From the IMG/VR virus record IMGVR_UViG_3300017987_000006, positions 1 through 64,000 of that record: a stretch of 64,000 nt of DNA. The stretch is one strand, 5' to 3'. The stretch comes from a virus. The position numbers were made by a program, and so were the translations under genes. Of the stretch, positions 1 through 64,000 are shown piece after piece. Position 1 is the first letter of the stretch. Every line of letters starts with the position of its first letter. The notes under the pieces were generated by a model. It ran no database searches, was not told where the DNA came from, and was given only the letters and a program-made list of their open reading frames with translations.

Positions 1-2
1 CT

Positions 3-401
3 GTGCGGCTGAAGGATGGGGGACTGGACCTTGGGTACCTACAGGTGGACTACGGAGACAGGAACGTTGATTATGATGTGCTCAACCTTTACGAACTAAG
101 GTTGGCCTACGCCTTGACGGTGCACAAGAGTCAGGGCAGCGAATACCCGATAGTGATCGTTCCCGTACACGAGCTGAACAAGTTCATGCTGACTCGTAAG
201 TTGTTGTACACGGCAGTTACTAGAGGGAAGGAACGAGTCTACCTCATCGGGCAACGGTCTGCCGTGCGGGCCGCGGTACAGAACAACCGCGATGAGTTAA
301 GAAACACCGACCTGATGCGTAGGGTGCTTGACATCTTCGATCGTGGGTCCGAAGAGCAGGAAAAACCCGATAACACTCAAAAAGAGGAGGTACCGGAATG
401 A
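3..401 (+). CDS. recD2: RecD2-like SF1B helicase, C-terminal part (truncated by window start)
   Basis: LAYALTVHKSQGSEY and LLYTAVTRGK are helicase motifs V/VI typical of the RecD/RecD2 C-terminal domain. Confidence 0.9.
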   Translation: MRLKDGGLDLGYLQVDYGDRNVDYDVLNLYELRLAYALTVHKSQGSEYPIVIVPVHELNKFMLTRKLLYTAVTRGKERVYLIGQRSAVRAAVQNNRDELRNTDLMRRVLDIFDRGSEEQEKPDNTQKEEVPE

Positions 402-625
402 GCGGATACATGTATTGCACGTGCCGGGATTGCTTTGAACTGATCGTGGGCGAGGAGGGGGATTACTGCGACGATTGCATCGAGGCGGGGTGTCCGGACT
501 ACCAAGGCCAGAAGGGGATGAGTCAGGAGTGTCAGGGCAAGCACGCGTACGGCACACCGTGCGGAGACCCGAGCTGCTGTCCGCCGGAGGACTACGAGGA
601 GGTGACTGATGAAGCGAGATCCTGA
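398..625 (+). CDS. Small Cys-rich hypothetical protein
   Basis: Start overlaps upstream stop; CxCxxC, CxxC and further Cys. Confidence 0.6.
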   Translation: MSGYMYCTCRDCFELIVGEEGDYCDDCIEAGCPDYQGQKGMSQECQGKHAYGTPCGDPSCCPPEDYEEVTDEARS

Positions 626-869
626 TTTGTCTGAGGAGAGAAACTTCCGTTCGAGGAAGGACCCGATTGGGGGGAGGTTCCTCGGCGGAACCGCAGACTA
701 TACGATCACCATGAAGGTCTACGTTCGCTCGGCGATAGGTCAGGAGGTCCCAGACCAGAGGACGGTGGAGAACAAGATCACCAGCTTGCTACTGGCCCAG
801 CCGCGGCTGGACGAGGGAGCGTTCTGGGATGTTGCCGCAACTTCCATTCCGGGCTCTGGAACAGAGTAG
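609..869 (+). CDS. Hypothetical protein
   Basis: GGAGG SD upstream; packed + strand run. Confidence 0.6.
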   Translation: MKRDPDLSEERNFRSRKDPIGGRFLGGTADYTITMKVYVRSAIGQEVPDQRTVENKITSLLLAQPRLDEGAFWDVAATSIPGSGTE

Positions 870-870
870 G

Positions 871-1125
871 GTGGCCGGGAAGTCCCACTACTGGCGCAGC
901 GTGGTGTGTGAGGGGTGTGAGAGGCGCTGCCGCTACAGGGACTTCAGGGTATTTGATCGGAACGGTTTTGCGGACACGAAAGCATCACTCTGGAAAGATG
1001 ACCCTGACCCGTCCACCTGGCGCTACAAGCGTCGGGGGACGGTGTTGGGGATCATGCATGAAGAGAAACGACAAATGTGGGAGAGCATGATAGCAAGCTG
1101 CCCACACAGGAAGAGAGATGAATGA
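871..1125 (+). CDS. Hypothetical protein with CxxCxxxC
   Basis: GTG start chosen just after upstream stop; CEGCERRC. Confidence 0.55.
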   Translation: MAGKSHYWRSVVCEGCERRCRYRDFRVFDRNGFADTKASLWKDDPDPSTWRYKRRGTVLGIMHEEKRQMWESMIASCPHRKRDE

Positions 1126-1316
1126 AGAAGAAAAGGAAGAAGGGCAAGCCGCCGAAGGACAGGCAGAAGCCGGAGAAGATCAAGTCTGTATGGTATCACG
1201 CGAATGGAGATGCAGCGGTGGATCCGCGACATATCGAGGTGGAGTTACGAGGACCTCTTGGAGATCCAAAAGGGGTTGCAAGAGGAGGCCCGGGAGGCGA
1301 TGATCTCTTTGGATAA
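1122..1316 (+). CDS. Small basic hypothetical protein
   Basis: ATGA overlap; Lys-rich N-terminus. Confidence 0.55.
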   Translation: MKKKRKKGKPPKDRQKPEKIKSVWYHANGDAAVDPRHIEVELRGPLGDPKGVARGGPGGDDLFG

Positions 1317-1330
1317 TCAGGAGAAGAAGG

Positions 1331-1927
1331 ATGGCGATGAAGGTAACGTATAGATTCGGAGGATATGCGATCCAGGCCGAGACCGGAAGTCTGCTGGCGT
1401 TGCTGTGCAGCCAGCTGAGGGTGGAGTTTCCAGATCTGGTGATGCGGCGGAAGCGGGATGTGTGGTACCAATACATCGCCCACGTCTTCATCGTGATCTT
1501 CACCCTCGGCTTCAATCGAAGGTACTTCGAGTACACGACGACCGGACCAAACGTCATCGACATCTCAGATACGGCGCATGCTCGTATTTGTGCAGGATCT
1601 CATTCGGACAGAATCTGGGAGCTGCTGATGCATGAACGGGTTCACCTGCGGCAGTTCAGAGACCGCGGAAAAGCGGTGATGGTGCTGGACTGGTTGTTCC
1701 CGCCGACTATCAGGTGTTACGGCCGGGCCAAGCGTATCGAGCTGCCAGCGTACCTGGTATCTTTGCAGTGCAAGTTCAGGACGGATAGGGAGTGGGCGGA
1801 GAGCAAGGAGTATAGAGAGTGGTGGATCGGCCAGTTCACCGGGCCGGGGTACGGGTGGTCTTGGACGAAGAGATCTGATGTGGAGAAGTGGTTTGACGAC
1901 GAGCTAAAACAATTACAAGGAGATTAG
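1331..1927 (+). CDS. Putative HExxH zinc metallopeptidase-like protein
   Basis: LLMHERVHLRQ plus downstream Glu (IELPAY); one hydrophobic segment near N-terminus. Confidence 0.55.
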   Translation: MAMKVTYRFGGYAIQAETGSLLALLCSQLRVEFPDLVMRRKRDVWYQYIAHVFIVIFTLGFNRRYFEYTTTGPNVIDISDTAHARICAGSHSDRIWELLMHERVHLRQFRDRGKAVMVLDWLFPPTIRCYGRAKRIELPAYLVSLQCKFRTDREWAESKEYREWWIGQFTGPGYGWSWTKRSDVEKWFDDELKQLQGD

Positions 1928-1928
1928 A

Positions 1929-2138
1929 GTGGACCTACCGAGAGACAAGCTGTACTTCTTCGAGGGCTTCATCAAGAAGGAAGCGCCTTCTGGGAAAGCG
2001 TTTCTGCTAGAGGTTGAGGGGGTCGAAGTTTGGGTTCCCAAGGCTTGCATCGACGACAAGAGCGAGGCGTATGAGGAAGGAGACGAAGGAGAGATCGCAA
2101 TCCCGCTAGATATGGCAGAGGAGAAAGGACTGGTGTAA
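1929..2138 (+). CDS. Hypothetical protein
   Basis: Acidic small beta-rich ORF (VEVWVPKACI); GTG start after GGAG. Confidence 0.6.
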   Translation: MDLPRDKLYFFEGFIKKEAPSGKAFLLEVEGVEVWVPKACIDDKSEAYEEGDEGEIAIPLDMAEEKGLV

Positions 2139-2428
2139 TGGATCAAGAAAATGTGAGGGTGACTCCGCAGGCGCTGGGGGCGTTGGTGTGGATGGGTTCC
2201 GTGGCGAAGGAGGTGACGGCTGAGTGGTTGGCGAAGAAGATGGAGATCGAAGTCGGGGATGTTATCAGCACACTCGACAGAATGGAGCGGGCCGGCGTTG
2301 TGGAGGACGTGGACGCGGAGCGTTTCTATCTGACTGATGGCGGGTGTGGGCTCTACGATGCGATATACAGTTCTGTGGTCGCGGTGAGTGAAGACAAGGA
2401 GTTGATGGGGGAGTCCGATGCTGAATAG
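2138..2428 (+). CDS. Winged-helix DNA-binding protein
   Basis: VTAEWLAKKMEIEVGDVISTLDRMERAGVV...FYLTDGG fits a wHTH pattern. Confidence 0.6.
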   Translation: MDQENVRVTPQALGALVWMGSVAKEVTAEWLAKKMEIEVGDVISTLDRMERAGVVEDVDAERFYLTDGGCGLYDAIYSSVVAVSEDKELMGESDAE

Positions 2429-2648
2429 CTACAACCGCGTAAAGGTCTTCAGCGCGACCAAGGCTAGAGATCGAGAAGAGCTGGGAGAGAGGGTGACAGA
2501 GTGGATGGCCGACTACGATGGGGAGGTTGTGGACACGGTGATTACGCAGTCCTCCGATAGGGAGTTCCACTGCTTCACCATCACGCTGTTCTGCACAGAA
2601 GATCCTAATCCACAGCCAAAGCGGAAGAGGAGGAGAAATGGTGGATAG
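2418..2648 (+). CDS. Small conserved protein (FSATKARDRE...QSSDREFHCFTITLF)
   Basis: Resembles, from memory, a small uncharacterised myxobacterial protein family. Confidence 0.6.
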   Translation: MLNSYNRVKVFSATKARDREELGERVTEWMADYDGEVVDTVITQSSDREFHCFTITLFCTEDPNPQPKRKRRRNGG

Positions 2649-2913
2649 CCCTCTCCAACACGTAGCGATCCAGACAACTCTCGGAGCGTTCTACGTCTTC
2701 CCAGATCTTACGGCGGAGATGGTGGTGGAGCTGCGACAGCACCTCGAGGCAAAGACCGACAATGTTGTGGTCCGCAATATCAGCGGCGCAGCGATGACGG
2801 TTCCGCGGAAGATCATTGAGTTGGTTGGCACTCTCTACGATGGGCCGGAGATACAACCAGCGCACCCGACACACCCCGCCCCCGGGGTTGTGGTGTTCTG
2901 GAGAAAGCAGTGA
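2638..2913 (+). CDS. Hypothetical protein
   Basis: AGGAG SD; overlapping start/stop. Confidence 0.6.
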   Translation: MVDSPLQHVAIQTTLGAFYVFPDLTAEMVVELRQHLEAKTDNVVVRNISGAAMTVPRKIIELVGTLYDGPEIQPAHPTHPAPGVVVFWRKQ

Positions 2914-3329
2914 AAAAGAAGAAGACACCGCCGGGCCGGTTCTTGATCAAGAGGCTTGATGCCATTCCCCCAGACGGCGGGCTCGATCTGACCAAGAAGC
3001 TGGTCAAGAACTTTTTGGCGATCAATGTGAAGTATGCTGGCGACCTGAAACAGCTCGCCGAGCGGTACGGGCTGCACTATCTTCGGTCCAAGAGAATGCG
3101 CAAGGCGGAGCTCGTGCAATGGATCGCCGATCATCATCCGGCAGTGCGGATGCTGGAGGGAAAGTACATGATCGGCGTCGATTGGGGTAGTCGGGAGGAC
3201 CTGTCGGCGTGTGTGGTTTACAAAATGGGGCCGGAGGGGGGACTGAGACTCGTTGCCATCAAGGAGGACAAGCGATGGACGAATATGATAGCGCAGCAGG
3301 AAGAGACAAGGAGTACGACGAAGCCTTGA
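2910..3329 (+). CDS. Hypothetical protein, possible Rho-N/HeH-like nucleic-acid binding segment
   Basis: GTGA overlap; DLKQLAERYGL...MRKAELVQWI. Confidence 0.5.
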   Translation: MKKKKTPPGRFLIKRLDAIPPDGGLDLTKKLVKNFLAINVKYAGDLKQLAERYGLHYLRSKRMRKAELVQWIADHHPAVRMLEGKYMIGVDWGSREDLSACVVYKMGPEGGLRLVAIKEDKRWTNMIAQQEETRSTTKP

Positions 3330-3766
3330 ACGAGAAGGCTCGGGGGATGCGGGGCAGGGATGGGGCGGACGTGCCGCCTTTCATGCGTGAGCGCGTGGCC
3401 TTCCTGAAGAAGATCCGGAACTCCCGGTTCCGCTGGCGGCCCTCTACCTACGGTTATGATCCGAACAAGTACAGCCCTGAGGTCGTGGAGGAGTTCGTGG
3501 GTGCTGTGGAGGAGACCCTGCCACCGGGTGCGTTCATGGCGCTGTTTGTGATCTTGGCCACCGGCCACGAGCCGATGCTGGGGTCGTTCGACGGGAGGGT
3601 GCAGAACGATATGAGATCGTTTTACGGGTTCTGGTTGGGGGTGAATGGGCGGACCAGGTCAAATATCCTCGACAAGATGCGGATCCGTTTGTATGAGGAG
3701 CAGCACAAGAAGTACGTCGAGGCCTTCCATAAGAAGGCCAGGGCGGAGGAGGCATCTGGAAAATGA
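3275..3766 (+). CDS. Hypothetical protein
   Basis: AAGGAGG SD at 3261-3267 before ATG 3275. Confidence 0.65.
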   Translation: MDEYDSAAGRDKEYDEALNEKARGMRGRDGADVPPFMRERVAFLKKIRNSRFRWRPSTYGYDPNKYSPEVVEEFVGAVEETLPPGAFMALFVILATGHEPMLGSFDGRVQNDMRSFYGFWLGVNGRTRSNILDKMRIRLYEEQHKKYVEAFHKKARAEEASGK

Positions 3767-4200
3767 TCTTCAATATCGGAGACCCGGTGTGGAACGCGGC
3801 CCTGGTAGAGAAGCTGGTCTATGTTTCTCACGAAGAGGCATCACATGCGCTCCAGCTCTACACAGAGGACGTGAAGGATGACATTGCGGCGAGGAAGGTG
3901 ATGGGGGCCCTGCCAGCTCGGGTGCGCATCCAGGAGAAGAATCTTTCGTCTTTGGCGGAGTTCTTTGTGCTTCAGACGTTCTTTCATCACCAGAAGCATT
4001 TGCAAGATCGGTGGGGCAATAGGCGAGTGATTTGGATCACAATGCAGGACGCACATGGAGAACCGGAGGAGTACGCACGGAGGGCCCACTTCTTGTTGTG
4101 GTCTGAGGAGGAGGATATGTTCAAGGGTGCGGAGTTGAAGCTGGAGAACGGAGTTGTCATCACCTTTGATCATCAACCGGGGGCGGAGGGAAGCAAATGA
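3763..4200 (+). CDS. Hypothetical protein
   Basis: ATGA overlaps at both ends. Confidence 0.65.
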   Translation: MIFNIGDPVWNAALVEKLVYVSHEEASHALQLYTEDVKDDIAARKVMGALPARVRIQEKNLSSLAEFFVLQTFFHHQKHLQDRWGNRRVIWITMQDAHGEPEEYARRAHFLLWSEEEDMFKGAELKLENGVVITFDHQPGAEGSK

Positions 4201-4727
4201 GCTTTGTAGAAGAGTTTGGAAAGATCGTAATCATCTTGCGGGCCCCACCAGGGGCCGGCAAGACGACATTTGCCTCGTTTCTACGCGAAATGATCAAGCA
4301 CACGCAGATCACCACGACATATGTCTCGATGGATGCCATCAGGGAATCAGAAGGGAGGAAGTTTTCCTACACCAACCTGCAGGAAGACGTACGGAAGATG
4401 GATAGAATGTTCGATGCGGCGGTGGAGGGCGGGATCAACATCATCATTCTGGACAATACTCACTCTCGAGAGTGGGAGTACGCCCGAAAGAAGGACAAGG
4501 CCGAGAGGTACGGCTACACGGTCTTCCTCATCGAGGTCCAGTCGGACTTCTGGACTTGCCTGCGACGGCAGAAGCACGGAGTCCCGTTCTACAAGATGCA
4601 GGAGATGTTCGATCGGTGGGAGTCACCAATTCGTCGTGGGAAAGATCGAATCAAGGACATGGAAGCTGAGTTAAACAACATCATAGAGGCATTCAAGCCT
4701 TCTACCAAATCGATGGAGAGCGACTGA
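4197..4727 (+). CDS. P-loop nucleotide/polynucleotide kinase (AAA_33, N4BP2/PNK-like)
   Basis: Walker A APPGAGKT, IIILDNTH, lid CLRRQKHGVP. Confidence 0.85.
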   Translation: MSFVEEFGKIVIILRAPPGAGKTTFASFLREMIKHTQITTTYVSMDAIRESEGRKFSYTNLQEDVRKMDRMFDAAVEGGINIIILDNTHSREWEYARKKDKAERYGYTVFLIEVQSDFWTCLRRQKHGVPFYKMQEMFDRWESPIRRGKDRIKDMEAELNNIIEAFKPSTKSMESD

Positions 4728-5449
4728 TGAAGACGATCGATGTGAAAGATGCTCGAGCAATCCTGGACGCGATGAAGCAGGCCCAGGAGGCCAAGGGGGG
4801 AGAGAAGGACAAGAAGAAGACCACAATGCCGACGAAGGAAGAGATCGAGGTGGCGGTGGCGTCCGTGGTGCTCGAGGAGCAGAAGACGTGGCCGGAGTGG
4901 ATCGTCGAGATCATCGGTGGTTGGACGCCCAGCAAGGCGTCATTTTCCAAGGGCGTGCCGTACGTCATTGGCGCGTACATGCACCACGCGTTGGAGCGAC
5001 TACGTGAAGAGACACACAAGAAGGTTCGGGAAACGGAGCTGGAATCGGTGAGGGAGATGGGGTCGGTCAGCATCGAGTTGAAGGAGAGGGAGGAGATGTT
5101 CAAGCAGTCGACGGCTGATACCATCTCCGATCTCGAGAAGGAGAGGAACAGCAAGCTCAAGCAGCTAGATAATCTGAGGGCTGAGATCCACGAGGAGTAC
5201 AACGAGCTTTTCAAGGCTCTTCGCGAAGTTGATCCCCCGGACGACATCCTAGAGCTGCGAGAGAAGAGGAAGTTCATCGAGAAGGAGTACGACGCCGCGG
5301 TGGACGAACTGGAGCTGGAGTACAAGGAGTTGAAGGAGCAGATCATAGCCATTGACGAGGCGAAGGAGAACTGGAACTCTAAGGGACGCAAGAAGAAGCG
5401 CAAAGCCGAGAAGGAAGAAGCTGGCGAGCAGGCCAAGCAGCAGGTATAA
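4727..5449 (+). CDS. Coiled-coil hypothetical protein
   Basis: E/K/L-rich heptad-like C-terminal half. Confidence 0.7.
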   Translation: MKTIDVKDARAILDAMKQAQEAKGGEKDKKKTTMPTKEEIEVAVASVVLEEQKTWPEWIVEIIGGWTPSKASFSKGVPYVIGAYMHHALERLREETHKKVRETELESVREMGSVSIELKEREEMFKQSTADTISDLEKERNSKLKQLDNLRAEIHEEYNELFKALREVDPPDDILELREKRKFIEKEYDAAVDELELEYKELKEQIIAIDEAKENWNSKGRKKKRKAEKEEAGEQAKQQV

Positions 5450-5457
5450 TCCGCCGC

Positions 5458-5856
5458 ATGGAGAAGCTCAGCTACGATGATCCCAAGCGTCCCAAGATCT
5501 TGGCACTGGACCTTGATGGGACGTTGTTGCACTACGACGGGTACTCCCCGGACATGTTCGGGGAGCCCGTTCGTGGCATGGCCCGCGAACTCGAGCGGAT
5601 TCGAGATGAAGGATGGAAGATCGTAATCTGGACGTGTCGAAAGGACACCCCAGAGCTGAGGAAGCACCTGAAGGACAATGAGGTGCCGTTCGATTACATT
5701 AACGATCATCCCTGGAACGGGCCGGACGACCCTCGGAAGATTCATGCTGACGTCTACGCAGACGATAAGGGATTGTCCTTCACTGGAATCGCGGATGGCT
5801 TCGCAGATCGTGTGCTACATCACCAGCCGTGGTGGCAGCAGGCCGCGTGGCTGTAG
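5458..5856 (+). CDS. Capless HAD-superfamily phosphatase
   Basis: Motif I DLDGT, motif II IWTCR, motifs III/IV K...ADVYADDK. Confidence 0.85.
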   Translation: MEKLSYDDPKRPKILALDLDGTLLHYDGYSPDMFGEPVRGMARELERIRDEGWKIVIWTCRKDTPELRKHLKDNEVPFDYINDHPWNGPDDPRKIHADVYADDKGLSFTGIADGFADRVLHHQPWWQQAAWL

Positions 5857-5876
5857 CGCACGATTTTAGGTGGGAT

Positions 5877-6170
5877 ATGGAACTGTTCAAGGAGCACGTC
5901 TTGGGGGATGACCTGTACGGTGTAGCGTTCGCACCGACGTCGTTTTTCGTTCTCAACTGGATGGCTGGTCTGGTTGAGATCCACGATATTATTTGGCTGC
6001 CGAGGAAGCAGGCGATGTTCTTCGTCGTCAGCAGCAAGGACAAGTCCGGCATCCTGTTCAAATCGGGGCTAATCAGCGGGACAAAGATCGGGGGCTTCAA
6101 GCCGTCGAAGCAGTCCATCATGGTCGAGTGGCCGAGGGGCCACCACATACTAGGAATCGGAGGTAACTGA
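5877..6170 (+). CDS. Hypothetical protein
   Basis: ORF fills gap; AGGTGG SD-like. Confidence 0.55.
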   Translation: MELFKEHVLGDDLYGVAFAPTSFFVLNWMAGLVEIHDIIWLPRKQAMFFVVSSKDKSGILFKSGLISGTKIGGFKPSKQSIMVEWPRGHHILGIGGN

Positions 6171-6583
6171 TGTGGACCATTCTCAGGGCCGTAACAGGGG
6201 AGAAGTTTCTCTGCAAGACAGAGGCAAACCTTCAGCAAGCAGCCATCGAGCGCAAGCCTGTCATGATCACGGAGGTGTACGAGGTCCTCTCGTTGAACAT
6301 GAACATGCCGGGTGGGCTCATGAAGCGCTTGACTCGGATCACCTTCATGGATTTTCAGGAGCGGGGACCGCTGCCAAAGATGTTCGTGGTCCCGGCGGGG
6401 TGGTACGAGCCAGACCAGGCCTTCATCGAGGCCCAGCTTCAGCAGATGAAACGCGACATGGAGCAGGCCGCAGAGCAGGAGAAGAAGATCATGGAGGAGA
6501 TCCAGCGCCAGCAGTCTCCTCTTGCTCAAGTGCACATGGTGCCGAAGATGAGTCCGGTCGACCCAAGGATGCGTCGCCGGTAG
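6170..6583 (+). CDS. Hypothetical protein
   Basis: GGAGGT SD; 1-nt stop/start overlap. Confidence 0.65.
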   Translation: MWTILRAVTGEKFLCKTEANLQQAAIERKPVMITEVYEVLSLNMNMPGGLMKRLTRITFMDFQERGPLPKMFVVPAGWYEPDQAFIEAQLQQMKRDMEQAAEQEKKIMEEIQRQQSPLAQVHMVPKMSPVDPRMRRR

Positions 6584-6609
6584 AACTCCGCCCAGGCTTC
6601 GGCCTGTGC

Positions 6610-6894
6610 ATGAATTGCAACAACCCAACGAAGGGCAGATACAACTACCGAGGTGTCATTGTCTGCTCTCACTGTTTCTCGCTCGCCCAGATGTGCGACA
6701 GGCGGGCGGTGAAGCAGGTGCGTGATTTACTCGCTGTCTATCGCGAGTCTCTTCGTGTGTCGCTCGCCAGCGGCAAGCTGCGCCCGTCCTCTCAGATCCC
6801 AGACAAGGACACTAAGGTGTCCAAGCTCCCGCCTCAGGAGGAGCTTCGGCGCGTGCTTCAGGGCCTCGCCGATATCAAAAAGCGATCCGAATAG
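6610..6894 (+). CDS. Zinc-finger hypothetical protein
   Basis: CMNC (first Cys just upstream of ATG 6610, so the start may be earlier) and CSHC. Confidence 0.55.
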   Translation: MNCNNPTKGRYNYRGVIVCSHCFSLAQMCDRRAVKQVRDLLAVYRESLRVSLASGKLRPSSQIPDKDTKVSKLPPQEELRRVLQGLADIKKRSE

Positions 6895-6902
6895 ATCGTC
6901 CG

Positions 6903-6915
6903 TTCTCGGTATAAG
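6903..6915 (+). promoter_or_regulatory. Candidate promoter motif (TC)GGTATAAG
   Basis: Intergenic, 35 nt before ATG 6950; recurs at 34499-34506 (+) and 50518-50527 (-) at similar distance from starts. Confidence 0.4.
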
Positions 6916-6949
6916 CTCTTTAAGAGACAATTTCAAAGGAGGACTTACA

Positions 6950-7444
6950 ATGTGTGCAGAGTTTTCTCTAATTTGTCCTCGGTGCTCAGCACCGCCCGAG
7001 GATGCTCGTTTGGCTGTTGTATCTGGGAGGTTTAGTGCTCGGAGTATGCCTTTAAACGATGACGGATTCAGTCCCACGGACGCGAGGGGCTTCGATACCG
7101 ATGATGAGGTGGTGCACTGCTCGATGTGTGATAGCCGGTTTCCTATCGGGGAATGCCTTATAGGTAATCACCTCGTTCATGCGGAAGAGTTGGAGATCTG
7201 GGGAATGGCGGATATGGGTGACGGGCGGCTGACAGCGACCACGGAGATCTTGGGCACTAATATGCACGTCACCTTCATCCGTGTGGAGAAGAACAGCAAC
7301 CACATCCAGATCGCTAAACATCCGATTGCACAGAACATGTATACGCATCTGTGCATGATGGATCCCGGAGGTCCCTTCCGGACGGTGCAGCTGGCTGATC
7401 GGGACGGAGAGTGGGTTATGATCATCACACCGTTTCAGGAGTAG
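6950..7444 (+). CDS. Zinc-ribbon hypothetical protein
   Basis: AAAGGAGG SD; CPRC...CSMC. Confidence 0.7.
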   Translation: MCAEFSLICPRCSAPPEDARLAVVSGRFSARSMPLNDDGFSPTDARGFDTDDEVVHCSMCDSRFPIGECLIGNHLVHAEELEIWGMADMGDGRLTATTEILGTNMHVTFIRVEKNSNHIQIAKHPIAQNMYTHLCMMDPGGPFRTVQLADRDGEWVMIITPFQE

Positions 7445-7448
7445 CACG

Positions 7449-7931
7449 ATGGCTAACAACTACATGCAGTTCAGCGAGAAGATCGACGGTTTGACGCCGG
7501 AGGCGGCAGAGTGGGTCGAGACCGTTCTGGGATTCCGGGATGACTACGAGGATGAGGAAGCGGCCAAGGCCGCACTGGCCGACTTGTTGGGGGTGGAAAA
7601 GGAGGAGCTGGCGGAGCTGGTGGACCTCGACATGGACTTTTGGCCTAACTTCGATTGGCAGGTGGAGGGAGCAAAGAAGAGCTCGTTGTGGCTCACGGAC
7701 AATGGCGAGAGCTTCGGATTCGACGAGCTCGTGCTGTTCGTTCACGCGCTGATCAAGAAGTGGATGCCTGACCACATCTTCACGATGACGTGGGCCGGCA
7801 CCTGCTCCAAGCCCCGGCTTGGGGAGTTCGGAGGGGGTTGGGCGGTGGTGACCAAGGATGTGGTGGACTACGAGGACACCTGGGCGGAGGTCAACGCCAG
7901 GGTCAAGAAGTACCAGAAAGAGGGAGCATGA
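7449..7931 (+). CDS. Hypothetical protein
   Basis: MANNYMQFSE...TWAGTCSKPRLGEFGGG; coherent codon style. Confidence 0.7.
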   Translation: MANNYMQFSEKIDGLTPEAAEWVETVLGFRDDYEDEEAAKAALADLLGVEKEELAELVDLDMDFWPNFDWQVEGAKKSSLWLTDNGESFGFDELVLFVHALIKKWMPDHIFTMTWAGTCSKPRLGEFGGGWAVVTKDVVDYEDTWAEVNARVKKYQKEGA

Positions 7932-7932
7932 G

Positions 7933-8460
7933 ATGATCGAGGCATTCAAGCCGGGAACGAGGGTACGGTTTGTTCTTTCACCTGGCATGGGGGGAGGTCT
8001 GGGGGGCAGGGCGAAGATCTCTGATAAGATCCCTACTGGGAAGTGGGACTGGAAGATTCCAGGATATTGGGGTGAGGGATTCTACTTGGTGGAGTCGGTG
8101 CCGGAGCAGCGGAAGATGCTGGTCAACGAAGACGATCTGGTGCTGGACGTCAACTTGGGCACGTCGGAGCCCAACCACTGCCGTTGGGGCACGAGGCACT
8201 TGTTCAGGCAGGGGATTTGTATCAGCCACGTGGCTGTAGGTGGTGTACTAGATCATGAAGACGGGAAGTTCGAGGTGTACTTGGCGGGGAACCCAAAGTC
8301 CACACACATCGGCACAGCTCCTACGATGGACAGAGCGAAGGTGACGGCATTGAGGTTCTTCACCAAGTATCCAGAGTTGGTGATCAAAGACCACGATGAG
8401 ATGGACTGGAAGAAGTTTTGGTCGACCAAGAAATCCTTGCAAGGACAAGAGGAGGAGTAG
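7933..8460 (+). CDS. Hypothetical protein
   Basis: GGGAG SD; abuts next gene. Confidence 0.6.
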   Translation: MIEAFKPGTRVRFVLSPGMGGGLGGRAKISDKIPTGKWDWKIPGYWGEGFYLVESVPEQRKMLVNEDDLVLDVNLGTSEPNHCRWGTRHLFRQGICISHVAVGGVLDHEDGKFEVYLAGNPKSTHIGTAPTMDRAKVTALRFFTKYPELVIKDHDEMDWKKFWSTKKSLQGQEEE

Positions 8461-9810
8461 GTGCTGTACAAACTGGAGCTGATGCGTGAGAAGATTCAGA
8501 AGGCGATCAGGACCCACCATATCCACATTCTCAAAGAGTTGAACGGAGCGCCACACGAGACCTACCTAGATTTTTCAAAAGCGTTGGGAGGCGTAGAAGC
8601 GGTTGTGGATGCGGTTATTGGAGCACACGAAGGAGATGTGCTAGAGGAGAGGGAGGCGGGGTCTGTTCTCAAGAAGAAGATTCAACTGCTAGAGGAAGAG
8701 CTCGCCGGGTTGGATGACGTCTGGGAGTCGAAACTGCACGACGCTATCATAGATCGTGCTCGGATCCTGCGAGATCGAAACCGTATGGAGGAGTTGATAG
8801 AGGACTTGGAGGGGCGGGTGCGGGAGTCTGCCAGAGCTGAGAAGGAGACCAGGCGGGAGTTGGGCAAGGCTGAGGAAGAGCGTGTGCGTGCCGTGCGCGG
8901 TAAAGCTGGTGCGGAGCAACGCCTGGAGCAGGAGAAGAGATCTTTGGAGGAGGCTCGTAAGGAACTGGTAAGGTTGCGGGCGGAGCTAGATCAATACAGA
9001 AGGGGCGATGCGCCGTATAAGGGCGTCGCAACGAGGAAGACCAGGGAGGCCAAGCAGCTCAGTCAACAGGTAAACGATCTTCGCAGGGAGATCTCCGATT
9101 ATGAAGATCTGTTAATCGCAGAGACTCCCACATCGAGCGAATATCTGGCCATGGTGCCGTCGTTCTCCGACACCATCAACGAAGACCCACCCACCCCAGA
9201 GGATAATGTGGTCTATTTGAGGCTTTGTGATGCCGTAGATTACATTTTGTCCACTCTGACTCCGAGGGAGGAGAAGGTATTGAGGATGCGATTTGGCATT
9301 GGCGAGAAGTCGGACCACACGTTAGAGGAGGTCGCGCGTGCATTTGGTTTAAGTAGGGAGCGTATTAGGATGATCGAGGCCAAGGCCATGCGCAAGCTAC
9401 GGAATCCAAGCAGGGCCAAATTTGTCAAGAGCTTCTTGGGAGATCATAGGGACGGATGGGTTGGACTTAGTGCTAGCAGGCGCAGGTGGGTAGGGAACAT
9501 TCAACGGTTGTGGTCAGTGGAGTGTTCCGCTGCCGAGACAAAGAAGAAAGAGAAGAAGAAGAAGAAGACGACGACAACAAGGAGAAGGGCTGTGGGGCAG
9601 AAGAGCGGACGAGGCAAGGAAGAGATGGTGAGATCGAAATTGCGCCGGATGATGATACGCAGGGGCGGGGTACCATACAGGGAGTTTGTGGAGAAGACTG
9701 GTATTGACATCACGACAGGCCAGTACGCTCGATGTCTACGCGCCGTGCGTGAGGAGAAGGGGATCTACGTGCCGCGCGGCGGGAAGAAGAAGAAGGGGGG
9801 TGTGCGGTGA
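8461..9810 (+). CDS. Coiled-coil protein with embedded RpoD-type sigma-70 region 4 domain and basic tail
   Basis: LSTLTPREEKVLRMRFGIGEKSDHTLEEVARAFGLSRERIRMIEAKAMRKLRNPSR at about 9247-9414; no region 2. Confidence 0.8.
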   Translation: MLYKLELMREKIQKAIRTHHIHILKELNGAPHETYLDFSKALGGVEAVVDAVIGAHEGDVLEEREAGSVLKKKIQLLEEELAGLDDVWESKLHDAIIDRARILRDRNRMEELIEDLEGRVRESARAEKETRRELGKAEEERVRAVRGKAGAEQRLEQEKRSLEEARKELVRLRAELDQYRRGDAPYKGVATRKTREAKQLSQQVNDLRREISDYEDLLIAETPTSSEYLAMVPSFSDTINEDPPTPEDNVVYLRLCDAVDYILSTLTPREEKVLRMRFGIGEKSDHTLEEVARAFGLSRERIRMIEAKAMRKLRNPSRAKFVKSFLGDHRDGWVGLSASRRRWVGNIQRLWSVECSAAETKKKEKKKKKTTTTRRRAVGQKSGRGKEEMVRSKLRRMMIRRGGVPYREFVEKTGIDITTGQYARCLRAVREEKGIYVPRGGKKKKGGVR

Positions 9811-10196
9811 GCGATGAGAGAGGTCGATATTGCTGTGTGGAAAAGCGCAACCGCGTCATCTGCGAGAGAGTTAGGCGTGAGGCGTTCTCTGATGTGAGGT
9901 GTCTTGAGCATGTCCTGATGTGGTTTTCTATCAAGGGCGTTCGTCCCGTTTGGCAGCTGAAGAGAGCTGAGGCAGTAAAGAATGGGACCATGATAAGACT
10001 TCTCGTTCACGTAGATCCGCTGTTTTTGGAGCTGCTAGATCGCACGAAGTACACACTTGAGGCTGAGATAGAGAACGCTTTCTCAAATGGTCTTCTGGGA
10101 CTTCCAAGTACAGAACTTATCTCGGTTTGCGTTGTTGAGAAACCCATGCCCGTGTTGGGATGCATCGAGATGAGGGGGGAGGAAGAAGATGAGTAG
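9807..10196 (+). CDS. Hypothetical protein
   Basis: GTGA overlap. Confidence 0.55.
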   Translation: MSDERGRYCCVEKRNRVICERVRREAFSDVRCLEHVLMWFSIKGVRPVWQLKRAEAVKNGTMIRLLVHVDPLFLELLDRTKYTLEAEIENAFSNGLLGLPSTELISVCVVEKPMPVLGCIEMRGEEEDE

Positions 10197-10707
10197 AGAT
10201 CCATTCGAGATCTATCGCAAGGAGCGCATCCTGGAGGACAGGTTTGATCTTCTTCATGAGGACGGATCACTCCCAAAGAAGCATCCACCGCTGGTGTTCC
10301 CAGAGATACACGTCACGGCGGGTCCGGCATTCATTGCCGGAGAGATACACAGAAAGTTCTTAGGCATGGACGATTTGCTCAGGGAGTTGGGGTGTGCAGT
10401 CAGCGAGGCTCGAGTGGAAGTGAAGAGAGCTTCGGGGATGCAAACGGCTCAACAGATGTACGAGGTGGTGTTCCCGGAAGGTTCTCGCATCATCAAGTAC
10501 CCAAAGGAGAGGACGCCCCACCTGACAGCGAGTGGACAGAAACGGAGGGGAGCAAAGGAACCTAGGAAGGGGTGGGACCTTCACAGCAGGCAGGGGCAGG
10601 TATTGATCCTAGGAGATACCGAGGACTACATCGTCACCTACTACCGACGCACGAGCCTCTCACCGGAGTATTTTGATCGGGGCGTCGTAGTCGTGGAAAA
10701 GGAGTAA
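10189..10707 (+). CDS. Hypothetical protein
   Basis: GGAGG SD; overlapping ends. Confidence 0.6.
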   Translation: MSRDPFEIYRKERILEDRFDLLHEDGSLPKKHPPLVFPEIHVTAGPAFIAGEIHRKFLGMDDLLRELGCAVSEARVEVKRASGMQTAQQMYEVVFPEGSRIIKYPKERTPHLTASGQKRRGAKEPRKGWDLHSRQGQVLILGDTEDYIVTYYRRTSLSPEYFDRGVVVVEKE

Positions 10708-10991
10708 TGATGCTCAAGATCATCTCTCATATGCAGCTGGTCGACTCGATGAGGCTGGCGAAGGAGACAGGAACAGAGGACCAGTTGATCCATTGGCTCT
10801 TGTGGTTGGACGAGTTCATGGGCAGGGAGAATACCATCGTGGAGCTGCTGGCCGACATGCCGTTCAGCCCCGGATCGATCTATTGGGTCGCCTGGCCGAA
10901 GGATAGATACGGTGAGGAGGATGCGAGGGCGCACATGAACGGCGGATTGATCTACCACCAGGCGGCCAAGGAATGGAGTGTGCACTCATGA
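10707..10991 (+). CDS. Hypothetical protein
   Basis: AAGGAG SD; ends GGLIYH...WSVHS. Confidence 0.65.
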   Translation: MMLKIISHMQLVDSMRLAKETGTEDQLIHWLLWLDEFMGRENTIVELLADMPFSPGSIYWVAWPKDRYGEEDARAHMNGGLIYHQAAKEWSVHS

Positions 10992-11230
10992 TGGGATTCG
11001 TGTTGCATGACGGCCCCAGCATCGTGGACGTGACCTTTCGGCACAGGGTGCCCCCCGCGGGCGAGTTGTTGGAGATGAAAGAAGCCGCGGCACAGAGCGG
11101 CCTCGAGGTCACAATCCAAGAGGAGATGCATGGAGAGCAGTGCTTGGTATGCTGGGTTGAGCGGATGGCCAAATCACTGAAGCAGGACCGAGAGGTTCAG
11201 AAAGGAGAGAACGATGACGTGGAGAGATGA
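10988..11230 (+). CDS. Hypothetical protein
   Basis: ATGA overlap. Confidence 0.55.
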   Translation: MMGFVLHDGPSIVDVTFRHRVPPAGELLEMKEAAAQSGLEVTIQEEMHGEQCLVCWVERMAKSLKQDREVQKGENDDVER

Positions 11231-11498
11231 TGTTCAGTATCGCATCGCGCAACTGCTGGAGAACGCGGACTGGGATTCACAGGTGGGTGAGGTGCGCTTC
11301 CACGAGATCGAGAAGCAGATCAACATCACGGTCTACAACAAGGAGGCGTTGGAGGAGCTGCTGATGGACGAGGCCATGCGGGAGCGTATGAAGACGATGA
11401 AGCGGGTGGACAAGCGGGTGGAGATCGCCTGCGAGAACCTGGTGGCGGACGTCCTAGACAAGAACTTCAGTCACAAGATCGAGGAGATGGGCTGGTAG
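11214..11498 (+). CDS. Hypothetical protein
   Basis: AAGGAG SD. Confidence 0.6.
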   Translation: MTWRDDVQYRIAQLLENADWDSQVGEVRFHEIEKQINITVYNKEALEELLMDEAMRERMKTMKRVDKRVEIACENLVADVLDKNFSHKIEEMGW

Positions 11499-11822
11499 AT
11501 GTCGCACCACAAGCGAAGGAAGGACAGAATGATGCTTCTGGCTCCCCCGAAGGAGGGAGAGTACACCCCAGCGCTCTACGAGAGTAGGCGTGGCATCGAG
11601 CCGGCACTCGTCAAGCAGCTCGAGGAGGGGGAGGTCATGACGGAAGGGAGGAGGGTCAGGCTCTCCCCTCACGCCGGGAGCCCCGGTGTGTACGATGCGG
11701 AGACGGAGATGGTGTGTTCGACAACGGCACCAAGGGGGGGTCCGCCCAGAGTTGCATCTAAAGCGTACCGCGCGAACTACGACTACATTTTTCAGAAACC
11801 CAACAAGGGACCACCAAACTAG
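11499..11822 (+). CDS. Hypothetical protein
   Basis: Abuts upstream stop; ends KAYRANYDYIF. Confidence 0.55.
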   Translation: MSHHKRRKDRMMLLAPPKEGEYTPALYESRRGIEPALVKQLEEGEVMTEGRRVRLSPHAGSPGVYDAETEMVCSTTAPRGGPPRVASKAYRANYDYIFQKPNKGPPN

Positions 11823-11832
11823 GAGAGGAAAC

Positions 11833-12027
11833 ATGCCGATTAAGGAGAGGCAGAAATACTTGGTTCGCGTACTCAAGCAGTTCGCAGAACTGTCTGAGGC
11901 GGGGGACCTCAAGCTGTTGAAGATCATCTTCAAGAATAATCGCACCACGGCTTTTGCAGACACGACTCACGGGCCGATAGCTTTTGGATACGTCGAAGAG
12001 TTCGACATGAAGGAACTCGATGATTGA
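11833..12027 (+). CDS. Hypothetical protein
   Basis: AGGAGAGG SD before ATG 11833. Confidence 0.6.
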   Translation: MPIKERQKYLVRVLKQFAELSEAGDLKLLKIIFKNNRTTAFADTTHGPIAFGYVEEFDMKELDD

Positions 12028-12625
12028 TCCAGAAAAAGACATCTTCATCAACGCTCGTGGGGATACGATGCCTCATGCAGTGGAGCAGTTTTTGTTGCGG
12101 GCAGAATATCCGCCCGGGTTTTCGATGATAGAGGCCGAGCGTATCCTGAGGAAGCTAATCGCCAGGGAAATCAACTCAGGTAGGAGACTGGAGAACCGAG
12201 ATCGTGGGTGGGGTCAGGGGGACGAAGAGTTCCTGGTGAGGGTGCATGATGAGGGGAGGGCTCCAGTCTTCGTCGTCGTGCAGACTGGCGTACCAGACGG
12301 GAAGTACAAGTATCTGGTGCATACGGTCCTGTCGAAGGACATGTATGATTCGTGGAACAGGGAGGGCAAGCTTGGATCGATTGGAGACGCAGTTGATCCA
12401 AAAATCATAGAGGAGGCCCACGCGAAGGTAGAGAACCGACCACCTCCAGCAGAGGATGAGATGCGTATTGTGTTGTGGGATTTCGAGGGAACCGTCCAAT
12501 TCAAGGAGGTCAGGAAGTACGCGGTTCCGGGAGAGATCTTGTCCCTTCTCGGCCAGGGTACTCCATGGGGAGACATCCGTGTGTTTCGGGAAGAGAAGTT
12601 TGATTTGCGGGTTGTTTTGAAGTAG
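12020..12625 (+). CDS. Hypothetical protein
   Basis: AAGGA SD; coherent 201 aa ORF. Confidence 0.7.
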   Translation: MIDPEKDIFINARGDTMPHAVEQFLLRAEYPPGFSMIEAERILRKLIAREINSGRRLENRDRGWGQGDEEFLVRVHDEGRAPVFVVVQTGVPDGKYKYLVHTVLSKDMYDSWNREGKLGSIGDAVDPKIIEEAHAKVENRPPPAEDEMRIVLWDFEGTVQFKEVRKYAVPGEILSLLGQGTPWGDIRVFREEKFDLRVVLK

Positions 12626-12656
12626 GTGCGTGCAGAACCGTATGAACCGTACTGAA

Positions 12657-12696
12657 GGGCTGGGAGGCCTCGCACCACCTCCCGGCCCCTCATTTT
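12657..12696 (+). terminator. Probable intrinsic terminator
   Basis: Stem GGGCTGGGAGG / CCTCCCGGCCC (one G-U), then CTCATTTT. Confidence 0.55.
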
Positions 12697-12699
12697 AGC

Positions 12700-12729
12700 T
12701 TGCACCAGATCGTCAACACGCTGTACGAT
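12700..12729 (+). promoter_or_regulatory. Sigma-70-type promoter, near-leaderless transcript
   Basis: TTGCAC-N18-TACGAT with TG extension; ATG 12738 follows without SD. Confidence 0.55.
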
Positions 12730-12737
12730 CTCCTTCC

Positions 12738-12977
12738 ATGACGCTCTCCCTGAACGAGCACACCCTGAAGTTCGAGTGCACACACTGCGGACGTGTCCAC
12801 GAGATCAAGGTGCCGGAGAGCCGTCAGGTCCATAAGGGCGATATCATCACGCCTTACCCGGGCGGAGGAAACTATGGCCGCTGCCACTTCTGCAGACGGC
12901 CTGGGCTGCGCGCCATCGAAGAGCGCGTCACACCAAAGAGAGGGCCGGTAGGATGGAGGAACATTCCAAAGAAGTGA
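12738..12977 (+). CDS. Zinc-ribbon protein
   Basis: CTHC...CHFC. Confidence 0.7.
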   Translation: MTLSLNEHTLKFECTHCGRVHEIKVPESRQVHKGDIITPYPGGGNYGRCHFCRRPGLRAIEERVTPKRGPVGWRNIPKK

Positions 12978-13363
12978 CGATCTACAAAGACGGCGAGTCC
13001 GTAGCTCACTACCACGGAGCACCGCGCATCGTCGAGATGCAGCTCGATGACCTCCCCAAGCTGACATGCTTTGGATTCCCAACCATCGCGTTGGACAGGC
13101 GCATCATCTTCCAGCTGCTCAACCGCCGTCCGTTGATGGACGTGTTCAATGGTGTCGGCATCGAAGTGAAAGAAGAGAAGCAGGACGAGACCAATATCGA
13201 GCGCACCGAGCCTGTATATCTCGTCCACGGCCGTCAGGAAACCTATAGAGGAGAAACCACAATCAACGCTGTGGTCCTGGCGTATGTTCACGGGAAGATC
13301 AAGCCGAGAGAACTGGCCACGAAACTCCCGGAAATTTATAGACGATTCTCTGCTTCCATTTAA
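12953..13363 (+). CDS. Hypothetical protein
   Basis: Coherent ORF; start uncertain (ATG 12953 or GTG 12974). Confidence 0.6.
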   Translation: MEEHSKEVTIYKDGESVAHYHGAPRIVEMQLDDLPKLTCFGFPTIALDRRIIFQLLNRRPLMDVFNGVGIEVKEEKQDETNIERTEPVYLVHGRQETYRGETTINAVVLAYVHGKIKPRELATKLPEIYRRFSASI

Positions 13364-13368
13364 ATGGG

Positions 13369-13398
13369 TTGACAGAGGACATACATCGTATGTATTAA
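13369..13398 (+). promoter_or_regulatory. Sigma-70-type promoter with palindromic operator-like site
   Basis: Perfect TTGACA, N18, TG-TATTAA; inverted repeat ACATAC-atc-GTATGT at 13379-13393. Confidence 0.55.
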
Positions 13399-13405
13399 AA
13401 AGCTC

Positions 13406-13687
13406 ATGAGTGCCAACACACGTGGTGAGATACCGCAGTCGGTGGTGCTTCCGGCGAAGCAGTTCCTTAGTGAGGACGAGCTCGTGGAACTGTGGGAGAT
13501 CCGCGGCCTGAAGTTCAGGGTTGATGAGCTGCACAAGTTCTGCCAAGAGCGTGGGTTGCTGCCACATCTCCGCCGGGACAGCTTTCGGAAGAAGGTTCTC
13601 GGGATGTTGCGGGCCTTCATGGTCAATGGGGAGATTCGTAGAGACCCACGGTTCGTACCACCTCTCAAACCACTGAAAAGGCTATGA
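13406..13687 (+). CDS. Hypothetical protein, possibly DNA-binding
   Basis: Follows promoter; basic helical composition. Confidence 0.55.
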   Translation: MSANTRGEIPQSVVLPAKQFLSEDELVELWEIRGLKFRVDELHKFCQERGLLPHLRRDSFRKKVLGMLRAFMVNGEIRRDPRFVPPLKPLKRL

Positions 13688-14760
13688 CAAAATCCACAAA
13701 GTTCAACAAGACCATGACCGACATCAAGAGCCGCGGGAAGCCCCTGGGAGGAGCCCCCAAGGTTCAAATCCCCCCGCTGGATGCGGAGCCGGTAACTGGG
13801 CCTAATGGCGAGCCTTTGACGATGGAGCAGCAGGCGGCCATGTTGAGGGACCCCACTAACCCGATGAGCCCACACTACAGCCCCCAGGCCGCGGAGATGG
13901 CACAGCAGGGATATATCCCCCAGCAGGCCACCACACCTCCTCAGATGGACCCAGCGGCCCTCAGAGCGGCTCGAGCCGGAGGGAGGCCCCAAGGTACCCC
14001 CCAGGGTCCTTTCGGCGGAATTCTGCCGCCTGAGGCCGCGAGAGACCCCAATTTCGTGCCTGGTGTGGGCTCGATGTACGCCGCCAACCAGCCAGCCGTC
14101 CGGAGGGGACAGCCCGGGGCCCCGAACCTGAGCCAGGAGACCTTGGACGGGATGCAGGCGTTGGCTCAGCTCCAGTCCAAGACGGCTGAAGCGCATGAGA
14201 AGGAGGAGAAGGAGCGGCGGGAGCACCAAGAGAAGGAGGCCGAGGAGAAGGAGGCCGAGCGCCTGGGGCTATCTGACGACCTGCTGGCGCAGCTGCGGGA
14301 AGCTATGGCAGATCTCAACTCGGACGACATCCGCAAGGCCATCGAGAAGCGGATCGAACCGATGGATTTGGTCCAGCTCATCGAGGAGGGCGAGTGCCGC
14401 CAGGACGTGCCCATCGTCCCAGACAAGCTGGTGCCGACTTATCGCACGGTCTCTGGGCACGAGGACCTGAAGATCAAGGAAGAGGCGTTCAAGGTGGAGG
14501 GCATCAACGATGTCTACCTGGTTGACCTGCTCAATCTGATGCAGTTGACGGCGGGGCTGCATGCGATCAACAGACGGCCGCTGCCGAGCCACCTGAACGA
14601 CAAGAAGCGTCTGGATAAGGACAACTTCGAGCGAAAATTCGATATAGTGCTTTCATACCCTATCCAGATGCTAGCTTCGCTCTCGATCAACTTCAGCTGG
14701 TTCGACAGGAGGGTACGCTCCCTGTTCATCGATGTGGAGCCCTTAAAAAATGGATCATGA
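13684..14760 (+). CDS. Pro/Gln-rich protein, candidate tail assembly chaperone (G-type)
   Basis: Low-complexity N-terminus, globular C-terminus ending in A AAA AAT slippery heptamer (PLKNGS). Confidence 0.5.
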   Translation: MTKSTKFNKTMTDIKSRGKPLGGAPKVQIPPLDAEPVTGPNGEPLTMEQQAAMLRDPTNPMSPHYSPQAAEMAQQGYIPQQATTPPQMDPAALRAARAGGRPQGTPQGPFGGILPPEAARDPNFVPGVGSMYAANQPAVRRGQPGAPNLSQETLDGMQALAQLQSKTAEAHEKEEKERREHQEKEAEEKEAERLGLSDDLLAQLREAMADLNSDDIRKAIEKRIEPMDLVQLIEEGECRQDVPIVPDKLVPTYRTVSGHEDLKIKEEAFKVEGINDVYLVDLLNLMQLTAGLHAINRRPLPSHLNDKKRLDKDNFERKFDIVLSYPIQMLASLSINFSWFDRRVRSLFIDVEPLKNGS

Positions 14761-15194
14761 CTCCAGTGGGGTGGGCTCGGGCCAACATGCTTTACGACAT
14801 GCAGACCGAGCCTCCTCCTCCAGGCAGCCCATTGGAGTCGATATTCATCCTGGTCTGGCAGATGAGGCAGGATGCGGAGTACCACGCTGTCCGGGCTGTT
14901 GTTCAGTCTTCTGTCGATGCGGGGGACGATGGCAACGCACTGCAGGATGCGTGGAAGGGATTCACGGAGCACTTCTATCCGCACCTGAAGGAGGAGCAGA
15001 GCAGGTACAAGCAGGCAGCGATGGCACGCCTCAAGAAGGAATCCGAACGCGGGCCTCTTGCCGTTCGACCACTAGCTCCGTTGATCAAGAGCAAGCTGCA
15101 TAAGAAACGGAGGAAGATCATTGGAGCAGATGACGCAGTTATGTCCCGCTTGCGGCAGCGGCAAGATCGATACCGCGGAGGGCGACCAGGCTGA
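14757..15194 (+). CDS. Hypothetical protein, candidate -1 frameshift extension (GT-type)
   Basis: Lies in -1 frame, open through the slippery site; ATGA overlap. Confidence 0.5.
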   Translation: MTPVGWARANMLYDMQTEPPPPGSPLESIFILVWQMRQDAEYHAVRAVVQSSVDAGDDGNALQDAWKGFTEHFYPHLKEEQSRYKQAAMARLKKESERGPLAVRPLAPLIKSKLHKKRRKIIGADDAVMSRLRQRQDRYRGGRPG

Positions 15195-15516
15195 GTGTCT
15201 CGATTGCGGGTGGAAAGGATCTAAGACTTCCCTGCTAGCAGTTCCCCTGCCAGCCAATCCCTACTCTATGGAGATCAATCAGGACAGAGCGCTGGAGATG
15301 GCCAAGCACATCTCCCAGCAGTACATGCAGCTGCTTCCAGCACATGCTGCCAAGCCCATCGGGCTGTGCATTATCGAGTCCGGGCTGTGCGGCAAGCAGG
15401 ACAGCAAGAACCTCGCGCGATTGATCCGCGCTGCGTGTCTCGGGGCGCACAAAGCCACGCTGGATGAGGCCGAGACCATTGCCAAGGAACACCTGAAAAA
15501 GACCGGCGGAAACTGA
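15130..15516 (+). CDS. Zinc-ribbon hypothetical protein
   Basis: CPACG...CLDCGW. Confidence 0.7.
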   Translation: MTQLCPACGSGKIDTAEGDQAECLDCGWKGSKTSLLAVPLPANPYSMEINQDRALEMAKHISQQYMQLLPAHAAKPIGLCIIESGLCGKQDSKNLARLIRAACLGAHKATLDEAETIAKEHLKKTGGN

Positions 15517-15550
15517 GGCGAAAAGCGAAAAACTTAAAAGAGAGATCAAC

Positions 15551-15910
15551 ATGACCGAAAACATGAGTGAGAATCCGTTCTTGGCGATACAGGACGAAGA
15601 AGATGTTGAGAAAGACACGATTCAGTTTTGTTGGAGAGATCAGGCCCGTTATTGTGGCCGAGATTGTGTTGCTTTTGATGAGAGATCGCTGGTAGAGAAC
15701 AGCGGTTTTGGGCCCTGTTCTTTGATCAACCATCAAGATCGACAGTCCCGTGCATTGACGGGCCTCGCCATTCAGATGAAGCGGCAGAACGATTTTTACG
15801 AGCACGAGGACAGAGCGCACCAGCAGCGGTTGGAGAAGCGAGTAGAGACGGCGGAGCGAGCGGCAAAGATCAAGGAGCTGGACAGAGACCCACCAAAGGT
15901 GGAGAGCTAG
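15551..15910 (+). CDS. Hypothetical protein
   Basis: Cys cluster CW...CGRDC...C. Confidence 0.6.
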   Translation: MTENMSENPFLAIQDEEDVEKDTIQFCWRDQARYCGRDCVAFDERSLVENSGFGPCSLINHQDRQSRALTGLAIQMKRQNDFYEHEDRAHQQRLEKRVETAERAAKIKELDRDPPKVES

Positions 15911-16092
15911 TGGAGAGTAGCAGCGCGTACGTCAACTCCCAGTACGTTGACGCCATCATCAAAGATGTTCAGAGGCAGGCGCGGAAGCAGCTGGTCAGAG
16001 AAGTGGAAGAGTGGGTGTTGACCGGAAAGAGCGTAAAGCAGTTGATCTTCCGTTTGAAGACAGCGCCTCTTACTTACAGCGTGGAGGAGTAA
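15910..16092 (+). CDS. Hypothetical protein
   Basis: Coupled stop/start. Confidence 0.5.
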   Translation: MESSSAYVNSQYVDAIIKDVQRQARKQLVREVEEWVLTGKSVKQLIFRLKTAPLTYSVEE

Positions 16093-16340
16093 TGATCTAC
16101 ATCATGGTTCATATCAGTCACGATCACAAGGATGTGAAGATCGTGCAGGGAAGTAAGGCTGACATGGAGCACCTGGTCAGCCAGGCCGGCGATAAGGATG
16201 TGATCTACCACTCTGCGGTTCCCAATGCAGCGGACCCGAGGCGGTGGACCGTGGGCAAGAACGGGTGCTCGATAATCATCAAGGGGGAGGTCGTGGTCCC
16301 GCAGGAGCGGGAAGTAACGATCAGGTACGAGCTCCCATGA
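16092..16340 (+). CDS. Hypothetical protein
   Basis: GGAGGAG SD. Confidence 0.6.
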   Translation: MIYIMVHISHDHKDVKIVQGSKADMEHLVSQAGDKDVIYHSAVPNAADPRRWTVGKNGCSIIIKGEVVVPQEREVTIRYELP

Positions 16341-16510
16341 GACGGCCGGAGATCAAATTGCCGTGGTGGCGCAAGCTGCTCGTGCGCCTCCCTCTCGTAG
16401 GTTTCCTGTTCCGTGTCCGCGTAGCTCCCTGGGTGCGATGGACAACAGAGAGTCAGCGGGACAAGGCCGAGAGGTTGTACAAGGAGCACTTCAAAGGGAG
16501 AAGACCATGA
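16337..16510 (+). CDS. Small basic hypothetical protein
   Basis: ATGA overlaps. Confidence 0.5.
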   Translation: MRRPEIKLPWWRKLLVRLPLVGFLFRVRVAPWVRWTTESQRDKAERLYKEHFKGRRP

Positions 16511-17154
16511 AGCTGACGATAATAGGTGTGGGGCAGGTGTTGGACTTCGCCTCGGGAGAGATGGTGGACACAATGCAGGTTCAGGCGGAGGGCGGGGAGG
16601 TCTTCAACATCCCAGCGGCGCAGGAAACCGTGCAAGAGTTGATACGCATCGTCAAGGGGTCGGGAGCCCAACTAGTGGTGCCCCCTCCTCCCAGGCAGGA
16701 CGACCCGTTGGGCCGGCAGCTCCAGCAGGCATATCAGTCAGCGGAGGGCAGGTCCGCGCAGACCGTGCCGCAAGCACAAGGAGACGAAGACTTCCCAGAA
16801 GGCGCAACGGTCTTCGGCGGGGACGATGGAGAGATCTACTACGCAGAGGATGGGCCAGAAGACTCCCCACAAGGCATGGGTGATGAGGAGCTGGAGCAGA
16901 TCTTTGGAGGCGGCGGGAACGGCACCCAAGAAGTCCAGGTGATGTCGGGACGAGATCTCCTTGCTTCCAAGATGCAGAGAACGGGACAGCCCAAGAACAC
17001 CAGTCTGAACCCTCGGCGGAATGACGGAGAGGATAGAAGCGGAGTGCCCAGCTACTCAATCGCAGCAGTGGATGAGAAGGGAAACCCCATGCTTCCACCC
17101 GCACCAAAAGGCGACGAGGATGATGAGGAGTTCGATCCCGGGGAGCAGATATGA
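16507..17154 (+). CDS. Hypothetical protein with acidic disordered C-terminus
   Basis: GGGAG SD; ATGA overlaps. Confidence 0.65.
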   Translation: MKLTIIGVGQVLDFASGEMVDTMQVQAEGGEVFNIPAAQETVQELIRIVKGSGAQLVVPPPPRQDDPLGRQLQQAYQSAEGRSAQTVPQAQGDEDFPEGATVFGGDDGEIYYAEDGPEDSPQGMGDEELEQIFGGGGNGTQEVQVMSGRDLLASKMQRTGQPKNTSLNPRRNDGEDRSGVPSYSIAAVDEKGNPMLPPAPKGDEDDEEFDPGEQI

Positions 17155-18044
17155 GTAAGATCTGTTACATCGAAAAGACGTTTCGGGCTGATAGCTTGGC
17201 GGTGATTGAGCAGGCCAACACGATCATCGGAGAGTACCAGTCCCAGAATTTGGACATGAGCCTTCGTCAGCTTTATTACCAGTTCGTGGCGCGCGGATTG
17301 ATCGAGAACACGCAGAAGTCGTATAAGCGCCTCGGTTCGATCATTAACGATGCGAGGATGGCGGGGATGGTAGATTGGTGGGCTATGGAGGATAGAACCA
17401 GAAACCTCATGGGGACGATTCATCAAACATCTCCGGCAAAGGCGATCAAGGACATCGTGGAAGGTTACGCGATCGATAAGTGGGGGGATCAAGAGTACAG
17501 GATCGAGGCGTGGTGTGAGAAGGAGGCACTGATTGGAGTGTTCGCCGGAATCTGCAACGATCTCGATCTGGACTATTTCGCGTGTAGGGGATTCGTGAGC
17601 CAGAGCGAGATGTGGCGGGCCGCAATGCGGATGAGGGGATACGAGCGCAACGGACAAAAGCCGGTCGTGCTGCACTTTGGGGATCACGATCCAAGCGGGA
17701 TAGATATGACACGGGACATCAAGGACAGGTTCAAGACTTTTGGTGCCAGTGTGGAAGTTCGGCGGATAGCCCTCAACATGGATCAGGTGGAGGAGCACAA
17801 CCCACCACCAAATCCGGCCAAGACCTCGGACAGCAGGTTCAGCTCCTATGTAGCCGCGTACGGCGAGGAAAGCTGGGAGCTGGATGCGCTCGATCCGATC
17901 TTGTTGAGAAATCTGGTCCAGGATCGTGTCTTCGAGTATCGGGATGTAGATCTGTGGGACGCGGCTGTCCGGGAGGAAGAAGATCAGCGGAGGCAGCTTG
18001 AGGAAGTGTCAAACAGGTGGGAAGAGATCTTGGGGACGTTGTGA
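17151..18044 (+). CDS. Topoisomerase VI-A/Spo11-like wHTH + Toprim protein
   Basis: SLRQLYY (catalytic Tyr region), EAWCEKEAL, HFGDHDPSG (Toprim DxD), WELDAL. Confidence 0.8.
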   Translation: MSKICYIEKTFRADSLAVIEQANTIIGEYQSQNLDMSLRQLYYQFVARGLIENTQKSYKRLGSIINDARMAGMVDWWAMEDRTRNLMGTIHQTSPAKAIKDIVEGYAIDKWGDQEYRIEAWCEKEALIGVFAGICNDLDLDYFACRGFVSQSEMWRAAMRMRGYERNGQKPVVLHFGDHDPSGIDMTRDIKDRFKTFGASVEVRRIALNMDQVEEHNPPPNPAKTSDSRFSSYVAAYGEESWELDALDPILLRNLVQDRVFEYRDVDLWDAAVREEEDQRRQLEEVSNRWEEILGTL

Positions 18045-18167
18045 TGGACGGGTGGCAGATACTGTTGATTGGATGTTTGTGATCTTGCAACTTGGTTTGG
18101 CGAGTAGATCAAGTAATACGTGTATTTCTCATTGATCGGTTTGATCCGATCTAAAGGAGGTAACCAA

Positions 18168-18374
18168 ATGGAATACGATCTTCACATAACGATCAAGGGT
18201 GTACCCAAGTCCGGCAAGAGCCGTGCGGGTGTTTTGATTGAGGCGGCCTTACGCAATCAAGGCGCAAGCGTGGTCAACGATGATCCTGATGCTCCGCCCG
18301 AGTTCCGGAATCTGAGCATGGAGAACATTCGGACCAAGATCACCTACGAACAGTTGAGGCGCAACGATGGCTAG
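18168..18374 (+). CDS. Small hypothetical protein with P-loop-like GVPKSGKS
   Basis: AAAGGAGGT SD; only 68 aa. Confidence 0.55.
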   Translation: MEYDLHITIKGVPKSGKSRAGVLIEAALRNQGASVVNDDPDAPPEFRNLSMENIRTKITYEQLRRNDG

Positions 18375-18633
18375 GCGCGTGCGGGAAACGAGCAAGAAGG
18401 CGTTTTTGGAAGAGTTGAATTCGGGAAGGATCCCAAGGAAGCAGCAGGACGTTTACGAGTATCTTTGGGACTTCGGTCCATTGACTGGGGCGGAATGTGA
18501 TACGTACATGCCATACCCGAGCGCACATAAACGTCTGCCCGAACTTCGTAGAAGCGGGAGAATCGTGGAGCTGCCAGAGAAGCGAATATGTCGTATCACA
18601 GGCAAGGAAGTGATCCAGTGGGACGTGAAGTAG
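18367..18633 (+). CDS. Winged-helix DNA-binding protein
   Basis: GPLTGAEC...SAHKRLPELRRSGRIVE...RICRITGK. Confidence 0.65.
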   Translation: MARRVRETSKKAFLEELNSGRIPRKQQDVYEYLWDFGPLTGAECDTYMPYPSAHKRLPELRRSGRIVELPEKRICRITGKEVIQWDVK

Positions 18634-18899
18634 TGGACCCTGCTGAGCTGAAGATCGAACAGATCTACATCGTGGCAGGGCGGGGTCCGATGAAGCTGAT
18701 TGAGATCTCTGAGAAGATGGGAGGCTCGTTCAAGATGCAGACACCCGGCGGGAGGACTTATTGGGCGAGCGCCGAGCAGATCTATCGGGAGGCGGACAGG
18801 AACTATCTGGAGACGCACGCAGACCAGTTGCAGGCGGCGTTTTCGGGCAAAGTGCACGAGTCGGTGAGGACCATCAAGCGCTGGGCGGAATCGGCGTGA
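18633..18899 (+). CDS. Hypothetical protein
   Basis: TAGTG coupling. Confidence 0.55.
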   Translation: MDPAELKIEQIYIVAGRGPMKLIEISEKMGGSFKMQTPGGRTYWASAEQIYREADRNYLETHADQLQAAFSGKVHESVRTIKRWAESA

Positions 18900-19201
18900 G
18901 CTTCAGCGAGCGACAACTCAACATCTTGAAGCTGCTGTTGGAGTGCAACTCGGCCAACTCGCAGATGATCAAATCGCACCTGAAGCTGGCTGCGACACGC
19001 GAGGTACTTCCCAGCATCGATAAGCTGGTGAAGGACGGGTACGTGATTAGGTCCAAGGAGCCGATGATGGTGCAGCAGTTCGATCGGATGCGGGAGATCA
19101 AGATGAACGTGTACCGCATCACCATTGATGGTGTGAAGGCATTCACGGAGGAGGCTATGAGGCGGGGCTTGGATGGATACGTGGGAGAGGAGCAACAATG
19201 A
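18896..19201 (+). CDS. Winged-helix DNA-binding protein
   Basis: ERQLNILKLL...IDKLVKDGYV...YRITIDG. Confidence 0.6.
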   Translation: MSFSERQLNILKLLLECNSANSQMIKSHLKLAATREVLPSIDKLVKDGYVIRSKEPMMVQQFDRMREIKMNVYRITIDGVKAFTEEAMRRGLDGYVGEEQQ

Positions 19202-19237
19202 CGTTGATTGGTATGCACGTCGAACGGAGGACGCTCG

Positions 19238-19672
19238 ATGGTTAGACACAAGGACGATCAAAAGAACTTATCTCAAGGAGATCAGAAATTGAAAGAGAAG
19301 TGCACCGGCCTGACAGCACGCTGGTGTCCGATCCACGGCGACTGCACGTGCCCCGAACGCCCAGATGGTGATTGGGACGGGAGCGATGATTGCCCGCTAC
19401 ATGGGCTGGATAGCGATCATGGGGAGAAGATCGAGTGTCCGTGGCCACATCACGTCACATCTCCGATCTGCGTGTACGACATGGACTCGTACCAGAAGTA
19501 CAGGGACGGGACGTACAAGGTCCCTGAGCGGTGTATCTGCGGTGAGAAGCTGACGTACGAGAAGCCCGTATGCGTGTGTTTGGTAGAGCGGGGTCAGATG
19601 ACGGGCGACATGTTGATGACGGTAGAGTGCCCCGTGAAGTTCATCAACTGGACGAAGGAGAATGAAGGATGA
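19238..19672 (+). CDS. Cys-rich hypothetical protein
   Basis: GGAGG SD; WCPIHGDCTCP...CPLHG. Confidence 0.6.
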   Translation: MVRHKDDQKNLSQGDQKLKEKCTGLTARWCPIHGDCTCPERPDGDWDGSDDCPLHGLDSDHGEKIECPWPHHVTSPICVYDMDSYQKYRDGTYKVPERCICGEKLTYEKPVCVCLVERGQMTGDMLMTVECPVKFINWTKENEG

Positions 19673-20244
19673 AGATCGTAGTGCTGGATGTGAGGGCTAC
19701 GCATACCAACAACCCAGACTGTCCCATGCGGCTGGCTCCTTTGCCGGACGGCCAGGGATGGATATGCGTGGACTGCGGCTTTGAGATCTTGCAGCGGAGC
19801 ATTGAGGTATCGGAGGGTAGGAACTTGATCCGTGAGATGCTGGCCCAGCCGGACAACCACACGCATGGCCTGGAGAAGACGGAAGAGGAGCTGAAGACCT
19901 ACGACATTCCAGAGCGGCTGCTGCGGAAGATCGGCGCAGCAGCGGACCTCTCGATGGGCGCGTTCGTGCAGCCAGACCTCTGCAAGTTGTGTAACGAGCA
20001 GGCAGCCAGTGATGAAGATCAACTGGGCGCTGTGAAGCTCATGGAGGAGCGTCCCTGGTGGGAGAGCAAGGACGTGGTGGGAGAGCTGAAGAGGCGTGGC
20101 TGGTTCATCAGCTGTGAGGGATGGGGGATGTCGAAGCAGCGTGGAGCAGCCATCTGGCACATCTCCGCCAAGGACATCATTGAGTGCTACGAGGTGCCCC
20201 AGAAGGGGGCCGATCGGCTGGAGAAGGAAGCGGGGTTGAGATGA
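19669..20244 (+). CDS. Zinc-binding hypothetical protein
   Basis: CP...CVDC and CKLC; ATGA overlaps. Confidence 0.65.
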   Translation: MKIVVLDVRATHTNNPDCPMRLAPLPDGQGWICVDCGFEILQRSIEVSEGRNLIREMLAQPDNHTHGLEKTEEELKTYDIPERLLRKIGAAADLSMGAFVQPDLCKLCNEQAASDEDQLGAVKLMEERPWWESKDVVGELKRRGWFISCEGWGMSKQRGAAIWHISAKDIIECYEVPQKGADRLEKEAGLR

Positions 20245-20474
20245 CCAAGGTAGTTGCATCGTTCGATACGGCCTCGGGCGAGCTGGAGCTGTTCATCAGC
20301 TCGCAGAAGGCCCCGAAGCACGGCTGGATGACCAGAGAGACTGTTCCAAAGCTCACCTGGAAGCTGAACGGGATACAGATCACTGAGCGGGACGCAGCAT
20401 ACCTCTTGTTGATGCGTGCGGAGGGGACGGATGGGGGCGGGGGCCAGAAGATGGCCAAGGAGCTATTGAGATGA
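20241..20474 (+). CDS. Hypothetical protein
   Basis: ATGA overlaps. Confidence 0.55.
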   Translation: MTKVVASFDTASGELELFISSQKAPKHGWMTRETVPKLTWKLNGIQITERDAAYLLLMRAEGTDGGGGQKMAKELLR

Positions 20475-20695
20475 TCGTCAAGGGACCAACAAAGGACCTC
20501 ACGCACGCCAATGTGATCCTCCATGAGGCGCGGGTCTATAGCTGCAGCACCAGCAAGAGTAGAGACGGGTCGTGGGCCAGGCTGGTGTTGCGCAGGGGCG
20601 ACGGGAAGCTGATCTCCATCCAGATGGACCCAGAGGAGCTGGCTGGTCTGTCCCTGGAGCTGCAGGACATGGAACACGAACTGATGAGGGGCTGA
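20471..20695 (+). CDS. Hypothetical protein
   Basis: AAGGAG SD; ATGA overlap. Confidence 0.6.
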   Translation: MIVKGPTKDLTHANVILHEARVYSCSTSKSRDGSWARLVLRRGDGKLISIQMDPEELAGLSLELQDMEHELMRG

Positions 20696-20697
20696 TC

Positions 20698-20997
20698 GTG
20701 GCGCACGGCAATCTCAGGGTCTACTTCGCGCGCTTGTTTACCCGTGACTGCGGGCAGCGGACGTTTCGCAAGATCAAGGCGCGGAGTAAGCCCAGGGCCG
20801 AGCATCTGGCCAGGCAGTATTCCAACGATCATGGCTACAAGTTCGATCGGATATTCACGAGAAAGGGCTTCAAGGAGGAGTGGCCGGCTGGCCATGCGGA
20901 GATGTGGTGGGAGGAACCGCTCAGGTCATTGATCGACAAGGGCCAGGAGCTGGACTCACTGGAGCAGCTGAAAGAAGACGAGGCGTTCTTCGATTAA
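20698..20997 (+). CDS. Hypothetical protein
   Basis: GAGGGG SD before GTG. Confidence 0.55.
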   Translation: MAHGNLRVYFARLFTRDCGQRTFRKIKARSKPRAEHLARQYSNDHGYKFDRIFTRKGFKEEWPAGHAEMWWEEPLRSLIDKGQELDSLEQLKEDEAFFD

Positions 20998-21054
20998 GAG
21001 GACGCAAAGAGATTTGAAGAGTTCTATGAAACCAACAAGTAGAAAGGAGAGTAG

Positions 21055-21522
21055 GTGAAGACGATCAACTACAGCGAGCTGACTCCTGAGCTGATTGAGT
21101 CCCTGGACATCACCGTTTGGGGAGAGGAGGACACGGAGAGGCTGCACTGTTCGGAGATCGACGAAGCGATCGAATACGCTCTGGATTGGATGCGCCCCAC
21201 ACCATTTGCGGAGGTCGATTCGATCACAGTGGTGGGCTACAAGCGTCAGGAGCTTGGAGAGAACGAGCCTGATCCAGAAGACCTGCTCGATCAGATCTTG
21301 GATGGGCTGGATGACGAGTACGGAGATCCTGACGGAAGCCCCGGCGGCCTGGACGGTCCCACCGATGCCATGATGGCGGCGGCGAAGGAGCTGTGTGATG
21401 TGGTGCGGAAAGACTACACCCCGTGGACGTGTGAGGGGGTCCTCAGGGTCGAGCTGGATGGCGGGGCTGTGATGAGCTGGGTCAAGGAGAACCGCCCGTA
21501 CTGGCTGGAGGATCGGAAGTGA
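21055..21522 (+). CDS. Acidic hypothetical protein
   Basis: AAAGGAG SD. Confidence 0.7.
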   Translation: MKTINYSELTPELIESLDITVWGEEDTERLHCSEIDEAIEYALDWMRPTPFAEVDSITVVGYKRQELGENEPDPEDLLDQILDGLDDEYGDPDGSPGGLDGPTDAMMAAAKELCDVVRKDYTPWTCEGVLRVELDGGAVMSWVKENRPYWLEDRK

Positions 21523-21848
21523 GCGTGGAGGATAGAATTTGGGCAGCCAGTGGCATACCGTACAGGGAGACCTCTGTGCGCTCCTGGGCGAGCGATAGCA
21601 AGATGAGCAAGTCCAGAGCCAAGGTGACCGAGGTGCAGTTGAGCTTCCTCAGCTCCCAGCAGAGCGTGGACGACGAGTGGCACTTCGCTCCCTATCTCAG
21701 GCTCTACGACCCCAGGACCGACAAGCACTTGCAGGTGCGGTTGACGGAGGAGAATGCCGCAGAGCTGTGGATGCACCTGGAGGGCTTGCGGACAGCTGAG
21801 AAGACGAGGCTGCCTTTCAAGAACGCGCTGAATAGAGTGACGGAATGA
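21519..21848 (+). CDS. Hypothetical protein
   Basis: GTGA overlap. Confidence 0.6.
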   Translation: MSVEDRIWAASGIPYRETSVRSWASDSKMSKSRAKVTEVQLSFLSSQQSVDDEWHFAPYLRLYDPRTDKHLQVRLTEENAAELWMHLEGLRTAEKTRLPFKNALNRVTE

Positions 21849-22537
21849 TGTTCGATAGACAGATCAACTATGAAGCTGAAGCGATCAAGCTCCAGCATAT
21901 GTCCTGTTGGAACATGCTGAAGGCGCTTTGGCTCACGCTATCCCGGCCGGTGTTCGATCGTTTGTTCCCGCCCGAGATGTTGAAGATGGTGGAAAAGACA
22001 TTGAACGAGACAGACCCAAGCGATGGGAAGGTGCTGATGAAGTTGGTGGAAAAGCTGGCCGAGCCACACGCTGGTGAGAAGATCTTGATGCATCCACGGA
22101 CGTGGTCGGATTTCATCGTAGATCAACGACGGCTGGAAATCGCGGATGAGATGGTGGACGTTACAGAGAAGCAGGTAGCTGAGGTCAAGAAGGCCCTGGA
22201 TGCGGAAAACGCGGAGCAGGACCTGAAGTTGATCGCTTCAAATATGATCAATCCACAACGGATGGGCATCTCTGAAGAAGACTACGTGATGTTCGGGCCG
22301 GGGATGGGTCAAGGGCGTGCTGGGACAGAGAAGGAAGAACGCTGGACAACGATCATGCATGCGGATGGAACTGTGCGCGTATCTCTGCTTGATTACGACG
22401 AACAGGCCATGAAATTGGGCGTTATGTTGGCGACCAAGGTCTGCGCTCCAGAGGACGTGGAGGAGACGAAGGAAGAGATCAGAGGGATGGTGAGGAAGGC
22501 CAAGCACTTGGAGGGAGCCGATGAATATGACGTATGA
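21845..22537 (+). CDS. Hypothetical protein
   Basis: ATGA overlap; 230 aa coherent ORF. Confidence 0.65.
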   Translation: MMFDRQINYEAEAIKLQHMSCWNMLKALWLTLSRPVFDRLFPPEMLKMVEKTLNETDPSDGKVLMKLVEKLAEPHAGEKILMHPRTWSDFIVDQRRLEIADEMVDVTEKQVAEVKKALDAENAEQDLKLIASNMINPQRMGISEEDYVMFGPGMGQGRAGTEKEERWTTIMHADGTVRVSLLDYDEQAMKLGVMLATKVCAPEDVEETKEEIRGMVRKAKHLEGADEYDV

Positions 22538-22850
22538 GGTGGTGAAGGAGATCCACCTTGAGCGTAACAGGCAGATCAACGAGAAGGGCTGGACCACCAA
22601 GCACGACGATCAGCACGTCACTGGAGAACTGGCTGTAGCGGCCTCGGTCTATGCGGCGCAGGAGCAGATCTTTGTCAAGCGAAGCTCGTTGAATGGGGTT
22701 TCCTTCAACGATCCATGGCCGTGGCATGAGCAGGGGCGCTCGGAGTACGTGAAGAAGGATAAGTCTCGTCGGAGGCAACTTGTCATTGCCGCTGCTCTGC
22801 TCGTAGCAGAGATCGAGCGGTTGGACAGGAGGGAGGAACGACGTGGGTAA
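22521..22850 (+). CDS. Conserved phage protein (ERxRQ..GW...HDD.H..GEL...WPW...RRQLVxAAALLVAEIERLDR family)
   Basis: Motif string matches a widespread phage/prophage family of unknown function, from memory. Confidence 0.75.
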   Translation: MNMTYEVVKEIHLERNRQINEKGWTTKHDDQHVTGELAVAASVYAAQEQIFVKRSSLNGVSFNDPWPWHEQGRSEYVKKDKSRRRQLVIAAALLVAEIERLDRREERRG

Positions 22851-23778
22851 TACCGCACATCTGATCGGCTGGGTCCGCCAGCACTACGACAGGTTGGAGA
22901 TCCAAGCGGTGGACGTCTACAGCGCGTTTCCCGTTGCCCAGGACTGCGCGGCGATGCAGGTGGAGTTGTTACGGCTCCCGGGCAGCGACTACGAAAACGC
23001 AGTCTTGCACGTCAAGGCGTTCGTGGAGCGCAGGGTCGCAGAGGGGGATGGCATCTGGTGCCTGATCTTGGAGAAGTGGAAGAATGCGGCCTCGAGCCGT
23101 TGGCTGTGGGCGGAGACGAAGGACGAGATCGCCCAGAAGAAGGTCAACAAGCTGGTGAGGCTGATCGACAAGGAGCTGGAGGGCGTGGAGGGGTTCGAGA
23201 AGGTCGGTGAGGCCGTCGGCGAGCTGCTCAAGTCTGCTCTGCGTGGTGACTTCGACCGCACCGACAGCAAGATCTTGAAGTCCGGTTCGACGTGCTTGTT
23301 CAGCGAGCCGGAGTTCGTGGGCAGTTTTCGTTCTAGTCCGAAGGACGTAGAGGTTTTGGAAGCTGACCCGAAGATAGAGGAGGTGGGCTGGACCATTCAT
23401 GAGATTCCTGGCTATCCGATCAAGCGGCTGACAGATGCTGTCCGGAAGCAGCTCAAGATCTTGGGCGAGTCGGACCAAGATCAGGAGGATATCGATAAGG
23501 CGAAGAAAGAGTACCTGAGCGCTCTGGAACCGATCACGGGCGATATTGATCAAGGCATGGAGGTTCTCTGCGTGACTTTCTTCGGCTGGGCCACCGGCAA
23601 AGTGACCTGCTACCACAGTGCCGCGTACGTGGACACGGGTGGCAGCCTGTGGAATCTCGAGCGCGGTGTGGTCTTCGAGGGCCAGGATCCGTGCTGGTAC
23701 ACCACCGGCGGATTCAACAAGAAGATCCTCGATCAGTTTGATCGCTTCGACACGAAGGAGAACAAGGATGCCGGCTAA
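22843..23778 (+). CDS. Hypothetical protein
   Basis: GGAGG SD; 311 aa. Confidence 0.65.
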   Translation: MGNTAHLIGWVRQHYDRLEIQAVDVYSAFPVAQDCAAMQVELLRLPGSDYENAVLHVKAFVERRVAEGDGIWCLILEKWKNAASSRWLWAETKDEIAQKKVNKLVRLIDKELEGVEGFEKVGEAVGELLKSALRGDFDRTDSKILKSGSTCLFSEPEFVGSFRSSPKDVEVLEADPKIEEVGWTIHEIPGYPIKRLTDAVRKQLKILGESDQDQEDIDKAKKEYLSALEPITGDIDQGMEVLCVTFFGWATGKVTCYHSAAYVDTGGSLWNLERGVVFEGQDPCWYTTGGFNKKILDQFDRFDTKENKDAG

Positions 23779-24037
23779 CGTCATCACGATCAACGGGAGC
23801 AAGACCCTGGAGTGGGTCGTCCCGGACAGCAAGATGGACGTCCTCCTGGCCCTGCTGGATGGGATCGGCGAGGCCAGGACGGACGAGGCAAGGGAGGCAG
23901 CACAGAAGGCACGGGAGAACCTGGGGACGAAGGTCTCGATGAAGCTCTTCGAGGGTATCACGGCCAAGGGCATCGGTGGACGTTCGTGGCGTGTCGCCGG
24001 CCTGGGCGCGGATGTGACAGAGGGAGGCACTCGGTGA
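23768..24037 (+). CDS. Hypothetical protein
   Basis: AAGGAG SD. Confidence 0.55.
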   Translation: MPANVITINGSKTLEWVVPDSKMDVLLALLDGIGEARTDEAREAAQKARENLGTKVSMKLFEGITAKGIGGRSWRVAGLGADVTEGGTR

Positions 24038-24228
24038 CTAAGGTGACTTGCAGAGCTTGCGGTGGCAAAGGATTAGACCCCACCCAGGTGCCTGGAGGGC
24101 TGACGAGGTGCTGCCCGAGGTGTGGCGGGGCTGGTAGTTTCTCCGGAGCGGAGAAGATCAGGGAAGCAGTGGATCAAGAGATGGTGGAAGAACTAAAGGA
24201 GGAAGAGGACGAAGATGGATCGGAGTAG
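24034..24228 (+). CDS. Small DnaJ-type zinc-finger protein
   Basis: CRACGGKG...CPRCGGAG (CxxCxGxG twice). Confidence 0.65.
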   Translation: MTKVTCRACGGKGLDPTQVPGGLTRCCPRCGGAGSFSGAEKIREAVDQEMVEELKEEEDEDGSE

Positions 24229-24406
24229 GTATGACATCTACCTGGATGGCGTGGTTGCCGGCGGGCTGTTTGTCTTGCTTGTGGCCTTGGCCCGGGAGCA
24301 CAGTGACGACTTGACGGCCGTCCTGGTGTACTTGGCCGCGGCCATGCTGCTCTGCGCCGGCGTGTGGTGGAAAGCGGAAATGTTGAAGAGAGCGGACGAT
24401 GCCTAG
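24215..24406 (+). CDS. Small membrane protein with two hydrophobic segments
   Basis: GVVAGGLFVLLVALA and LTAVLVYLAAAMLLCAGVWW. Confidence 0.6.
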   Translation: MDRSRYDIYLDGVVAGGLFVLLVALAREHSDDLTAVLVYLAAAMLLCAGVWWKAEMLKRADDA

Positions 24407-24692
24407 TAGAGGAGAGATCATCAGCAGTAACGGCCTTCCGGCTAGCGAGGATGAGCTGAAGGATGCTGGACGCTTTGCCTGGGTGGCCGAGAGGAACGGG
24501 CGGGTCTGGACCACGAAAGAGGCGTTCGAAAGGTGGGAGGCGTTGTCAGAGGACTACGACGCTGGTTGGATGGCGATGCCGAATGACGACAGGGGGCTGT
24601 GGGAGATGTGGCGCAGGTTTGAGACTCGCATGATGGGGCCGGACAAAGAGTACATGACCGGGAAGAAGGTGCGGAGATCTTCCACTCCATAG
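24399..24692 (+). CDS. Hypothetical protein (3' end possibly frameshifted)
   Basis: Coherent ORF; see finding at 24623-24775. Confidence 0.55.
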   Translation: MPSRGEIISSNGLPASEDELKDAGRFAWVAERNGRVWTTKEAFERWEALSEDYDAGWMAMPNDDRGLWEMWRRFETRMMGPDKEYMTGKKVRRSSTP

Positions 24693-24775
24693 CGGAGAAG
24701 GCGAACGAGGAGATCAAGGAATTCCTTCAGCGAGTAGCTGAAGCAGATTTCCTCGGGCGTGTCGGAGCACATGAC

Positions 24776-25171
24776 ATGCTCGAGGACCTACAGGAGGTAA
24801 ACGACGTGAAGCACTTGGGACAACACACCTACCCAGCTGAGGAGTTGGGTGCCCACAAGGCATCGCCGGAGGAGAGCAAGCGGATGGAGAAGGAGCGGGA
24901 GAAGGAGCGGAAGGAGTTGGAGAAAGAGGTCCGCGAGATGTGCCAGGGCAAGACGAGGGCGAAGCTCATCGATCACCTCGTCAATAACATTCACGCTTTT
25001 AAAGAGCTGGACAAAATAAAGCAGGCCTTGTGGGATGGTCGCAACAAGCTGCAGCTGAAGAACATCCAGCAGCAGAACGACCTGGCTGGCAAGGACAAGG
25101 AGATCAGTTTCTGGAAGAAGCAGGCGGAGCTCTACTTCGAGGCGCTGCAGCGCCTGCAGGAGCAGGCATGA
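24776..25171 (+). CDS. Coiled-coil hypothetical protein, paralog family A
   Basis: SPEE...KTRAKLIDHLV...FWKKQAELYFEAL; start may be upstream. Confidence 0.6.
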   Translation: MLEDLQEVNDVKHLGQHTYPAEELGAHKASPEESKRMEKEREKERKELEKEVREMCQGKTRAKLIDHLVNNIHAFKELDKIKQALWDGRNKLQLKNIQQQNDLAGKDKEISFWKKQAELYFEALQRLQEQA

Positions 25172-25584
25172 ACCAGCGAGTCTTCATGGATGGGGTCGAG
25201 CTGGAGGTTGGCGAGGACGTCATCCCTGGCTCGATCTTCGTCGAGAAGATCTCCCCGGAGGAGGCTGAGAAGATGAGGAAGGAGGTCAAGCGGCGAGCTG
25301 CGGGGGTTCGTGCGGAGGTCAAGGGTCTGACGAAGGCCCAGCTGATCGAGGAGTTGGTCGAGGCGAAAGAGGCGGCACACTGCCACGTCTACTCGCTGGT
25401 CAAGGTGGAGGCGCGTCGCAAGAAAGAGGTGGACGAGAAGATGAAGGAGGCCAGCAACTACAAGCGGCTTTGGGAGGAGGCACAGGAGCAATTCAGGCGG
25501 GAGCAGATACACTCGACGCACTACTTCAAGGCATTGACGGCGCTGCGGGTCTCGCTGGCCATGATGCGGGAGGACCATCTATGA
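25168..25584 (+). CDS. Coiled-coil hypothetical protein, paralog family A
   Basis: SPEE...LTKAQLIEELV...HYFKAL. Confidence 0.6.
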   Translation: MNQRVFMDGVELEVGEDVIPGSIFVEKISPEEAEKMRKEVKRRAAGVRAEVKGLTKAQLIEELVEAKEAAHCHVYSLVKVEARRKKEVDEKMKEASNYKRLWEEAQEQFRREQIHSTHYFKALTALRVSLAMMREDHL

Positions 25585-25805
25585 GAGTGAAGTTCGAGAT
25601 CAAAGAAGATTACAGCCGCCGGGTTGATGGCGGGGCGTGCTGGATATGGGTGATAGTCGAGCAGGACAAGCCGTGCGTCCTGGGCGAGTCCTACCGTCAT
25701 TGGGCCAGCGCGGAGCTGGCCAAGGATGACGCCATCAAGGTCCGCCAGGCTATTCGGTCACCGGGCCGAGATGTCCCGGTGGTCGTGCGGGAGGATCACA
25801 CATGA
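25581..25805 (+). CDS. YegP/DUF1508-like small protein
   Basis: KFEI...CWIWVIV...LGESYRHWASAELAK. Confidence 0.5.
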   Translation: MRVKFEIKEDYSRRVDGGACWIWVIVEQDKPCVLGESYRHWASAELAKDDAIKVRQAIRSPGRDVPVVVREDHT

Positions 25806-25975
25806 AGTTTGTGGTCTGGCATACCGGAACGGGTTGGCGGTGGCATCTTGCGCAGGGCAAACGTGTTTATGCGCGCAGCGTGACTTCCTTCAACAGCTCG
25901 GAGGAGGCGGAGAAAGAGGCGGAAAAGATATGTTTGGAGCTGGACATCGACACGAGGGTCGAGGTGGAGACATGA
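25802..25975 (+). CDS. YegP/DUF1508-like small protein (57 aa, absent from ORF track)
   Basis: Manual translation MKFVVWHTGTGWRWHLAQGKRVYARSVTSFNSSEEAEKEAEKICLELDIDTRVEVET; GGAGG SD; ATGA overlaps at both ends. Confidence 0.65.
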   Translation: MKFVVWHTGTGWRWHLAQGKRVYARSVTSFNSSEEAEKEAEKICLELDIDTRVEVET

Positions 25976-26418
25976 GCGGCGATACTTGGCCAGAGCAGGA
26001 GGTGGTGAGCAAGTGGTTGCAGAGGAGGCAAATCTTTTGCAAACCGGAAGAGGCGATGGAATTGATCGAGGCTGTGACAAAGTCTCGCCTCGAGGTGCAG
26101 GAAGCGCGGGACACATTCGAGAGGGGAGTTGCCGATCGAAGGGTTTTGCTCGGCAAGATTTTCTCCTATTTGGAAGAGCTTCGTGGGGACCTTGCGCGGG
26201 CTCAGGGATTCATCGAGGGGATGCGGGACAGAATGGGTCCGTGGATCGACCGATTGAACAACGAGGGCTTGCTTGGTCCTGCAATCTCTCTGGACGCTGG
26301 TCAGGAAGCTGCGAGACGGACGGAGGAAATAGAGGAGCTCAAGCGGGAAGTGATCAAGTGGAAGAACATCGCCCAGCCCTTCCTGGAGGCGGCGGCGGAC
26401 ACAGGGGCAGGTACATGA
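25972..26418 (+). CDS. Hypothetical protein
   Basis: GAGGTGGAG SD; ATGA overlap. Confidence 0.65.
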   Translation: MSGDTWPEQEVVSKWLQRRQIFCKPEEAMELIEAVTKSRLEVQEARDTFERGVADRRVLLGKIFSYLEELRGDLARAQGFIEGMRDRMGPWIDRLNNEGLLGPAISLDAGQEAARRTEEIEELKREVIKWKNIAQPFLEAAADTGAGT

Positions 26419-27308
26419 GTTCTCACATCTTTAATACATCGAAGAGGGAATTCGGGAAGCAGCTTATCGGAGATCGCTCATATGTGGACATGGCCCGGGA
26501 GCAGCTCTCGAAGTTCTCGATGGGGTACATGGGGTACTCAACAGCTACGGCAGCTCTTGCGCTGCTTGCTAGGAAGGGGCTGATTTCCGAGGAGGAGCTA
26601 AATGGAGTGGTAGAGCTTGCTACGAGCGTATCGGAGCAGTACCTGGACCTGGCGGTGGCGGAGAGTGCGGAGCAGGATAAAGCAAACGACTTCATCACCG
26701 AGGAGCACCGGAAAGAGGCTGAGGCCGTTGGCGCGGCGGCACAGAAGAAGCTCAACGCGTTGGTTGAGGAGTTCGTGGAGAAAGGCAAGGAGAAGAGGAA
26801 GTACGTGAAGCCTACAGTGAAGGACGTGGGCGAGCCTGTGAACAGCTGTGTGTGCGGCATGGCGGAGTCAAGGGACACTAACGACCCGCAGCGTCCTCCC
26901 CGCTTTCAGGAGCGCGCCTCGGCTTTCTTCGACGGGCTGGTCGCGAAGAGCCGACCACATCCCGTCTTTTGGGAGCCGATCGACACGGAGACGCTGGCCA
27001 ACATGCAGGACCGGGCGTTCCAGGAGGGTCAGCTCGAGGTCCGGCAGGACATAGTTGAGAGGTTCAACATCGACTGGACGGACAGGGCGCACAGGCTATG
27101 GCGGTCTAACGACCTCACCGTGCAGAGCTTCGCCGCGGCGTTGAAGATTGCATACGAGGAGGGGTTCGATGCGGGGCGCAAGCAGGCCATCAACGATCAG
27201 ACCAGAGCGCTGGATGCGTCTAGGTACAGCCCCAACGAGTCTGGGACGGACGAGATTAAGACGCAGGACCCCATCTCGGATACAGCGGAGGATAATAAAT
27301 GCCCGTAG
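26415..27308 (+). CDS. Hypothetical protein
   Basis: ATGA overlap; phage-like codon style from ATG 26415. Confidence 0.65.
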   Translation: MSSHIFNTSKREFGKQLIGDRSYVDMAREQLSKFSMGYMGYSTATAALALLARKGLISEEELNGVVELATSVSEQYLDLAVAESAEQDKANDFITEEHRKEAEAVGAAAQKKLNALVEEFVEKGKEKRKYVKPTVKDVGEPVNSCVCGMAESRDTNDPQRPPRFQERASAFFDGLVAKSRPHPVFWEPIDTETLANMQDRAFQEGQLEVRQDIVERFNIDWTDRAHRLWRSNDLTVQSFAAALKIAYEEGFDAGRKQAINDQTRALDASRYSPNESGTDEIKTQDPISDTAEDNKCP

Positions 27309-27679
27309 GAATTACCGCACTGCGGATGAAGGTCTTGATCCAGATCGGCAAGCTCGTTGAAGATCAGAAGCTGCATGGATCGTTTCCCGTCTCGGTTGAG
27401 GCATATGAGGTTGCCGCGCAGTTGGGCCTGATGAGCAAGAAGAACGGCTACTCGATCGTGATGAAGACGATCGAGGCGCTACGGGAGGGCAGGCTGGTGA
27501 CGATCTTCGGCCTCGATGGGGATGCGAGCAGGGCGTACGAGGACGAGCCGCGCGTTGCCCTGACCAAGAAGGGTGCGGAGATCTACACGCAGATGCGGCG
27601 GGCGTTCAGGGGTGAGGACGTGGATCAATCCAAGATGCGGAGCAGCATGGCCAGGATATTGGGGAACGATACGGTTTAA
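27299..27679 (+). CDS. Hypothetical protein, possible winged helix
   Basis: GGAGG SD; ...VALTKKG. Confidence 0.55.
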   Translation: MPVGITALRMKVLIQIGKLVEDQKLHGSFPVSVEAYEVAAQLGLMSKKNGYSIVMKTIEALREGRLVTIFGLDGDASRAYEDEPRVALTKKGAEIYTQMRRAFRGEDVDQSKMRSSMARILGNDTV

Positions 27680-28044
27680 TGGACGGTGAAGTTACACGGT
27701 GGCACCCGGAGGGGTGCCGCTGCGTTATCTGCGAGAACCGACGCATGCTAGGCGTCAGGGAGAGAATCATGCCGGCTGTAGCGATTAGTTGGAGCGGGAA
27801 GCACTGCAGCGATGGGTGTCCGTTCTACCACGCGCACATCCTTTCTGGAGGCGGGGTCAGGCTTGTCAATCCTATGTGTCATCTCGACGGACACAAGGAT
27901 ACTGTACTGAATGAGGTGCTGGACATTCGCCTTGAGGTCATTGGATCTGGACAGGACGCTTACACGCCTCGCGCGAAGAACTGTCCATTCAACGACGTTC
28001 ACGGTGTGCACGTGGAGATCTACCATCAAGGAGATGAAGAGTGA
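27679..28044 (+). CDS. Cys/His-rich hypothetical protein
   Basis: CRCVIC, C..GCPF, CPF. Confidence 0.55.
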   Translation: MDGEVTRWHPEGCRCVICENRRMLGVRERIMPAVAISWSGKHCSDGCPFYHAHILSGGGVRLVNPMCHLDGHKDTVLNEVLDIRLEVIGSGQDAYTPRAKNCPFNDVHGVHVEIYHQGDEE

Positions 28045-28439
28045 GCAGTATCATAATTGAGTTGCGTTGCAGGCGTGTTCCAAAAGAGCACGTCTACAAC
28101 GGGGAGATCGCTGTCCTCGTGAAGGATGAAGCCCAACGGCTGCTGCTACCGTTCGGACGGAGAGATCTAGGTGATGTAGGAGTCGTTCTGCACCACCTGG
28201 TACGGGCCGTGGCTGGCAACGTGGAGGAGTTTGCTGTGCGGATGGTACAAAGCGCTCCTGGGACGAAGCACAAAGCCGTTCCGATGGACCTGACCCCAGC
28301 GCAGGTTCAGAAGATCTACGAGTCGGAGGAGAGCGCGCGGCTGTTCTTTGCTCCGCGGTTCATTACGCGGAAGGTATCCTCACTGGAAGATGTACAGAAG
28401 GTGATCAAAGACGAGGCGGAGCGTGCTAGTGACGAGTGA
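28041..28439 (+). CDS. Hypothetical protein
   Basis: GTGA overlap. Confidence 0.55.
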   Translation: MSSIIIELRCRRVPKEHVYNGEIAVLVKDEAQRLLLPFGRRDLGDVGVVLHHLVRAVAGNVEEFAVRMVQSAPGTKHKAVPMDLTPAQVQKIYESEESARLFFAPRFITRKVSSLEDVQKVIKDEAERASDE

Positions 28440-28722
28440 CATGCCTCAGGCTCTGTTGGATTTGTTTTCTCAACCCCTGACGGAAGAGAGGAGGGAGCAG
28501 ATCCGGGAGTACTGCGCCGAGTATGTCGTTGAGCGGTTGCGTGAGGTGGCGTGTGCTAATAAGATCATTCCTCCGATGAAGATGCCGCCCAGGCCGATGG
28601 TACGCGATCTTCCGTCGTTCCAGGAACTGGAGGAGGAGCCGGAGGGGCTCGAGCTGGAGCCGTTTTACAAACAATTCATGGTGCCCAAGCACCTCACCAA
28701 AGGAGACGACAATGCCGAATAG
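28423..28722 (+). CDS. Hypothetical protein
   Basis: Fills gap; start uncertain. Confidence 0.5.
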   Translation: MLVTSDMPQALLDLFSQPLTEERREQIREYCAEYVVERLREVACANKIIPPMKMPPRPMVRDLPSFQELEEEPEGLELEPFYKQFMVPKHLTKGDDNAE

Positions 28723-28993
28723 AACATCGAAGTACCCGCCCAAGACCGTGGTCAATGTAGCCCAGTGCGAGATCTTCGCCGTGACCTTCGTGGATGGTGA
28801 GAGCATCCCCGACACCCGCCTGGTCGTGAAGCACGGGGACAGCTACCACTTCTTGCACGACGAGAAGACGGACCACTCCCTGCGTCCGCCTGCCGGGTGG
28901 CTGATCAAGGCTCTCCAGGAGAAGCTGGAGGCGTCCGTGCTGGATGGAGAGGAGGACAAGATCGAGGAGCTGCCGATGGAGGCGACGGTATGA
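28712..28993 (+). CDS. Hypothetical protein
   Basis: AAAGGAG SD. Confidence 0.6.
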   Translation: MPNRTSKYPPKTVVNVAQCEIFAVTFVDGESIPDTRLVVKHGDSYHFLHDEKTDHSLRPPAGWLIKALQEKLEASVLDGEEDKIEELPMEATV

Positions 28994-29370
28994 CCGGCAT
29001 CCCCAAGGGTTTGGAGCTTCCCCCTGTCCGACCGCAGAACGATCGCGTGCTCATTTATCTCGAGCCAGAGAGCAATGTGGTCGGATCGGACGTGAAGCTC
29101 TACAAGCCGGACGACGCGAACGCGCACGTCTTTCGTTTGGGGCGTGTGGTTCGCGTCGGCCCGGGGAAGCGAGACCCAGACAGCGGAGAGCGAATCCCGT
29201 GCATGGTCAAGCCCGGAGACAGGGTGCTGTTCATCAAGTTCGTGGCTACTCACACCAAGACGGCGGAGAGCATCCAGTGTACGGTGGGCAAAGACTTCGC
29301 GTTGATCAAGGACTACGACGCCCTGGCCGTAGTGCCGGAGGATTTCGATCTGAGGATGGTACGGCAGTGA
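28990..29370 (+). CDS. groES: GroES/Cpn10-like co-chaperonin
   Basis: VRPQNDRVLI, GRVVRVGPGK, VKPGDRVLF, LIKDYDALAVV follow the Cpn10 pattern. Confidence 0.85.
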   Translation: MTGIPKGLELPPVRPQNDRVLIYLEPESNVVGSDVKLYKPDDANAHVFRLGRVVRVGPGKRDPDSGERIPCMVKPGDRVLFIKFVATHTKTAESIQCTVGKDFALIKDYDALAVVPEDFDLRMVRQ

Positions 29371-30248
29371 CAGCTACCTGGGAGAAGGTGGACGTCTACA
29401 TGTGCTCGCTGTGCGAGTCACCCATCTTCATGCCGAAGGGTCAGAAGAAACTGCCAGATAAGTGCGAGCGTTGCGGTGCGGAGATGACGGAGAAGCCCAA
29501 GACGGGACGGGGAAAGCCGATGGAGCTTGCCGGCGTCACCTATCCGCGCAAGAAGGACGTGGAGGCGCGGGCGAAGCAGATCTTACGGGATACGCCGGTT
29601 CACGCATGTCTCGAAGGGGACGATCGTGCCTTCATGGTGGCCTTGCTCAACCACCACTACCTAGTCAAGGAGAAGATCGGTAGTGGTGTGAAGGACATCT
29701 TTGTTGGCAAGCAGCCCGGCCGGGATGCCAAGAGGTTCCTGCTGCGTCGGACGAACGGCGTGATCGTGGACTTCAGCTACCGCAAGTGTCTGCGGCCCCC
29801 AACGCGCAGGGAGCACTTCGCGGAGGCGTGCCGGGCGGCGGTGCAGGGGCAGGTGGACGCGTTCAAGACCCACGCCTTCCGCCCCCTGCCGGTCAAGGGA
29901 GATCCTACCGCGGATGTCTTCACCTTTGACCCCAACCGCTTTCGTCTGGAGCCCACGAGTAAGGTTCCGTGTGCGTTGACGGGGGAGCTGGTAAGCTGGA
30001 AGGAGTGCCACGTAGATCATGCCCCGCCGAACGAGTTCGCGAAGATTGTGGACGACTACATCAAAGAGCACCAGATCGACATCAACCAGATCCAACTCCT
30101 GGGGGCTGAAGACGGCTTCTCGCGCCGTTGCTTCCAGTACGAGGAGGAGCGGCGTTTCGCTGCGTTCCACAAGGAGCGCGCCGTGTTGCAGATAGTTGCC
30201 ATCGCCCCTCACATGGAGCGATCGTATGCAAGCAGGAGGAAGGGATGA
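29367..30248 (+). CDS. Zn-ribbon + DUF3223 (DCL-like) domain + HNH-like motif protein
   Basis: CSLC...CERC; ALLNHH...EKIGSGV...F.LRRTNG...DFSYRKC; CALTG...HVDH. Confidence 0.7.
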   Translation: MTATWEKVDVYMCSLCESPIFMPKGQKKLPDKCERCGAEMTEKPKTGRGKPMELAGVTYPRKKDVEARAKQILRDTPVHACLEGDDRAFMVALLNHHYLVKEKIGSGVKDIFVGKQPGRDAKRFLLRRTNGVIVDFSYRKCLRPPTRREHFAEACRAAVQGQVDAFKTHAFRPLPVKGDPTADVFTFDPNRFRLEPTSKVPCALTGELVSWKECHVDHAPPNEFAKIVDDYIKEHQIDINQIQLLGAEDGFSRRCFQYEEERRFAAFHKERAVLQIVAIAPHMERSYASRRKG

Positions 30249-30511
30249 GGTTCATCCAGGAAGACAAACACAACCCGAAGATCTTGGAGGTCGTCTGGAT
30301 GTGGCTCCCCACGTTCATCGGCCAGAACACGGCGCTCCTGGGAGAGCTGGACCACGCGCTCGCTGCGAAGTTCCCTCCGCCCTTCGATGTAACTGAGGAT
30401 AAGCTGGACGAGATCCATGAGTTTGTGGTGGACTACATCTGTGGGAAGCACCCCATCTTCACGGGGCTGCGGGAGTACCTCCAGGCCGTGCGCGGCGTGA
30501 CCACAAAGTAG
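30245..30511 (+). CDS. Hypothetical protein
   Basis: GGAGG SD; ATGA overlap. Confidence 0.6.
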   Translation: MRFIQEDKHNPKILEVVWMWLPTFIGQNTALLGELDHALAAKFPPPFDVTEDKLDEIHEFVVDYICGKHPIFTGLREYLQAVRGVTTK

Positions 30512-30519
30512 GAGAAATC

Positions 30520-31524
30520 ATGGGTTTCAAGTTTGATCAAGAGCGTGTGGTATTTGAGGGTACGAACTTCTACGTTTACGATGTTCATGATCTTCTCCCG
30601 AAGCACCGCAACTTTCCTCGTGGGGCGTACGACGTCAAGAAGCCCAACGGGAAGCCAGCGGTGGTGGGGAGTTACAAGGACGTACACAACCGCGACATTG
30701 CCAAGTTCTACTTCCACCAATCGGCCGGAAACGTTACTCGATCTGGTCTCGATGGCCTGATGGACGAGGCCCACTTCTTCGTGAGAGATCCAGCATGGGA
30801 TGACAAGGGTCGCTGGACCGGCAGGGGACGCGGGTGGCCCGGCTTCGCCTACACCTACTACCTCCCGTATCGCCCGTTGGTCTACAACGGCAAATACATC
30901 GTCTTCATGTGCAACAAGCACGAGACAGTGAGCTGGCACTCGGGCGACAACTACCACAGCGAGGCGTGTGTGCTGCAGGGTTATTTCTACAGCCGCCACA
31001 TCAAGACCTTCAAGCCCAAGAAGGGCCAGGACGGACATCCCTCGAAAGATCAGATGCACACCCTTTTAACATTCACCGATGAGTACGTCATCGAGCATCT
31101 GGGAATCGACGAGAAACAAGTGGTGGGGCACTACATGTCTCCGCACCCCAAGCCAACCTGCCCGGGTGACGATGTGGAATACTTCCTGGACGGCGTGCAG
31201 GAGGGCATCATCTACTCAGGGACGCCTGACGACGTGGAGGAGAAGGTGATTCAGAAGGTGCCGGGGGCGCTTAAGCTGGATACCTGGGCGGAGCGTCAGG
31301 CGGCGTTGGTGTGGCTCGGGCACGACCTCGGCAACTACGGAGAGCTTGGTAACGGCGTGGACGGAGACCCGGGGAATCTGACCAGAATGGCCATTGAGAC
31401 GCAGGAAGAGCTGATGATGTTGAAGGTGGACGGATATTGGGACGACGTCTTTGACTTTCAGATCAAGATGTTGTTGATGGCGCTCAGCTGTACGCAAGAC
31501 GATCTGGAGATGTTGATTCCATGA
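30520..31524 (+). CDS. N-acetylmuramoyl-L-alanine amidase (Amidase_2) endolysin with C-terminal PG-binding domain
   Basis: YFHQSAG, SWHSG, GHYMSPHPKPTCPG (Zn ligands His/His/Cys); QAALVWLGH...GVDGDPGNLTRMAI resembles PG_binding_1. Confidence 0.8.
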   Translation: MGFKFDQERVVFEGTNFYVYDVHDLLPKHRNFPRGAYDVKKPNGKPAVVGSYKDVHNRDIAKFYFHQSAGNVTRSGLDGLMDEAHFFVRDPAWDDKGRWTGRGRGWPGFAYTYYLPYRPLVYNGKYIVFMCNKHETVSWHSGDNYHSEACVLQGYFYSRHIKTFKPKKGQDGHPSKDQMHTLLTFTDEYVIEHLGIDEKQVVGHYMSPHPKPTCPGDDVEYFLDGVQEGIIYSGTPDDVEEKVIQKVPGALKLDTWAERQAALVWLGHDLGNYGELGNGVDGDPGNLTRMAIETQEELMMLKVDGYWDDVFDFQIKMLLMALSCTQDDLEMLIP

Positions 31525-31748
31525 TCGAGAAGGGACAGACCATTACGTGTCCAGCTTGCAAGAAGGAAGTATACCGAGCACGTGAGGACATCTCCTATGG
31601 GGCGAATATGGCCAGCAAGTATTTGGAATACATGGACGGCGCGCCGGTCAAGAAGTACACAAAAATGGCGTGTCCAAACTGCTGGATCATATATCGTTCT
31701 ATCTCGACAAAGAACAGGGAGTTGATTCTCGTAGGGCAAATGGAGTAG
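31521..31748 (+). CDS. Zinc-ribbon protein
   Basis: CPAC...CPNC. Confidence 0.65.
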   Translation: MIEKGQTITCPACKKEVYRAREDISYGANMASKYLEYMDGAPVKKYTKMACPNCWIIYRSISTKNRELILVGQME

Positions 31749-31750
31749 TG

Positions 31751-31948
31751 ATGGTGACCAAGAAGAAGACAACGAAGAAGTCGGCGAACGACAGGGTCAA
31801 CCTGAAGCTACCGGCGGACTTGAAGAAGTGGATGTTTAAGTACGCGGAGAAACATGGAACAACAGTTACTCAAATGATCATAGATCACTTCGTGCGTGTT
31901 CGGAACACCGAGAGTAAGAAGCTATCGGGAGACGCGGAGCAGGTATGA
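31751..31948 (+). CDS. Ribbon-helix-helix DNA-binding protein
   Basis: RVNLKLPADLKKWMFKYAEKHGTTVTQMII. Confidence 0.75.
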   Translation: MVTKKKTTKKSANDRVNLKLPADLKKWMFKYAEKHGTTVTQMIIDHFVRVRNTESKKLSGDAEQV

Positions 31949-32124
31949 ATATGGGGCTGCACGAGGTCTGCGTAAATATCGTTAAGGCTTTTTATGACGA
32001 TGCGGGCTTCGTGTTGACTCCCGCTGATGTCAGGCTTCTGGCCCAAAACATCTGCAGTGGGCTCTGGAAAGCAGTGATGGAGCCCTTTGAGGAGGAAGAG
32101 GAATGGCCGACGTTAGAGGACTAG
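31945..32124 (+). CDS. Small hypothetical protein (59 aa, absent from ORF track)
   Basis: Manual translation MNMGLHEVCVNIVKAFYDDAG...WPTLED; ATGA overlap; fills gap. Confidence 0.55.
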   Translation: MNMGLHEVCVNIVKAFYDDAGFVLTPADVRLLAQNICSGLWKAVMEPFEEEEEWPTLED

Positions 32125-32936
32125 GCGATGATGCACCGGCTGGTTGGGTGCTCGAGGAGTACACCACGCCGATGCCGAAGGGCCGCAAGGCGATCTTGGA
32201 GGAGGTTGGCAAGATCTTCCTGCTGGGTAAGGTGCAGTCCATTCGTCTCGAGGTGGGAAAACCCATCGCATACACGATGTTCATCAAGGAGGACGAGGCA
32301 ACTCAGCGTCGCTTTGAGGAGCAGGCTGGCGGGATGACCGTCGGGGAAGTGGCGCGAAACATCGAGATGATCGAATACGAGGGAGATCTTGGCGAGGCTC
32401 GTCTGCACAGCGTGGCCTTGATCAGGATGTTCCTCTCCATTTCCGCCAGGGGTCTTTTTTTAACTCACATCGGCGTAGGCATGGAGAGCCGGTTCTTCGA
32501 CTGGATTGACATGGACAAGCTGATGTTCGGCGGCATCGAGAGTTTCGCTGGAGCGCGATTGATCTACGACAAGAACCTACCAGACGATGCGTTGATCCTT
32601 TTTGGTGGTCCACACCCAGGCGGCCGGACGGACCAAATCACTTTCGCAGTCAAGTGCCATTTGTTCTCCGAGGAGGACATTGAGGAGGTAACCGATGAGC
32701 AAGATCACAAACAAGCTGCTGGAAGCGGGGATCGTCCCGGAGAACGGAGTGAAGCAGATGGAGCAGTGGAGGACGATTCCCCAGGGCTCGTCAAAGAAAA
32801 TCGGCGAGTTCAGCCGCGAAAAGGTCGACGCCCTGCGCGAGGACCTCGAGCTGCAGCAGCTCCCTCAGCTTCACGAGACAGTGATGGACGCGGACAAGAT
32901 CGTCGAGAAGGGAAGAGTGGTGACGCTTCTACGTGA
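32103..32936 (+). CDS. Hypothetical protein (last 80 codons overlap next gene)
   Basis: GAGGAGG SD; globular part ends near 32690. Confidence 0.65.
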   Translation: MADVRGLGDDAPAGWVLEEYTTPMPKGRKAILEEVGKIFLLGKVQSIRLEVGKPIAYTMFIKEDEATQRRFEEQAGGMTVGEVARNIEMIEYEGDLGEARLHSVALIRMFLSISARGLFLTHIGVGMESRFFDWIDMDKLMFGGIESFAGARLIYDKNLPDDALILFGGPHPGGRTDQITFAVKCHLFSEEDIEEVTDEQDHKQAAGSGDRPGERSEADGAVEDDSPGLVKENRRVQPRKGRRPARGPRAAAAPSASRDSDGRGQDRREGKSGDAST

Positions 32937-33210
32937 GCCCTTCAAGGTCGGGGTCCATGTAGGGGTCGATCGTATCGGTCGGTACATCGTTCCCATCCCG
33001 CGCGATCCAGACGACTACAAGGCAGTGGCCCCGCTCATGTCTCCGCTGACCAAGTTGTACGACGGGGCCTTGCCGGAGCCGCGTGATGCGCGGATGATCA
33101 CCGCAGTTTCGGTCTTGTACGAAACGAAAGCTCGGGACGTATCGGTCCCCGCCTATTGGTTTTGCGAGACCGAGGCCGAGGGCGAAGAGAACGTCGTGAG
33201 GTACGGGTGA
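32695..33210 (+). CDS. Hypothetical protein
   Basis: Strong GGAGGT SD before ATG 32695. Confidence 0.65.
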   Translation: MSKITNKLLEAGIVPENGVKQMEQWRTIPQGSSKKIGEFSREKVDALREDLELQQLPQLHETVMDADKIVEKGRVVTLLREPFKVGVHVGVDRIGRYIVPIPRDPDDYKAVAPLMSPLTKLYDGALPEPRDARMITAVSVLYETKARDVSVPAYWFCETEAEGEENVVRYG

Positions 33211-33581
33211 TGCCCAGGTGCTTCGTGTGCAACAAGAGAACCCCGCCGCCCCAGCTGCGAACCATCGGCTGGAACAACAGGGGCGTACCTGAAGATGAAC
33301 TCGCCTGCCCGACCTGCAGGCGCAAACGACTGACCCATGTGGTCAGCAAACAGGAGGTAACAGTCATGGCCAAGAACGAACAACCCAAGCCGATCTTCAC
33401 GCTCGAGGTCTTCGAGAACGGCAAGGACGACTACCGTGTCGTGATCAACGCCAAGGTAGGCGGTCTACGCCTCGAGGTGGACAAGACCGTGGAAGAGATC
33501 AGGGACTTCTTCACCAAGCGCAAGGAGCGCAGGTTGAAGGGCAAGGACGCTGAAGTTCGCAAGTTGAAGTCTGTGGAGTAG
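33210..33581 (+). CDS. Zn-finger hypothetical protein with strong internal start at 33366
   Basis: CFVC...CPTC; AGGAGGT SD before in-frame ATG 33366. Confidence 0.55.
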   Translation: MPRCFVCNKRTPPPQLRTIGWNNRGVPEDELACPTCRRKRLTHVVSKQEVTVMAKNEQPKPIFTLEVFENGKDDYRVVINAKVGGLRLEVDKTVEEIRDFFTKRKERRLKGKDAEVRKLKSVE

Positions 33582-33584
33582 CCG

Positions 33585-33869
33585 ATGAGCTATCTGGTAT
33601 GTGGTATCTACGACAAACGTCCGGAGGTGTGCCGGCAATATCCGAACCGCTACAGCTACATGCCAGATAGCTGTGGTTACTTCTTCAGCGACAAGCGGGA
33701 GGGGTGTTGCTATCTGGAGTGTCAGGCGGCTTGTTGTATGGAGCCGCGGGAGGGCGGAGAGCCGGGAGGGGCACCTCTGCCCGACATCGCCGGGGGCGAG
33801 CCATGCAAGTATCTCATTTCCGTGGATGAGCCGCCAGAGGGCGCTATAATCGAGAGGCCAGAGGAGTGA
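33585..33869 (+). CDS. YkgJ-like cysteine-cluster protein
   Basis: CGIYDKRPEVCRQYP is the C-terminal YkgJ (CxxCxxCC family) signature. Confidence 0.7.
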   Translation: MSYLVCGIYDKRPEVCRQYPNRYSYMPDSCGYFFSDKREGCCYLECQAACCMEPREGGEPGGAPLPDIAGGEPCKYLISVDEPPEGAIIERPEE

Positions 33870-34510
33870 TGGGACGCAAGCTCAGGAAGTTGTCCGAGGG
33901 TGAAGAAGTTGAGGTTCCTGCTTTCCTGCAGGACGCGCGGGTCGTGGTAGTAGACACTGAGACGACGGGGTTCGACAGTAAGAGGGACAGGATCATTGAG
34001 ATTGGAGCAATTTGGATCAACCGCGGTAGGGTCGTCACCGAGTTCGGTCGCATCTTGAATCCTGGACGAAGGCTGCCGCTGGACATCATGAAGCTGACGG
34101 GGATCACACAGAGCGAGGTGGATGCGGCAGACCCTTTCTGGAAGATCTCCAGTTTCGTGGTAGATCTTCTCGAGGCTCCATCCGTCATTGTGGCGTACAA
34201 CAGTCCATTCGACATGGGTTTTTTGAAGAGCGAGATCGAAAGGGCTGGGCGGGAAGTTCCACGCTTCGGTCCCGTTATCGATCCACTCAAGTGGACGCGG
34301 CACGAAGATCGAGGTAAGAGTTGCAAGCTGGGCGTTGCTGCGGCGAGGCGCGGCATCGAGGTAGAAGGAGCTCACCGGGCGGTGGACGACTGTAGGATCA
34401 CTTTGGCGTTGATGAACACGCTCAAGTTCCCGAGCACCTTGTCTCAGACCATCGAAAATCAGAAGCACTTGAAGACCAACAACTATCGCAGACGCGGTGG
34501 TATAAGGTAG
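33866..34510 (+). CDS. DEDDh 3'-5' exonuclease (DnaQ/Pol III epsilon-like)
   Basis: ExoI DTETTG, ExoII AYNSPFDMGFL, ExoIII HRAVDD. Confidence 0.92.
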   Translation: MMGRKLRKLSEGEEVEVPAFLQDARVVVVDTETTGFDSKRDRIIEIGAIWINRGRVVTEFGRILNPGRRLPLDIMKLTGITQSEVDAADPFWKISSFVVDLLEAPSVIVAYNSPFDMGFLKSEIERAGREVPRFGPVIDPLKWTRHEDRGKSCKLGVAAARRGIEVEGAHRAVDDCRITLALMNTLKFPSTLSQTIENQKHLKTNNYRRRGGIR

Positions 34511-34539
34511 CCAACCGAAACCACTTAGCGGAGGAAGAA

Positions 34540-35364
34540 ATGCCAGGAGTAACTGAAGAGAACATCAAGCACTGGTTAAGGATGGACATACCGAAGGAGC
34601 TGTTGGAGGCGTTGGACGCATCGAGGAAGCTGGGCGGGTCATACATAGAGGACCTGCTCAAGAAGGGGATCTATAGGTTGGAGGAGATGTACGGCGACCA
34701 GGCGGAGCTCAACCTGGACTCGGTGATCGCAGAGGCGATCCAGAGCTTCACGGAGAAGCAGAGGAAGACCTCCGAGAACAGGTCCTCCCTGGACGACGCG
34801 AAGCGGACGACGGAGACGGTGGACAAGCAGGAGGTCGAGGTCGTCGTGAAACACGAGGTGGACGGGGAATCCTTCGAGCGGCGGTACTTGCTTGATCAGG
34901 CTTCCATCAATCAAAACAGGCAGTACAGCAAGGAGTACGACGAAAATGGCAGATGTGCGGACATCGTGCCGGTCGGAAAGCCATACCTCGTGGTGACTGG
35001 TGTAGTGGTCGGGGGGAGTAACTCCCCGGCTAAAGATCTGCAAGTGTGCGCGGACAAGATCAAAGATCTGCAAGTGTACGCGGACAAGATCGCAGACCGG
35101 CTAAGTCTGGAGGTCACGTGGTGCGGAAGGACCATGGCAACGCTGGAGATAGACGAGAGGACACTGGTAGCGGGAGACAAGCCAGTCGACGAGCTCGTCG
35201 CCGGCTTTTGCGATCGAGCGGCGCGGGAGATCAACATACCGAACGTGTCGGCGAAGGACATCCACAGGGAACTCTCGCTCGCTGTCGGATCGCGCTACGA
35301 AGAAATCGCTGCCCAGTCACCGGTAAACGAGTCCCCAGCGTCAGAAAGATCAAGCGAAAGCTAG
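34540..35364 (+). CDS. Hypothetical protein
   Basis: GGAGG SD; contains a 10-aa tandem duplication. Confidence 0.65.
   Translation: MPGVTEENIKHWLRMDIPKELLEALDASRKLGGSYIEDLLKKGIYRLEEMYGDQAELNLDSVIAEAIQSFTEKQRKTSENRSSLDDAKRTTETVDKQEVEVVVKHEVDGESFERRYLLDQASINQNRQYSKEYDENGRCADIVPVGKPYLVVTGVVVGGSNSPAKDLQVCADKIKDLQVYADKIADRLSLEVTWCGRTMATLEIDERTLVAGDKPVDELVAGFCDRAAREINIPNVSAKDIHRELSLAVGSRYEEIAAQSPVNESPASERSSES
35032..35091 (+). repeat. 30-bp tandem duplication, 1 mismatch
   Basis: AAAGATCTGCAAGTGT(G/A)CGCGGACAAGATC x2, encoding KDLQVCADKI / KDLQVYADKI. Confidence 0.95.
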
Positions 35365-35384
35365 ACGGGAGGATCAAGGTATGG

Positions 35385-35948
35385 ATGGGGTTCCCACGGG
35401 ACTGGCTTCCGGATGTCGCGCAAGTGATCGCAGAGGTTCTGCACGAGAACGCTCTGCGGCGCGGCATACCGGAGACCGTTCGACGATCGGAAATCGTTCT
35501 GGAGGGAAGGAATCCGTTGTTGATGTCCTCGACACACACGACCACCATGAAAGATGGGGCAAAGATCCCTACGTGGCGGGGCAAGAAGTTCGAGGGCAGG
35601 GAGTCGCTGAAACAAGCGATCTCGGACCTGATGGATGGCGTAGATGAAGATGACGGTAGAGGTGCTTTTGGGAATCCAGCTGGAAGATTCCGGTACGATG
35701 CTTTCGCCAAAGAATTTGCGGCCATCGGGGCGGGTGTACGCAACGAAGATGGCGTTCAAGGCGTTGTGCAAGATTCTGCACGAGAAATACGGGATTGGAC
35801 TGGACGTGGTGAGTCAGTCGGCCGAGGCCGCATCATCGATGTGCAGTATGATCGCCAACGGGGACATGGACTGGGAAGAGAACAACCTGATTCGAAAGAA
35901 GCGCGAGATGCTTCGCAGGAGGACAAGGAAAAATGCAAGCCTGGATAG
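35385..35948 (+). CDS. Hypothetical protein (start and 3' extent uncertain)
   Basis: MGFPRDWLPDVAQVIAEVL... reads as protein up to about 35650, then overlaps next gene. Confidence 0.4.
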   Translation: MGFPRDWLPDVAQVIAEVLHENALRRGIPETVRRSEIVLEGRNPLLMSSTHTTTMKDGAKIPTWRGKKFEGRESLKQAISDLMDGVDEDDGRGAFGNPAGRFRYDAFAKEFAAIGAGVRNEDGVQGVVQDSAREIRDWTGRGESVGRGRIIDVQYDRQRGHGLGREQPDSKEARDASQEDKEKCKPG

Positions 35949-35967
35949 AGATGATCAAACAAAATAA
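35644..35967 (+). CDS. Hypothetical protein
   Basis: Protein-like composition; basic C-terminus. Confidence 0.5.
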   Translation: MKMTVEVLLGIQLEDSGTMLSPKNLRPSGRVYATKMAFKALCKILHEKYGIGLDVVSQSAEAASSMCSMIANGDMDWEENNLIRKKREMLRRRTRKNASLDRDDQTK

Positions 35968-36598
35968 GGTCACATTCGTCATTGGTGGGCTGATCGTCAT
36001 TCTGGCCATTGGCGGTGTCATCTACGGCATTGCCACGAAGGCCGGGGATGAAGGGTTTCACGCGGCGGCGGACGGGACAGTCCTGAAGTGGGACCGCTCG
36101 GCCCTGCCGCTGACTTGCTTTCACGACACATTCCCCAATGAGGAGCACCAGGCTGCGCTGAAGGAGGCGATCGGGAAGATCTCCAAGGCTGGGATATCGG
36201 CGTTCATGCCGTGCCAGCCTTGGATGGTCTCCGATCCCTTCCCCACAAAGCACGTCAAAAACACGGTCTTGATCAAGGTTGGCGCTCCGCCGGAGCCAGA
36301 ACGAGAAGTGGTGGTCACTTCTCCGTTCGAACCGAAGCACGGGGCGTCCACATTTTTAGCTCATGTCAAGGGAAAAGGGATCTACGGCGCGATCGTTTAT
36401 ATCATGCCAGACCTTGATAAGAAGCTGTACGGTAGGGTCTACCTGCACGAGCTTTTGCACGCCCTGGGCTTGACACACGACCGTGTTCGCGATTCGATTA
36501 TGTATCCGACAGCAGCAGAGAGGGCCACCGACCTGTCCAGTAAGGACACTAAACTACTGCTGAAAACCTACGGAGAGCGGAACGATGAGCCTAGCTGA
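35951..36598 (+). CDS. Membrane-anchored matrixin-like (M10/metzincin) metalloprotease
   Basis: N-terminal TM (FVIGGLIVILAIGGVIYGIA); HELLHALGLTH (HExxHxxGxxH) and Met-turn SIMYP. Confidence 0.88.
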   Translation: MIKQNKVTFVIGGLIVILAIGGVIYGIATKAGDEGFHAAADGTVLKWDRSALPLTCFHDTFPNEEHQAALKEAIGKISKAGISAFMPCQPWMVSDPFPTKHVKNTVLIKVGAPPEPEREVVVTSPFEPKHGASTFLAHVKGKGIYGAIVYIMPDLDKKLYGRVYLHELLHALGLTHDRVRDSIMYPTAAERATDLSSKDTKLLLKTYGERNDEPS

Positions 36599-37058
36599 TC
36601 AAATCTGCAGCACATTCGGCGCATTGAAGGTCAACCCGACGAGTAAACCCGCGGTGATCAAAGCCGTCCAGGGCGATACCAGGCTGCACGTATCTGTGCG
36701 CGTCGATCCAAAGAAGCTGAAGCCGTGGTTGGCCGCGATGGAGTACGTCTTGAAGAACAAGCAGGGGTGGGATGTTCACCTCTGCAAGCAGTACTTCATT
36801 CGAGGCGGCAAGATCATGTACGCCTGGAACTTCATCGCGCAGTGGGCGTCGGAGGACATTTCAGAGCAGGTTCTCACAAACATGCTCGAGGTGCTCAAGT
36901 TCGCCGCGCGCAATATGCCGAAGGTCGTGCACCAGATAACAGAGTATCCGCTGGCTGGGGCTGGAGACGATCGAAACAAGCCCGAGGGGTCCATGAACCC
37001 AAAGGCCAGCGGATACAAGCAGCGTGGGGCACACCCCATCAGGCTGGGAAGGAAGTGA
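36585..37058 (+). CDS. Hypothetical protein
   Basis: GGAG SD; coherent ORF. Confidence 0.65.
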   Translation: MSLADQICSTFGALKVNPTSKPAVIKAVQGDTRLHVSVRVDPKKLKPWLAAMEYVLKNKQGWDVHLCKQYFIRGGKIMYAWNFIAQWASEDISEQVLTNMLEVLKFAARNMPKVVHQITEYPLAGAGDDRNKPEGSMNPKASGYKQRGAHPIRLGRK

Positions 37059-37062
37059 TCTA

Positions 37063-37776
37063 ATGACTGAGTTCGGGCCGGAAACCAGTCTTCAGTATCA
37101 GAAGGACCTCTACGACAGGGAGAAGCGTGGAGAGACCATCGAGCCCCTGAGCGGGGAGGAGCTCGAGCGGGTCCAGAAATCGATTGAGGCAATGTCGAAG
37201 CTCCTCGCTGACGACTCGATTATCGCCAAGTACAAGCTCGAGGTTCAGTTCGGGAAGAATCGGACATCCAAGGGCTTCCCCTTCGCCGGTGTCTTGTCTT
37301 GTTGGGTGTCTGGATCTAAGCTTCACGGCGGTGGGGACGAGAAGATGTACGAGTGCCCCAACAAGCAGTGCAGGGCGTGGATTTTGCCATCAGACTTAGG
37401 ACACAGCGTGGTCAAGGACGAGAAAGGGAACCCCAGTGAGGTTCCTGTGGGGTACTGCGGCGGATGCGGATCGGTCTGGCCGGCAGAGCAGTTGATTGGA
37501 GAGCGATTCCTCAAACTGACGGAGCAGCATTGGGCGCAGGCCATTCTGCAGATCTTCGTGCGCCTGGAGATGAATGCCGACATCTACTTGAAGTACAGCC
37601 CAGAGGACGTGCGCTACAAGGCAATGATGGAGATGGCTCGCAATCGCGGTGGAGAAGAAATCGCCAAGGCTCGACGCCTAAGAGGGCTGAATATCTACCC
37701 ACTCCGCAACATCATCAAAGACACGAAGCACGGAGCTCCGTTGTATGGTAGGATCAGAGCCTTCATCAACGCATGA
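37063..37776 (+). CDS. Zinc-finger hypothetical protein
   Basis: YECPNKQC...YCGGCG. Confidence 0.7.
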   Translation: MTEFGPETSLQYQKDLYDREKRGETIEPLSGEELERVQKSIEAMSKLLADDSIIAKYKLEVQFGKNRTSKGFPFAGVLSCWVSGSKLHGGGDEKMYECPNKQCRAWILPSDLGHSVVKDEKGNPSEVPVGYCGGCGSVWPAEQLIGERFLKLTEQHWAQAILQIFVRLEMNADIYLKYSPEDVRYKAMMEMARNRGGEEIAKARRLRGLNIYPLRNIIKDTKHGAPLYGRIRAFINA

Positions 37777-38144
37777 CCGAACCAAAGACCATAGGAGATC
37801 TCCTGGAGTTGTTCGCTCTCACAGAGCAGGAGAACTCCGTGTGGGGTGAGGTGGAGAGATTCCTTGACACATTTATCTCCACCGATACTTACCAGCCGTC
37901 CAAGGGTATAGCCACCGTTGTTGGAGACGGAGTCGTACCTGAGGACACAATCGTCCTCGTACGCGATAAGGTCCAAGATATCAGGACCGTGTTGAGCAGA
38001 GAGATCGAGCGGACCAAAAAGAAACCCATCAGTGCCTCGCCCAAAAAGAAGGCGACGGGCCGGAAAGCACCGAAGCGGAGCAAGCTAAATGTCAAAAAGA
38101 AAAAGCAAACCAAAAAGAAACGCAAAACCTCTGACCGCGCGTAA
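37773..38144 (+). CDS. Hypothetical protein with Lys-rich histone-like tail
   Basis: ATGA overlap; KKKPISASPKKKATGRKAPKR. Confidence 0.6.
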   Translation: MTEPKTIGDLLELFALTEQENSVWGEVERFLDTFISTDTYQPSKGIATVVGDGVVPEDTIVLVRDKVQDIRTVLSREIERTKKKPISASPKKKATGRKAPKRSKLNVKKKKQTKKKRKTSDRA

Positions 38145-39171
38145 GAAGGTTCTGCAGAGTAATGTACACCTCCAGCAGACCATCTCGGAAATGGTGAGGG
38201 ATTTCGACGCCCGGCGGAATGAGACCGAGAAGCGCATTTCTGAAAGCAACCAGCAGCTCTGGCGCAACCAGCAGGAGCAGAACGAGGGCCTGCGCATCGC
38301 TGAGAAACACGCAATGATCCAGCGACGTGTCTTCAATGATGCATTGGCTGGGTGCACGCGCGTCACGAGCATCGAGCGGAAGATCCAGGAGGGATCGGAC
38401 GAGGTGGAAGAGGTCCAGGTCATCGACTGGGACTGGTACGCCGAGCAGTTGATCAACAGCGCCGATTATAACGACTTCATCGTTGGCGTCCTGGTTCCGG
38501 AGGAGACCGTGAAGCAGAAGACCGAGCAGCGGTCTCAGCGCGCTCGTGCGCAGGTCCTGCACTACTGTGTCTCCAAGGCCCTGGCCAAGGATGAGGCAAA
38601 GCTCAGAGAGGCGCTGGAGGGGGATGGCCTGGAAGGTCTGCTCAAGGACTTCATGCCCAACGGCGTGGATTGGACGGACGAGATGAGTCTCGAGATGGAG
38701 GACATTGCCAAGGCCGGTCTGATGCTTTGGGAGCAGAAGAAGCAGGAAGCCATCAAACGGGCCAAGAAGGTCAGGATCCACAGCGCCATCGATAAGCTGG
38801 TCAGGGTTATGCCAGACGAGTCCATCAGGAAGACGGCAGATCGCATCGAGGCTGGAGAGCCCATCCTGAAGGATAAGGATGGGAACGAGATCGAGCTGAG
38901 CGATGAAGAGGCCAAGGAGGCCGCCGAATTGATGCGTTCCAAGATCAACGATCCCGAAGCCATCGAGAAGGCCAAGAATGAGCTGATGGAGGAGACGGCC
39001 GCTGTGGCCAAGATAGCCACAGAGGCCCAGGAAGCCATCGCCAAGGGGGACGCTGAGACGGCCGGTAGGAAGATGGCTGAGCTGGAAGAAAAGGTCGAGG
39101 AGGCCGAGGCCAAGGCCCCTGATGACCCAAACAAGCAGTTCCCGGAAGGGGCTTCGATCTTCGGAGGATAA
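38089..39171 (+). CDS. Coiled-coil hypothetical protein
   Basis: 360 aa, E/K/A-rich. Confidence 0.7.
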   Translation: MSKRKSKPKRNAKPLTARKKVLQSNVHLQQTISEMVRDFDARRNETEKRISESNQQLWRNQQEQNEGLRIAEKHAMIQRRVFNDALAGCTRVTSIERKIQEGSDEVEEVQVIDWDWYAEQLINSADYNDFIVGVLVPEETVKQKTEQRSQRARAQVLHYCVSKALAKDEAKLREALEGDGLEGLLKDFMPNGVDWTDEMSLEMEDIAKAGLMLWEQKKQEAIKRAKKVRIHSAIDKLVRVMPDESIRKTADRIEAGEPILKDKDGNEIELSDEEAKEAAELMRSKINDPEAIEKAKNELMEETAAVAKIATEAQEAIAKGDAETAGRKMAELEEKVEEAEAKAPDDPNKQFPEGASIFGG

Positions 39172-39172
39172 C

Positions 39173-39361
39173 ATGCCGCGTATCATCAGGGGGACAGCCG
39201 AGAAGAAGTACAACATCGTCAAGACCCAACATCGTTCAAACATCAACAAGATGCGTTGCCAGGGCTGCAGGTTGGGTTACGCAGAGCGTGTTCAGACGGC
39301 CGGCGGGTGGGTCTATCGTTGCAACCGGTGCGGCCGGGAGTACACTGTAGACAAGCTGTAG
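39173..39361 (+). CDS. Zinc-ribbon protein
   Basis: GGAGG SD; CQGC...CNRC; last gene of + strand run. Confidence 0.7.
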   Translation: MPRIIRGTAEKKYNIVKTQHRSNINKMRCQGCRLGYAERVQTAGGWVYRCNRCGREYTVDKL

Positions 39362-39470
39362 AACTAAAGAGAGGTCGGTCGTCCTCTCTAAACCCGAGGG
39401 GTTTGGCTGATTGCGGTCTGGTCTTTACGTCACAGAGCACTCAAGTACCCACCTGATTAATCATTTTGTA

Positions 39471-39500
39471 GCTAAGAAAAGACAGCCCGGCCGGGCTGCC
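39471..39500 (-). terminator. Intrinsic terminator closing the pentamer array on the - strand
   Basis: - strand reads GGCAGCCC-GGCC-GGGCTGTC-TTTTCTT (8-bp stem with one G-U, then U-tract); no U-tract follows on +. Confidence 0.75.
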
Positions 39501-39502
39501 TC

Positions 39503-40589
39503 AGGATGGCATGGATTGAGAAGGAGTGTCAGAGCGATCGGGTCTGGATCAGATCGTCGAACTGGTGGGGACCGGACCGCGTTGGGTTGTCGCCACGATC
39601 AGGTCTGGCAGGATATGGACTGTCGAGTTGGTTAGATAAGGGCTGTCGCGCCGTGACGGACTGCGCCGTGCGGAGGGGGGACGTCGACTAGGCGCGAGCG
39701 GGAGTGGTCAGGCATGGTTCGTCTGATCGCGGGGGACCGGGCAGGAGAAGGCTTGTCAGATCGAGAGGGATTGGCCTGTTCCAGCTCGTCGCGAAGGCTT
39801 GGCTTATCAGTTAGGCCCGGCCAGGTCTGTCAGCTGCGTGGTGCGTGAGGGCCGGATCGGGCATGTCGAATCGGATGACGACGAGGTGCGGGTGGGCCAG
39901 TCAGCTTGGGTGGGGTTGAGGAGCGACGGCATGGGATGTCGGCCGGGGCGGGCGTGAACTGGAGCGGGTTGTCGGCTTTGCCAGCACCGGCTCGCAACGG
40001 CTCGTAATGAATCGGACCGTCGAAGTGGATGGGCTAGGAGGGGAGAGGGGAGGCTTGTCAGCACGGGGTGAGGTGGATAGGTCAGGAATGTCGAGCAGTC
40101 TCGGCTGGTTTAGGGTTGGCTTGTCAGGCAGGAGCGGTCCGGTGTAGATCGGATTGTCCAGTCGGTTGGAACAGGCAAGGCATGTCGAGCAGGGAAGGCG
40201 CGGCTGATCTTGGCCCGTCGATTAGGATGGGTAGGGATTGGCTTGTCGGAATGGATCGAATGGGCTTGTCTATGCGGACGGGGACCGAGCGGACCAGGAG
40301 AGGTGAGTCGATCTGAAGTGGATGGGCGCGAACCGGAAGGGTCTGTCGAAAGGTTTGGGATGGGCGGGGACAAGACAGGTGCGTCAGAATGAGGGGGCTC
40401 GAGTGAGAGCGAGTGGGTGAGTCGACCCGGCTTGGTACGCGGTGGTCCGGCATGTCAGCTCGAGAGGAACCGGCTTGGTCTGTCGGACTGGTGTGGTGTG
40501 TATGGGACTGTCTCGTCGGGATCGGGTTGGTTTGATTTGGCGAGGTGTGTCAGGAGGGTCTAAGGTGGGTGGGACCGTGTTGGCTTGTA
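39503..40589. ncRNA. Non-CRISPR array of about 33 unique units built from G(G/A)NNN pentamers closed by GTC (candidate guide-RNA array)
   Basis: Hand parse: 27 of 32 delimited units are exactly 5n+3 nt; 141 of 159 pentamers in those units start with G, 93 with GG; no credible ORF; begins about 20 bp past the stop of a Cas7-like gene. Confidence 0.8.
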
Positions 40590-40611
40590 CGGGATAGTCT
40601 CAGTGTCTTGT

Positions 40612-41433
40612 CTAGGCCGCCTTGCCCTTTTTGGGAACCTTCGTCTTGGGAGCCTTCGTCTTGGGCTTGGGCAGCGAGCCCTTCTGGAGCTCCTCGACGG
40701 TGAGGAACTTGACGCGGCCGAAGCCCTGGGACCTCGAGCAGCCGAAGCCGTTATCTTGCGCCAGCTGCATGCAGTAGGTCAAGAACTCCTCGCTCATCCG
40801 CTTATCCTTCGGATCGGCAAACCATATCTCGAACTCGATGTAGGTACCGGGTTCCACGTAGTCGTGAAACTTGATCGTACTGCGCGGCCCCTGGGGGCCG
40901 ATGACGTGCGCCACCGTCTCTTCATGCCCGTCCGGCTCCACCAGCCGCTTCCTGTCCGCTTCCTTGTGTCCCTTGTCGTATAGGTAGACGCGGTCTGGGT
41001 GCTCGCAGCCCCGGATGAAGAATGAGTGCTGTAAGATCTGACGAACGCCGCGGTGTACGTTGGTCAGCCCCAGCACCGTTGCGGTCTCCTTGAAGCCGGC
41101 CTTGAGTTGCCGCGTCTCCAGAAAGATGCCATGTCCTTCCGGTTCGATCTTGTCCGGCTCCGCCTTGAACCCCGTCCAGGACTTGAGCTTCGCCTTCTCG
41201 CTCTCCTCTATGTCGTCATCGGACGACATCTCCTGGACGCGGGCTCTGGCCGCCTCCACGGTCTCGTCCTTGACCAGGCCCTTGCGGTGTCGTGCCTCGA
41301 GCATGGCCAGCTCGGATTCCGGATGTTTTGGCCAGCCGCCGAGCAGCCGGTTGGCCGTGACCATTGTCACCTTGTACTTCGTGTAGATGTTGACGTCGTG
41401 TTCGCGAACTAGTTCCTCAAAAGTCCTCTCCAT
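40612..41433 (-). CDS. Solitary Cas7-group RAMP-like protein
   Basis: KVTMVTANRLLGG (beta1 + G loop), IFLETRQLKAGFKE (cf. IPGSSLKGALR), DYVEPGTYIEFEI, Gly-rich loop GFGCSRSQGFGRV; AAGGAG SD. Confidence 0.8.
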   Translation of the reverse strand: MERTFEELVREHDVNIYTKYKVTMVTANRLLGGWPKHPESELAMLEARHRKGLVKDETVEAARARVQEMSSDDDIEESEKAKLKSWTGFKAEPDKIEPEGHGIFLETRQLKAGFKETATVLGLTNVHRGVRQILQHSFFIRGCEHPDRVYLYDKGHKEADRKRLVEPDGHEETVAHVIGPQGPRSTIKFHDYVEPGTYIEFEIWFADPKDKRMSEEFLTYCMQLAQDNGFGCSRSQGFGRVKFLTVEELQKGSLPKPKTKAPKTKVPKKGKAA

Positions 41434-41467
41434 TTGAGATCTCCTTGTTATTGAGGTTGTTGTGAAA

Positions 41468-41484
41468 GGGAGCTTAGCGCTCCC
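41468..41484 (-). terminator. Hairpin between upstream gene and Cas7-like gene, weak terminator
   Basis: GGGAGC-GCTAA-GCTCCC followed by only TTTC on - strand. Confidence 0.35.
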
Positions 41485-42154
41485 AAAGAATTGTGAGTTC
41501 GTCGTCCTGTACGTGGATCCATCCGCCAGACGTCTTGTTCTGGTATACTTGCACTACTTGCTGGCACCAGGGCGGCGGCGGGCCGTTCCACATGGACAAG
41601 GCCCCTTCGAGCCTGACAAACTCTCCGGCGTCAGGCTCGAAACATCCCACAGGTAGCGTGACCCGCGGCTTGGGAGTCCTGGGCGTCCCCCAGGTCTTCG
41701 ATTTCGTCTTCGATTCCAGCAGCGCGATGTAGAAGTTCCTCAATGGGATACAAGCCCCTTTCTCGATCAATGTGACCTGTTTCTCTTTCCACTCGTCCTG
41801 CCACAGCTCCTCATCGATCTCGTGCAGCGTCCCATCCCGTCCGGCTTCTACGATCTTCCCCTCGTGTAGGAAAGCGTAGAGGTTTCCTCCTTTGCACCAA
41901 CCGAGGGCGGGGATCAAATCGCGCGGAACCATCTGTCCGATGTCGTCCCACTCCACCAGGTGCATGTAGAACGTTCTGTCCTCTGCACCACTCGCCCAGA
42001 CCTTGCGCCCATTGACGCTGATCTTCACATGACAGAAGTGTCCCAGCTGCTTGACGCGTCCTGAGCGCTTGATGATGCCGATCATGGGCAAATCCGGTTT
42101 GGGGCCTTCAACCCCAAACCAGATCTGCTTGACGTACCAACTGTACTCACTCAC
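41474..42154 (-). CDS. Hypothetical protein (Trp-rich)
   Basis: GTGA overlap; 226 aa coherent ORF. Confidence 0.65.
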   Translation of the reverse strand: MSEYSWYVKQIWFGVEGPKPDLPMIGIIKRSGRVKQLGHFCHVKISVNGRKVWASGAEDRTFYMHLVEWDDIGQMVPRDLIPALGWCKGGNLYAFLHEGKIVEAGRDGTLHEIDEELWQDEWKEKQVTLIEKGACIPLRNFYIALLESKTKSKTWGTPRTPKPRVTLPVGCFEPDAGEFVRLEGALSMWNGPPPPWCQQVVQVYQNKTSGGWIHVQDDELTILWER

Positions 42155-42399
42155 GATTTTGCTCCGGGCAACCTGAGCGCCTCCAGGCGTTCACATTCAT
42201 CAAGCGTGCTGGCCAGTCCGTGTTCGTTGAAAAAGTCTTGCGCTCTCTCTTGGGCCGACCAAGAAATGGAACAGTGTGTTGACTCCGCGGCGTGGATCGC
42301 ACGCGCAAGCCGCAACGCCGCACGGTCTTCCACACCAGGGTAATGTCCGGCCGGATGCAGCTTCCTGAGATCTGCTTTTCTGAACGGCTTATCACCCAT
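42151..42399 (-). CDS. Hypothetical protein
   Basis: GGAG SD before ATG 42399. Confidence 0.5.
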   Translation of the reverse strand: MGDKPFRKADLRKLHPAGHYPGVEDRAALRLARAIHAAESTHCSISWSAQERAQDFFNEHGLASTLDECERLEALRLPGAKS

Positions 42400-42949
42400 C
42401 TTTTGCGATCTCCATCTCAACACCAAGCGCCTTACACGCTTCGGCGTAAGCGTCTGCTAGGCCGACCCAAGACTCATCATCTGCGGGCACCAACGATCTT
42501 CTGCCACCACGATCACGAACCCCGCCGATGGCGCTGACGAAGGATTCGAGCGCCGCGTCTTTGGCTACGATCTGTTCTGTCTGCTCCGCTATGATCTTCT
42601 GCAACTCCTCGACATTATCCTTGGCGTAAACCCGCTTCATCGTTCCCTCGAACTCCTCTTGTGTGGGGGGAGCGGGGAGCACCATCTTCGGGGCCACGCC
42701 AAGACTGTTGCAGGCCATCATGTAGGCGTCTCCTAAACCGGTCCATGGCTTACCGTTGGTTCTCATACGGACGCCGCCCTTCAAGTTCACGTAGTCCACG
42801 AGCGTCTTTAGGGCTACCCGTTCAAGCTCGTTGGGTCCTTCGCCATCAAGCGCTTGCGCAATGCGCTTGATGGCCTTGATCAAATCGGGGACATCGACCT
42901 CGAAGAATCGCACCCACATCCGTGTTTGAAAGAACTCCAGTCCACTCAT
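42392..42949 (-). CDS. Hypothetical protein with internal repeat
   Basis: GGAGGGG SD; WTGLGDAYMMACNSLGV and WVGLADAYAEACKALGV. Confidence 0.65.
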   Translation of the reverse strand: MSGLEFFQTRMWVRFFEVDVPDLIKAIKRIAQALDGEGPNELERVALKTLVDYVNLKGGVRMRTNGKPWTGLGDAYMMACNSLGVAPKMVLPAPPTQEEFEGTMKRVYAKDNVEELQKIIAEQTEQIVAKDAALESFVSAIGGVRDRGGRRSLVPADDESWVGLADAYAEACKALGVEMEIAKDG

Positions 42950-43299
42950 TGTTTCCCCTCCGTGTAGCGTACCGCCTCTGCGATGCGTTGTCTTAAGATC
43001 TTGTGATAGAACGCTGCATCCTTGTTCCCCTCTTTCTCCATCTTCGCCGCTTGTCGCTCGCATACACCTTGGAGGGCGCGGAGACGACCTTCTATGTTCA
43101 CGTCTTCGTCCTTCACGTCAAACAGGTACATCCTTCCTGCGAAGTCGCAAGCGTTACACACCGTCTCCGTCACTTGTTCTATGTTCTCTGTTGGATCTCG
43201 CGCCTCGTCCACAATCACCCACCGCTTACCATCCACGAGCTGGTAAACCGTGTGGATGGCCGCGCGTAGATCGGTAGAACCGCACTCTGGGCACTTCAC
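42946..43299 (-). CDS. Zinc-ribbon protein
   Basis: AAGGAGG SD; CPEC...CNAC. Confidence 0.7.
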   Translation of the reverse strand: MKCPECGSTDLRAAIHTVYQLVDGKRWVIVDEARDPTENIEQVTETVCNACDFAGRMYLFDVKDEDVNIEGRLRALQGVCERQAAKMEKEGNKDAAFYHKILRQRIAEAVRYTEGKQ

Positions 43300-43368
43300 G
43301 AATTGTCCTCCTTTTTGTTGAATGCTTCCGGGCATTCTTATCTGCAACGCTGCGCACTTGTTTATTGG

Positions 43369-43611
43369 CTAGTACTGCCCTTCTTTGTCGTACCAGGCAG
43401 CGTTTCTTGGCTTATCGAGGTCCACAACCAGCAGGTCGTAACCATACTGGTTATGCCTCAGACAGTAGGAAGTTGACTCTATCCGCTCGATCTCCTTCCG
43501 GGCTTCAGAATGCGTCCCAAATAGTAGTGGCTCATTGTTTTCATCTCGCACGATCTCGCTTTTGTTCGAAGACGGCGCGTGGAACTTCATGATGTGTTTG
43601 ATCACGTACAT
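43369..43611 (-). CDS. Hypothetical protein
   Basis: GAGG SD before ATG 43611. Confidence 0.55.
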   Translation of the reverse strand: MYVIKHIMKFHAPSSNKSEIVRDENNEPLLFGTHSEARKEIERIESTSYCLRHNQYGYDLLVVDLDKPRNAAWYDKEGQY

Positions 43612-43613
43612 TT

Positions 43614-43928
43614 TTATTTGGTTGCCTCGCGGCCCATGAACGCGTGGAGCTGTTCCTCGAACAGATACGCCGCTTGCCTCCAGAAGTCTCGATCCCACCG
43701 CATCATTTCCTCTTTGCTGCGCAGCTCCTTGCAGCTCTCGGCCAGTTCGTTGACCCGGGCCTCGTTCGCCTCTTGGATCTCGATGATGGTCCTGTCTCGC
43801 TCTCCGATAATCCTGTGCGCATCGTCTAATGCCTCGTCCATGTTCTTGATCACTTTGATCAGTCGCGCCTTGTTGCATTTCTCCAGAGGACGGACCTCTG
43901 GATCATTGTCGACGAGTAGCTTGCCCAT
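43614..43928 (-). CDS. Coiled-coil hypothetical protein, possible family A paralog
   Basis: NKARLIKVI...DFWRQAAYLFEEQL. Confidence 0.6.
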   Translation of the reverse strand: MGKLLVDNDPEVRPLEKCNKARLIKVIKNMDEALDDAHRIIGERDRTIIEIQEANEARVNELAESCKELRSKEEMMRWDRDFWRQAAYLFEEQLHAFMGREATK

Positions 43929-44197
43929 CAGTTCAGCGGCCTTTTGCTGATCTTGCCCGCCTTCTCCAGTCCCTCCACCAGCTTCTTGTTCTCCTCCGCT
44001 CCCCGATCTCTCCATCCCGCTTTCAGTTCCCGCTCCGCGTCCTCGCGCTTCTTGTAGTAACCGCTGAGTCTGCTGTAGGGAACGCCGCACGGTTCGAGTT
44101 GACCGATGTAGTAGCCGGCCGCGCTGGAGCACACCTGGATGGGCAGCTCGGCGGGGTCGTACTCCTCATCGGTTAGAGTGTCTTTCAATTTTTCCAC
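43928..44197 (-). CDS. Conserved mobile-element hypothetical protein
   Basis: AAGGAGG SD; LPIQVCSSAAGYYIG...PYSRLSGYY resembles a phage/ICE family from memory. Confidence 0.65.
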   Translation of the reverse strand: MEKLKDTLTDEEYDPAELPIQVCSSAAGYYIGQLEPCGVPYSRLSGYYKKREDAERELKAGWRDRGAEENKKLVEGLEKAGKISKRPLN

Positions 44198-44345
44198 GGA
44201 GCCTCCTTTCTAGTTCCGCTTCGGCTAGGGCGACGTACTCCTCTCCCCCAGCCTTCTTTTCTTTCGCCAGAACCCCGTGCACCTGGGACTCGGTGCAGTT
44301 CTGGAGGTATCCATTGAAGTCCCAAATATCATCCGCGCTGATCAT
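44166..44345 (-). CDS. Small hypothetical protein (59 aa, absent from ORF track)
   Basis: Manual translation MISADDIWDFNGYLQNCTESQVHGVLAKEKKAGGEEYVALAEAELERRLRGKIERHSNR. Confidence 0.5.
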   Translation of the reverse strand: MISADDIWDFNGYLQNCTESQVHGVLAKEKKAGGEEYVALAEAELERRLRGKIERHSNR

Positions 44346-44364
44346 TTCTCATCTCCGGCCAGTT

Positions 44365-44580
44365 TCAGATTGTGCTCTGAGTCTTCGCGCTGCGTTTCAG
44401 AAGCGAGCACATGTACCTGCTCGCCGTGTCTGCATCATCGAATGATTTTCGATCAATCTCGATTTCCACTCCTGTTTCACCCACCTCGATAGCCACTAGA
44501 TCTGCCGGCCCTTCCCAGTAATCAACGTCCGGGGCTTCCAGCTTTCCCGGGCGCACGACGCGCAAGATCATTTGGGGCAT
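44365..44580 (-). CDS. Hypothetical protein
   Basis: AAGGAGG SD. Confidence 0.55.
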   Translation of the reverse strand: MPQMILRVVRPGKLEAPDVDYWEGPADLVAIEVGETGVEIEIDRKSFDDADTASRYMCSLLKRSAKTQSTI

Positions 44581-44864
44581 GCTTCGTCCTCCTTGATCTC
44601 TCCGGTCTCCAGATCTACCCACCCGACGAAGAGATACCTCCATCCCATCCCCGAGCTGGTGTCGGCGGGATATTTCTCTGGAGCCTCCTTGCAGGTGTTG
44701 TCTGGGCCGACGGCGAGGAATTGAAGGTGGCCGCAGTTTGCGCTGTCGAGGGCGTGGTTCTGGTATGCGGCCCACTCCGTGTTCTCGTGGTTGTATGGCG
44801 ACGAGCGCATTGCCTCCAGCGCTTCCGGGTGCGGTTTCTCATTGCCGATAAGCCTTTTGCTCAT
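44568..44864 (-). CDS. Hypothetical protein
   Basis: GAGGT SD. Confidence 0.65.
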   Translation of the reverse strand: MSKRLIGNEKPHPEALEAMRSSPYNHENTEWAAYQNHALDSANCGHLQFLAVGPDNTCKEAPEKYPADTSSGMGWRYLFVGWVDLETGEIKEDEACPK

Positions 44865-44867
44865 TGA

Positions 44868-45212
44868 TTACCTCTTTTCATGTTCGTTCGATTTCAGATC
44901 CCACCGGTCGATCAATTTGGCGGCAGTTAGCTCCGCAGCGCTCGCCAGGTTGTGGGCGACGAGACTGAGACTCTCCCCGCTTAGTAGGTGAAGGTCGCCC
45001 GATTCCAGTTCCCGTGCGTTGCAAATCCGCACCGCGAGATTGACTACGTAGTGCGGACCCAGCAGTTGATCCCCTCCGTTGGGCTTCCTCTGAAATATAC
45101 TTGTCCAGGGCCTCAGCTTCTCTGCCGCATGAAGCAGGCTCTGTACTTGATCAGCCGCCTGAGCCTTCATGCTGTAATGATCGGCGAGCTTCTTCGCTTC
45201 ACTCGGATTCAT
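44868..45212 (-). CDS. Hypothetical protein
   Basis: AAGGAGG SD. Confidence 0.6.
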   Translation of the reverse strand: MNPSEAKKLADHYSMKAQAADQVQSLLHAAEKLRPWTSIFQRKPNGGDQLLGPHYVVNLAVRICNARELESGDLHLLSGESLSLVAHNLASAAELTAAKLIDRWDLKSNEHEKR

Positions 45213-45435
45213 AGCCTCTCCTCCTTACCCACTCGATGTGGGCCTTCTTGGCGGCCTCGAAGTCTCCAAGCTCTTTGACCAGCTCGGAGAACCTCGAGGC
45301 CGATTTCTCGGTTGCGAACATCTCTCCCGGGGGTGGGTCTGGAAGCACTTCCCCCGTGGCCAGCTTGATCTCGTTCGGCCCATGCACGCGGCCAAGCCGA
45401 ATCGTGCCTTCTCGGCTGACGTAGTAGAAGGCCAT
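45199..45435 (-). CDS. Hypothetical protein
   Basis: GGAGGAG SD. Confidence 0.6.
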   Translation of the reverse strand: MAFYYVSREGTIRLGRVHGPNEIKLATGEVLPDPPPGEMFATEKSASRFSELVKELGDFEAAKKAHIEWVRRRGYESE

Positions 45436-45863
45436 CAGTCTGTCTCCTCCGGCTCAGGGCCGCACTTCTCCTTCGGGCCGTCGAAGTGACCTGGAGGGGA
45501 GTCACTCTCGTCCTCGTCGCCTTGCAGCGCATCGATGATGTCGTGCCCGAGCCTCCATGCCGCCTCGTTGTCCGACTCGAACAGGCGACGCAACAGAACC
45601 GGAAGCGACTCTTTGCTGATGTGGCAGTCCAGCTTCACCGCCAGCACCATGCCCTTCACCATGGTCGTCTTGATCTCGTAGTGGTCTCCGAACTCGGGGA
45701 TGTAGCAGGCCTCCAGGTGTGCGTCGATGCCGATGTTGACCACCTTCTTCACGATCTCCAGCTCCTCACCCACCACCTGCATCACGAATGGCTCCTTCAT
45801 TTTCTTTCGTACGTCGTCGTAGGGGATGGAGCGGCCGAGATCGTCCTCGATGATGTTTGGCAT
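45435..45863 (-). CDS. Hypothetical protein
   Basis: Coupled stop/start; GGAG SD. Confidence 0.65.
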   Translation of the reverse strand: MPNIIEDDLGRSIPYDDVRKKMKEPFVMQVVGEELEIVKKVVNIGIDAHLEACYIPEFGDHYEIKTTMVKGMVLAVKLDCHISKESLPVLLRRLFESDNEAAWRLGHDIIDALQGDEDESDSPPGHFDGPKEKCGPEPEETD

Positions 45864-46393
45864 TAGATGTCTGCTCCATAGTCTCTCAGGAGGCGAACCA
45901 TCCTGAGTCGGTGTTTGGCCACCAACTTGTCGATATCTTTCTGCAGGTCGTTCATGGCCTGCGAGAAGAATCTGGAGAAGGCGTCATCGTCGCTCTGTAA
46001 CTCCTGCTGTTGTTTCGTGGGCGCTTGTTTGGGCCTCGTGGGTGCTTGTTTGGGCAGCTCGAGCTGCTTGTTCCTCCCGTTCTTGAACTCCGGTGCCGCA
46101 GCAGCAGTCTCTCTGGCTGCCTCCTTGCCCTTCTTCTTGAAGACGGCGAGGATCTTACTGGCCTGGGTCTTGGAGACCCGCTTCATGCGCCTGGCAAAGA
46201 TCTTCACGTTCTTCGTGGACGGTTTCTCTGTGATCAGATTGGTCGAGACGATGTACGCCTCATCCCCGGTCTTCCTGGCGGTTCTCACGCTTTGGATGCG
46301 GCAGACGATCACATCTCCGCTGTTCTTGCTGCGGTACTTCGCGGCGTAGTAGTGCCCCTTGATGAAAGGGCTCTGTTTTCGCTTCTTGGTCAT
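45863..46393 (-). CDS. Basic hypothetical protein
   Basis: ATGA overlap; K/R-rich. Confidence 0.65.
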   Translation of the reverse strand: MTKKRKQSPFIKGHYYAAKYRSKNSGDVIVCRIQSVRTARKTGDEAYIVSTNLITEKPSTKNVKIFARRMKRVSKTQASKILAVFKKKGKEAARETAAAAPEFKNGRNKQLELPKQAPTRPKQAPTKQQQELQSDDDAFSRFFSQAMNDLQKDIDKLVAKHRLRMVRLLRDYGADI

Positions 46394-46629
46394 AGTTTCA
46401 ACACCTTCTTGTTTTTATCGAGCAAATCGTCGATGAGGTTGAGCGCGCCCAGGAGGACGCCCGTGTCCAAATCGCTGAGGTCGTCGCTTTTACATGCCGC
46501 TTCGTGCTCCGCCGCGATCAGTTCCCGCACCTTCTTGATCTGCTTGATCTGAACGGGTGCGGGGGACCAGATGCTCCATAGCCTTACGCCTGTTCGGCAG
46601 GTGAGATGCTCGTGCATCTTGTAGTCCAT
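46390..46629 (-). CDS. Hypothetical protein
   Basis: AAGGAGG SD. Confidence 0.6.
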   Translation of the reverse strand: MDYKMHEHLTCRTGVRLWSIWSPAPVQIKQIKKVRELIAAEHEAACKSDDLSDLDTGVLLGALNLIDDLLDKNKKVLKL

Positions 46630-46824
46630 TCACAGCCTCCTTTCTGGATCTGATATGGTCTTTCGGGCTTTCATTAACAGTTCCCTGACCTCTCCCGGGA
46701 ACGCTTCCTTCTTGGGGTGATCGCGCATCTCGTTGATGTCTTCGCCACGGGCTGCGACGCAGCAGGTCTCGTAGGTGTACGGTTTGCTCACCTGGTCCCC
46801 GTGTGCATTGGGATCGACGCCCAC
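46630..46824 (-). CDS. Hypothetical protein (start uncertain)
   Basis: Fills gap; likely GTG start near 46791. Confidence 0.45.
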   Translation of the reverse strand: MGVDPNAHGDQVSKPYTYETCCVAARGEDINEMRDHPKKEAFPGEVRELLMKARKTISDPERRL

Positions 46825-47081
46825 ACCTCAGCCCTGGGGCAGTAGCCGCCTGTGGATAGCGGCTCACCCAGTGTCAGCTGATAGTGCTGCGCGGCAGGGT
46901 TGCTCGGCGTCGCTTGCGCCACGCCGTCGTCGCGTGGACCCCCGCAGCATCGTAGCCCAGTGGTCCGCTCCAGCGACCGGACTACAGCATCGATTGACGA
47001 CTCATAGTCGTGGCGTACAGCGTATGCAGCCACGCTCAGACCGTCTATGCCGCGGCCCCAAATGTTGAAATGAACTCTCAT
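46788..47081 (-). CDS. Hypothetical protein
   Basis: GGAGG upstream of ATG 47081. Confidence 0.55.
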   Translation of the reverse strand: MRVHFNIWGRGIDGLSVAAYAVRHDYESSIDAVVRSLERTTGLRCCGGPRDDGVAQATPSNPAAQHYQLTLGEPLSTGGYCPRAEVWASIPMHTGTR

Positions 47082-47107
47082 TCTTCCGCCTCCCATTCTT
47101 TGCTGTG

Positions 47108-47404
47108 TCATACGCTCTTGGGTAAGTATCCAAGCTGTGCCTTGGCCTCATCCCGTGCGGCCTTGGCCAGCTCCTTCAGATGTCTGAGCGCCATGGCTGG
47201 TGCGATGGTCACATGGATGCCATCGGAATAGCTGCCAGATCGATTGCGGCTTTTTGGATACACGGATATCCGGTAGCCGGTGAGACCGCTGTCCTTGCTC
47301 GTTCTGGCCAGATAGCGCAGCAGCGTGGTATTGTTGATTGTGTCTACCAGCGCAGTGGCCCGCTTCGCCAACTTGTGTAACTTCTCGGCGTCTGTCTTCT
47401 TCAC
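47108..47404 (-). CDS. Hypothetical protein
   Basis: GAGGAGGAG SD before GTG 47404. Confidence 0.55.
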   Translation of the reverse strand: MKKTDAEKLHKLAKRATALVDTINNTTLLRYLARTSKDSGLTGYRISVYPKSRNRSGSYSDGIHVTIAPAMALRHLKELAKAARDEAKAQLGYLPKSV

Positions 47405-47466
47405 TTCAGCTCCTCCTCTTGGCGTTCGGCTGCCTCCAAATTCAGTTTGTTGATAATAGCCTGCAT

Positions 47467-48953
47467 TTACAACTCCTCGTTGATGCACTCGTTGAGATCT
47501 TTGTTCCTCCTGAAGCTGAGAACCTTGGGGAAGGTGAGTGCGTTGCTATCCTGCCCCTTGGATATGTAGCTTCGGTCCTGGTATCCCACTTGCAGGACAC
47601 CGATCCACATCCCTTCATCAGCGATGCGCTTGCGTTGGGCGTCCGTCAGGCCGCCGCTCACCTCGCCGATGTAATGCTTCACCCCATCCTTGTCGTACTG
47701 GTACAAACTGATCGATCCGACCCGCTTCATGTTCTTGCCGGTGCCGTAGGCTCCGTTCGTCTTCAACCGCTTGCCGCATACGGCACACTTACCGCTGCTC
47801 GTCTGCTTCTGCAGCGCGCCATGGTCAGGGACATGACATTTCGTGGTGCAGTGCTCGCGCATGCCGTCAGGTTCCCAGATCCCGATGAAGTCGTCCTCCA
47901 GGGCGTTCTTGACCTTCCAGCAGACGTTCGGCCGATCTGGCTGACCAAGGAAGCTGAGATGCTTCTCGCCCAGCGATCCCCAACAGTCGTACACCACCCA
48001 TCCCTCGTACCCGTACTTCCTCATCTCTGAGATCATGTCGTCGTAAGGCTCGGCAGCAATGTCTGGGCCGTGTACGAACTTGCAGAGATGGAGTCCGGTG
48101 TGACCTCCCCACCCATCGACGAGCTCCATCAACCAGTCGAGCCAGAAGCTACAGCTGTGGTCCTTCTCGAGGTTGTCCCCTTCCCAGAAGGGCATACGGA
48201 ACACGTAGGCGTGGACCAGGCCGAGCTTGCGCTGCATCTCAATCGCCCGCTCCGGCAGAGAGTTGGCGATTTGCTGCATCGCCTTGAATTCTTCTTTCGT
48301 CTTTCCTTCGCCGATGTAGAACTCACAGAGCAAGATCGTCTCGGCGGGGAGCAGGGCCTCGAACTCCTCGACCAGGTGCGGGAACTTGTCGTTCTCGACC
48401 TTCATCTTCCCGCGGGATTGGATCCACACAGATCCGTCTCGGTCTTTGGAGACCACGAAGCACATCCCGTTCTTCTTCACGGTCCAGGCCAGCGGGGGAC
48501 CTCCTACACTCCTCCCAGACTTCCGTGATTCGAGCTTCCGCAGCTTCTCCTCCTTGATCGAGTTGACGGGCTTCGAGAAGGCCACGTTGTTGGGCAGCGG
48601 GCCATCGAAAGAGATCTGCTGGGAGCGGGTAACGCCGCCGAGCTCCTCTTCCAACATCGTCGCGAACTTGCCCTTGCTCGGCTTCACAATGATCTCGTAC
48701 CCCGCCTGCGCTTTCTTCTTGACGTCGCGGACAAGCTGCTCAAGCGCGGAACGTTCTGGAGAGATCCAGGCTTTCGTGCCCTTCTTTCCCTTCTCACCAG
48801 GAATGTCCACCGTCTCCTGGATCTTCCCGTCCAACACGCCCCACTGGGTGATGACCTCGTCCCCGTCTACCCATCCAGCCCAGACCTGCGTGTTCTTCTT
48901 GGCCTCCCGCTGCATGCTGCAGTAGGTCTTCTTACTCCTGGGTGTCTTTCTCA
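47467..48953 (-). CDS. ATP-dependent DNA ligase with N-terminal WGR-like domain
   Basis: Motif I VKKNG, III LLCEFY, IV YEGWVV, V WKVK, OB-fold GEVSGGLTD; N-terminal VITQWGVLDGKIQ; AAGGAGG SD before ATG 48953. Confidence 0.85.
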
Positions 48954-49510
48954 TCGTCCTCTTCCTTTTCCATCGGGAGGTACACGTTGCGTCGCTTATC
49001 GCTGTTGTCCTTCTCGGATCGTATGAGCCCGAGCTTTCGTAGTACCCCAATATGTCTGGAGACTGTCTGTGCTGTGGTGAAAACTCCGACCTCGTCCAGC
49101 CCTCGATGAATATCGCGCAACGCTTTTCTACCCTCGCGAATCAGCTCTAGCACCAACAAGACATCTTCTTTTATACGATGGCCGGCCACAACGAACGGCT
49201 GTCTTTGAGCTGTGAATGGGGCGGACTCCATGATGGCATCGGTTAGAACCAAGAACTGTTCTATGTCGTGTAGGCTTTTCGTCTTGATCCAGACGTGGGC
49301 CTGGTCTGTCTTGCCTGGGGTCACGCACAGGTTGAAGCTCTCAGATTGCCGTTTCATAAACTCCTTCACCTGGGCGAATTTGGAGAACCATTCGAACGAA
49401 ACTCCCTTCGGCGCGTTTTCCTTATCCCTCCTCCAAAGCGCGTTGATGTGGTTCCAGTAATTCAGAACCTCGGAGTCGCTAAGGGGCTTGTCAGATCTTC
49501 GCTGAGTCAT
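48932..49510 (-). CDS. Protein with C-terminal winged-helix (MarR/ArsR-like) domain
   Basis: AQTVSRHIGVLRKLGLIRSEKDNSDKRRNVY. Confidence 0.7.
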   Translation of the reverse strand: MTQRRSDKPLSDSEVLNYWNHINALWRRDKENAPKGVSFEWFSKFAQVKEFMKRQSESFNLCVTPGKTDQAHVWIKTKSLHDIEQFLVLTDAIMESAPFTAQRQPFVVAGHRIKEDVLLVLELIREGRKALRDIHRGLDEVGVFTTAQTVSRHIGVLRKLGLIRSEKDNSDKRRNVYLPMEKEEDDEKDTQE

Positions 49511-50130
49511 AAGACTCCCCTCAGTTCTTGCCAGAACGGCGACTCCTCTACGAGCTGTTGGTACTCAGGCGCTCTGTCCACCGGCTCGAACAGGTTGTCC
49601 TCGCTGATGGCATGGCACATTCCGCGAGGCTCGATGTCCTCGTCATAAAAGATCATGGGTCGATAGTTGGGGAGGCCGGTGGAATTGATCGGCCTGAAGA
49701 TGACAGGCACAACCTTTCCAAGCACGTCCTCCGCAATGTCAAAGTACCCCTCGCGTACGAAGTAGCGCATACCTCTGATCGTCCGAAATGGCAGGACGGA
49801 CCATTCCCGTCCGCTCAATGCTCGTCGCTCTTTTGGCTTCAGCTGAGTCAGCTCGACGTCTTGTTGCAGGCCGTTGCCGGCGAACATGTCGAACCATCCG
49901 CGCTGTGTGATGTGATGAACGATCGATTCCTTGGTCTCGTCCTCGCAGATCTTGTCTGTCTGCTCGAGCAGCCGGAACAGCGCGGGGCAGTTCACGACCT
50001 CGTCAAACTGCATTCCGAAGACCCAGTTCGTGACGAAGATCGACTCTCCGTGCCTTACGGCGAAGAATGGAGCGTCCCCGTGCTGTTCCGCTGCTCTCTC
50101 AAGACGCCTTATCAGCTGAGGCGTCAGCAT
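49507..50130 (-). CDS. Hypothetical protein
   Basis: Coherent ORF; start uncertain (50130 or 50154). Confidence 0.6.
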   Translation of the reverse strand: MLTPQLIRRLERAAEQHGDAPFFAVRHGESIFVTNWVFGMQFDEVVNCPALFRLLEQTDKICEDETKESIVHHITQRGWFDMFAGNGLQQDVELTQLKPKERRALSGREWSVLPFRTIRGMRYFVREGYFDIAEDVLGKVVPVIFRPINSTGLPNYRPMIFYDEDIEPRGMCHAISEDNLFEPVDRAPEYQQLVEESPFWQELRGVL

Positions 50131-50485
50131 CGCCAACCCAGCCGTTGTAGGCATCTCGCGTGTTGATCTGCATGGCGGCCATTTCGCAGAGCTGGCGCAG
50201 GGCAGAGTCATCACAGTGTGCTTGGTACATCATCTCTTCGATCAGCGTCATCCGCTCTTCTCGGTTGAAGTGGACGATGCGCTCGAACTCCGCGGTGGGA
50301 TCGTCCATTGGTTCCCAGTCTGGGTTGGTGGCGATGACGTAGAAATCTGTGCTGTCGGCATCCCAGACGTCGTAGTAGATCGGCTGGTTGTTGGCTGCCC
50401 TCTCTCGTTCTCTGGCCTTCTTCACCGCCTCTTCTGGGGAAGCTGCGACGTGTAATCCTTTGATTCGTGGCTCCACGACAAACAT
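50099..50485 (-). CDS. Hypothetical protein, first gene of - strand block
   Basis: AAGGAGG SD; GGTATAAG motif 33 nt upstream. Confidence 0.65.
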   Translation of the reverse strand: MFVVEPRIKGLHVAASPEEAVKKARERERAANNQPIYYDVWDADSTDFYVIATNPDWEPMDDPTAEFERIVHFNREERMTLIEEMMYQAHCDDSALRQLCEMAAMQINTRDAYNGWVGDADASADKAS

Positions 50486-50589
50486 AAGTCCTCCTTCTGG
50501 TTTGTTTGCGCATAACCCTTATACCGAAGAATCGGTAGTTCTTGAAATCTAGGAAAAGATGTCGGATAACTGGAAGCAGGAGGAAGCCC

Positions 50590-50820
50590 ATGTTGATCCA
50601 GACGATCGAGATCGAGACGAAGGTAGATCGAAGGGAGTTTCTGGAGCTCGCCAAGGAAGATCCGAAGAAGGCCGCTGAGGCTATAGAGCCGGAGATCGAG
50701 AAGTTCAACAAGGAGTGGATGTCGAGTCGTGGCGGACCTTTGTCTACATTCGAACACCAGATCTTACGGGAGTATTTGGCCTGGAAGATGATCGGAAACC
50801 CATCAGGATCAAACGGGTAA
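50590..50820 (+). CDS. Hypothetical protein
   Basis: AGGAGG SD; divergent from - block. Confidence 0.65.
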   Translation: MLIQTIEIETKVDRREFLELAKEDPKKAAEAIEPEIEKFNKEWMSSRGGPLSTFEHQILREYLAWKMIGNPSGSNG

Positions 50821-50832
50821 TCGTTTTTGATC

Positions 50833-50860
50833 TTGACTTTTTGATTGTTTGGATCACTAT
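50833..50860 (+). promoter_or_regulatory. Possible sigma-70 promoter
   Basis: TTGACT-N16-CACTAT in a T-rich intergenic stretch. Confidence 0.35.
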
Positions 50861-50991
50861 GTAAGCAGAGCATCATGGCTTTTGGGAAGACACACATTCA
50901 TCGCCACAGTCCCGGATGGGATCCGGTGATGGGTGTGAACAAGAGCTAGGCCCGCCGACATTCGACGGGCCGCAACCGAAGGAGGCCCGTC

Positions 50992-51198
50992 ATGCTGCGT
51001 TGTACAAAGTGTGGAGGGCTGGCGCATCCTGGGCTGGCCCACTTTCATGGCAACCCGAACGCACCACTTTGCAAGTCCTGCACGGACGAGGTGATGAAGA
51101 GGAAGGCACGTGGCCTGGACCATCAGGTCTATCGGATTAGGCGAGCTCGTGAGTTCGCACGCCAACTCTTCAGCGGGGAGATCAAAGACGCCGCTTGA
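50992..51198 (+). CDS. Small zinc-finger protein
   Basis: AAGGAGG SD; CTKC...CKSC. Confidence 0.65.
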   Translation: MLRCTKCGGLAHPGLAHFHGNPNAPLCKSCTDEVMKRKARGLDHQVYRIRRAREFARQLFSGEIKDAA

Positions 51199-51223
51199 CG
51201 GGCGTTTTGATCGTGGGTATCTT
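51195..51223 (+). promoter_or_regulatory. Sigma-70 promoter for the RNA locus
   Basis: TTGACG-N17-TATCTT. Confidence 0.65.
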
Positions 51224-51411
51224 GTTTCCTAGTTGGGGCGCTGAACGCCCCTAGAGGGAACGTTCTCGCCGATGGGCTCTCTAAATACACCAACGTATAA
51301 GAGATCATGTTCTGGGGAGTACGGTAAAGGGACGGGGCTGGGCGAGCGGCCTGTTATCGGAACCGACCGGAAAGCTGGCCCGTCGGCCGCCCGGGTACAG
51401 GCGGTCATTAT
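51224..51411 (+). ncRNA. Candidate structured RNA / long tRNA leader
   Basis: No ORF; several complementary segments (GGGGCG/CGCCCC, CTCGCC/GGCGAG, GCGGCC/GGCCGC, CCGAC/GTCGG). Confidence 0.35.
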
Positions 51412-51482
51412 CGCGGTGAGGGCAAACGGAAAGCCACTGGTTTCATAATCCAGGGAATCGGGTTCGATTCCCGGCACCGCAA
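51412..51482 (+). tRNA. tRNA with CAT anticodon, initiator-like (C1:A72 mismatch), CCA not encoded
   Basis: Acceptor CGCGGTG/CACCGCA, D-arm GGC..GCC, anticodon loop TTCATAA (CAT 51444-51446), T-arm TCGGG-TTCGATT-CCCGG. Confidence 0.85.
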
Positions 51483-51570
51483 TAGATGGATCGATGGGGC
51501 GGGGCTTGTTTTTCTTGACGGCCTAAACGGTGGTGTGAGACTTTACACGTTCTACACCTCCTTGCAGCGG

Positions 51571-51602
51571 CCCCGCGTTCTTCTTCGCGGGGTTTTGTTT
51601 TT
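51571..51602 (+). terminator. Intrinsic terminator
   Basis: CCCCGCG-TTCTTCTT-CGCGGGG followed by TTTTGTTTTT. Confidence 0.9.
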
Positions 51603-51728
51603 GATCTAAAAAATTCGAGCGCCCTTCGCGTGCCCCTGGATCGTCTTGGTCGCAGACGGCGACTGCGTCTCTGGACACAGGCACTCACGAGCCCGTACCC
51701 CGGTTTCCCGGGACATGGTTCTTATACT

Positions 51729-51754
51729 AACAAATGGGCCTGTTTTTCAGGCCC
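51729..51754 (-). terminator. Probable terminator for the - strand gene 51770-52132
   Basis: GGGCCTG-AAAAA-CAGGCCC then ATTTGTT on - strand. Confidence 0.55.
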
Positions 51755-51769
51755 TGCCCGGCGGGACCG

Positions 51770-52132
51770 CTAGACGCGGCGGCGTGGGCTGCTGGCGATC
51801 TCGGCCAGCCTTTTGCGCGCGAGCTTGGCGAGAACCCGCTGCGCATGCTCGGTGGGCTGAAGCCCCGCATCAAGCAGGACTTCAGTGTTTATCGCCCGCA
51901 GAAGGATTTCCTTCTCCGCCCGGGATAGGGCGAACCTTATCCCATCGATTTCCCACAGGGCAGGCTCGCCTCCGATGTCGGAGACGATGGAGACCGTCTC
52001 GCCGTCGATCTCCATCTCGATTCTCTCTTTCGTGAAATGGGCCACTAGTTTCTTTGCGGCCCACAGCTTGGTGGGTCCGCCAACCACTTTCGCGATCAAC
52101 AGACCAGCAAACATTGCCTCTACAACAGGCAT
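51770..52132 (-). CDS. Hypothetical protein
   Basis: AAGGAGGT SD; hydrophobic N-terminus. Confidence 0.65.
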   Translation of the reverse strand: MPVVEAMFAGLLIAKVVGGPTKLWAAKKLVAHFTKERIEMEIDGETVSIVSDIGGEPALWEIDGIRFALSRAEKEILLRAINTEVLLDAGLQPTEHAQRVLAKLARKRLAEIASSPRRRV

Positions 52133-52226
52133 ATGAACCTCCTTCCTAGTTTTCTTATAACCTCAAATGCTGGTGGAATTGCGGCTCGTTGTGGTAGGCT
52201 CTTGGAATACCAGCGTGGAAGCCTAA

Positions 52227-55200
52227 ATGCCCATCACCAGCGCTCAAGCAGCAGGTTTAATCGGCGGTCAGAACGCCATGTTTGGGAACATGGCGACCTT
52301 CGCGCAGCAAATCAATCCTTTTAATCCACAGCGGGGGATGCCTACATACGTCAACCCGATGGCCGGAACGAACATGGGCCCAATGTCTGCTCCTGGGGCG
52401 GCATCGTTCAATCAGGTGATGGGGGCTATGTCAGGCATCACGAACGCTGCGGTGAGCTACGGCGTTCCGATCATGGCTGGTGCGGGCATGATGATGGGGG
52501 GTCCCCTGGGAGGGATGCTTGATCCATTCACGGGGGCTGGGAGGGCGTTTGGACGTTCGATCGGGTGGCAGCGGGGTGCTGGATTGATGTCCAACTTGGG
52601 AAGAATCCCTGCCGCCGGGCTGGGGGGATTGACGCGGGGGATTGGCGCAGCAGCTATGGGGGCGCTTCCGGCCATGGCTCTGGCGCAGGGGATTCAGTAT
52701 GTGGGCGGGCAAGCCATCAACACGATGCAGTTCCAGAATCAGACTTCCGCTTTTCTGCAGAACGCTTTTCGGTTCAACAATCCCATGAGCAGGACCGGGA
52801 TGGGTTTTTCCCAGACTCAGCAGCAGGGTATTGCCGATATGCTGCGCACGATGGGATCGCGTGACGTGATGACGACGCCCCAGGAGTTGTTGCAGATCAC
52901 CAAGCAGGGAACGCAGATGGGGATGTTCCGCGGCGTTGAGGACGCCCGGGCATTCAAGCGTCGCTTCATCGAGATGAAGAACACGTTGAAGGAGATCGCC
53001 TCGACATTCAACACGACGCTTGGTGAGGCGATGCCATTCCTTAGCGAGGCACGCAGGATGGGTTTTTGGACGGCAAACGACATCACGAAGCACGCCAGGG
53101 ACGTGAGGAGTGTACAGTCTGTGACTGGGATGAGTGCCCAGCAGGTGCAGCAGACGATGGCGATGGGGGCGCAAATGTCCCGCGGCATCGGTGGGACTGG
53201 AGCTCAAGGGGCCAGGATGATGGCTGCGGCCCAGAGGATGACGGGCTCCGCGTTATACGGCGGTGTTATCAACAGCCAACAGTTGGCGGATGCAGGCTTG
53301 GGAACTGGGGAAGAGGGGGCAAGGAATCTTGGACAGCTGCTGGCGGGGGCCTCTGCCCGCTTTGCTCGAAGCAGGGTTGGTCGTTGGGTGTTGGCCGCTT
53401 CTATGAACCGCGAGGGAACTGGTCTTGATCCACGCAGGCTTCAGGAGCTGATGGCTGGTGGCATGTCGGTGAGGGAGATTGGGGGGATGGCGCGGAGAAA
53501 CGTCGCTGGAGGGCGAGCTTATGGATTTGTAGAAAACGAAGAGGATATGAGAGGGGAGTTGGCACAGATGGGTCCGCGCGGGATGATGGGTTTCACTCGC
53601 GGAATCTTGGGTAGGCGGCTTTACGGGGGGACGTCCAGAGATCGACTCATCACACGCAGGATCATCCGCAGATTCATGGGGGGCACGCGCCGCCAGGCCG
53701 ATATGATCGCCAAGATGATGCGGGACATGCCACGCCTCATGGAGATCCAAACCGCGAAGACGGAGACCTCGCTAGACCTACAGCAGCGCCAGCGCGACGA
53801 GGTGATGAACAACGAGTGGGAGCAGATGAAGCGGGGCATCGGGCAGTGGTGGCGTAGAAACATCGATGAGCCCATCGGTGAGGCGACATCGAACGTCAGC
53901 TATTCGATCAGCAAAGCCTTTCAGCGGTTCAACGATAAGCTGTTCGGCACCGGTGGTGGATCTGTACGATTAAGCGATCTTGCTGTACGGGGTCTGGTAC
54001 GGGCGGCCGAAACAGGAAACGTCAAACACCTTGAGGAGGTATTCGGACCAGCAGGGATGATGGAGCGGTTCCAAGCCGGGGAAATGGGAGGAGGCGGTCG
54101 TCGTGGGATATGGGGTGCTTTGTCGGGGGTAGATCAAGGCGCGCTGATGTTCGGTCAGCGGCGCGGTGCCATGCGTTTGGGGATGGGCGGAATGGTGACG
54201 ACGGGTACGGCGGAGGCGTTGGGGTTTGGGACGCCGGAACAAATGCAGGGGGCGATGACTGGTGCTGGGGCCAAGCAGATCCAAAAATTCTTACGTTCTG
54301 CTGAGGCCGTCACTTTGCGTGGTCGCATAGGCGGGACGGGGGAGCTTTCGGAGCAACAAAATCTGCGTTATGCCGGGGATATCCTACGGATGGTGCGCTC
54401 CGGCCGAGCTGGAGAGGCGGCTCGAGGTTTGGTGGAGGGAGGAAGAACGGGTGGTCAAAGACTCGCCAGGCTCATCGCTGCCCAGGGCGGTGCCAGAGGA
54501 GGATTTACTGGAATAGCTCCCGTAGGCGGAAGGGGGGCTGGTGCTGGTGTACAAGCGACGAGGGCACAGATTGAAGAGATGCGCAATGAGGCCATAAAGG
54601 GCCTTCAAGGAGCATTGGCCGGAATTGGGGCTGGGGAGGGTAAGTTGAGCGAGTCTATGGTAACTGCTGCTTTCTCGCCTGGAAAAACGAGGAGAGGTAT
54701 TGAGGAGTTAAGGCAAGATCCGAGAGGACAGCTAGCATTCAATTTACTGGCCAGGGCCAAACAGATCGAAGAAAAAGATCCAGACAAGGCCGCATCGTTG
54801 CGCTCTGAAGCCAGAGATCAAATACGTTTAGTAGCAGAGGACGCGAATGCTCCAAAGGCTTCGAGAGACGTAGCTTTATCTATGCAGGACCCGGCGGACC
54901 CGCGGGCAAAAACAATTAATGAGTGGGGCGCTAAGATTGGCGAGTCCGATATGCTGGGCAACACTCTGTCATATAGGGAGAAGATTAAGGGTAGAAGGGA
55001 GAGGCTCAACAAGGCCTTGGGACCAAAGGGACAAGACCGGCTCAGGCAGATCACCGGAGGATCGGAGACTGAGCTTGGTCGTGTCGTGATGTCCATGACG
55101 GACCCGACACAGGTCGGGTCTGCTCAGAATATATTGGGCGGGACGCGCAAGATGGCCAGGGAGCTATTGAGGGACCCGGAGAAGGCGCGAGAGATCATGG

Positions 55201-55772
55201 GTCTGTTGGAACAGGAAGGAGCTGCGGGGACGGAGTTCGGTGGGTACGTTGAGCAAGCCATCATGATGAGTCAAATGTCGCATAGCCTGGGGTTGAAGAA
55301 GGATATTGGTCCGCGGGCTGGAGTGCGGGCCAGGAAAGCTGCCAGTAAGGGTATTGGGGCCATGCTGAATCGCATTGGACTGCGTGGTAAAGTAGACGCT
55401 GAGGGATTGATCTCCGGCAAGAAGGGTGCACAGGAAAAGCTGGCGGAGATGCTGCGTACTCAGCGCGGTTGGAGTAACGAGGACATCAAGGGCTTTTTGG
55501 AGAGGACCAAGGGCGGGCTGACCGAGGCGGAGTGGGTCAAGCAATCTGAACTTATCATTGCTCGTTCGGGTCCGATGGGATTGAGCCAGACAGTAGCTAA
55601 GGAATCTGGCTTGAAAGAATCTGAGATTGGAAGGATAACCGGGAGGGAGGGGAGCCCACAGTATCGCGGGGTGCAGCTGAAGATAGCAAACGTGCATCTA
55701 GCTAAGTTGAACACGACGATGGAAGCGATAGCCAGGGAGCAAGGCGTGAAAATAAGACGCACCAAGGAGTAG
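52227..55772 (+). CDS. Tape-measure-like tail protein
   Basis: 1181 aa, Gly/Ala/Met/Arg-rich, helical-looking, directly upstream of baseplate-like genes; positional inference. Confidence 0.6.
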   Translation: MPITSAQAAGLIGGQNAMFGNMATFAQQINPFNPQRGMPTYVNPMAGTNMGPMSAPGAASFNQVMGAMSGITNAAVSYGVPIMAGAGMMMGGPLGGMLDPFTGAGRAFGRSIGWQRGAGLMSNLGRIPAAGLGGLTRGIGAAAMGALPAMALAQGIQYVGGQAINTMQFQNQTSAFLQNAFRFNNPMSRTGMGFSQTQQQGIADMLRTMGSRDVMTTPQELLQITKQGTQMGMFRGVEDARAFKRRFIEMKNTLKEIASTFNTTLGEAMPFLSEARRMGFWTANDITKHARDVRSVQSVTGMSAQQVQQTMAMGAQMSRGIGGTGAQGARMMAAAQRMTGSALYGGVINSQQLADAGLGTGEEGARNLGQLLAGASARFARSRVGRWVLAASMNREGTGLDPRRLQELMAGGMSVREIGGMARRNVAGGRAYGFVENEEDMRGELAQMGPRGMMGFTRGILGRRLYGGTSRDRLITRRIIRRFMGGTRRQADMIAKMMRDMPRLMEIQTAKTETSLDLQQRQRDEVMNNEWEQMKRGIGQWWRRNIDEPIGEATSNVSYSISKAFQRFNDKLFGTGGGSVRLSDLAVRGLVRAAETGNVKHLEEVFGPAGMMERFQAGEMGGGGRRGIWGALSGVDQGALMFGQRRGAMRLGMGGMVTTGTAEALGFGTPEQMQGAMTGAGAKQIQKFLRSAEAVTLRGRIGGTGELSEQQNLRYAGDILRMVRSGRAGEAARGLVEGGRTGGQRLARLIAAQGGARGGFTGIAPVGGRGAGAGVQATRAQIEEMRNEAIKGLQGALAGIGAGEGKLSESMVTAAFSPGKTRRGIEELRQDPRGQLAFNLLARAKQIEEKDPDKAASLRSEARDQIRLVAEDANAPKASRDVALSMQDPADPRAKTINEWGAKIGESDMLGNTLSYREKIKGRRERLNKALGPKGQDRLRQITGGSETELGRVVMSMTDPTQVGSAQNILGGTRKMARELLRDPEKAREIMGLLEQEGAAGTEFGGYVEQAIMMSQMSHSLGLKKDIGPRAGVRARKAASKGIGAMLNRIGLRGKVDAEGLISGKKGAQEKLAEMLRTQRGWSNEDIKGFLERTKGGLTEAEWVKQSELIIARSGPMGLSQTVAKESGLKESEIGRITGREGSPQYRGVQLKIANVHLAKLNTTMEAIAREQGVKIRRTKE

Positions 55773-55775
55773 CGG

Positions 55776-56021
55776 ATGCCAGTCAAGCCGAGATACGGAA
55801 CGAATCAGATCGCCGTCCGGAACGAGATGTTTTTCCGTATCCCGCTCAAGAACGGGCAGATCAGAACTTTCGTCATGCGGGACGAGCTCGCGGTTGAAGA
55901 TCCATACCTACAGCTTGTGCGCGCGAAGCTCTCTACCATCTTGACCGGTGCGGAGTTCGGGGCCAACTTGACAGATCGATCCATCAAGGATGATCTGATC
56001 AAGGTAAACATCCAAATCTAA
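55776..56021 (+). CDS. Hypothetical protein in tail module
   Basis: AAGGAG SD. Confidence 0.6.
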   Translation: MPVKPRYGTNQIAVRNEMFFRIPLKNGQIRTFVMRDELAVEDPYLQLVRAKLSTILTGAEFGANLTDRSIKDDLIKVNIQI

Positions 56022-56030
56022 GGAGCGTTG

Positions 56031-57464
56031 ATGTCGACCTACGTGGAAATGCGAACCGATTCGTTCTCCAGGAATTTGGAGGACGTGGCCAGCGGGAGGT
56101 ATCTCGACTTCAACAACGTTCGGAGACCGATGCGCGGCATCGAGATCAAAGACGACACCTACGCCATTATCAAAGTGATCAGATCTAACGGTCGGGAGAT
56201 TCCTTTGGTGGATGCGGGGTCTAGGATCAGCGCCCCGACAGCTACAACCGCTGGAGGGGCTGGAGCGGACCCGGTATATGGCAGGGGTCTATTGCATTAT
56301 CCAGATGAGGGCACGACGTTCAACTTCTCCAACTTCATTGCCCAGCGCATCACGGACGCCAGGCAAGAGAAGAGCCAGATCGTAGAGAACTTTGGCGAGC
56401 CGTACATCTTCTTCTACGGTGAGAAGCCCAGGATCTTGAACATCCAGGGGCTGCTGATGAACACCCTGGACTTCAACTGGAAGAACGAGTTTTGGCGCAA
56501 CTACGAGCGATATTTCCGCGGCACGAAACTGGTAGAGCTGGATGCCCGCGTCTACTTCTACTTCGACGATCAGATCGTAGAGGGGTACGTGTTGGAGGCT
56601 CAGGCTGTTCACGAGTCCTCGCTTCCATACCACGTCCCGTTCAACCTTACGATCTTCGTGACGGCCCACACATATCTTGGGACGCTGGATAGCACCGGGA
56701 TGTATCCGGTCTCGGCCAACGTGCAGATCCCCGCGGACAACCTGCGGGACATCCAGAACGTTAACGAGACCATCAGACAGCTCCGCCAACGCGCCGACGA
56801 TCTCCGGCCAGACGAGCTCGTTAGCACGGTGGTAGACGTCCGCATCGCGGCTTTTAACGCCGCCAACGGTATTGTGGGGAAGGACGCCATCGTGGGGGCG
56901 ATCATTAGAGGATTGTCAGACTTCGATGCGAAGGTCGAAGCGTTTTACTCCAACGTGAAGACCTACTTCTACGGGAGGCGAACAGTAGTTCCGGCAGGTA
57001 TAGCCGGGGCCGAGGAGTACGTGGGACCGGAGGTCCATGCAGGAAATGCCATCGCCATCGGAGAGCCCCCCAATCGGACGCTTCCGATCAGGTCCGCTAT
57101 AGCGGACAACTATGATGAGTACATCGGCGGCGGCGGACCCCCCCTGCCACAAAACGCGATGGAAGAACTGGCCAAGGCGGCAGAAGTCTCGCCGGAGTTC
57201 TACGAGAGTATGCTGCTGGTTGAGCTCGCATCCTACGGTGTCGACATTACGGACCCGACTCCCCTGAACAATTGGCGAAGCACCCTGACTCACTCATTGA
57301 CGAAGACGGCGGACAGTCTGGATTATATCGCCGGGACGGCTCGAGGTCTTGGGAACCTGAAGACCAAGGGCGAGCAGATGTACCAGACACTGAAGGGCGT
57401 TGGCAGGATGACGGTCGAGACGCTCGGATATCTTAAGTCCAACGTCCCTGTTCCGATACCGTGA
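56031..57464 (+). CDS. Putative tail/baseplate structural protein (tube-initiator-like)
   Basis: QIVENFGEPYIFFYGEKPRILNIQGLL...VYFYFDDQIVEGY beta-rich pattern; position after TMP. Confidence 0.5.
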   Translation: MSTYVEMRTDSFSRNLEDVASGRYLDFNNVRRPMRGIEIKDDTYAIIKVIRSNGREIPLVDAGSRISAPTATTAGGAGADPVYGRGLLHYPDEGTTFNFSNFIAQRITDARQEKSQIVENFGEPYIFFYGEKPRILNIQGLLMNTLDFNWKNEFWRNYERYFRGTKLVELDARVYFYFDDQIVEGYVLEAQAVHESSLPYHVPFNLTIFVTAHTYLGTLDSTGMYPVSANVQIPADNLRDIQNVNETIRQLRQRADDLRPDELVSTVVDVRIAAFNAANGIVGKDAIVGAIIRGLSDFDAKVEAFYSNVKTYFYGRRTVVPAGIAGAEEYVGPEVHAGNAIAIGEPPNRTLPIRSAIADNYDEYIGGGGPPLPQNAMEELAKAAEVSPEFYESMLLVELASYGVDITDPTPLNNWRSTLTHSLTKTADSLDYIAGTARGLGNLKTKGEQMYQTLKGVGRMTVETLGYLKSNVPVPIP

Positions 57465-57469
57465 TCTGA

Positions 57470-60400
57470 ATGGCGCAGGCAGCCCATCTCGATCTGAGGC
57501 TGTTCCTAGAGGGCGTGGAAGTCCCGGTGATCTCCGCGTCTATCCAGATAGCAGCCAATGCCCCCGCCTCGGCGTCTATCCAGGTCATTGCCACGGATAA
57601 GATCTTAGATCTGCTTCCACGTACCGTAGTACATCTGTTCTTCTACGACTACATCGGTGCTGGCCATGTAGCGATAGATCAGAAACGCGCACAGCTGTCG
57701 CAGATATCCTTTCAGGACTGGATCAATGAGAAGTACAAGCTGCTCTTTATGGGCGAGCTGGTGACGATCAAGTTCCAGAAGTCTCACGACCAGCGCGCAG
57801 TGATCTTGGAGTGCGCAGATTTCTCGAACTACTGGGACACGACGTTCCAGTACAACTTCGGCGGCAGCCTGTTTGCTGGGAGGCGGAAGGCAGCCTTCAT
57901 CGGAGCCAACTCGAACTTCTTCACCAGCATTCTTGGACATGGCGTTGGAACGGTCTCCAACCTTCTCAACGGGAAGTCTGTCAACTACCCGAACCTGAAG
58001 GGTCTGCTGGCGGGTGTGGTACGGATGTTGGAGGCTATCGGCGGGAGCTACTATGGAACTAATGTGTTCCGCGGGTGCAACGACTTCACGTCCATCGCCG
58101 AGCTCCGTTTGAAAATCTTGCAACAGATCACTGCGGCAGAGGCCGACACCAGCACATCACGCCTTTTCGCACGCAAGGCGTTTAACATGTGGATGAATCG
58201 GGCAACCCAGGGATTGGGTAAGCTGATATCATTCCGTGGCCTGGTGAAGACGTGTTTCAAGTTCATCTTCCACGAGGTGTACCCGTGCCCCGTAGCCAAG
58301 TACGTCCCTTCCAGTTCTGAGACGGTTAGAAGGCGTAGATATCTGAGCCCGCCAGAGGTGATCGTAAAGGGTGCCAACGATATCATCGAGAGGATAGACA
58401 GGACGAACAACATCTTGTCACGCTTTAGTTCGACAGCTCCGTTCGGGGAGCAGGTGGAGGTTGCCAAGGCATATCACACGTCGCACGAGAACTTGTACAA
58501 GGAGTTCAAGACATTTTACGCTTCTGCTGGAGCGGGGATAAGCGGGCCGACCACAAAGCGCATCGCTCAAGATCTGTCGAACGCGTTTGGTCCGCTGCGC
58601 CTCACGCACAAGATCATAAGGAGCGGAGACTTTCTTCAGGTCTTGAACGCCAAGCACTCCGAGCTGCAGCGGCACTACAACAGCGCCAAATCCGCCCTGC
58701 GTCGTCTAGTCAATCAGCGGCACCGAGTTACAGAGACACGTGTACGGGAGCACCAGGCCCGCGTAAACAACCAGATCTTCCGTCCGGACATCTGGTACTC
58801 CGCGCCGCCGCGTTGCAACGTGCTGTTCCCAGATCTGTACGATTCGTTCTCTTGGGCCAGGCAGTACCTCAGAGAGGTCAGTCGGTTGGAATTACAGACG
58901 CACAATGAGATCTTGGGGAACGATGCACTGTTCAATGGGCGCTATTATGCCCCGAACGTGGAGGACGTTCGGCGTGGGACAAAGCTCTCGAGCCGGCGTT
59001 TCGCACGGACGATCATGGATCACGAGCTATTCACAGGCATAATCCCTATGTTCGAGAGCATGACGGAGGCCAACCTCTTCGCGATGCGATCTAGTGCGGT
59101 GCAGAAGCAGGGATCTCCAGTGCCCTATGCGCAGCGCGCCGTCAACTTTCAGTATTTCAAGTACAAGTTTGAGTCACGCATGATGTCTGCGTCAGGCCGT
59201 TTCAACCCGATGTTCGTGGCCGGGTTTCCTGCGTTGATCATCGATCGACCAATGACTGAAGAGAACCTGCAAATCTCGTCCCTGCCTGTAGGAGATCAGA
59301 TCAGAGCATTGAATATCACGGCTGAGGAAGAGCCGACGAGATCAGATCTACTGCGGAGTCTTGTCGGCCCACAATATCTCGGGGTGCCGGCTTCTCTTTC
59401 GCACAATGTTTCTCAAGGAGGGGGGCGAACCGACTACCAGTTCATTCACGCTAGGGTACATCGGGAAAGCACAGAGTTTCTGGGGGTAGATCAAGTGGAG
59501 TGGTACAAGGTGGTCGGGACGCGGGACAAAAAGAAGGTCGTTGCCTATCCGATCACATTTCCGCCAAGGCGCGGCCAGCTCGGGCCCAGTGGGGGTACAA
59601 TCTCCAGGGTTGTCGATGTGACGAGCAGCAAGTCGGGGAAGACGTTGCCGGTGCTGGGGACCAACATCAAGGCGCGGGTGGGGACTGATATCCCGCCGTT
59701 TCTTATCAAGGAGATTACAACACAGATCAAGCGATCTATTCCAGCATATGCGAACTCGCCATTCTTCAAGCAACTTATCGGGCTAGACGATTTTTTGGAG
59801 GATTCGTCCCTGCGCCTGGGGGCATTCGAGGTGCATGAGTCTGTCCCATACAGGAAGAAGCAAAATGCCGATCTTCCTATCGAGGAGGCGATCAGACCGC
59901 CATGGATTTGGGATGGGTGGGCCGTACCCAAAATCACCGAGACCTACGATCAGCTGTTCGGCACGGGTGCCATCACAGACATTGATGGGTACGGGATCTT
60001 GGCGGATGCGAGTGGATCATCTAGCAGGACGCAATACCTCACAGTTGAGGAGCGTCTTGCGGCCGAGCAGCAAAACCGAGCTGCTAGCTCAGGCTCGACT
60101 AGGCGCTCGCCGGCAGCGGGCAGGAGCGAGCGGGATGTGGAGATCACAAGGGCTTCGAGGTATCAGGCCGCCCTTCTCCTGCTGGAGACGGAGAAGACCA
60201 TCGAGAACTCGATCGACTTCCTGGTCAGGTCCTACAGCTTTGTCAAGGTCAACAACATGGACGTGGGGGAGTTCCTCAAGGCTTACAACTGGCGTCCGGT
60301 GGCGACGATGGTGGACATCCTCGGCGGGGCAGATCTAAGCATCAAGCAGACCGAAGTCAAGGCCACGAAGATGGTCAGGAGGAAGTACGTCAAGCGGAAG

Positions 60401-60724
60401 GGGCGTACCGTGGTGTACAGGGATGCAAATGGGGCGATCACTGATACCGCCGAGGAGTATCCGGTGTATGGCACGAGATACGTTGAGAAGCCCATCAAGC
60501 GGATCGGATATGTTGTTGACGGGACGGAGGGGTTTCACAGCAGGGCTTTTGGGGATGTGGAAGATCTATTCGGGTTGGTGAGCCCTACCGTCACACGTGT
60601 TCTGGGCTTATCGAGTAACTCGAGCAGAAAGATCGCCGCCAGGATGGATGTGAGGAAGCGGCGTCGTGCGGTCGTCAAGACCTATGTCGCTGAATTGACG
60701 GGGTCTAAGGGACTCGTGGGGTGA
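57470..60724 (+). CDS. Baseplate hub-like protein (T4 gp27/VgrG-like fold inferred)
   Basis: LRLFLEGVEVPVISASIQ...LLFMGEL...VILECADF N-terminus and SASGRFNPMFVAGFPALII typical of hub proteins; position. Confidence 0.6.
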   Translation: MAQAAHLDLRLFLEGVEVPVISASIQIAANAPASASIQVIATDKILDLLPRTVVHLFFYDYIGAGHVAIDQKRAQLSQISFQDWINEKYKLLFMGELVTIKFQKSHDQRAVILECADFSNYWDTTFQYNFGGSLFAGRRKAAFIGANSNFFTSILGHGVGTVSNLLNGKSVNYPNLKGLLAGVVRMLEAIGGSYYGTNVFRGCNDFTSIAELRLKILQQITAAEADTSTSRLFARKAFNMWMNRATQGLGKLISFRGLVKTCFKFIFHEVYPCPVAKYVPSSSETVRRRRYLSPPEVIVKGANDIIERIDRTNNILSRFSSTAPFGEQVEVAKAYHTSHENLYKEFKTFYASAGAGISGPTTKRIAQDLSNAFGPLRLTHKIIRSGDFLQVLNAKHSELQRHYNSAKSALRRLVNQRHRVTETRVREHQARVNNQIFRPDIWYSAPPRCNVLFPDLYDSFSWARQYLREVSRLELQTHNEILGNDALFNGRYYAPNVEDVRRGTKLSSRRFARTIMDHELFTGIIPMFESMTEANLFAMRSSAVQKQGSPVPYAQRAVNFQYFKYKFESRMMSASGRFNPMFVAGFPALIIDRPMTEENLQISSLPVGDQIRALNITAEEEPTRSDLLRSLVGPQYLGVPASLSHNVSQGGGRTDYQFIHARVHRESTEFLGVDQVEWYKVVGTRDKKKVVAYPITFPPRRGQLGPSGGTISRVVDVTSSKSGKTLPVLGTNIKARVGTDIPPFLIKEITTQIKRSIPAYANSPFFKQLIGLDDFLEDSSLRLGAFEVHESVPYRKKQNADLPIEEAIRPPWIWDGWAVPKITETYDQLFGTGAITDIDGYGILADASGSSSRTQYLTVEERLAAEQQNRAASSGSTRRSPAAGRSERDVEITRASRYQAALLLLETEKTIENSIDFLVRSYSFVKVNNMDVGEFLKAYNWRPVATMVDILGGADLSIKQTEVKATKMVRRKYVKRKGRTVVYRDANGAITDTAEEYPVYGTRYVEKPIKRIGYVVDGTEGFHSRAFGDVEDLFGLVSPTVTRVLGLSSNSSRKIAARMDVRKRRRAVVKTYVAELTGSKGLVG

Positions 60725-60763
60725 TCTCTTGTCATCCGGCGCGCGGAAGGAGTATAAATAAGC

Positions 60764-61219
60764 ATGGAAATTACCAGGCTAGAAGGTCTGATGGACGAGC
60801 TGGAAAAGATCGCCGCTTCTCGCGTGGCAGCTCCGTTCATGCAGCGACGTGAAGGTATCCGCCCCATCCGCGTGCACAATCTCCTTGGGCGCGACACGGT
60901 AACGCAAGATCCGGAGATGGAGCCTGCCGAACCACCAGAGGCAGATCAAGCTGTAGATGGTGGTGCGGAAAAGACCGCGCGGGAAAAGCCCTTCAAGGAA
61001 AAAGCTCTGGAGACCTTTGCGAAGGCCCGTCCATATGTGGCTAGTGGCGTGAAGGCCGGGCTTCCGATGGCTGCGATCGGGAATCTCACCGTAGGACGTA
61101 AGACCGGAATCGTGGCCGGGACTGTGGGAACGGCCGCTGGTGTGGTCAACGAAGCGCTGAAACAGTGGGCCGAGAAGAACAAGCGCAAGAGTGTCGCCAA
61201 GAAGATCTTGGAGGATTGA
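60764..61219 (+). CDS. Putative virion protein with DELEKI motif
   Basis: AAGGAG SD; GLMDELEKIAA; Gly/Ala-rich hydrophobic segment. Confidence 0.6.
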   Translation: MEITRLEGLMDELEKIAASRVAAPFMQRREGIRPIRVHNLLGRDTVTQDPEMEPAEPPEADQAVDGGAEKTAREKPFKEKALETFAKARPYVASGVKAGLPMAAIGNLTVGRKTGIVAGTVGTAAGVVNEALKQWAEKNKRKSVAKKILED

Positions 61220-61221
61220 TC

Positions 61222-61893
61222 ATGCCCGGTCGAGGTTCATATGGTCCTGCGGGGAAGTGGGTCTACGAGCGAGCAAAAAAGATCCGCTCGAAGAATCCCG
61301 ACATGGAAGAGAGCACCTCCTTCGCCATCGCCACACAACAGGCTCATAAGCTCGGTAAGAGCCCCAAGAAGTTCCGCACCGCAGAGGGTGTCAGGGCAGC
61401 CAAGGCCAAGTACAGCTTGCCGCGTGGAGAGTACCAGAAGACAGCAGGTGCAGAGGAGCTCATCGCCAAACGGGAAGCTGGAGAAGGAACAGCGGCGGAT
61501 GAGAAGCAGATCAGATACCTCCGCGACCAGCTCGGGGAAGGGGGAGCGATCAAGACTGCCAGTCCATCGTTCGTCAAGATCGCCGGCTTTGTGGATGAGC
61601 TGGCAAAGATCGTCGGAGGGTCTCCGGGGGCCAAGTTTATGATCGGTGCTCTGCTAAATTCCCTGGCATATGGACTGGGGGAGAAAGCCACCACGGACGA
61701 GGTGGAGAAGAATTCGGCCATGGGTATGGACCTACGCCTCAAGGACCCCGCCGGGGTCAGGCGTCCACCATTCCCCACTGAGGGGAGTGTGGAGCTGGCG
61801 TCCAAGCGGCTCAACAAGTCCATGAGGACGGGACAGCTCGGAACGTCGCAAGCGTCCCACAGTCCTAACCCTCGAGCAGTGACAACTTTGTGA
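61222..61893 (+). CDS. Putative virion protein with DELAKI motif
   Basis: GGAGG SD; GFVDELAKI. Confidence 0.6.
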   Translation: MPGRGSYGPAGKWVYERAKKIRSKNPDMEESTSFAIATQQAHKLGKSPKKFRTAEGVRAAKAKYSLPRGEYQKTAGAEELIAKREAGEGTAADEKQIRYLRDQLGEGGAIKTASPSFVKIAGFVDELAKIVGGSPGAKFMIGALLNSLAYGLGEKATTDEVEKNSAMGMDLRLKDPAGVRRPPFPTEGSVELASKRLNKSMRTGQLGTSQASHSPNPRAVTTL

Positions 61894-61901
61894 GGAGAAG
61901 C

Positions 61902-62318
61902 ATGAGTTACCACAGCGTAGAAGTTTTGAAGCGTGCCCTTGTCAAGATGGCTCAGGACACACAGACTGGGGACGACGAGGGCAACCTCATCCAGGGGTCC
62001 CAAGGCGAGATGGTTCCGGAGTTGCTGCAACCCGACAAGGGGCCCGGACGTGGCCCTCGTGGGGAAGAGGAGACCATGACGGCGGGGTCTGAGGACGAGG
62101 CCGAGAAAAACCGGATGGGATATCTGAAGGACGCCTTCACCCAGTTCGATCCAGACGCCAAGAAGACGGGAAACGAGCTGAGGGGGCTGCTGGACGGTTT
62201 TGGTCCCAAGGCCATCGTCTCCAAGGCCCAGGCGGAGGACGCTGCTACAAAGACAGGGTCTGCACGCCTTGGCGCATTCTCTGACGAGCTGAAGAAGATC
62301 TACGCCGCAGCGCAGTGA
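61902..62318 (+). CDS. Putative virion protein with DELKKI motif
   Basis: AGGAG SD; AFSDELKKI. Confidence 0.6.
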   Translation: MSYHSVEVLKRALVKMAQDTQTGDDEGNLIQGSQGEMVPELLQPDKGPGRGPRGEEETMTAGSEDEAEKNRMGYLKDAFTQFDPDAKKTGNELRGLLDGFGPKAIVSKAQAEDAATKTGSARLGAFSDELKKIYAAAQ

Positions 62319-62321
62319 TCT

Positions 62322-63113
62322 GTGAACCCGCTCGACGATGTCATAGAGGCTCTCGACATCCAGGAGGAGATGGAGAAGGAGAGCTTCGCCTTTCGGCCAA
62401 AGAAGCCGTTTAGTCAGCGGGAGCACGACGAGCTCCAGATGTGGCAGACTTGGAATTCCAAGGGGAGGAAGCCGAACCACTTGAGGCCCCTGGTCAAGTC
62501 GCTCCAACCGCTGGTACAACATCGCGCAAAGATCTTCCAGAACAAGCTGCGGGACATCCCACCCGCAGCGATCGAGGCGGAGTTCGACGATCGGTTGCTG
62601 GACGCCCTGTCCACGTTCAACCCAGAAAAGGGCCGGATGAAGACGTGGGTGACACGGAATCTGATGAAGGCCAACCGGTTCATCAACACCTACCAGAACC
62701 CGGGCCGCATCGGTGAGAAGCGGATATACGACATCTCGAAGTTTCAGAACGCTGAGGGATTCCTAAGAGATCAACTTGGTAGATCGCCAACGGTTCACGA
62801 GATCGCAGATCATGCCAAGATGCCGGTACGCGAGGCCGAGCTGTTGCGTTCAGAGGTCCGTAAGGCGATGCCCATCGGCCAGCTTGAGGTAGACCCAACC
62901 ATCGTCAGGCCATCCAGGACAAAGGAGGTCATGCGGCTTCTTCCATACGATTTGACTCCTGATGAGAACGCGGTGTTTGAGTATGTGCATGGGGTGGCTG
63001 GAAAGCCTAAACTTGGGACAAACGACATAGCGAAGAAGATGGGACTCAGTGCCCCAAAAGTCTCCAGGATCAAAAGCCAGATAGCAACGAAGTGGCGCAA
63101 GTACGATGGCTGA
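62322..63113 (+). CDS. Sigma-70 family RNA polymerase sigma factor (regions 2, 3, 4)
   Basis: LVKSLQPLVQHRAK...ALSTFNPEKGRMKTW (r2), QLGRSPTVHEIA (r3), LTPDENAVF...TNDIAKKMGLSAPKVSRI (r4). Confidence 0.85.
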   Translation: MNPLDDVIEALDIQEEMEKESFAFRPKKPFSQREHDELQMWQTWNSKGRKPNHLRPLVKSLQPLVQHRAKIFQNKLRDIPPAAIEAEFDDRLLDALSTFNPEKGRMKTWVTRNLMKANRFINTYQNPGRIGEKRIYDISKFQNAEGFLRDQLGRSPTVHEIADHAKMPVREAELLRSEVRKAMPIGQLEVDPTIVRPSRTKEVMRLLPYDLTPDENAVFEYVHGVAGKPKLGTNDIAKKMGLSAPKVSRIKSQIATKWRKYDG

Positions 63114-63330
63114 TAGTCAAAAGAAGATCGCCAGAGATCGAAGGCTCGAACAGCTCGAGCAAGCAGTGCAGCAGTACGCGCTACGGAAGAAGGAGCGTTT
63201 GGAGGCGGACGTGGCATTTATGCAGTCCGTCATCGATAGCAGGACTGGGGCCGGACAGCTCTCTAGTCAATCGGTGTTCGACGCATCAAACCTTTTGGCT
63301 GAGAGCATTAACAGATTCTTGGAGGGGTAA
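63106..63330 (+). CDS. Hypothetical protein
   Basis: Overlaps sigma stop. Confidence 0.6.
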   Translation: MADSQKKIARDRRLEQLEQAVQQYALRKKERLEADVAFMQSVIDSRTGAGQLSSQSVFDASNLLAESINRFLEG

Positions 63331-63615
63331 ATGAGTGGAGAAAAGACGGGCGTGTTGGAGCTGGAGCCGGATGAGATTATGGCTGTGGAGTTAGTCATGA
63401 CCAAGAGCCTTCTGGCATCGTACAAAGAGAAGTCGGCCTCGTTGCAGATCGAGCTGTTGAAACATCAGCTCCAGCAGGTACGTGATGAGGCGGCCAAGGC
63501 AGCACGTGATGAGGCAATCCTGCTGGCCAAGCTGGGGACAGCACGAGGTTTGGGGGGTAGGATAGTGTCGGCAAAGTCGATAGGTGGGGGCCGTCTGGCC
63601 TACGAAGTAGAGTAA
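63331..63615 (+). CDS. Hypothetical coiled-coil protein
   Basis: GGAGGGG SD. Confidence 0.6.
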   Translation: MSGEKTGVLELEPDEIMAVELVMTKSLLASYKEKSASLQIELLKHQLQQVRDEAAKAARDEAILLAKLGTARGLGGRIVSAKSIGGGRLAYEVE

Positions 63616-63620
63616 GATAT

Positions 63621-63649
63621 TTCCCATCGGGGCGGCGTTGTTGTAGAAT
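63621..63649 (+). promoter_or_regulatory. Possible sigma-70 promoter
   Basis: TTCCCA-N17-TAGAAT with TG extension. Confidence 0.45.
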
Positions 63650-63661
63650 CGGAGCAACGAA

Positions 63662-63952
63662 ATGGCAGTAGTTGCCAGAAAGAGAGACCCACTCTCGGAA
63701 CGGATAAGGGAGCGAGTCGAACTGACTGGCGCTCTGGATGGGGTGAACAGGACTTACTCGATTCCGGATGTGCAGGGAGCAATCCACGTGCCACCAAAAA
63801 GACAGGTGAAGGTCTGGCATGGGACGAGAATGGTTCAGCCATCTGAGTTTGACGTTACGGAGGCGTCGCCTGGGGTCGTTACAGCGGTGACTTTGATCTT
63901 CGCGCCGCACAGCACGGGAAAAGTCTACGCGGACTATGTGACCGCAAGCTAA
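63662..63952 (+). CDS. Small beta-rich putative virion decoration protein
   Basis: LTGALDGVNRTYSI...VYADYV resembles phage fiber/decoration modules from memory. Confidence 0.5.
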   Translation: MAVVARKRDPLSERIRERVELTGALDGVNRTYSIPDVQGAIHVPPKRQVKVWHGTRMVQPSEFDVTEASPGVVTAVTLIFAPHSTGKVYADYVTAS

Positions 63953-63976
63953 CAATTCTGGAAGGAGTGCACGAAA

Positions 63977-64000
63977 ATGACAGTACGACCAGGTCTGATC
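63977..64000 (+). CDS. Start of a gene truncated by window end
   Basis: AAGGAG SD, ATG 63977, MTVRPGLI. Confidence 0.5.

What the first reader, a model, noticed from the sequence alone, without database searches (positions are those of the whole stretch)
39503..40589. 1.1 kb array of unique units with 5n+3 lengths: (G-R-NNN)n-GTC
Hand parse of the + strand. Examples: 39559 gaact ggtgg ggacc ggacc gcgtt gggtt GTC; 39903 agctt gggtg gggtt gagga gcgac ggcat gggat GTC; 40022 gaagt ggatg ggcta ggagg ggaga gggga ggctt GTC; 40220 gatta ggatg ggtag ggatt ggctt GTC; 40424 gaccc ggctt ggtac gcggt ggtcc ggcat GTC. Of 32 fully delimited units, 27 are exactly 18, 23, 28, 33, 38 or 48 nt; the other five are 34-39 nt. 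Two closers are variants (ATC at 39806, GTA at 40587). In the regular units 141 of 159 pentamers start with G and 93 with GG, and most exceptions start AG. The last pentamer is nearly always GG-led (junction GGNNT-GTC-R). No two units are identical, so this is not a satellite; fixed scaffold plus variable positions looks like stored information. The 3-nt closer shifts phase every unit, so tandem-repeat and CRISPR finders would probably miss it. Caveat: I chose boundaries among GTC occurrences by eye.
Basis: seen in the sequence. Interest (0 to 1): 0.95.

Follow-up and report, generated by a model that had tools for sequence, protein, structure and literature searches.

The report
Phage VIPR guide-RNA array
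The 1.1 kb stretch is real and non-random: it is the guide-RNA array of a phage VIPR system (a CRISPR relative first described in 2026 preprints) beside its lone Cas7-like protein gene, so it is a new member of a known kind, odd only in that its G-rich strand runs opposite to the gene.

Summary
Observation confirmed. Window 39503-40611 is non-coding and 43% G on the + strand. It is built of pentamers G-(G/A/T)-N-N-N broken about 30 times by a +3 phase shift, mostly at GTC. The parse scores z about 19 over dinucleotide shuffles and is unique in the 178 kb phage genome.

This matches VIPR systems: a Vipr RAMP plus pentamer-repeat vrRNAs, published in 2026 (bioRxiv 10.64898/2026.04.26.720920 and .720927). 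That paper lists NNNGG repeats and tail-less "staggered" arrays as variants. This scan has already logged VIPR systems in at least 23 other genomes.

One thing is unsettled. In this RAMP clade the G-rich strand is always antisense to the gene. In the canonical family the count is 110 to 0 the other way. Gene-sense terminators and arrays that abut the RBS suggest the guide may be the C-rich strand, GAC(NNNYC)n.

No RNA data and no targets were found.

The parts
39503..40611 (.). Guide array of about 30 units. On the + strand it reads (G-R-NNN)n closed by GTC. On the gene's (minus) strand it reads GAC(NNNYC)n. The commonest 8-mer in gene sense is GACAAGCC. Which strand is the RNA is unresolved; I favour the minus strand at about 65%.
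40612..41433 (-). Gene for a 273-aa Cas7/Csm3-like RAMP (Vipr-like). It has a G-loop GFGCSRSQGFG, invariant residues R234, S235 and Q236, and a Lys/Pro-rich C-terminal tail. It is the only RAMP found in the 178 kb genome.
39472..39501 (-). Intrinsic-terminator-like hairpin (AGGCAGCCCGGCCGGGCTGTCT) followed by TTTCTTAG. It reads on the gene's strand and lies immediately after the last array unit.
39368..39389 (-). A second terminator-like hairpin on the minus strand, between the array and the convergent + strand gene block that ends at 39361.

Best explanation
The stretch is the guide-RNA array of a VIPR-type system (Viral Interference Programmable Repeat), and the neighbouring 273-aa Cas7-like RAMP is its effector.

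Proposed mechanism, by analogy with the characterised SUSP1 system:
- The array is transcribed and cut, or used, as about 30 short units.
- RAMP protomers polymerise along each unit, one protomer per pentamer. They hold the one or two fixed letters and expose the variable letters.
- The variable letters read a gapped target in the DNA of rival phages, satellites or prophages and silence it.

In this clade each pentamer has only two constrained letters and three free ones. Units are short, 3-9 pentamers. They follow one another without a structured tail and are separated by a 3-nt closer (GTC on the + strand, GAC on the gene strand), which resets the phase.

Shown here: the array statistics, the RAMP fold, the conserved gene-array linkage and strand relation, and unit-sized gain and loss between related phages.

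Inferred only: expression, RNP formation, processing at the closer, and DNA targeting.

Which strand is the guide is open. I put about 65% on the gene's own C-rich strand and about 35% on the G-rich + strand.
For: RAMP identity:
- A profile of 20 homologues hits Csm3 chains 4n0l and 4qts at E about 1e-5 over the G-loop region.
- The AF2 model has pLDDT 84.
- The top Foldseek hits are all Cas7 family, E about 1e-6, probability 1.0.

Gene-array linkage:
- All six independent loci fetched by exact protein look-up have a 5-nt-periodic array on the gene's strand downstream. It is directly after the stop codon in most and about 2 kb away in L006.
- So do most of the 30 IMG/VR loci with 22-45% identical relatives, and Microcystis phage Mae-JY09.

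Link to canonical VIPR:
- hhalign of this clade against the canonical Vipr family, which includes SUSP1 Vipr, aligns 137 columns colinearly from helix 1 to the G-loop (E 6e-4, probability 28%).
- The canonical HMM hits one clade member at E 5.7e-4.

Literature:
- Vipr is a RAMP that binds one 5-nt repeat per protomer. vrRNAs are pentamer repeats with fixed and hypervariable letters.
- NNNGG repeats and tail-less staggered arrays are listed variants, and the loci lack other cas genes.

Context and turnover:
- No CRISPR-like repeats occur in the window, and the Pfam RAMP model finds nothing in the genome.
- L003 and L007 differ by unit-sized indels of 23, 32 and about 20 nt, while the flanks and the terminator are conserved.
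Against: - No RNA data exist for this phage, so transcription, strand and processing are untested (one search lists only DNA runs).
- Sequence similarity to published Vipr proteins is marginal. There is none against SUSP1 Vipr alone.
- The residues that read G1 and G2 in SUSP1 (D177, W178) are C-S in this clade.
- The third pentamer letter is not a pyrimidine as in GGY.
- No conserved accessory (vap) gene was seen.
- No target was found under any of the tested pairing rules.
- The G-rich strand is antisense to the gene, unlike the canonical family.
Confidence: 0.85

Rival explanations
1. It is the same system, but the guides are the G-rich + strand RNAs, (GRNNN)n-GUC, exactly as the reader parsed them. 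They would be transcribed from their own promoter, or by read-through from the + strand gene block that ends at 39361, and would run convergent with and antisense to the RAMP gene.
For: - All published vrRNA consensus motifs are G-based: GGY/NN, NNNGG, YNNNG, NNNNG. The + strand reading (G 93%, G 59%) fits NNNGG.
- The conserved element GGCTTGTC would then sit at the 3' end of each unit, like the published 3' tail.
- In the window and in L009 the distal neighbour genes point in the G-sense direction.
- C is mildly enriched at pentamer position 3 in some loci.
Against: - In the canonical family the arrays are strictly co-oriented with the gene: 110 tracts against 0 in 80 loci. Applied here, the same rule gives the C-rich strand.
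- In several loci the array ends 0-40 nt before the RBS or start codon (L021, L022, L040, L016, L036). The gene's mRNA must therefore run through it.
- Gene-sense hairpin plus T-tract terminators close the array in the window, L003, L006 and L007. No G-sense terminator lies between the array and the gene.
- The terminator is 100% conserved between L003 and L007.
- In L006 and Mae-JY09 the array lies among genes that all point the gene's way.
Confidence: 0.3
2. The RAMP and its RNA do not guide anything. The RNP is a decoy or inhibitor, for example a Cas7-like protein on a mimic RNA that poisons the host's type III or type I CRISPR complexes, or a sponge for rival phages' G-rich vrRNAs.
For: - RNA-based anti-CRISPRs that mimic repeats exist (PMC10651486, listed).
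- A CC every 5 nt is complementary to the GG scaffold of canonical vrRNAs.
- L017 carries a canonical Vipr with G-type vrRNAs right beside a RAMP of this clade with a C-type array.
- No targets were found.
Against: - The three free letters per pentamer carry almost no constraint, and units differ from one another. That fits stored specificity and does not fit a mimic of one fixed partner.
- A sponge needs no phase-resetting closers.
- The co-occurrence with a canonical system was seen in only one or two of 32 loci.
Confidence: 0.07
3. The stretch is a non-guide feature of the transcript or the DNA. Candidates are a giant C-rich Rho-utilisation or termination buffer between convergent gene blocks, or a DNA array of protein-binding or primase (GTC) sites.
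For: - The minus-strand RNA would be 42% C and 19% G with YC every 5 nt, which is rut-like.
- The stretch lies where two gene blocks converge.
- GTC is the T7 primase recognition triplet (my own knowledge, not tested here).
Against: - The array travels with the RAMP gene in about 29 of 32 loci, whatever the neighbours, and lies upstream of the gene in many.
- Period 5 with a +3 reset has no counterpart in rut or primase sites, but it is the published signature of Vipr-bound RNA.
Confidence: 0.03

Closest known systems
VIPR systems with NNNGG-type repeats and 'staggered' (tail-less, abutting) vrRNA arrays (bioRxiv 10.64898/2026.04.26.720920, methods section and Fig. S18 legend)
   Same: - A lone RAMP gene with no other cas genes, carried by a phage.
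- A long flanking non-coding array of pentamer repeats with fixed G letters and hypervariable letters.
- Units that follow one another, so that the end of one marks the start of the next.
   Different: - I could read only the text and figure legends, not the figures, so identity with a published type is not established.
- Here the G-rich strand is antisense to the RAMP gene in all loci.
- The units are only 3-9 pentamers long.
- The phase reset is +3 nt, whereas the legend speaks of a 1-nt overlap.
Type II VIPR of Escherichia phage SUSP1 (KT454805.2) and the Pseudomonas fulva prophage
   Same: - A RAMP with a G-loop and a Cas7-like core.
- A 5-nt RNA period.
- Arrays immediately upstream or downstream of the gene.
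- Carried by a phage.
   Different: - SUSP1 has a Vipr of 195 aa with G-loop CGVGDWRPRFGRF, and vrRNAs of 9-16 GGY/NN repeats plus a structured 3' tail of about 40-60 nt.
- Its arrays are on the gene's own strand and it has a vap gene.
- Here the RAMP is 273 aa with G-loop GFGCSRSQGFGRV. Each pentamer has two fixed and three free letters, there is no tail, closers are GAC/GTC, about 30 units are contiguous, the G strand is antisense, and no vap gene was recognised.
Csm3/Cmr4 (Cas7) backbone of type III CRISPR-Cas effector complexes
   Same: - It is a filament-forming RNA binder.
- crRNA lengths vary in steps of one protomer footprint, as unit lengths do here in steps of 5 nt.
- crRNAs carry an 8-nt 5' handle; compare GACAAGCC if the guide is the gene strand.
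   Different: - Type III uses a 6-nt period, CRISPR repeats and spacers, and Cas10, Cas5, Cas6 and Cas11 partners.
- None of these is present here.

Membership tests
[not shown]
   [not shown]
VIPR system (Vipr + vrRNA) | Sequence homology to published Vipr proteins (SUSP1 YP_009199429.1 / X1U2U4 lineage) | tested here: inconclusive
   No hit to SUSP1 Vipr alone. The profile-profile comparison against the canonical family, SUSP1 included, gives E 6e-4 at probability 28%, colinear over 137 columns. The canonical HMM hits one clade member at E 5.7e-4.
VIPR system (Vipr + vrRNA) | A flanking non-coding array of tandem pentanucleotide repeats with conserved and hypervariable positions (GGY/NN or the related NNNGG, YNNNG or NNNNG) | tested here: met
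   G 93% at position 1, G/A/T at position 2, and at most 0.06 bits at each of the other three positions. The parse scores z about 19 against shuffles. This matches the NNNGG variant named in the paper.
VIPR system (Vipr + vrRNA) | The gene-array association is conserved across relatives | tested here: met
   About 29 of 32 non-redundant loci have a nearby 5-nt-periodic array. Of the three that lack one, L019 runs off its contig just after the gene, the L043 match is only partial, and L033 is unexplained.
VIPR system (Vipr + vrRNA) | vrRNAs are expressed and bound by the Vipr protein | not testable with these tools
   No RNA run holds the stretch. The complex-prediction tool takes no RNA.
VIPR system (Vipr + vrRNA) | The variable letters match DNA of other mobile elements under a periodic skip rule | tested here: inconclusive
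   17 rule variants were run on 450 kb of related phage DNA, and 6 rules on the phage's own genome. Nothing exceeded shuffled controls. Two exact-pattern scans of IMG/VR gave 2 hits, which is chance level, and 0 hits.
VIPR system (Vipr + vrRNA) | An accessory vap gene next to vipr | tested here: inconclusive
   The neighbours have no Pfam or PHROG family, apart from a weak zinc-ribbon match for the 79-aa ORF at 39122-39361. They differ between loci. No conserved partner was recognised, but no systematic clustering was done.
Type II VIPR (SUSP1-like) | vrRNAs of 9-16 GGY/NN repeats followed by a structured invariant 3' tail, on the gene's own strand | tested here: not met
   Units have 3-9 pentamers. 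The third letter is not restricted to pyrimidines. Only 3 nt separate units. The G strand is antisense: 3040 nt against 340 nt in this clade, compared with 50 nt against 5210 nt in the canonical family.
CRISPR-Cas type III | A CRISPR repeat-spacer array with Cas10, Cas5 and Cas6 partners, and a 6-nt crRNA periodicity | tested here: not met
   There are no direct repeats of CRISPR type, only a single RAMP, and a period of 5, not 6. cas10 was not searched for specifically.

The most novel reading that the evidence does not exclude
In this RAMP clade the guide may be the C-rich strand, co-transcribed with the gene. Each unit would be a 5' GAC(A) handle followed by (NNN-Y-C)n, ending at an intrinsic terminator after the last unit.

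That would give a second scaffold alphabet for VIPR, Y-C in place of G-G-Y. It would be read by a different G-loop (C-S-R-S-Q in place of D-W-R). There would be three programmable letters per protomer and a crRNA-like 5' handle instead of a 3' tail.

If the published NNNGG types belong to this clade, their consensus would then have been read from the wrong strand.
Probability: 0.55. Interest if true: 0.55.

Novelty: new member of a known kind. Interest (0 to 1): 0.35.

Why it matters
VIPR systems are a newly recognised relative of CRISPR, and possibly its ancestor. They read DNA through a gapped repeat code and are of interest as very small programmable DNA binders.

This locus adds a divergent RAMP clade with about 30 to 90 very short guides per phage. 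It also has a cultured carrier, Microcystis phage Mae-JY09.

The strictly inverted strand relation is the testable point. If the guide is the C-rich strand, the scaffold letters and the number of programmable letters per protomer are not fixed features of the family. That would bear on how the code evolved and on how it might be engineered.

If the guide is the G-rich strand, this clade makes its guides antisense to its own effector mRNA, which would itself need an explanation.

Tried and rejected
- Rfam on 38500-41500, both strands, E <= 1: no family, so no hammerhead between units.
- TRF found no array here.
- blastn of the stretch against 50,697 phage records: no match.
- Single-protein searches of IMG/VR with the two flanking proteins: no relatives. 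An alignment was needed.
- Pfam and PHROGs on eight neighbouring ORFs: nothing but a weak zinc-ribbon hit.
- Sequencing runs: no RNA holder listed; four DNA runs from sediment and seawater hold the stretch.
- Early ideas dropped once the gene linkage was seen: a Rho rut site, a CsrA- or TRAP-type protein sponge, a G-quadruplex array, and primase or iteron sites.
- Codon signature of the variable triplets: stop codons are only weakly depleted. The observed/expected ratio is 0.77 overall and 0.98 in the close relatives, so no reading frame can be inferred.
- Target search:
  - Exact spaced-word search under 17 rule variants on 450 kb gave counts equal to shuffled controls.
  - The one suggestive hit was an L002 unit against window 42032-42067. 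It has a 19-of-20 core at a 4-nt step, but the flanking blocks do not match, so I treat it as chance.
  - Best-site mismatches in the phage's own genome equal the controls.
  - The IMG/VR pattern TTNCANCCNTCNACNTCNATNTCNCC gave 2 hits, about the chance expectation, and neither lies in a long open frame.
  - The contiguous 21-mer gave 0 hits.
- Complex prediction was not used. It takes no RNA, and a protein-only oligomer would not settle anything claimed here.

Full report
**What is there**

The window is the first 64 kb of a complete 178,259-bp virus record with direct terminal repeats. Positions 39503-40611 hold no ORF longer than 109 aa. On the + strand the stretch is 43% G and 19% C.

The stretch lies where a block of + strand genes, ending at 39361, meets a block of minus-strand genes whose last member ends at 40612.

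G autocorrelation peaks at lags 5 and 10, then at 18, 23 and 28. This is what a 5-nt period with recurrent +3 shifts predicts. The lag-5 signal is 0.25-0.32 against a genome mean of -0.01 (sd 0.05), and nowhere else in the genome reaches it.

**Is it more than chance?**

I ran a five-phase Viterbi/EM parse that is told nothing about GTC. It finds pentamers with G at position 1 (93%) and G/A/T at position 2 (59/20/17%). The other three positions are essentially free, at no more than 0.06 bits each.

There are 32 phase jumps, and 28 of them equal an insertion of 3 nt. The likelihood gain is 77.3 nats, against 3.4 +/- 3.9 in 100 dinucleotide shuffles.

In 500 shuffles it gives 0.9 matches covering 12 nt. 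Over a slightly shorter span of the array, 19 of 25 +3 jumps lie at a GTC. Only the exact unit boundaries are soft.

**The neighbour gene**

I tested that claim.

- Pfam and PHROGs give nothing.
- A profile of 20 homologues hits Csm3 chains at E about 1e-5 over the C-terminal third, including the glycine-rich loop GFGCSRSQGFG.
- An AlphaFold2 model (pLDDT 84) matches only Cas7-family chains. Foldseek gives E about 1e-6 at probability 1.0.

The protein family is large: 479 cluster representatives at E < 1e-3. It is the only RAMP in this genome. The window has no CRISPR-type repeats.

**The array travels with the gene**

Exact look-ups of six homologues, 34-67% identical, returned contigs in which the gene is followed on its own strand by a C-rich, 5-nt-periodic stretch:

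| Locus | Array length |
|---|---|
| L002 | about 2.9 kb |
| L003 / L004 | 0.5 kb |
| L006 | 1.5 kb, lying about 2 kb downstream of the gene |
| L007 | 0.6 kb |
| L008 | at least 1.6 kb, cut by the contig end |
| L009 | 1.8 kb |

An alignment-based scan of IMG/VR added 30 loci with 22-45% identical relatives. Nearly all have such arrays, either just after the stop codon or just before the RBS.

The cultured Microcystis phage Mae-JY09 has one too.

The commonest 8-mer in three independent arrays, read in gene sense, is GACAAGCC. A (C)GAC closer with a +3 shift recurs in many loci, though not all.

Two close relatives, L003 and L007, differ by whole-unit indels, while the flanks and the terminator are conserved.

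**What it is**

A literature search led to the VIPR preprints. In these systems a phage-encoded RAMP, Vipr, polymerises on vrRNAs made of pentamer repeats, one protomer per repeat. It sequesters the fixed letters (GGY) and presents the variable letters, which read double-stranded DNA with a periodic skip.

Seven types are described. They include repeats of the form NNNGG and 'staggered' arrays in which one vrRNA ends where the next begins. A later preprint reports 99 clusters of period-5 arrays, 21 of them with non-canonical letters.

The present locus meets the structural criterion, the array criterion and the linkage criterion. I therefore file it as a VIPR-type system.

Direct sequence homology to SUSP1 Vipr is not detectable. 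A profile of the canonical family, which does include SUSP1 Vipr, aligns colinearly with this clade at E 6e-4 but only 28% probability. I treat that as suggestive, not as proof.

This scan has already logged VIPR systems in at least 23 other genomes.

**What differs, and the open question**

In SUSP1 the GGY/NN tracts lie on the gene's own strand. In 80 IMG/VR loci of the canonical family I counted 110 such tracts in gene sense and none antisense.

In the clade of this window the relation is inverted. Tracts of GGNNN cover 3,040 nt antisense and 340 nt in gene sense. Most of those 340 nt belong to L017 and L018. L017 carries a second, canonical Vipr gene (ORF 3161-3736) with its own G-type vrRNAs. 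L018 holds G-type tracts at its contig start with no canonical gene recovered.

Three facts argue that the array is transcribed with the gene, which would make the RNA C-rich, GAC(NNNYC)n:

- In several loci the array ends 0-40 nt before the RBS or start codon.
- Hairpin plus T-tract terminators in gene sense close the array in the window (39472-39501), L003, L006 and L007, and none in the opposite sense lies between array and gene.
- That terminator is perfectly conserved between L003 and L007.

Against this, every published consensus is G-based, and the + strand reading fits NNNGG.

The G-loop residues that read the two guanines in SUSP1 (D177, W178) correspond by the weak A1-A2 alignment to C-S in this clade, and are followed by invariant R-S-Q. 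A change of base specificity is therefore possible but not shown.

My odds are about 65:35 for the gene strand. No RNA run holds the stretch.

**Targets**

I found none.

- Spaced-word searches under 17 pairing rules on 450 kb of related phage DNA gave counts no higher than shuffled controls.
- Best-site searches in the phage's own genome gave the same result.
- Two exact-pattern scans of IMG/VR gave chance-level results.

These searches were small and required exact or near-exact matches, so they say little.

**Verdict**

The kind of system has been in print since April 2026. This is a new member, from a divergent RAMP clade. Its one unexplained feature, the strand relation, is worth a simple RNA-seq experiment.

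Noticed in passing
L017:3161-4896 (IMGVR_UViG_3300033150_000513): Two RAMP systems sit side by side. A canonical Vipr-like ORF (191 aa, G-loop GIGRWRPR) has gene-sense GGC/NN vrRNAs at 3745-3940 and 4800-4890. A RAMP of this window's clade (3974-4636) is followed by a C-rich GAC-punctuated mini-array at about 4640-4790.
   Followed up: partly
L013 = PP395641.1 37713-38976 (Microcystis phage Mae-JY09): A cultured, sequenced cyanophage carries a RAMP of this clade (29% identity) annotated as hypothetical. A 420-nt C-rich array punctuated by CGAC follows it, ending in a long hairpin. This phage is a practical system for RNA-seq.
   Followed up: partly
window 40631-40665: A 15-nt tandem repeat (2.3 copies) lies inside the 3' end of the RAMP gene. 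It encodes the Lys/Pro-rich tail KPKTKAPKTKVPKK. Relatives also end in basic tails of varying length.
   Followed up: no
window 39122-39361 (+): A 79-aa ORF with two CxxC pairs (weak Pfam Zn_ribbon_4 match, E 2.6e-4) is the last gene of the + block and faces the array. I did not test whether it is an accessory protein of the system.
   Followed up: no
L005 (ENA k141_763875, 54379-65233): The RAMP gene and its downstream small genes appear twice as a perfect inverted duplication (5001-7303 and 7274-9576). This looks like an assembly palindrome, not biology. The sister contig L006 has the normal layout with the array.
   Followed up: no
window 42032-42067 (inside ORF 41474-42154, minus strand): One unit of the L002 array matches this gene next to the RAMP gene at 19 of 20 letters, if four of every five guide letters are read contiguously. 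The flanking blocks do not match, and the count is at chance level for the search done.
   Followed up: partly
A1 alignment, residues H136, H176, R184, K188 of the window protein: Two histidines and two basic residues are invariant across 20 homologues, outside the G-loop. A Cas6-like, metal-independent cut at the GAC closer is conceivable but untested.
   Followed up: no

Follow-up and report, generated by a model that had tools for sequence, protein, structure and literature searches.

The protein encoded at positions 40612 to 41433 of the phage DNA considered here, together with the 1.1-kb guide array that adjoins its gene, very probably makes up a minimal VIPR-type system, i.e., one consisting of a divergent Vipr RAMP and its array, lacking any accessory gene. 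The DNA analysed, here termed the window, is a 64,000-nt stretch of a phage genome that is complete (178 kb, direct terminal repeats or DTR, CheckV 100%). The locus is a divergent example of a kind of system published in 2026, and is neither an orphan type III or type IV Cas7 nor a new category of system.

VIPR was first described in 2026, and it is proposed as ancestral to the RAMP effectors of CRISPR. According to two preprints (bioRxiv 10.64898/2026.04.26.720920,.720927), a small phage-encoded RAMP, Vipr, is combined with vrRNAs made of tandem GGY/NN pentamers, with one protomer per pentamer, with the variable letters pairing with double-stranded DNA while one base is skipped, and with transcriptional silencing as the outcome. 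The systems often include an accessory vap gene and fall into seven types, with variation known both in the consensus and in the layout of the array; the type II system of phage SUSP1 comprises Vipr, vap1 and four vrRNAs. The methods and the legends to figs S17-S18 of the first VIPR paper describe in addition ‘staggered’ arrays, that is, abutting vrRNAs without long tails, and also stand-alone vipr genes. A further preprint (bioRxiv 10.64898/2026.10.21.760802) gives 21 clusters of divergent VIPR arrays with the non-canonical motifs GAC/NN, CAC/NN, WGT/NN and TGH/NN. Departure from GGY, as based on those clusters, is thus already documented, and a mismatch of consensus is no bar to VIPR membership.

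The features with which we are concerned are the following:

40612..41433, minus strand: vipr-like gene, encoding a predicted single-RRM RAMP of 273 aa (ORF, family alignments, AF2 model, Cas7 fold matches, profile-profile match)
39502..40611, minus strand as the likelier RNA strand: pentamer-phased non-coding array, putatively a guide (vrRNA) array (motif spacing, period-5 power, lattice)
39471..39501, minus strand: GC-rich hairpin (palindrome 39480-39501) followed by TTTTCTT, terminator-like, at the far end of the array, dG -14.4 (custom hairpin and U-tract scan)
39368..39389, minus strand: second hairpin, the U-rich tail of which is weak, located between the array and the point (39361) at which the converging plus-strand operon ends

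The vipr-like gene and the fold of its product

The open reading frame at 40612-41433, as found in the ORF list and translation of the window, starts with ATG and encodes 273 aa on the minus strand. The motifs from which the initial annotation recognised a Cas7-group RAMP, i.e., YKVTMVTANRLLGGWPK, GIFLETRQLKAGFKE, HDYVEPGTYIEFEIWF and NGFGCSRSQGFGRVKF, along with a Lys/Pro-rich tail, are all found in this translation. Part of that tail is coded by a 15-nt tandem repeat (40631-40665).

Curated libraries (Pfam, PHROGs and NCBIfam) supply only sub-threshold RAMP matches to the product of this gene, and supply nothing for its neighbours. Cas6_C thus is matched at E 0.04, which is below threshold, and the TIGRFAMs for Csm3, Csx7, Cas6 and Csm4 at E 0.01-0.1, with scores of 15 bits against cut-offs of 55-108; PF03787 goes undetected. 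The PADLOC models for Csm3 and for typeIV_Cas7 match at E 1e-5 and E 0.014, respectively. The matches to Cas6_C, to the TIGRFAMs and to PADLOC Csm3 all fall on the C-terminal third of the protein, the Gly-rich loop included. The protein belongs, at the same time, to a sizeable family. Alignment with close homologs (alignment A1) holds 19 metagenomic sequences at 34-67% identity, and a profile search of 1.8 billion representatives recovers 1,506 clusters at E<=1e-3, with 904 at E<=1e-10. The A1 profile, when compared with the PDB, matches Csm3 chains at E 1e-5. The resemblance of this protein to RAMPs exceeds chance.

An AlphaFold2 model built on A1 (pLDDT 84, pTM 0.75) consists of a single RRM with three helices inserted after strand 1 (residues 38-83), a thumb formed by a beta-hairpin (residues 169-193) the QGPRS tip of which is invariant, and a Gly-rich loop, or G-loop (residues 229-240). 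The helical insertion after beta-1, the thumb hairpin and the G-loop are the same modules as are described in the VIPR papers. Foldseek places Csm3 and type VII Cas7 at the top of its matches to this model, at E of about 1e-6. An all-against-representatives structural search using VIA-align yields Csm3, at Z 13.8 with 164 aligned residues, as the closest of the solved structures, followed by Cmr4 (12.7), Csf2 of type IV (12.0) and type VII Cas7 (11.9), with gRAMP domains at Z 10.6-11.6 and Cas5 and Cas6 lower. The protein is, as modelled, a Cas7-like single-RRM protein; assignment to the Cas7-group RAMPs, which had been made from motifs, thus is borne out by the predicted fold, the top structural matches to which are RAMPs.

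Conservation across the family is informative as to likely activity. In the broad family (alignment A2, 143 sequences), positions that are at least 90% conserved are, besides the start Met, nearly all Gly, Pro, Phe, Arg or Ser, and none is Asp, Glu or His. Nor is there, in the close family (A1), an invariant Asp or Glu before residue 116. A catalytic Asp that is conserved in the loop following beta-1 is a hallmark of Csm3 and Cmr4, and this residue, as judged from conservation alone, has no counterpart in the vipr-like family. The absence of conserved Asp, Glu or His from the broad family favours a binding role for these proteins and disfavours a conserved nuclease site.

The relationship to Vipr itself is a distant one. 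Our reference was the genome of Escherichia phage SUSP1, the 195-aa protein P0165 of which is the ‘SUSP1 Vipr protein’ of the PDB sequence list (36pp), and homologs of that protein were gathered into a SUSP1 clade profile (alignment A3). Alignment of A2 with A3 by hhalign gives 96.1% and E 3.5e-9 locally and, in a global alignment of 184 columns that covers SUSP1 Vipr from end to end, 96.2% and E 1.5e-9. When vipr-like family profiles are run as HMMs against the SUSP1 genome nothing is found, and comparison of the narrow family profile with single SUSP1 proteins likewise is null; only the broad profile-profile comparison links the two. This failure of HMM-to-sequence searches to bridge the vipr-like family and SUSP1 Vipr indicates that the families are distant. 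On profile evidence, then, the product of 40612-41433 is classed as a divergent Vipr-family RAMP, a distant relative of SUSP1 Vipr, and to describe its family as closer to Vipr than to Csm3 is to rely on the array rather than on protein scores. In the alignment, the counterparts of the guanine-contacting SUSP1 residues D177 and W178 are C232 and S233, while that of R179 is a nearly invariant R234.

A pentamer-phased array and its recurrence beside homologs

Directly 3' of the vipr-like gene, between it and the end (39361) of the converging plus-strand operon, is a 1.1-kb stretch (39502-40611) that has no long ORF or coding signal, the first GACA of which overlaps the TAG stop codon of the gene. 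The word TGTC[AG] occurs here at 17 per kb, versus a genome mean of 1.7, and always in one orientation. Autocorrelation of G on the plus strand is 0.256 at lag 5, 0.188 at lag 10 and 0.09 at lag 15. Period-5 power reaches 2.74 locally, where the genome background is 1.04+-0.17 (z about 10), and this is the maximum for the 178-kb genome. As a positive control, the same period-5 detector recovers also the vrRNA arrays of SUSP1. A protein-coding reading of the stretch was rejected, as its period-3 power lies below the coding background, and a CRISPR-array reading was rejected as well, long exact repeats being absent. A search of the array against Rfam, at a permissive threshold, gave neither a hammerhead nor any other family.

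When positions are anchored on TGTC, G is found at -24, -19, -14, -9 and -4, and then again at +9, +14, +19, +24 and +29. On the plus strand the grammar accordingly reads as (G-R-N-N-N)k followed by G-T-C-R-R and another three bases, after which comes the next run; on the gene-sense, minus strand it is (NNN-YC)k with GAC punctuation. Within a pentamer, position 1 is G in about 90% of instances, position 2 is G or A (about 60-70 and 30%), and position 3 has no preference for a pyrimidine. The array in this manner is divided into about 27 units of 3-8 pentamers, with YGTC between them, and these units are mostly of length 5k+3. That length is seen in 21/27 units delimited by YGTC anchors (p 2e-10), a count for which the anchor filter partly presupposes the lattice, and in 11/22 of unfiltered TGTC spacings (p 0.002).

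Comparable arrays are found beside homologs at about 10 independent loci, i.e., downstream of the homolog in L005, L010, L011, L012, L009, L003/L008, L018, L019 and L021, and upstream of it in L020. Across loci these arrays hold 27 to about 60 units. Those loci for which more can be said are as follows:

L005, homolog at 65% identity: array of about 55 motif copies over 2.8 kb, with the 5k+3 rule looser (21/60)
L011, homolog at 54% identity: array downstream, 5k+3 in 16/23
L010, homolog at 34% identity: array downstream, 5k+3 in 24/40
L003/L008: a shorter array downstream of the homolog
L012, i.e., Microcystis phage Mae-JY09, homolog at 31% identity: cultured phage with complete genome, array downstream
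L018, L019 and L021, more distant family members: arrays downstream

Members of the clade of the vipr-like gene occur in many phages, ranging from one of Microcystis to uncultured ones of 178 kb. In L021 the array is a 1.6-kb C-lattice (3049-4661) that is punctuated not by GAC but by a CCTGGCGGC-like word recurring every 33-45 nt. As this punctuation word differs, punctuation varies between clades while the 5-nt phase is kept. No 9-mers or other words are common to the arrays of different phages; from one phage to another the free letters thus are hypervariable, as would be expected of guides.

No protein-coding neighbour, nuclease or helicase included, is conserved beside the vipr-like homologs. 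Given that arrays are present at homolog loci, the conserved unit consequently is the gene plus its array. The initial annotation had raised the possibility that the upstream ORF at 41474-42154 is a partner, which is not upheld, since this ORF is not conserved next to homologs. Its only homolog is in L003, 7.7 kb from the vipr-like gene, and it has no family match and no atlas match. As a candidate vap partner it was rejected as not syntenic with homologs, the atlas being uninformative.

Two further observations concern the loci of homologs. About 5 kb from the homolog in L005 is a gene (4811-5185, minus strand) for an Acb2/Tad1 hairpin domain, with NUDIX and phosphoribosyltransferase genes nearby. 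Acb2/Tad1 proteins are sponges for cyclic-nucleotide defence signals. In L001 (ENA contig k141_763875) the homolog and its flanks are present twice, at about 10000-14600, the two copies forming a perfect inverted repeat centred near 12,300. The duplication, which is missing from the JGI contig of the same phage (L002), resembles a palindromic artefact of assembly.

Comparison with SUSP1 places these features in context. Both systems are phage-encoded, with a single small RAMP possessing an RRM core, helical bundle, thumb and G-loop, and both have a tandem, 5-nt-phased non-coding array beside that gene, with neither cas genes nor a CRISPR array. The proteins differ, however, in that the one considered here (273 aa versus 195 aa) bears the Lys/Pro tail, and in that its helical insertion is larger and its thumb tip longer. 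The arrays differ as well. The pentamers here depart from the canonical consensus of GGY/NN (YNNGG), with GR-NNN, or NNN-YC on the other strand, leaving three letters free. Nor do they follow the canonical vrRNA, in which 9-16 repeats precede a conserved, structured 3' tail of roughly 40 nt, as units here consist of 3-8 pentamers that abut via an 8-nt GTC/GAC punctuation. There are furthermore four vrRNAs in SUSP1 versus the 27 to about 60 units per array of the vipr-like clade, and vap1 in SUSP1 versus no vap gene and no conserved neighbour here. The non-canonical and ‘staggered’ VIPR arrays are similar to the present case in that divergent Vipr-like folds are found next to period-5 arrays with non-GGY fixed letters; their motifs, as reported, consist of three fixed and two variable letters, rather than the two fixed and three free letters seen here.

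Probable strand of the array RNA

In SUSP1 the G-lattice is on the strand of the gene. Here it is on the other strand, and it is instead the C-lattice that is gene-sense, as it is also in each of the relatives examined. From the direction of the gene, one would have expected the fixed letters of the array on the other strand. Because the C-lattice is gene-sense in every locus, the array RNA probably is C-rich and co-transcribed with the gene, as (NNN-YC)k. We hold this polarity, which is read from sequence comparison, to be likely though well short of assured.

Gene order points in the same direction. In Mae-JY09, 63/66 genes are on the plus strand, with the vipr-like gene the last of a long operon, and in L021 all genes (13/13) run in one direction; in L005 and L003/L008 the array sits between co-directional genes. 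The array sets in at the stop codon of the vipr-like gene, from which no gene-sense terminator separates it. A gene-sense hairpin plus U-tract is found, instead, at the distal end of the array, both here (39471-39501) and in L011. The hairpin at 39471-39501 is unlisted by a generic scanner, though, and terminator-like counts are at chance level in this region as well as in all of the loci and regions scanned.

Promoters offer no additional guidance, as a sigma-70 promoter scan found none. The phage itself encodes what looks like a sigma factor, a 449-aa ORF (8461-9810, plus strand) with a sigma-70 region 4 domain (E 1.7e-17), so phage promoters may depart from the host consensus. With no promoters found and with terminator counts at chance, polarity is not settled by scans of this type.

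An unlikely, albeit not negligible, alternative is that of the same VIPR-type system with the G-rich strand (GR-NNN) as guide, in which case transcription would converge on the gene and prolong, at its 3' end, the plus-strand operon that ends at 39361. Fixed letters are G-rich in all characterised vrRNAs, and the alternative consensuses given in the first VIPR paper, NNNGG, YNNNG and NNNNG, all contain G. In the window and in L010, furthermore, the array lies between converging genes, such that read-through from the opposite operon could yield a G-rich RNA; at the gene-array junction of L005 there is a weak antisense terminator-like hairpin; and a hairpin plus T-runs is found within the Lys-tail coding region both in the window and in L011. 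In L005, L003/L008, L021 and Mae-JY09, however, the flanking genes are co-directional, and an antisense RNA there would need its own promoter against the direction of flow. Running counter to a G-rich guide too are the lack of a gene-sense terminator between gene and array, the non-conservation of the guanine-contacting residues of SUSP1 Vipr (D177, W178), and the non-G pentamers that are known from divergent VIPR arrays according to bioRxiv 10.64898/2026.10.21.760802.

Should the C-rich strand indeed be the guide, then the recognition chemistry of this family would be broader than has been shown so far, and a 2-of-5 versus a 3-of-5 coding rule would be directly testable using one small construct. 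It is possible, if tentatively so, that guide chemistry in this clade departs from that of published VIPR, with C-rich, co-transcribed (NNN-YC)k guides, GAC punctuation, three free letters per pentamer that possibly are read as whole triplets, and tens of very short guides in each array.

Function, alternatives and the surrounding genome

The vipr-like RAMP and its adjoining 1.1-kb guide array would, under the explanation that we prefer, operate as a minimal VIPR-type system without an accessory gene. By homology with characterised VIPR, one protomer would be bound per pentamer, with the fixed letters held and the variable letters exposed, and the resulting filament would pair non-contiguously with double-stranded DNA, thereby silencing without cutting. 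The silenced target, by the same homology, would probably lie in the host or in some competing mobile element. Peculiar to this clade would be the three rather than two variable letters per pentamer, as well as short, abutting units of 3-8 pentamers for which the 8-nt GTC/GAC punctuation replaces a long 3' tail. The probable mode of action, again by homology, is that of a repressing, RNA-guided, DNA-binding filament. This is in keeping with the suggestion, made from the gene's sequence in the first place, of an RNA-binding filament protein that binds or represses rather than cleaves, a suggestion to which homology with Vipr, the want of conserved acidic or His residues, and the absence of a conserved nuclease or helicase neighbour lend support.

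Searches for targets were negative. Under six pairing rules, units match their own genome or related loci no better than do shuffled guides. Three exact 18-mer scans of a viral contig collection gave 0, 3 and 0 matches, and the three matches were rejected as targets, being to unrelated contigs that no other guide matches, that is, at chance level. As each unit specifies only 8-18 letters, these tests are low-powered. A reading of the unit triplets as codons was rejected too, there being no recognisable motifs, along with stops in both orientations.

These same results bear on a second alternative, which is that the protein coats a long array transcript as a filament that has no guide function, e.g., as a scaffold, a condensate, a sponge for a host factor or a regulator of genes of the phage itself. 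Units with 8-18 specified bases would have poor specificity under the published 2-of-5 code, no targets were found, and the array is large, both here (1.1 kb) and in L005 (2.8 kb). We nonetheless consider such a coat to be improbable, since the letters between the fixed positions are hypervariable among related phages, which fits guides rather than a scaffold, since a homolog of the protein has been shown to bind DNA under the guidance of RNA, and since the target searches had little power.

Most improbable is that the gene is an orphan or degenerate type III or type IV Cas7, one that interferes with host CRISPR complexes or is the remnant of a lost operon, with the repeats unrelated to it, for while its best solved-structure matches and all of its weak family matches are to Csm3, Csm4 and Csf2, the family scores are far under their cut-offs (15.5 bits versus 90 for TIGR02582), no partner cas genes or CRISPR array are present, the repeats follow a 5-nt register whereas that of Cas7 is 6-nt, about 10 loci have the gene together with an array as a conserved unit, the alignment to Vipr is whole-length, and the N-terminal region is without a conserved acidic residue.

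With type III Cas7 (Csm3/Cmr4), the G-rich loop and C-terminal strands are common at the level of sequence; absent here are Cas10, Cas5, Cas11 and a CRISPR array. Similarity to type IV Cas7 (Csf2) consists of the fold match at Z 12.0 and the PADLOC match at E 0.014, in a genome without a CRISPR array. HRAMP modules, which are found on the chromosomes of haloarchaea, are CRISPR-less RAMPs located away from CRISPR arrays and Cas10, and they pair Cas7-like with Cas5-like genes. The present locus differs from these in that its RAMP stands alone, is encoded by a phage and is accompanied by a pentamer array. For 40612-41433 we advise annotation as vipr-like, not as an orphan cas7 or csm3. The locus adds to VIPR a well-delimited example that is in a complete phage genome, is from a divergent clade and has no accessory gene, and the grammar of its array departs from the characterised type, in that two letters are fixed and three are free, punctuation follows the 5k+3 rule, and units are short and numerous.

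The absence of other cas genes, as initially claimed for the window, holds for the whole genome, over the 178 kb of which no Cas1, Cas10, further Cas6, Pfam RAMP, second RAMP or CRISPR array was found. These same searches likewise show no type III or type IV operon in the complete genome that might explain the gene. The 30 bases with which the genome opens are repeated at 178136; the direct repeat thereby formed at the termini is of about 123 bp (window 1-123), which fits the DTR class.

At the sequence level this phage is highly novel, as very large ORFs are without a Pfam match, i.e., those at 52227-55772, 57470-60724 and 47467-49050 (1181, 1084 and 527 aa), each with zero matches. Among ORFs that do have matches, that at 35933-36598 (plus strand, 221 aa) combines an N-terminal hydrophobic segment with a C-terminal, matrixin-type (M10) zinc-peptidase motif (Pfam E 1.6e-7), and that at 28944-30248 (plus strand, 434 aa) has a DUF3223 domain (E 2e-14). 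The sole tRNA of the window is a tRNA-Met (CAT), located at 51411-51483 on the plus strand.
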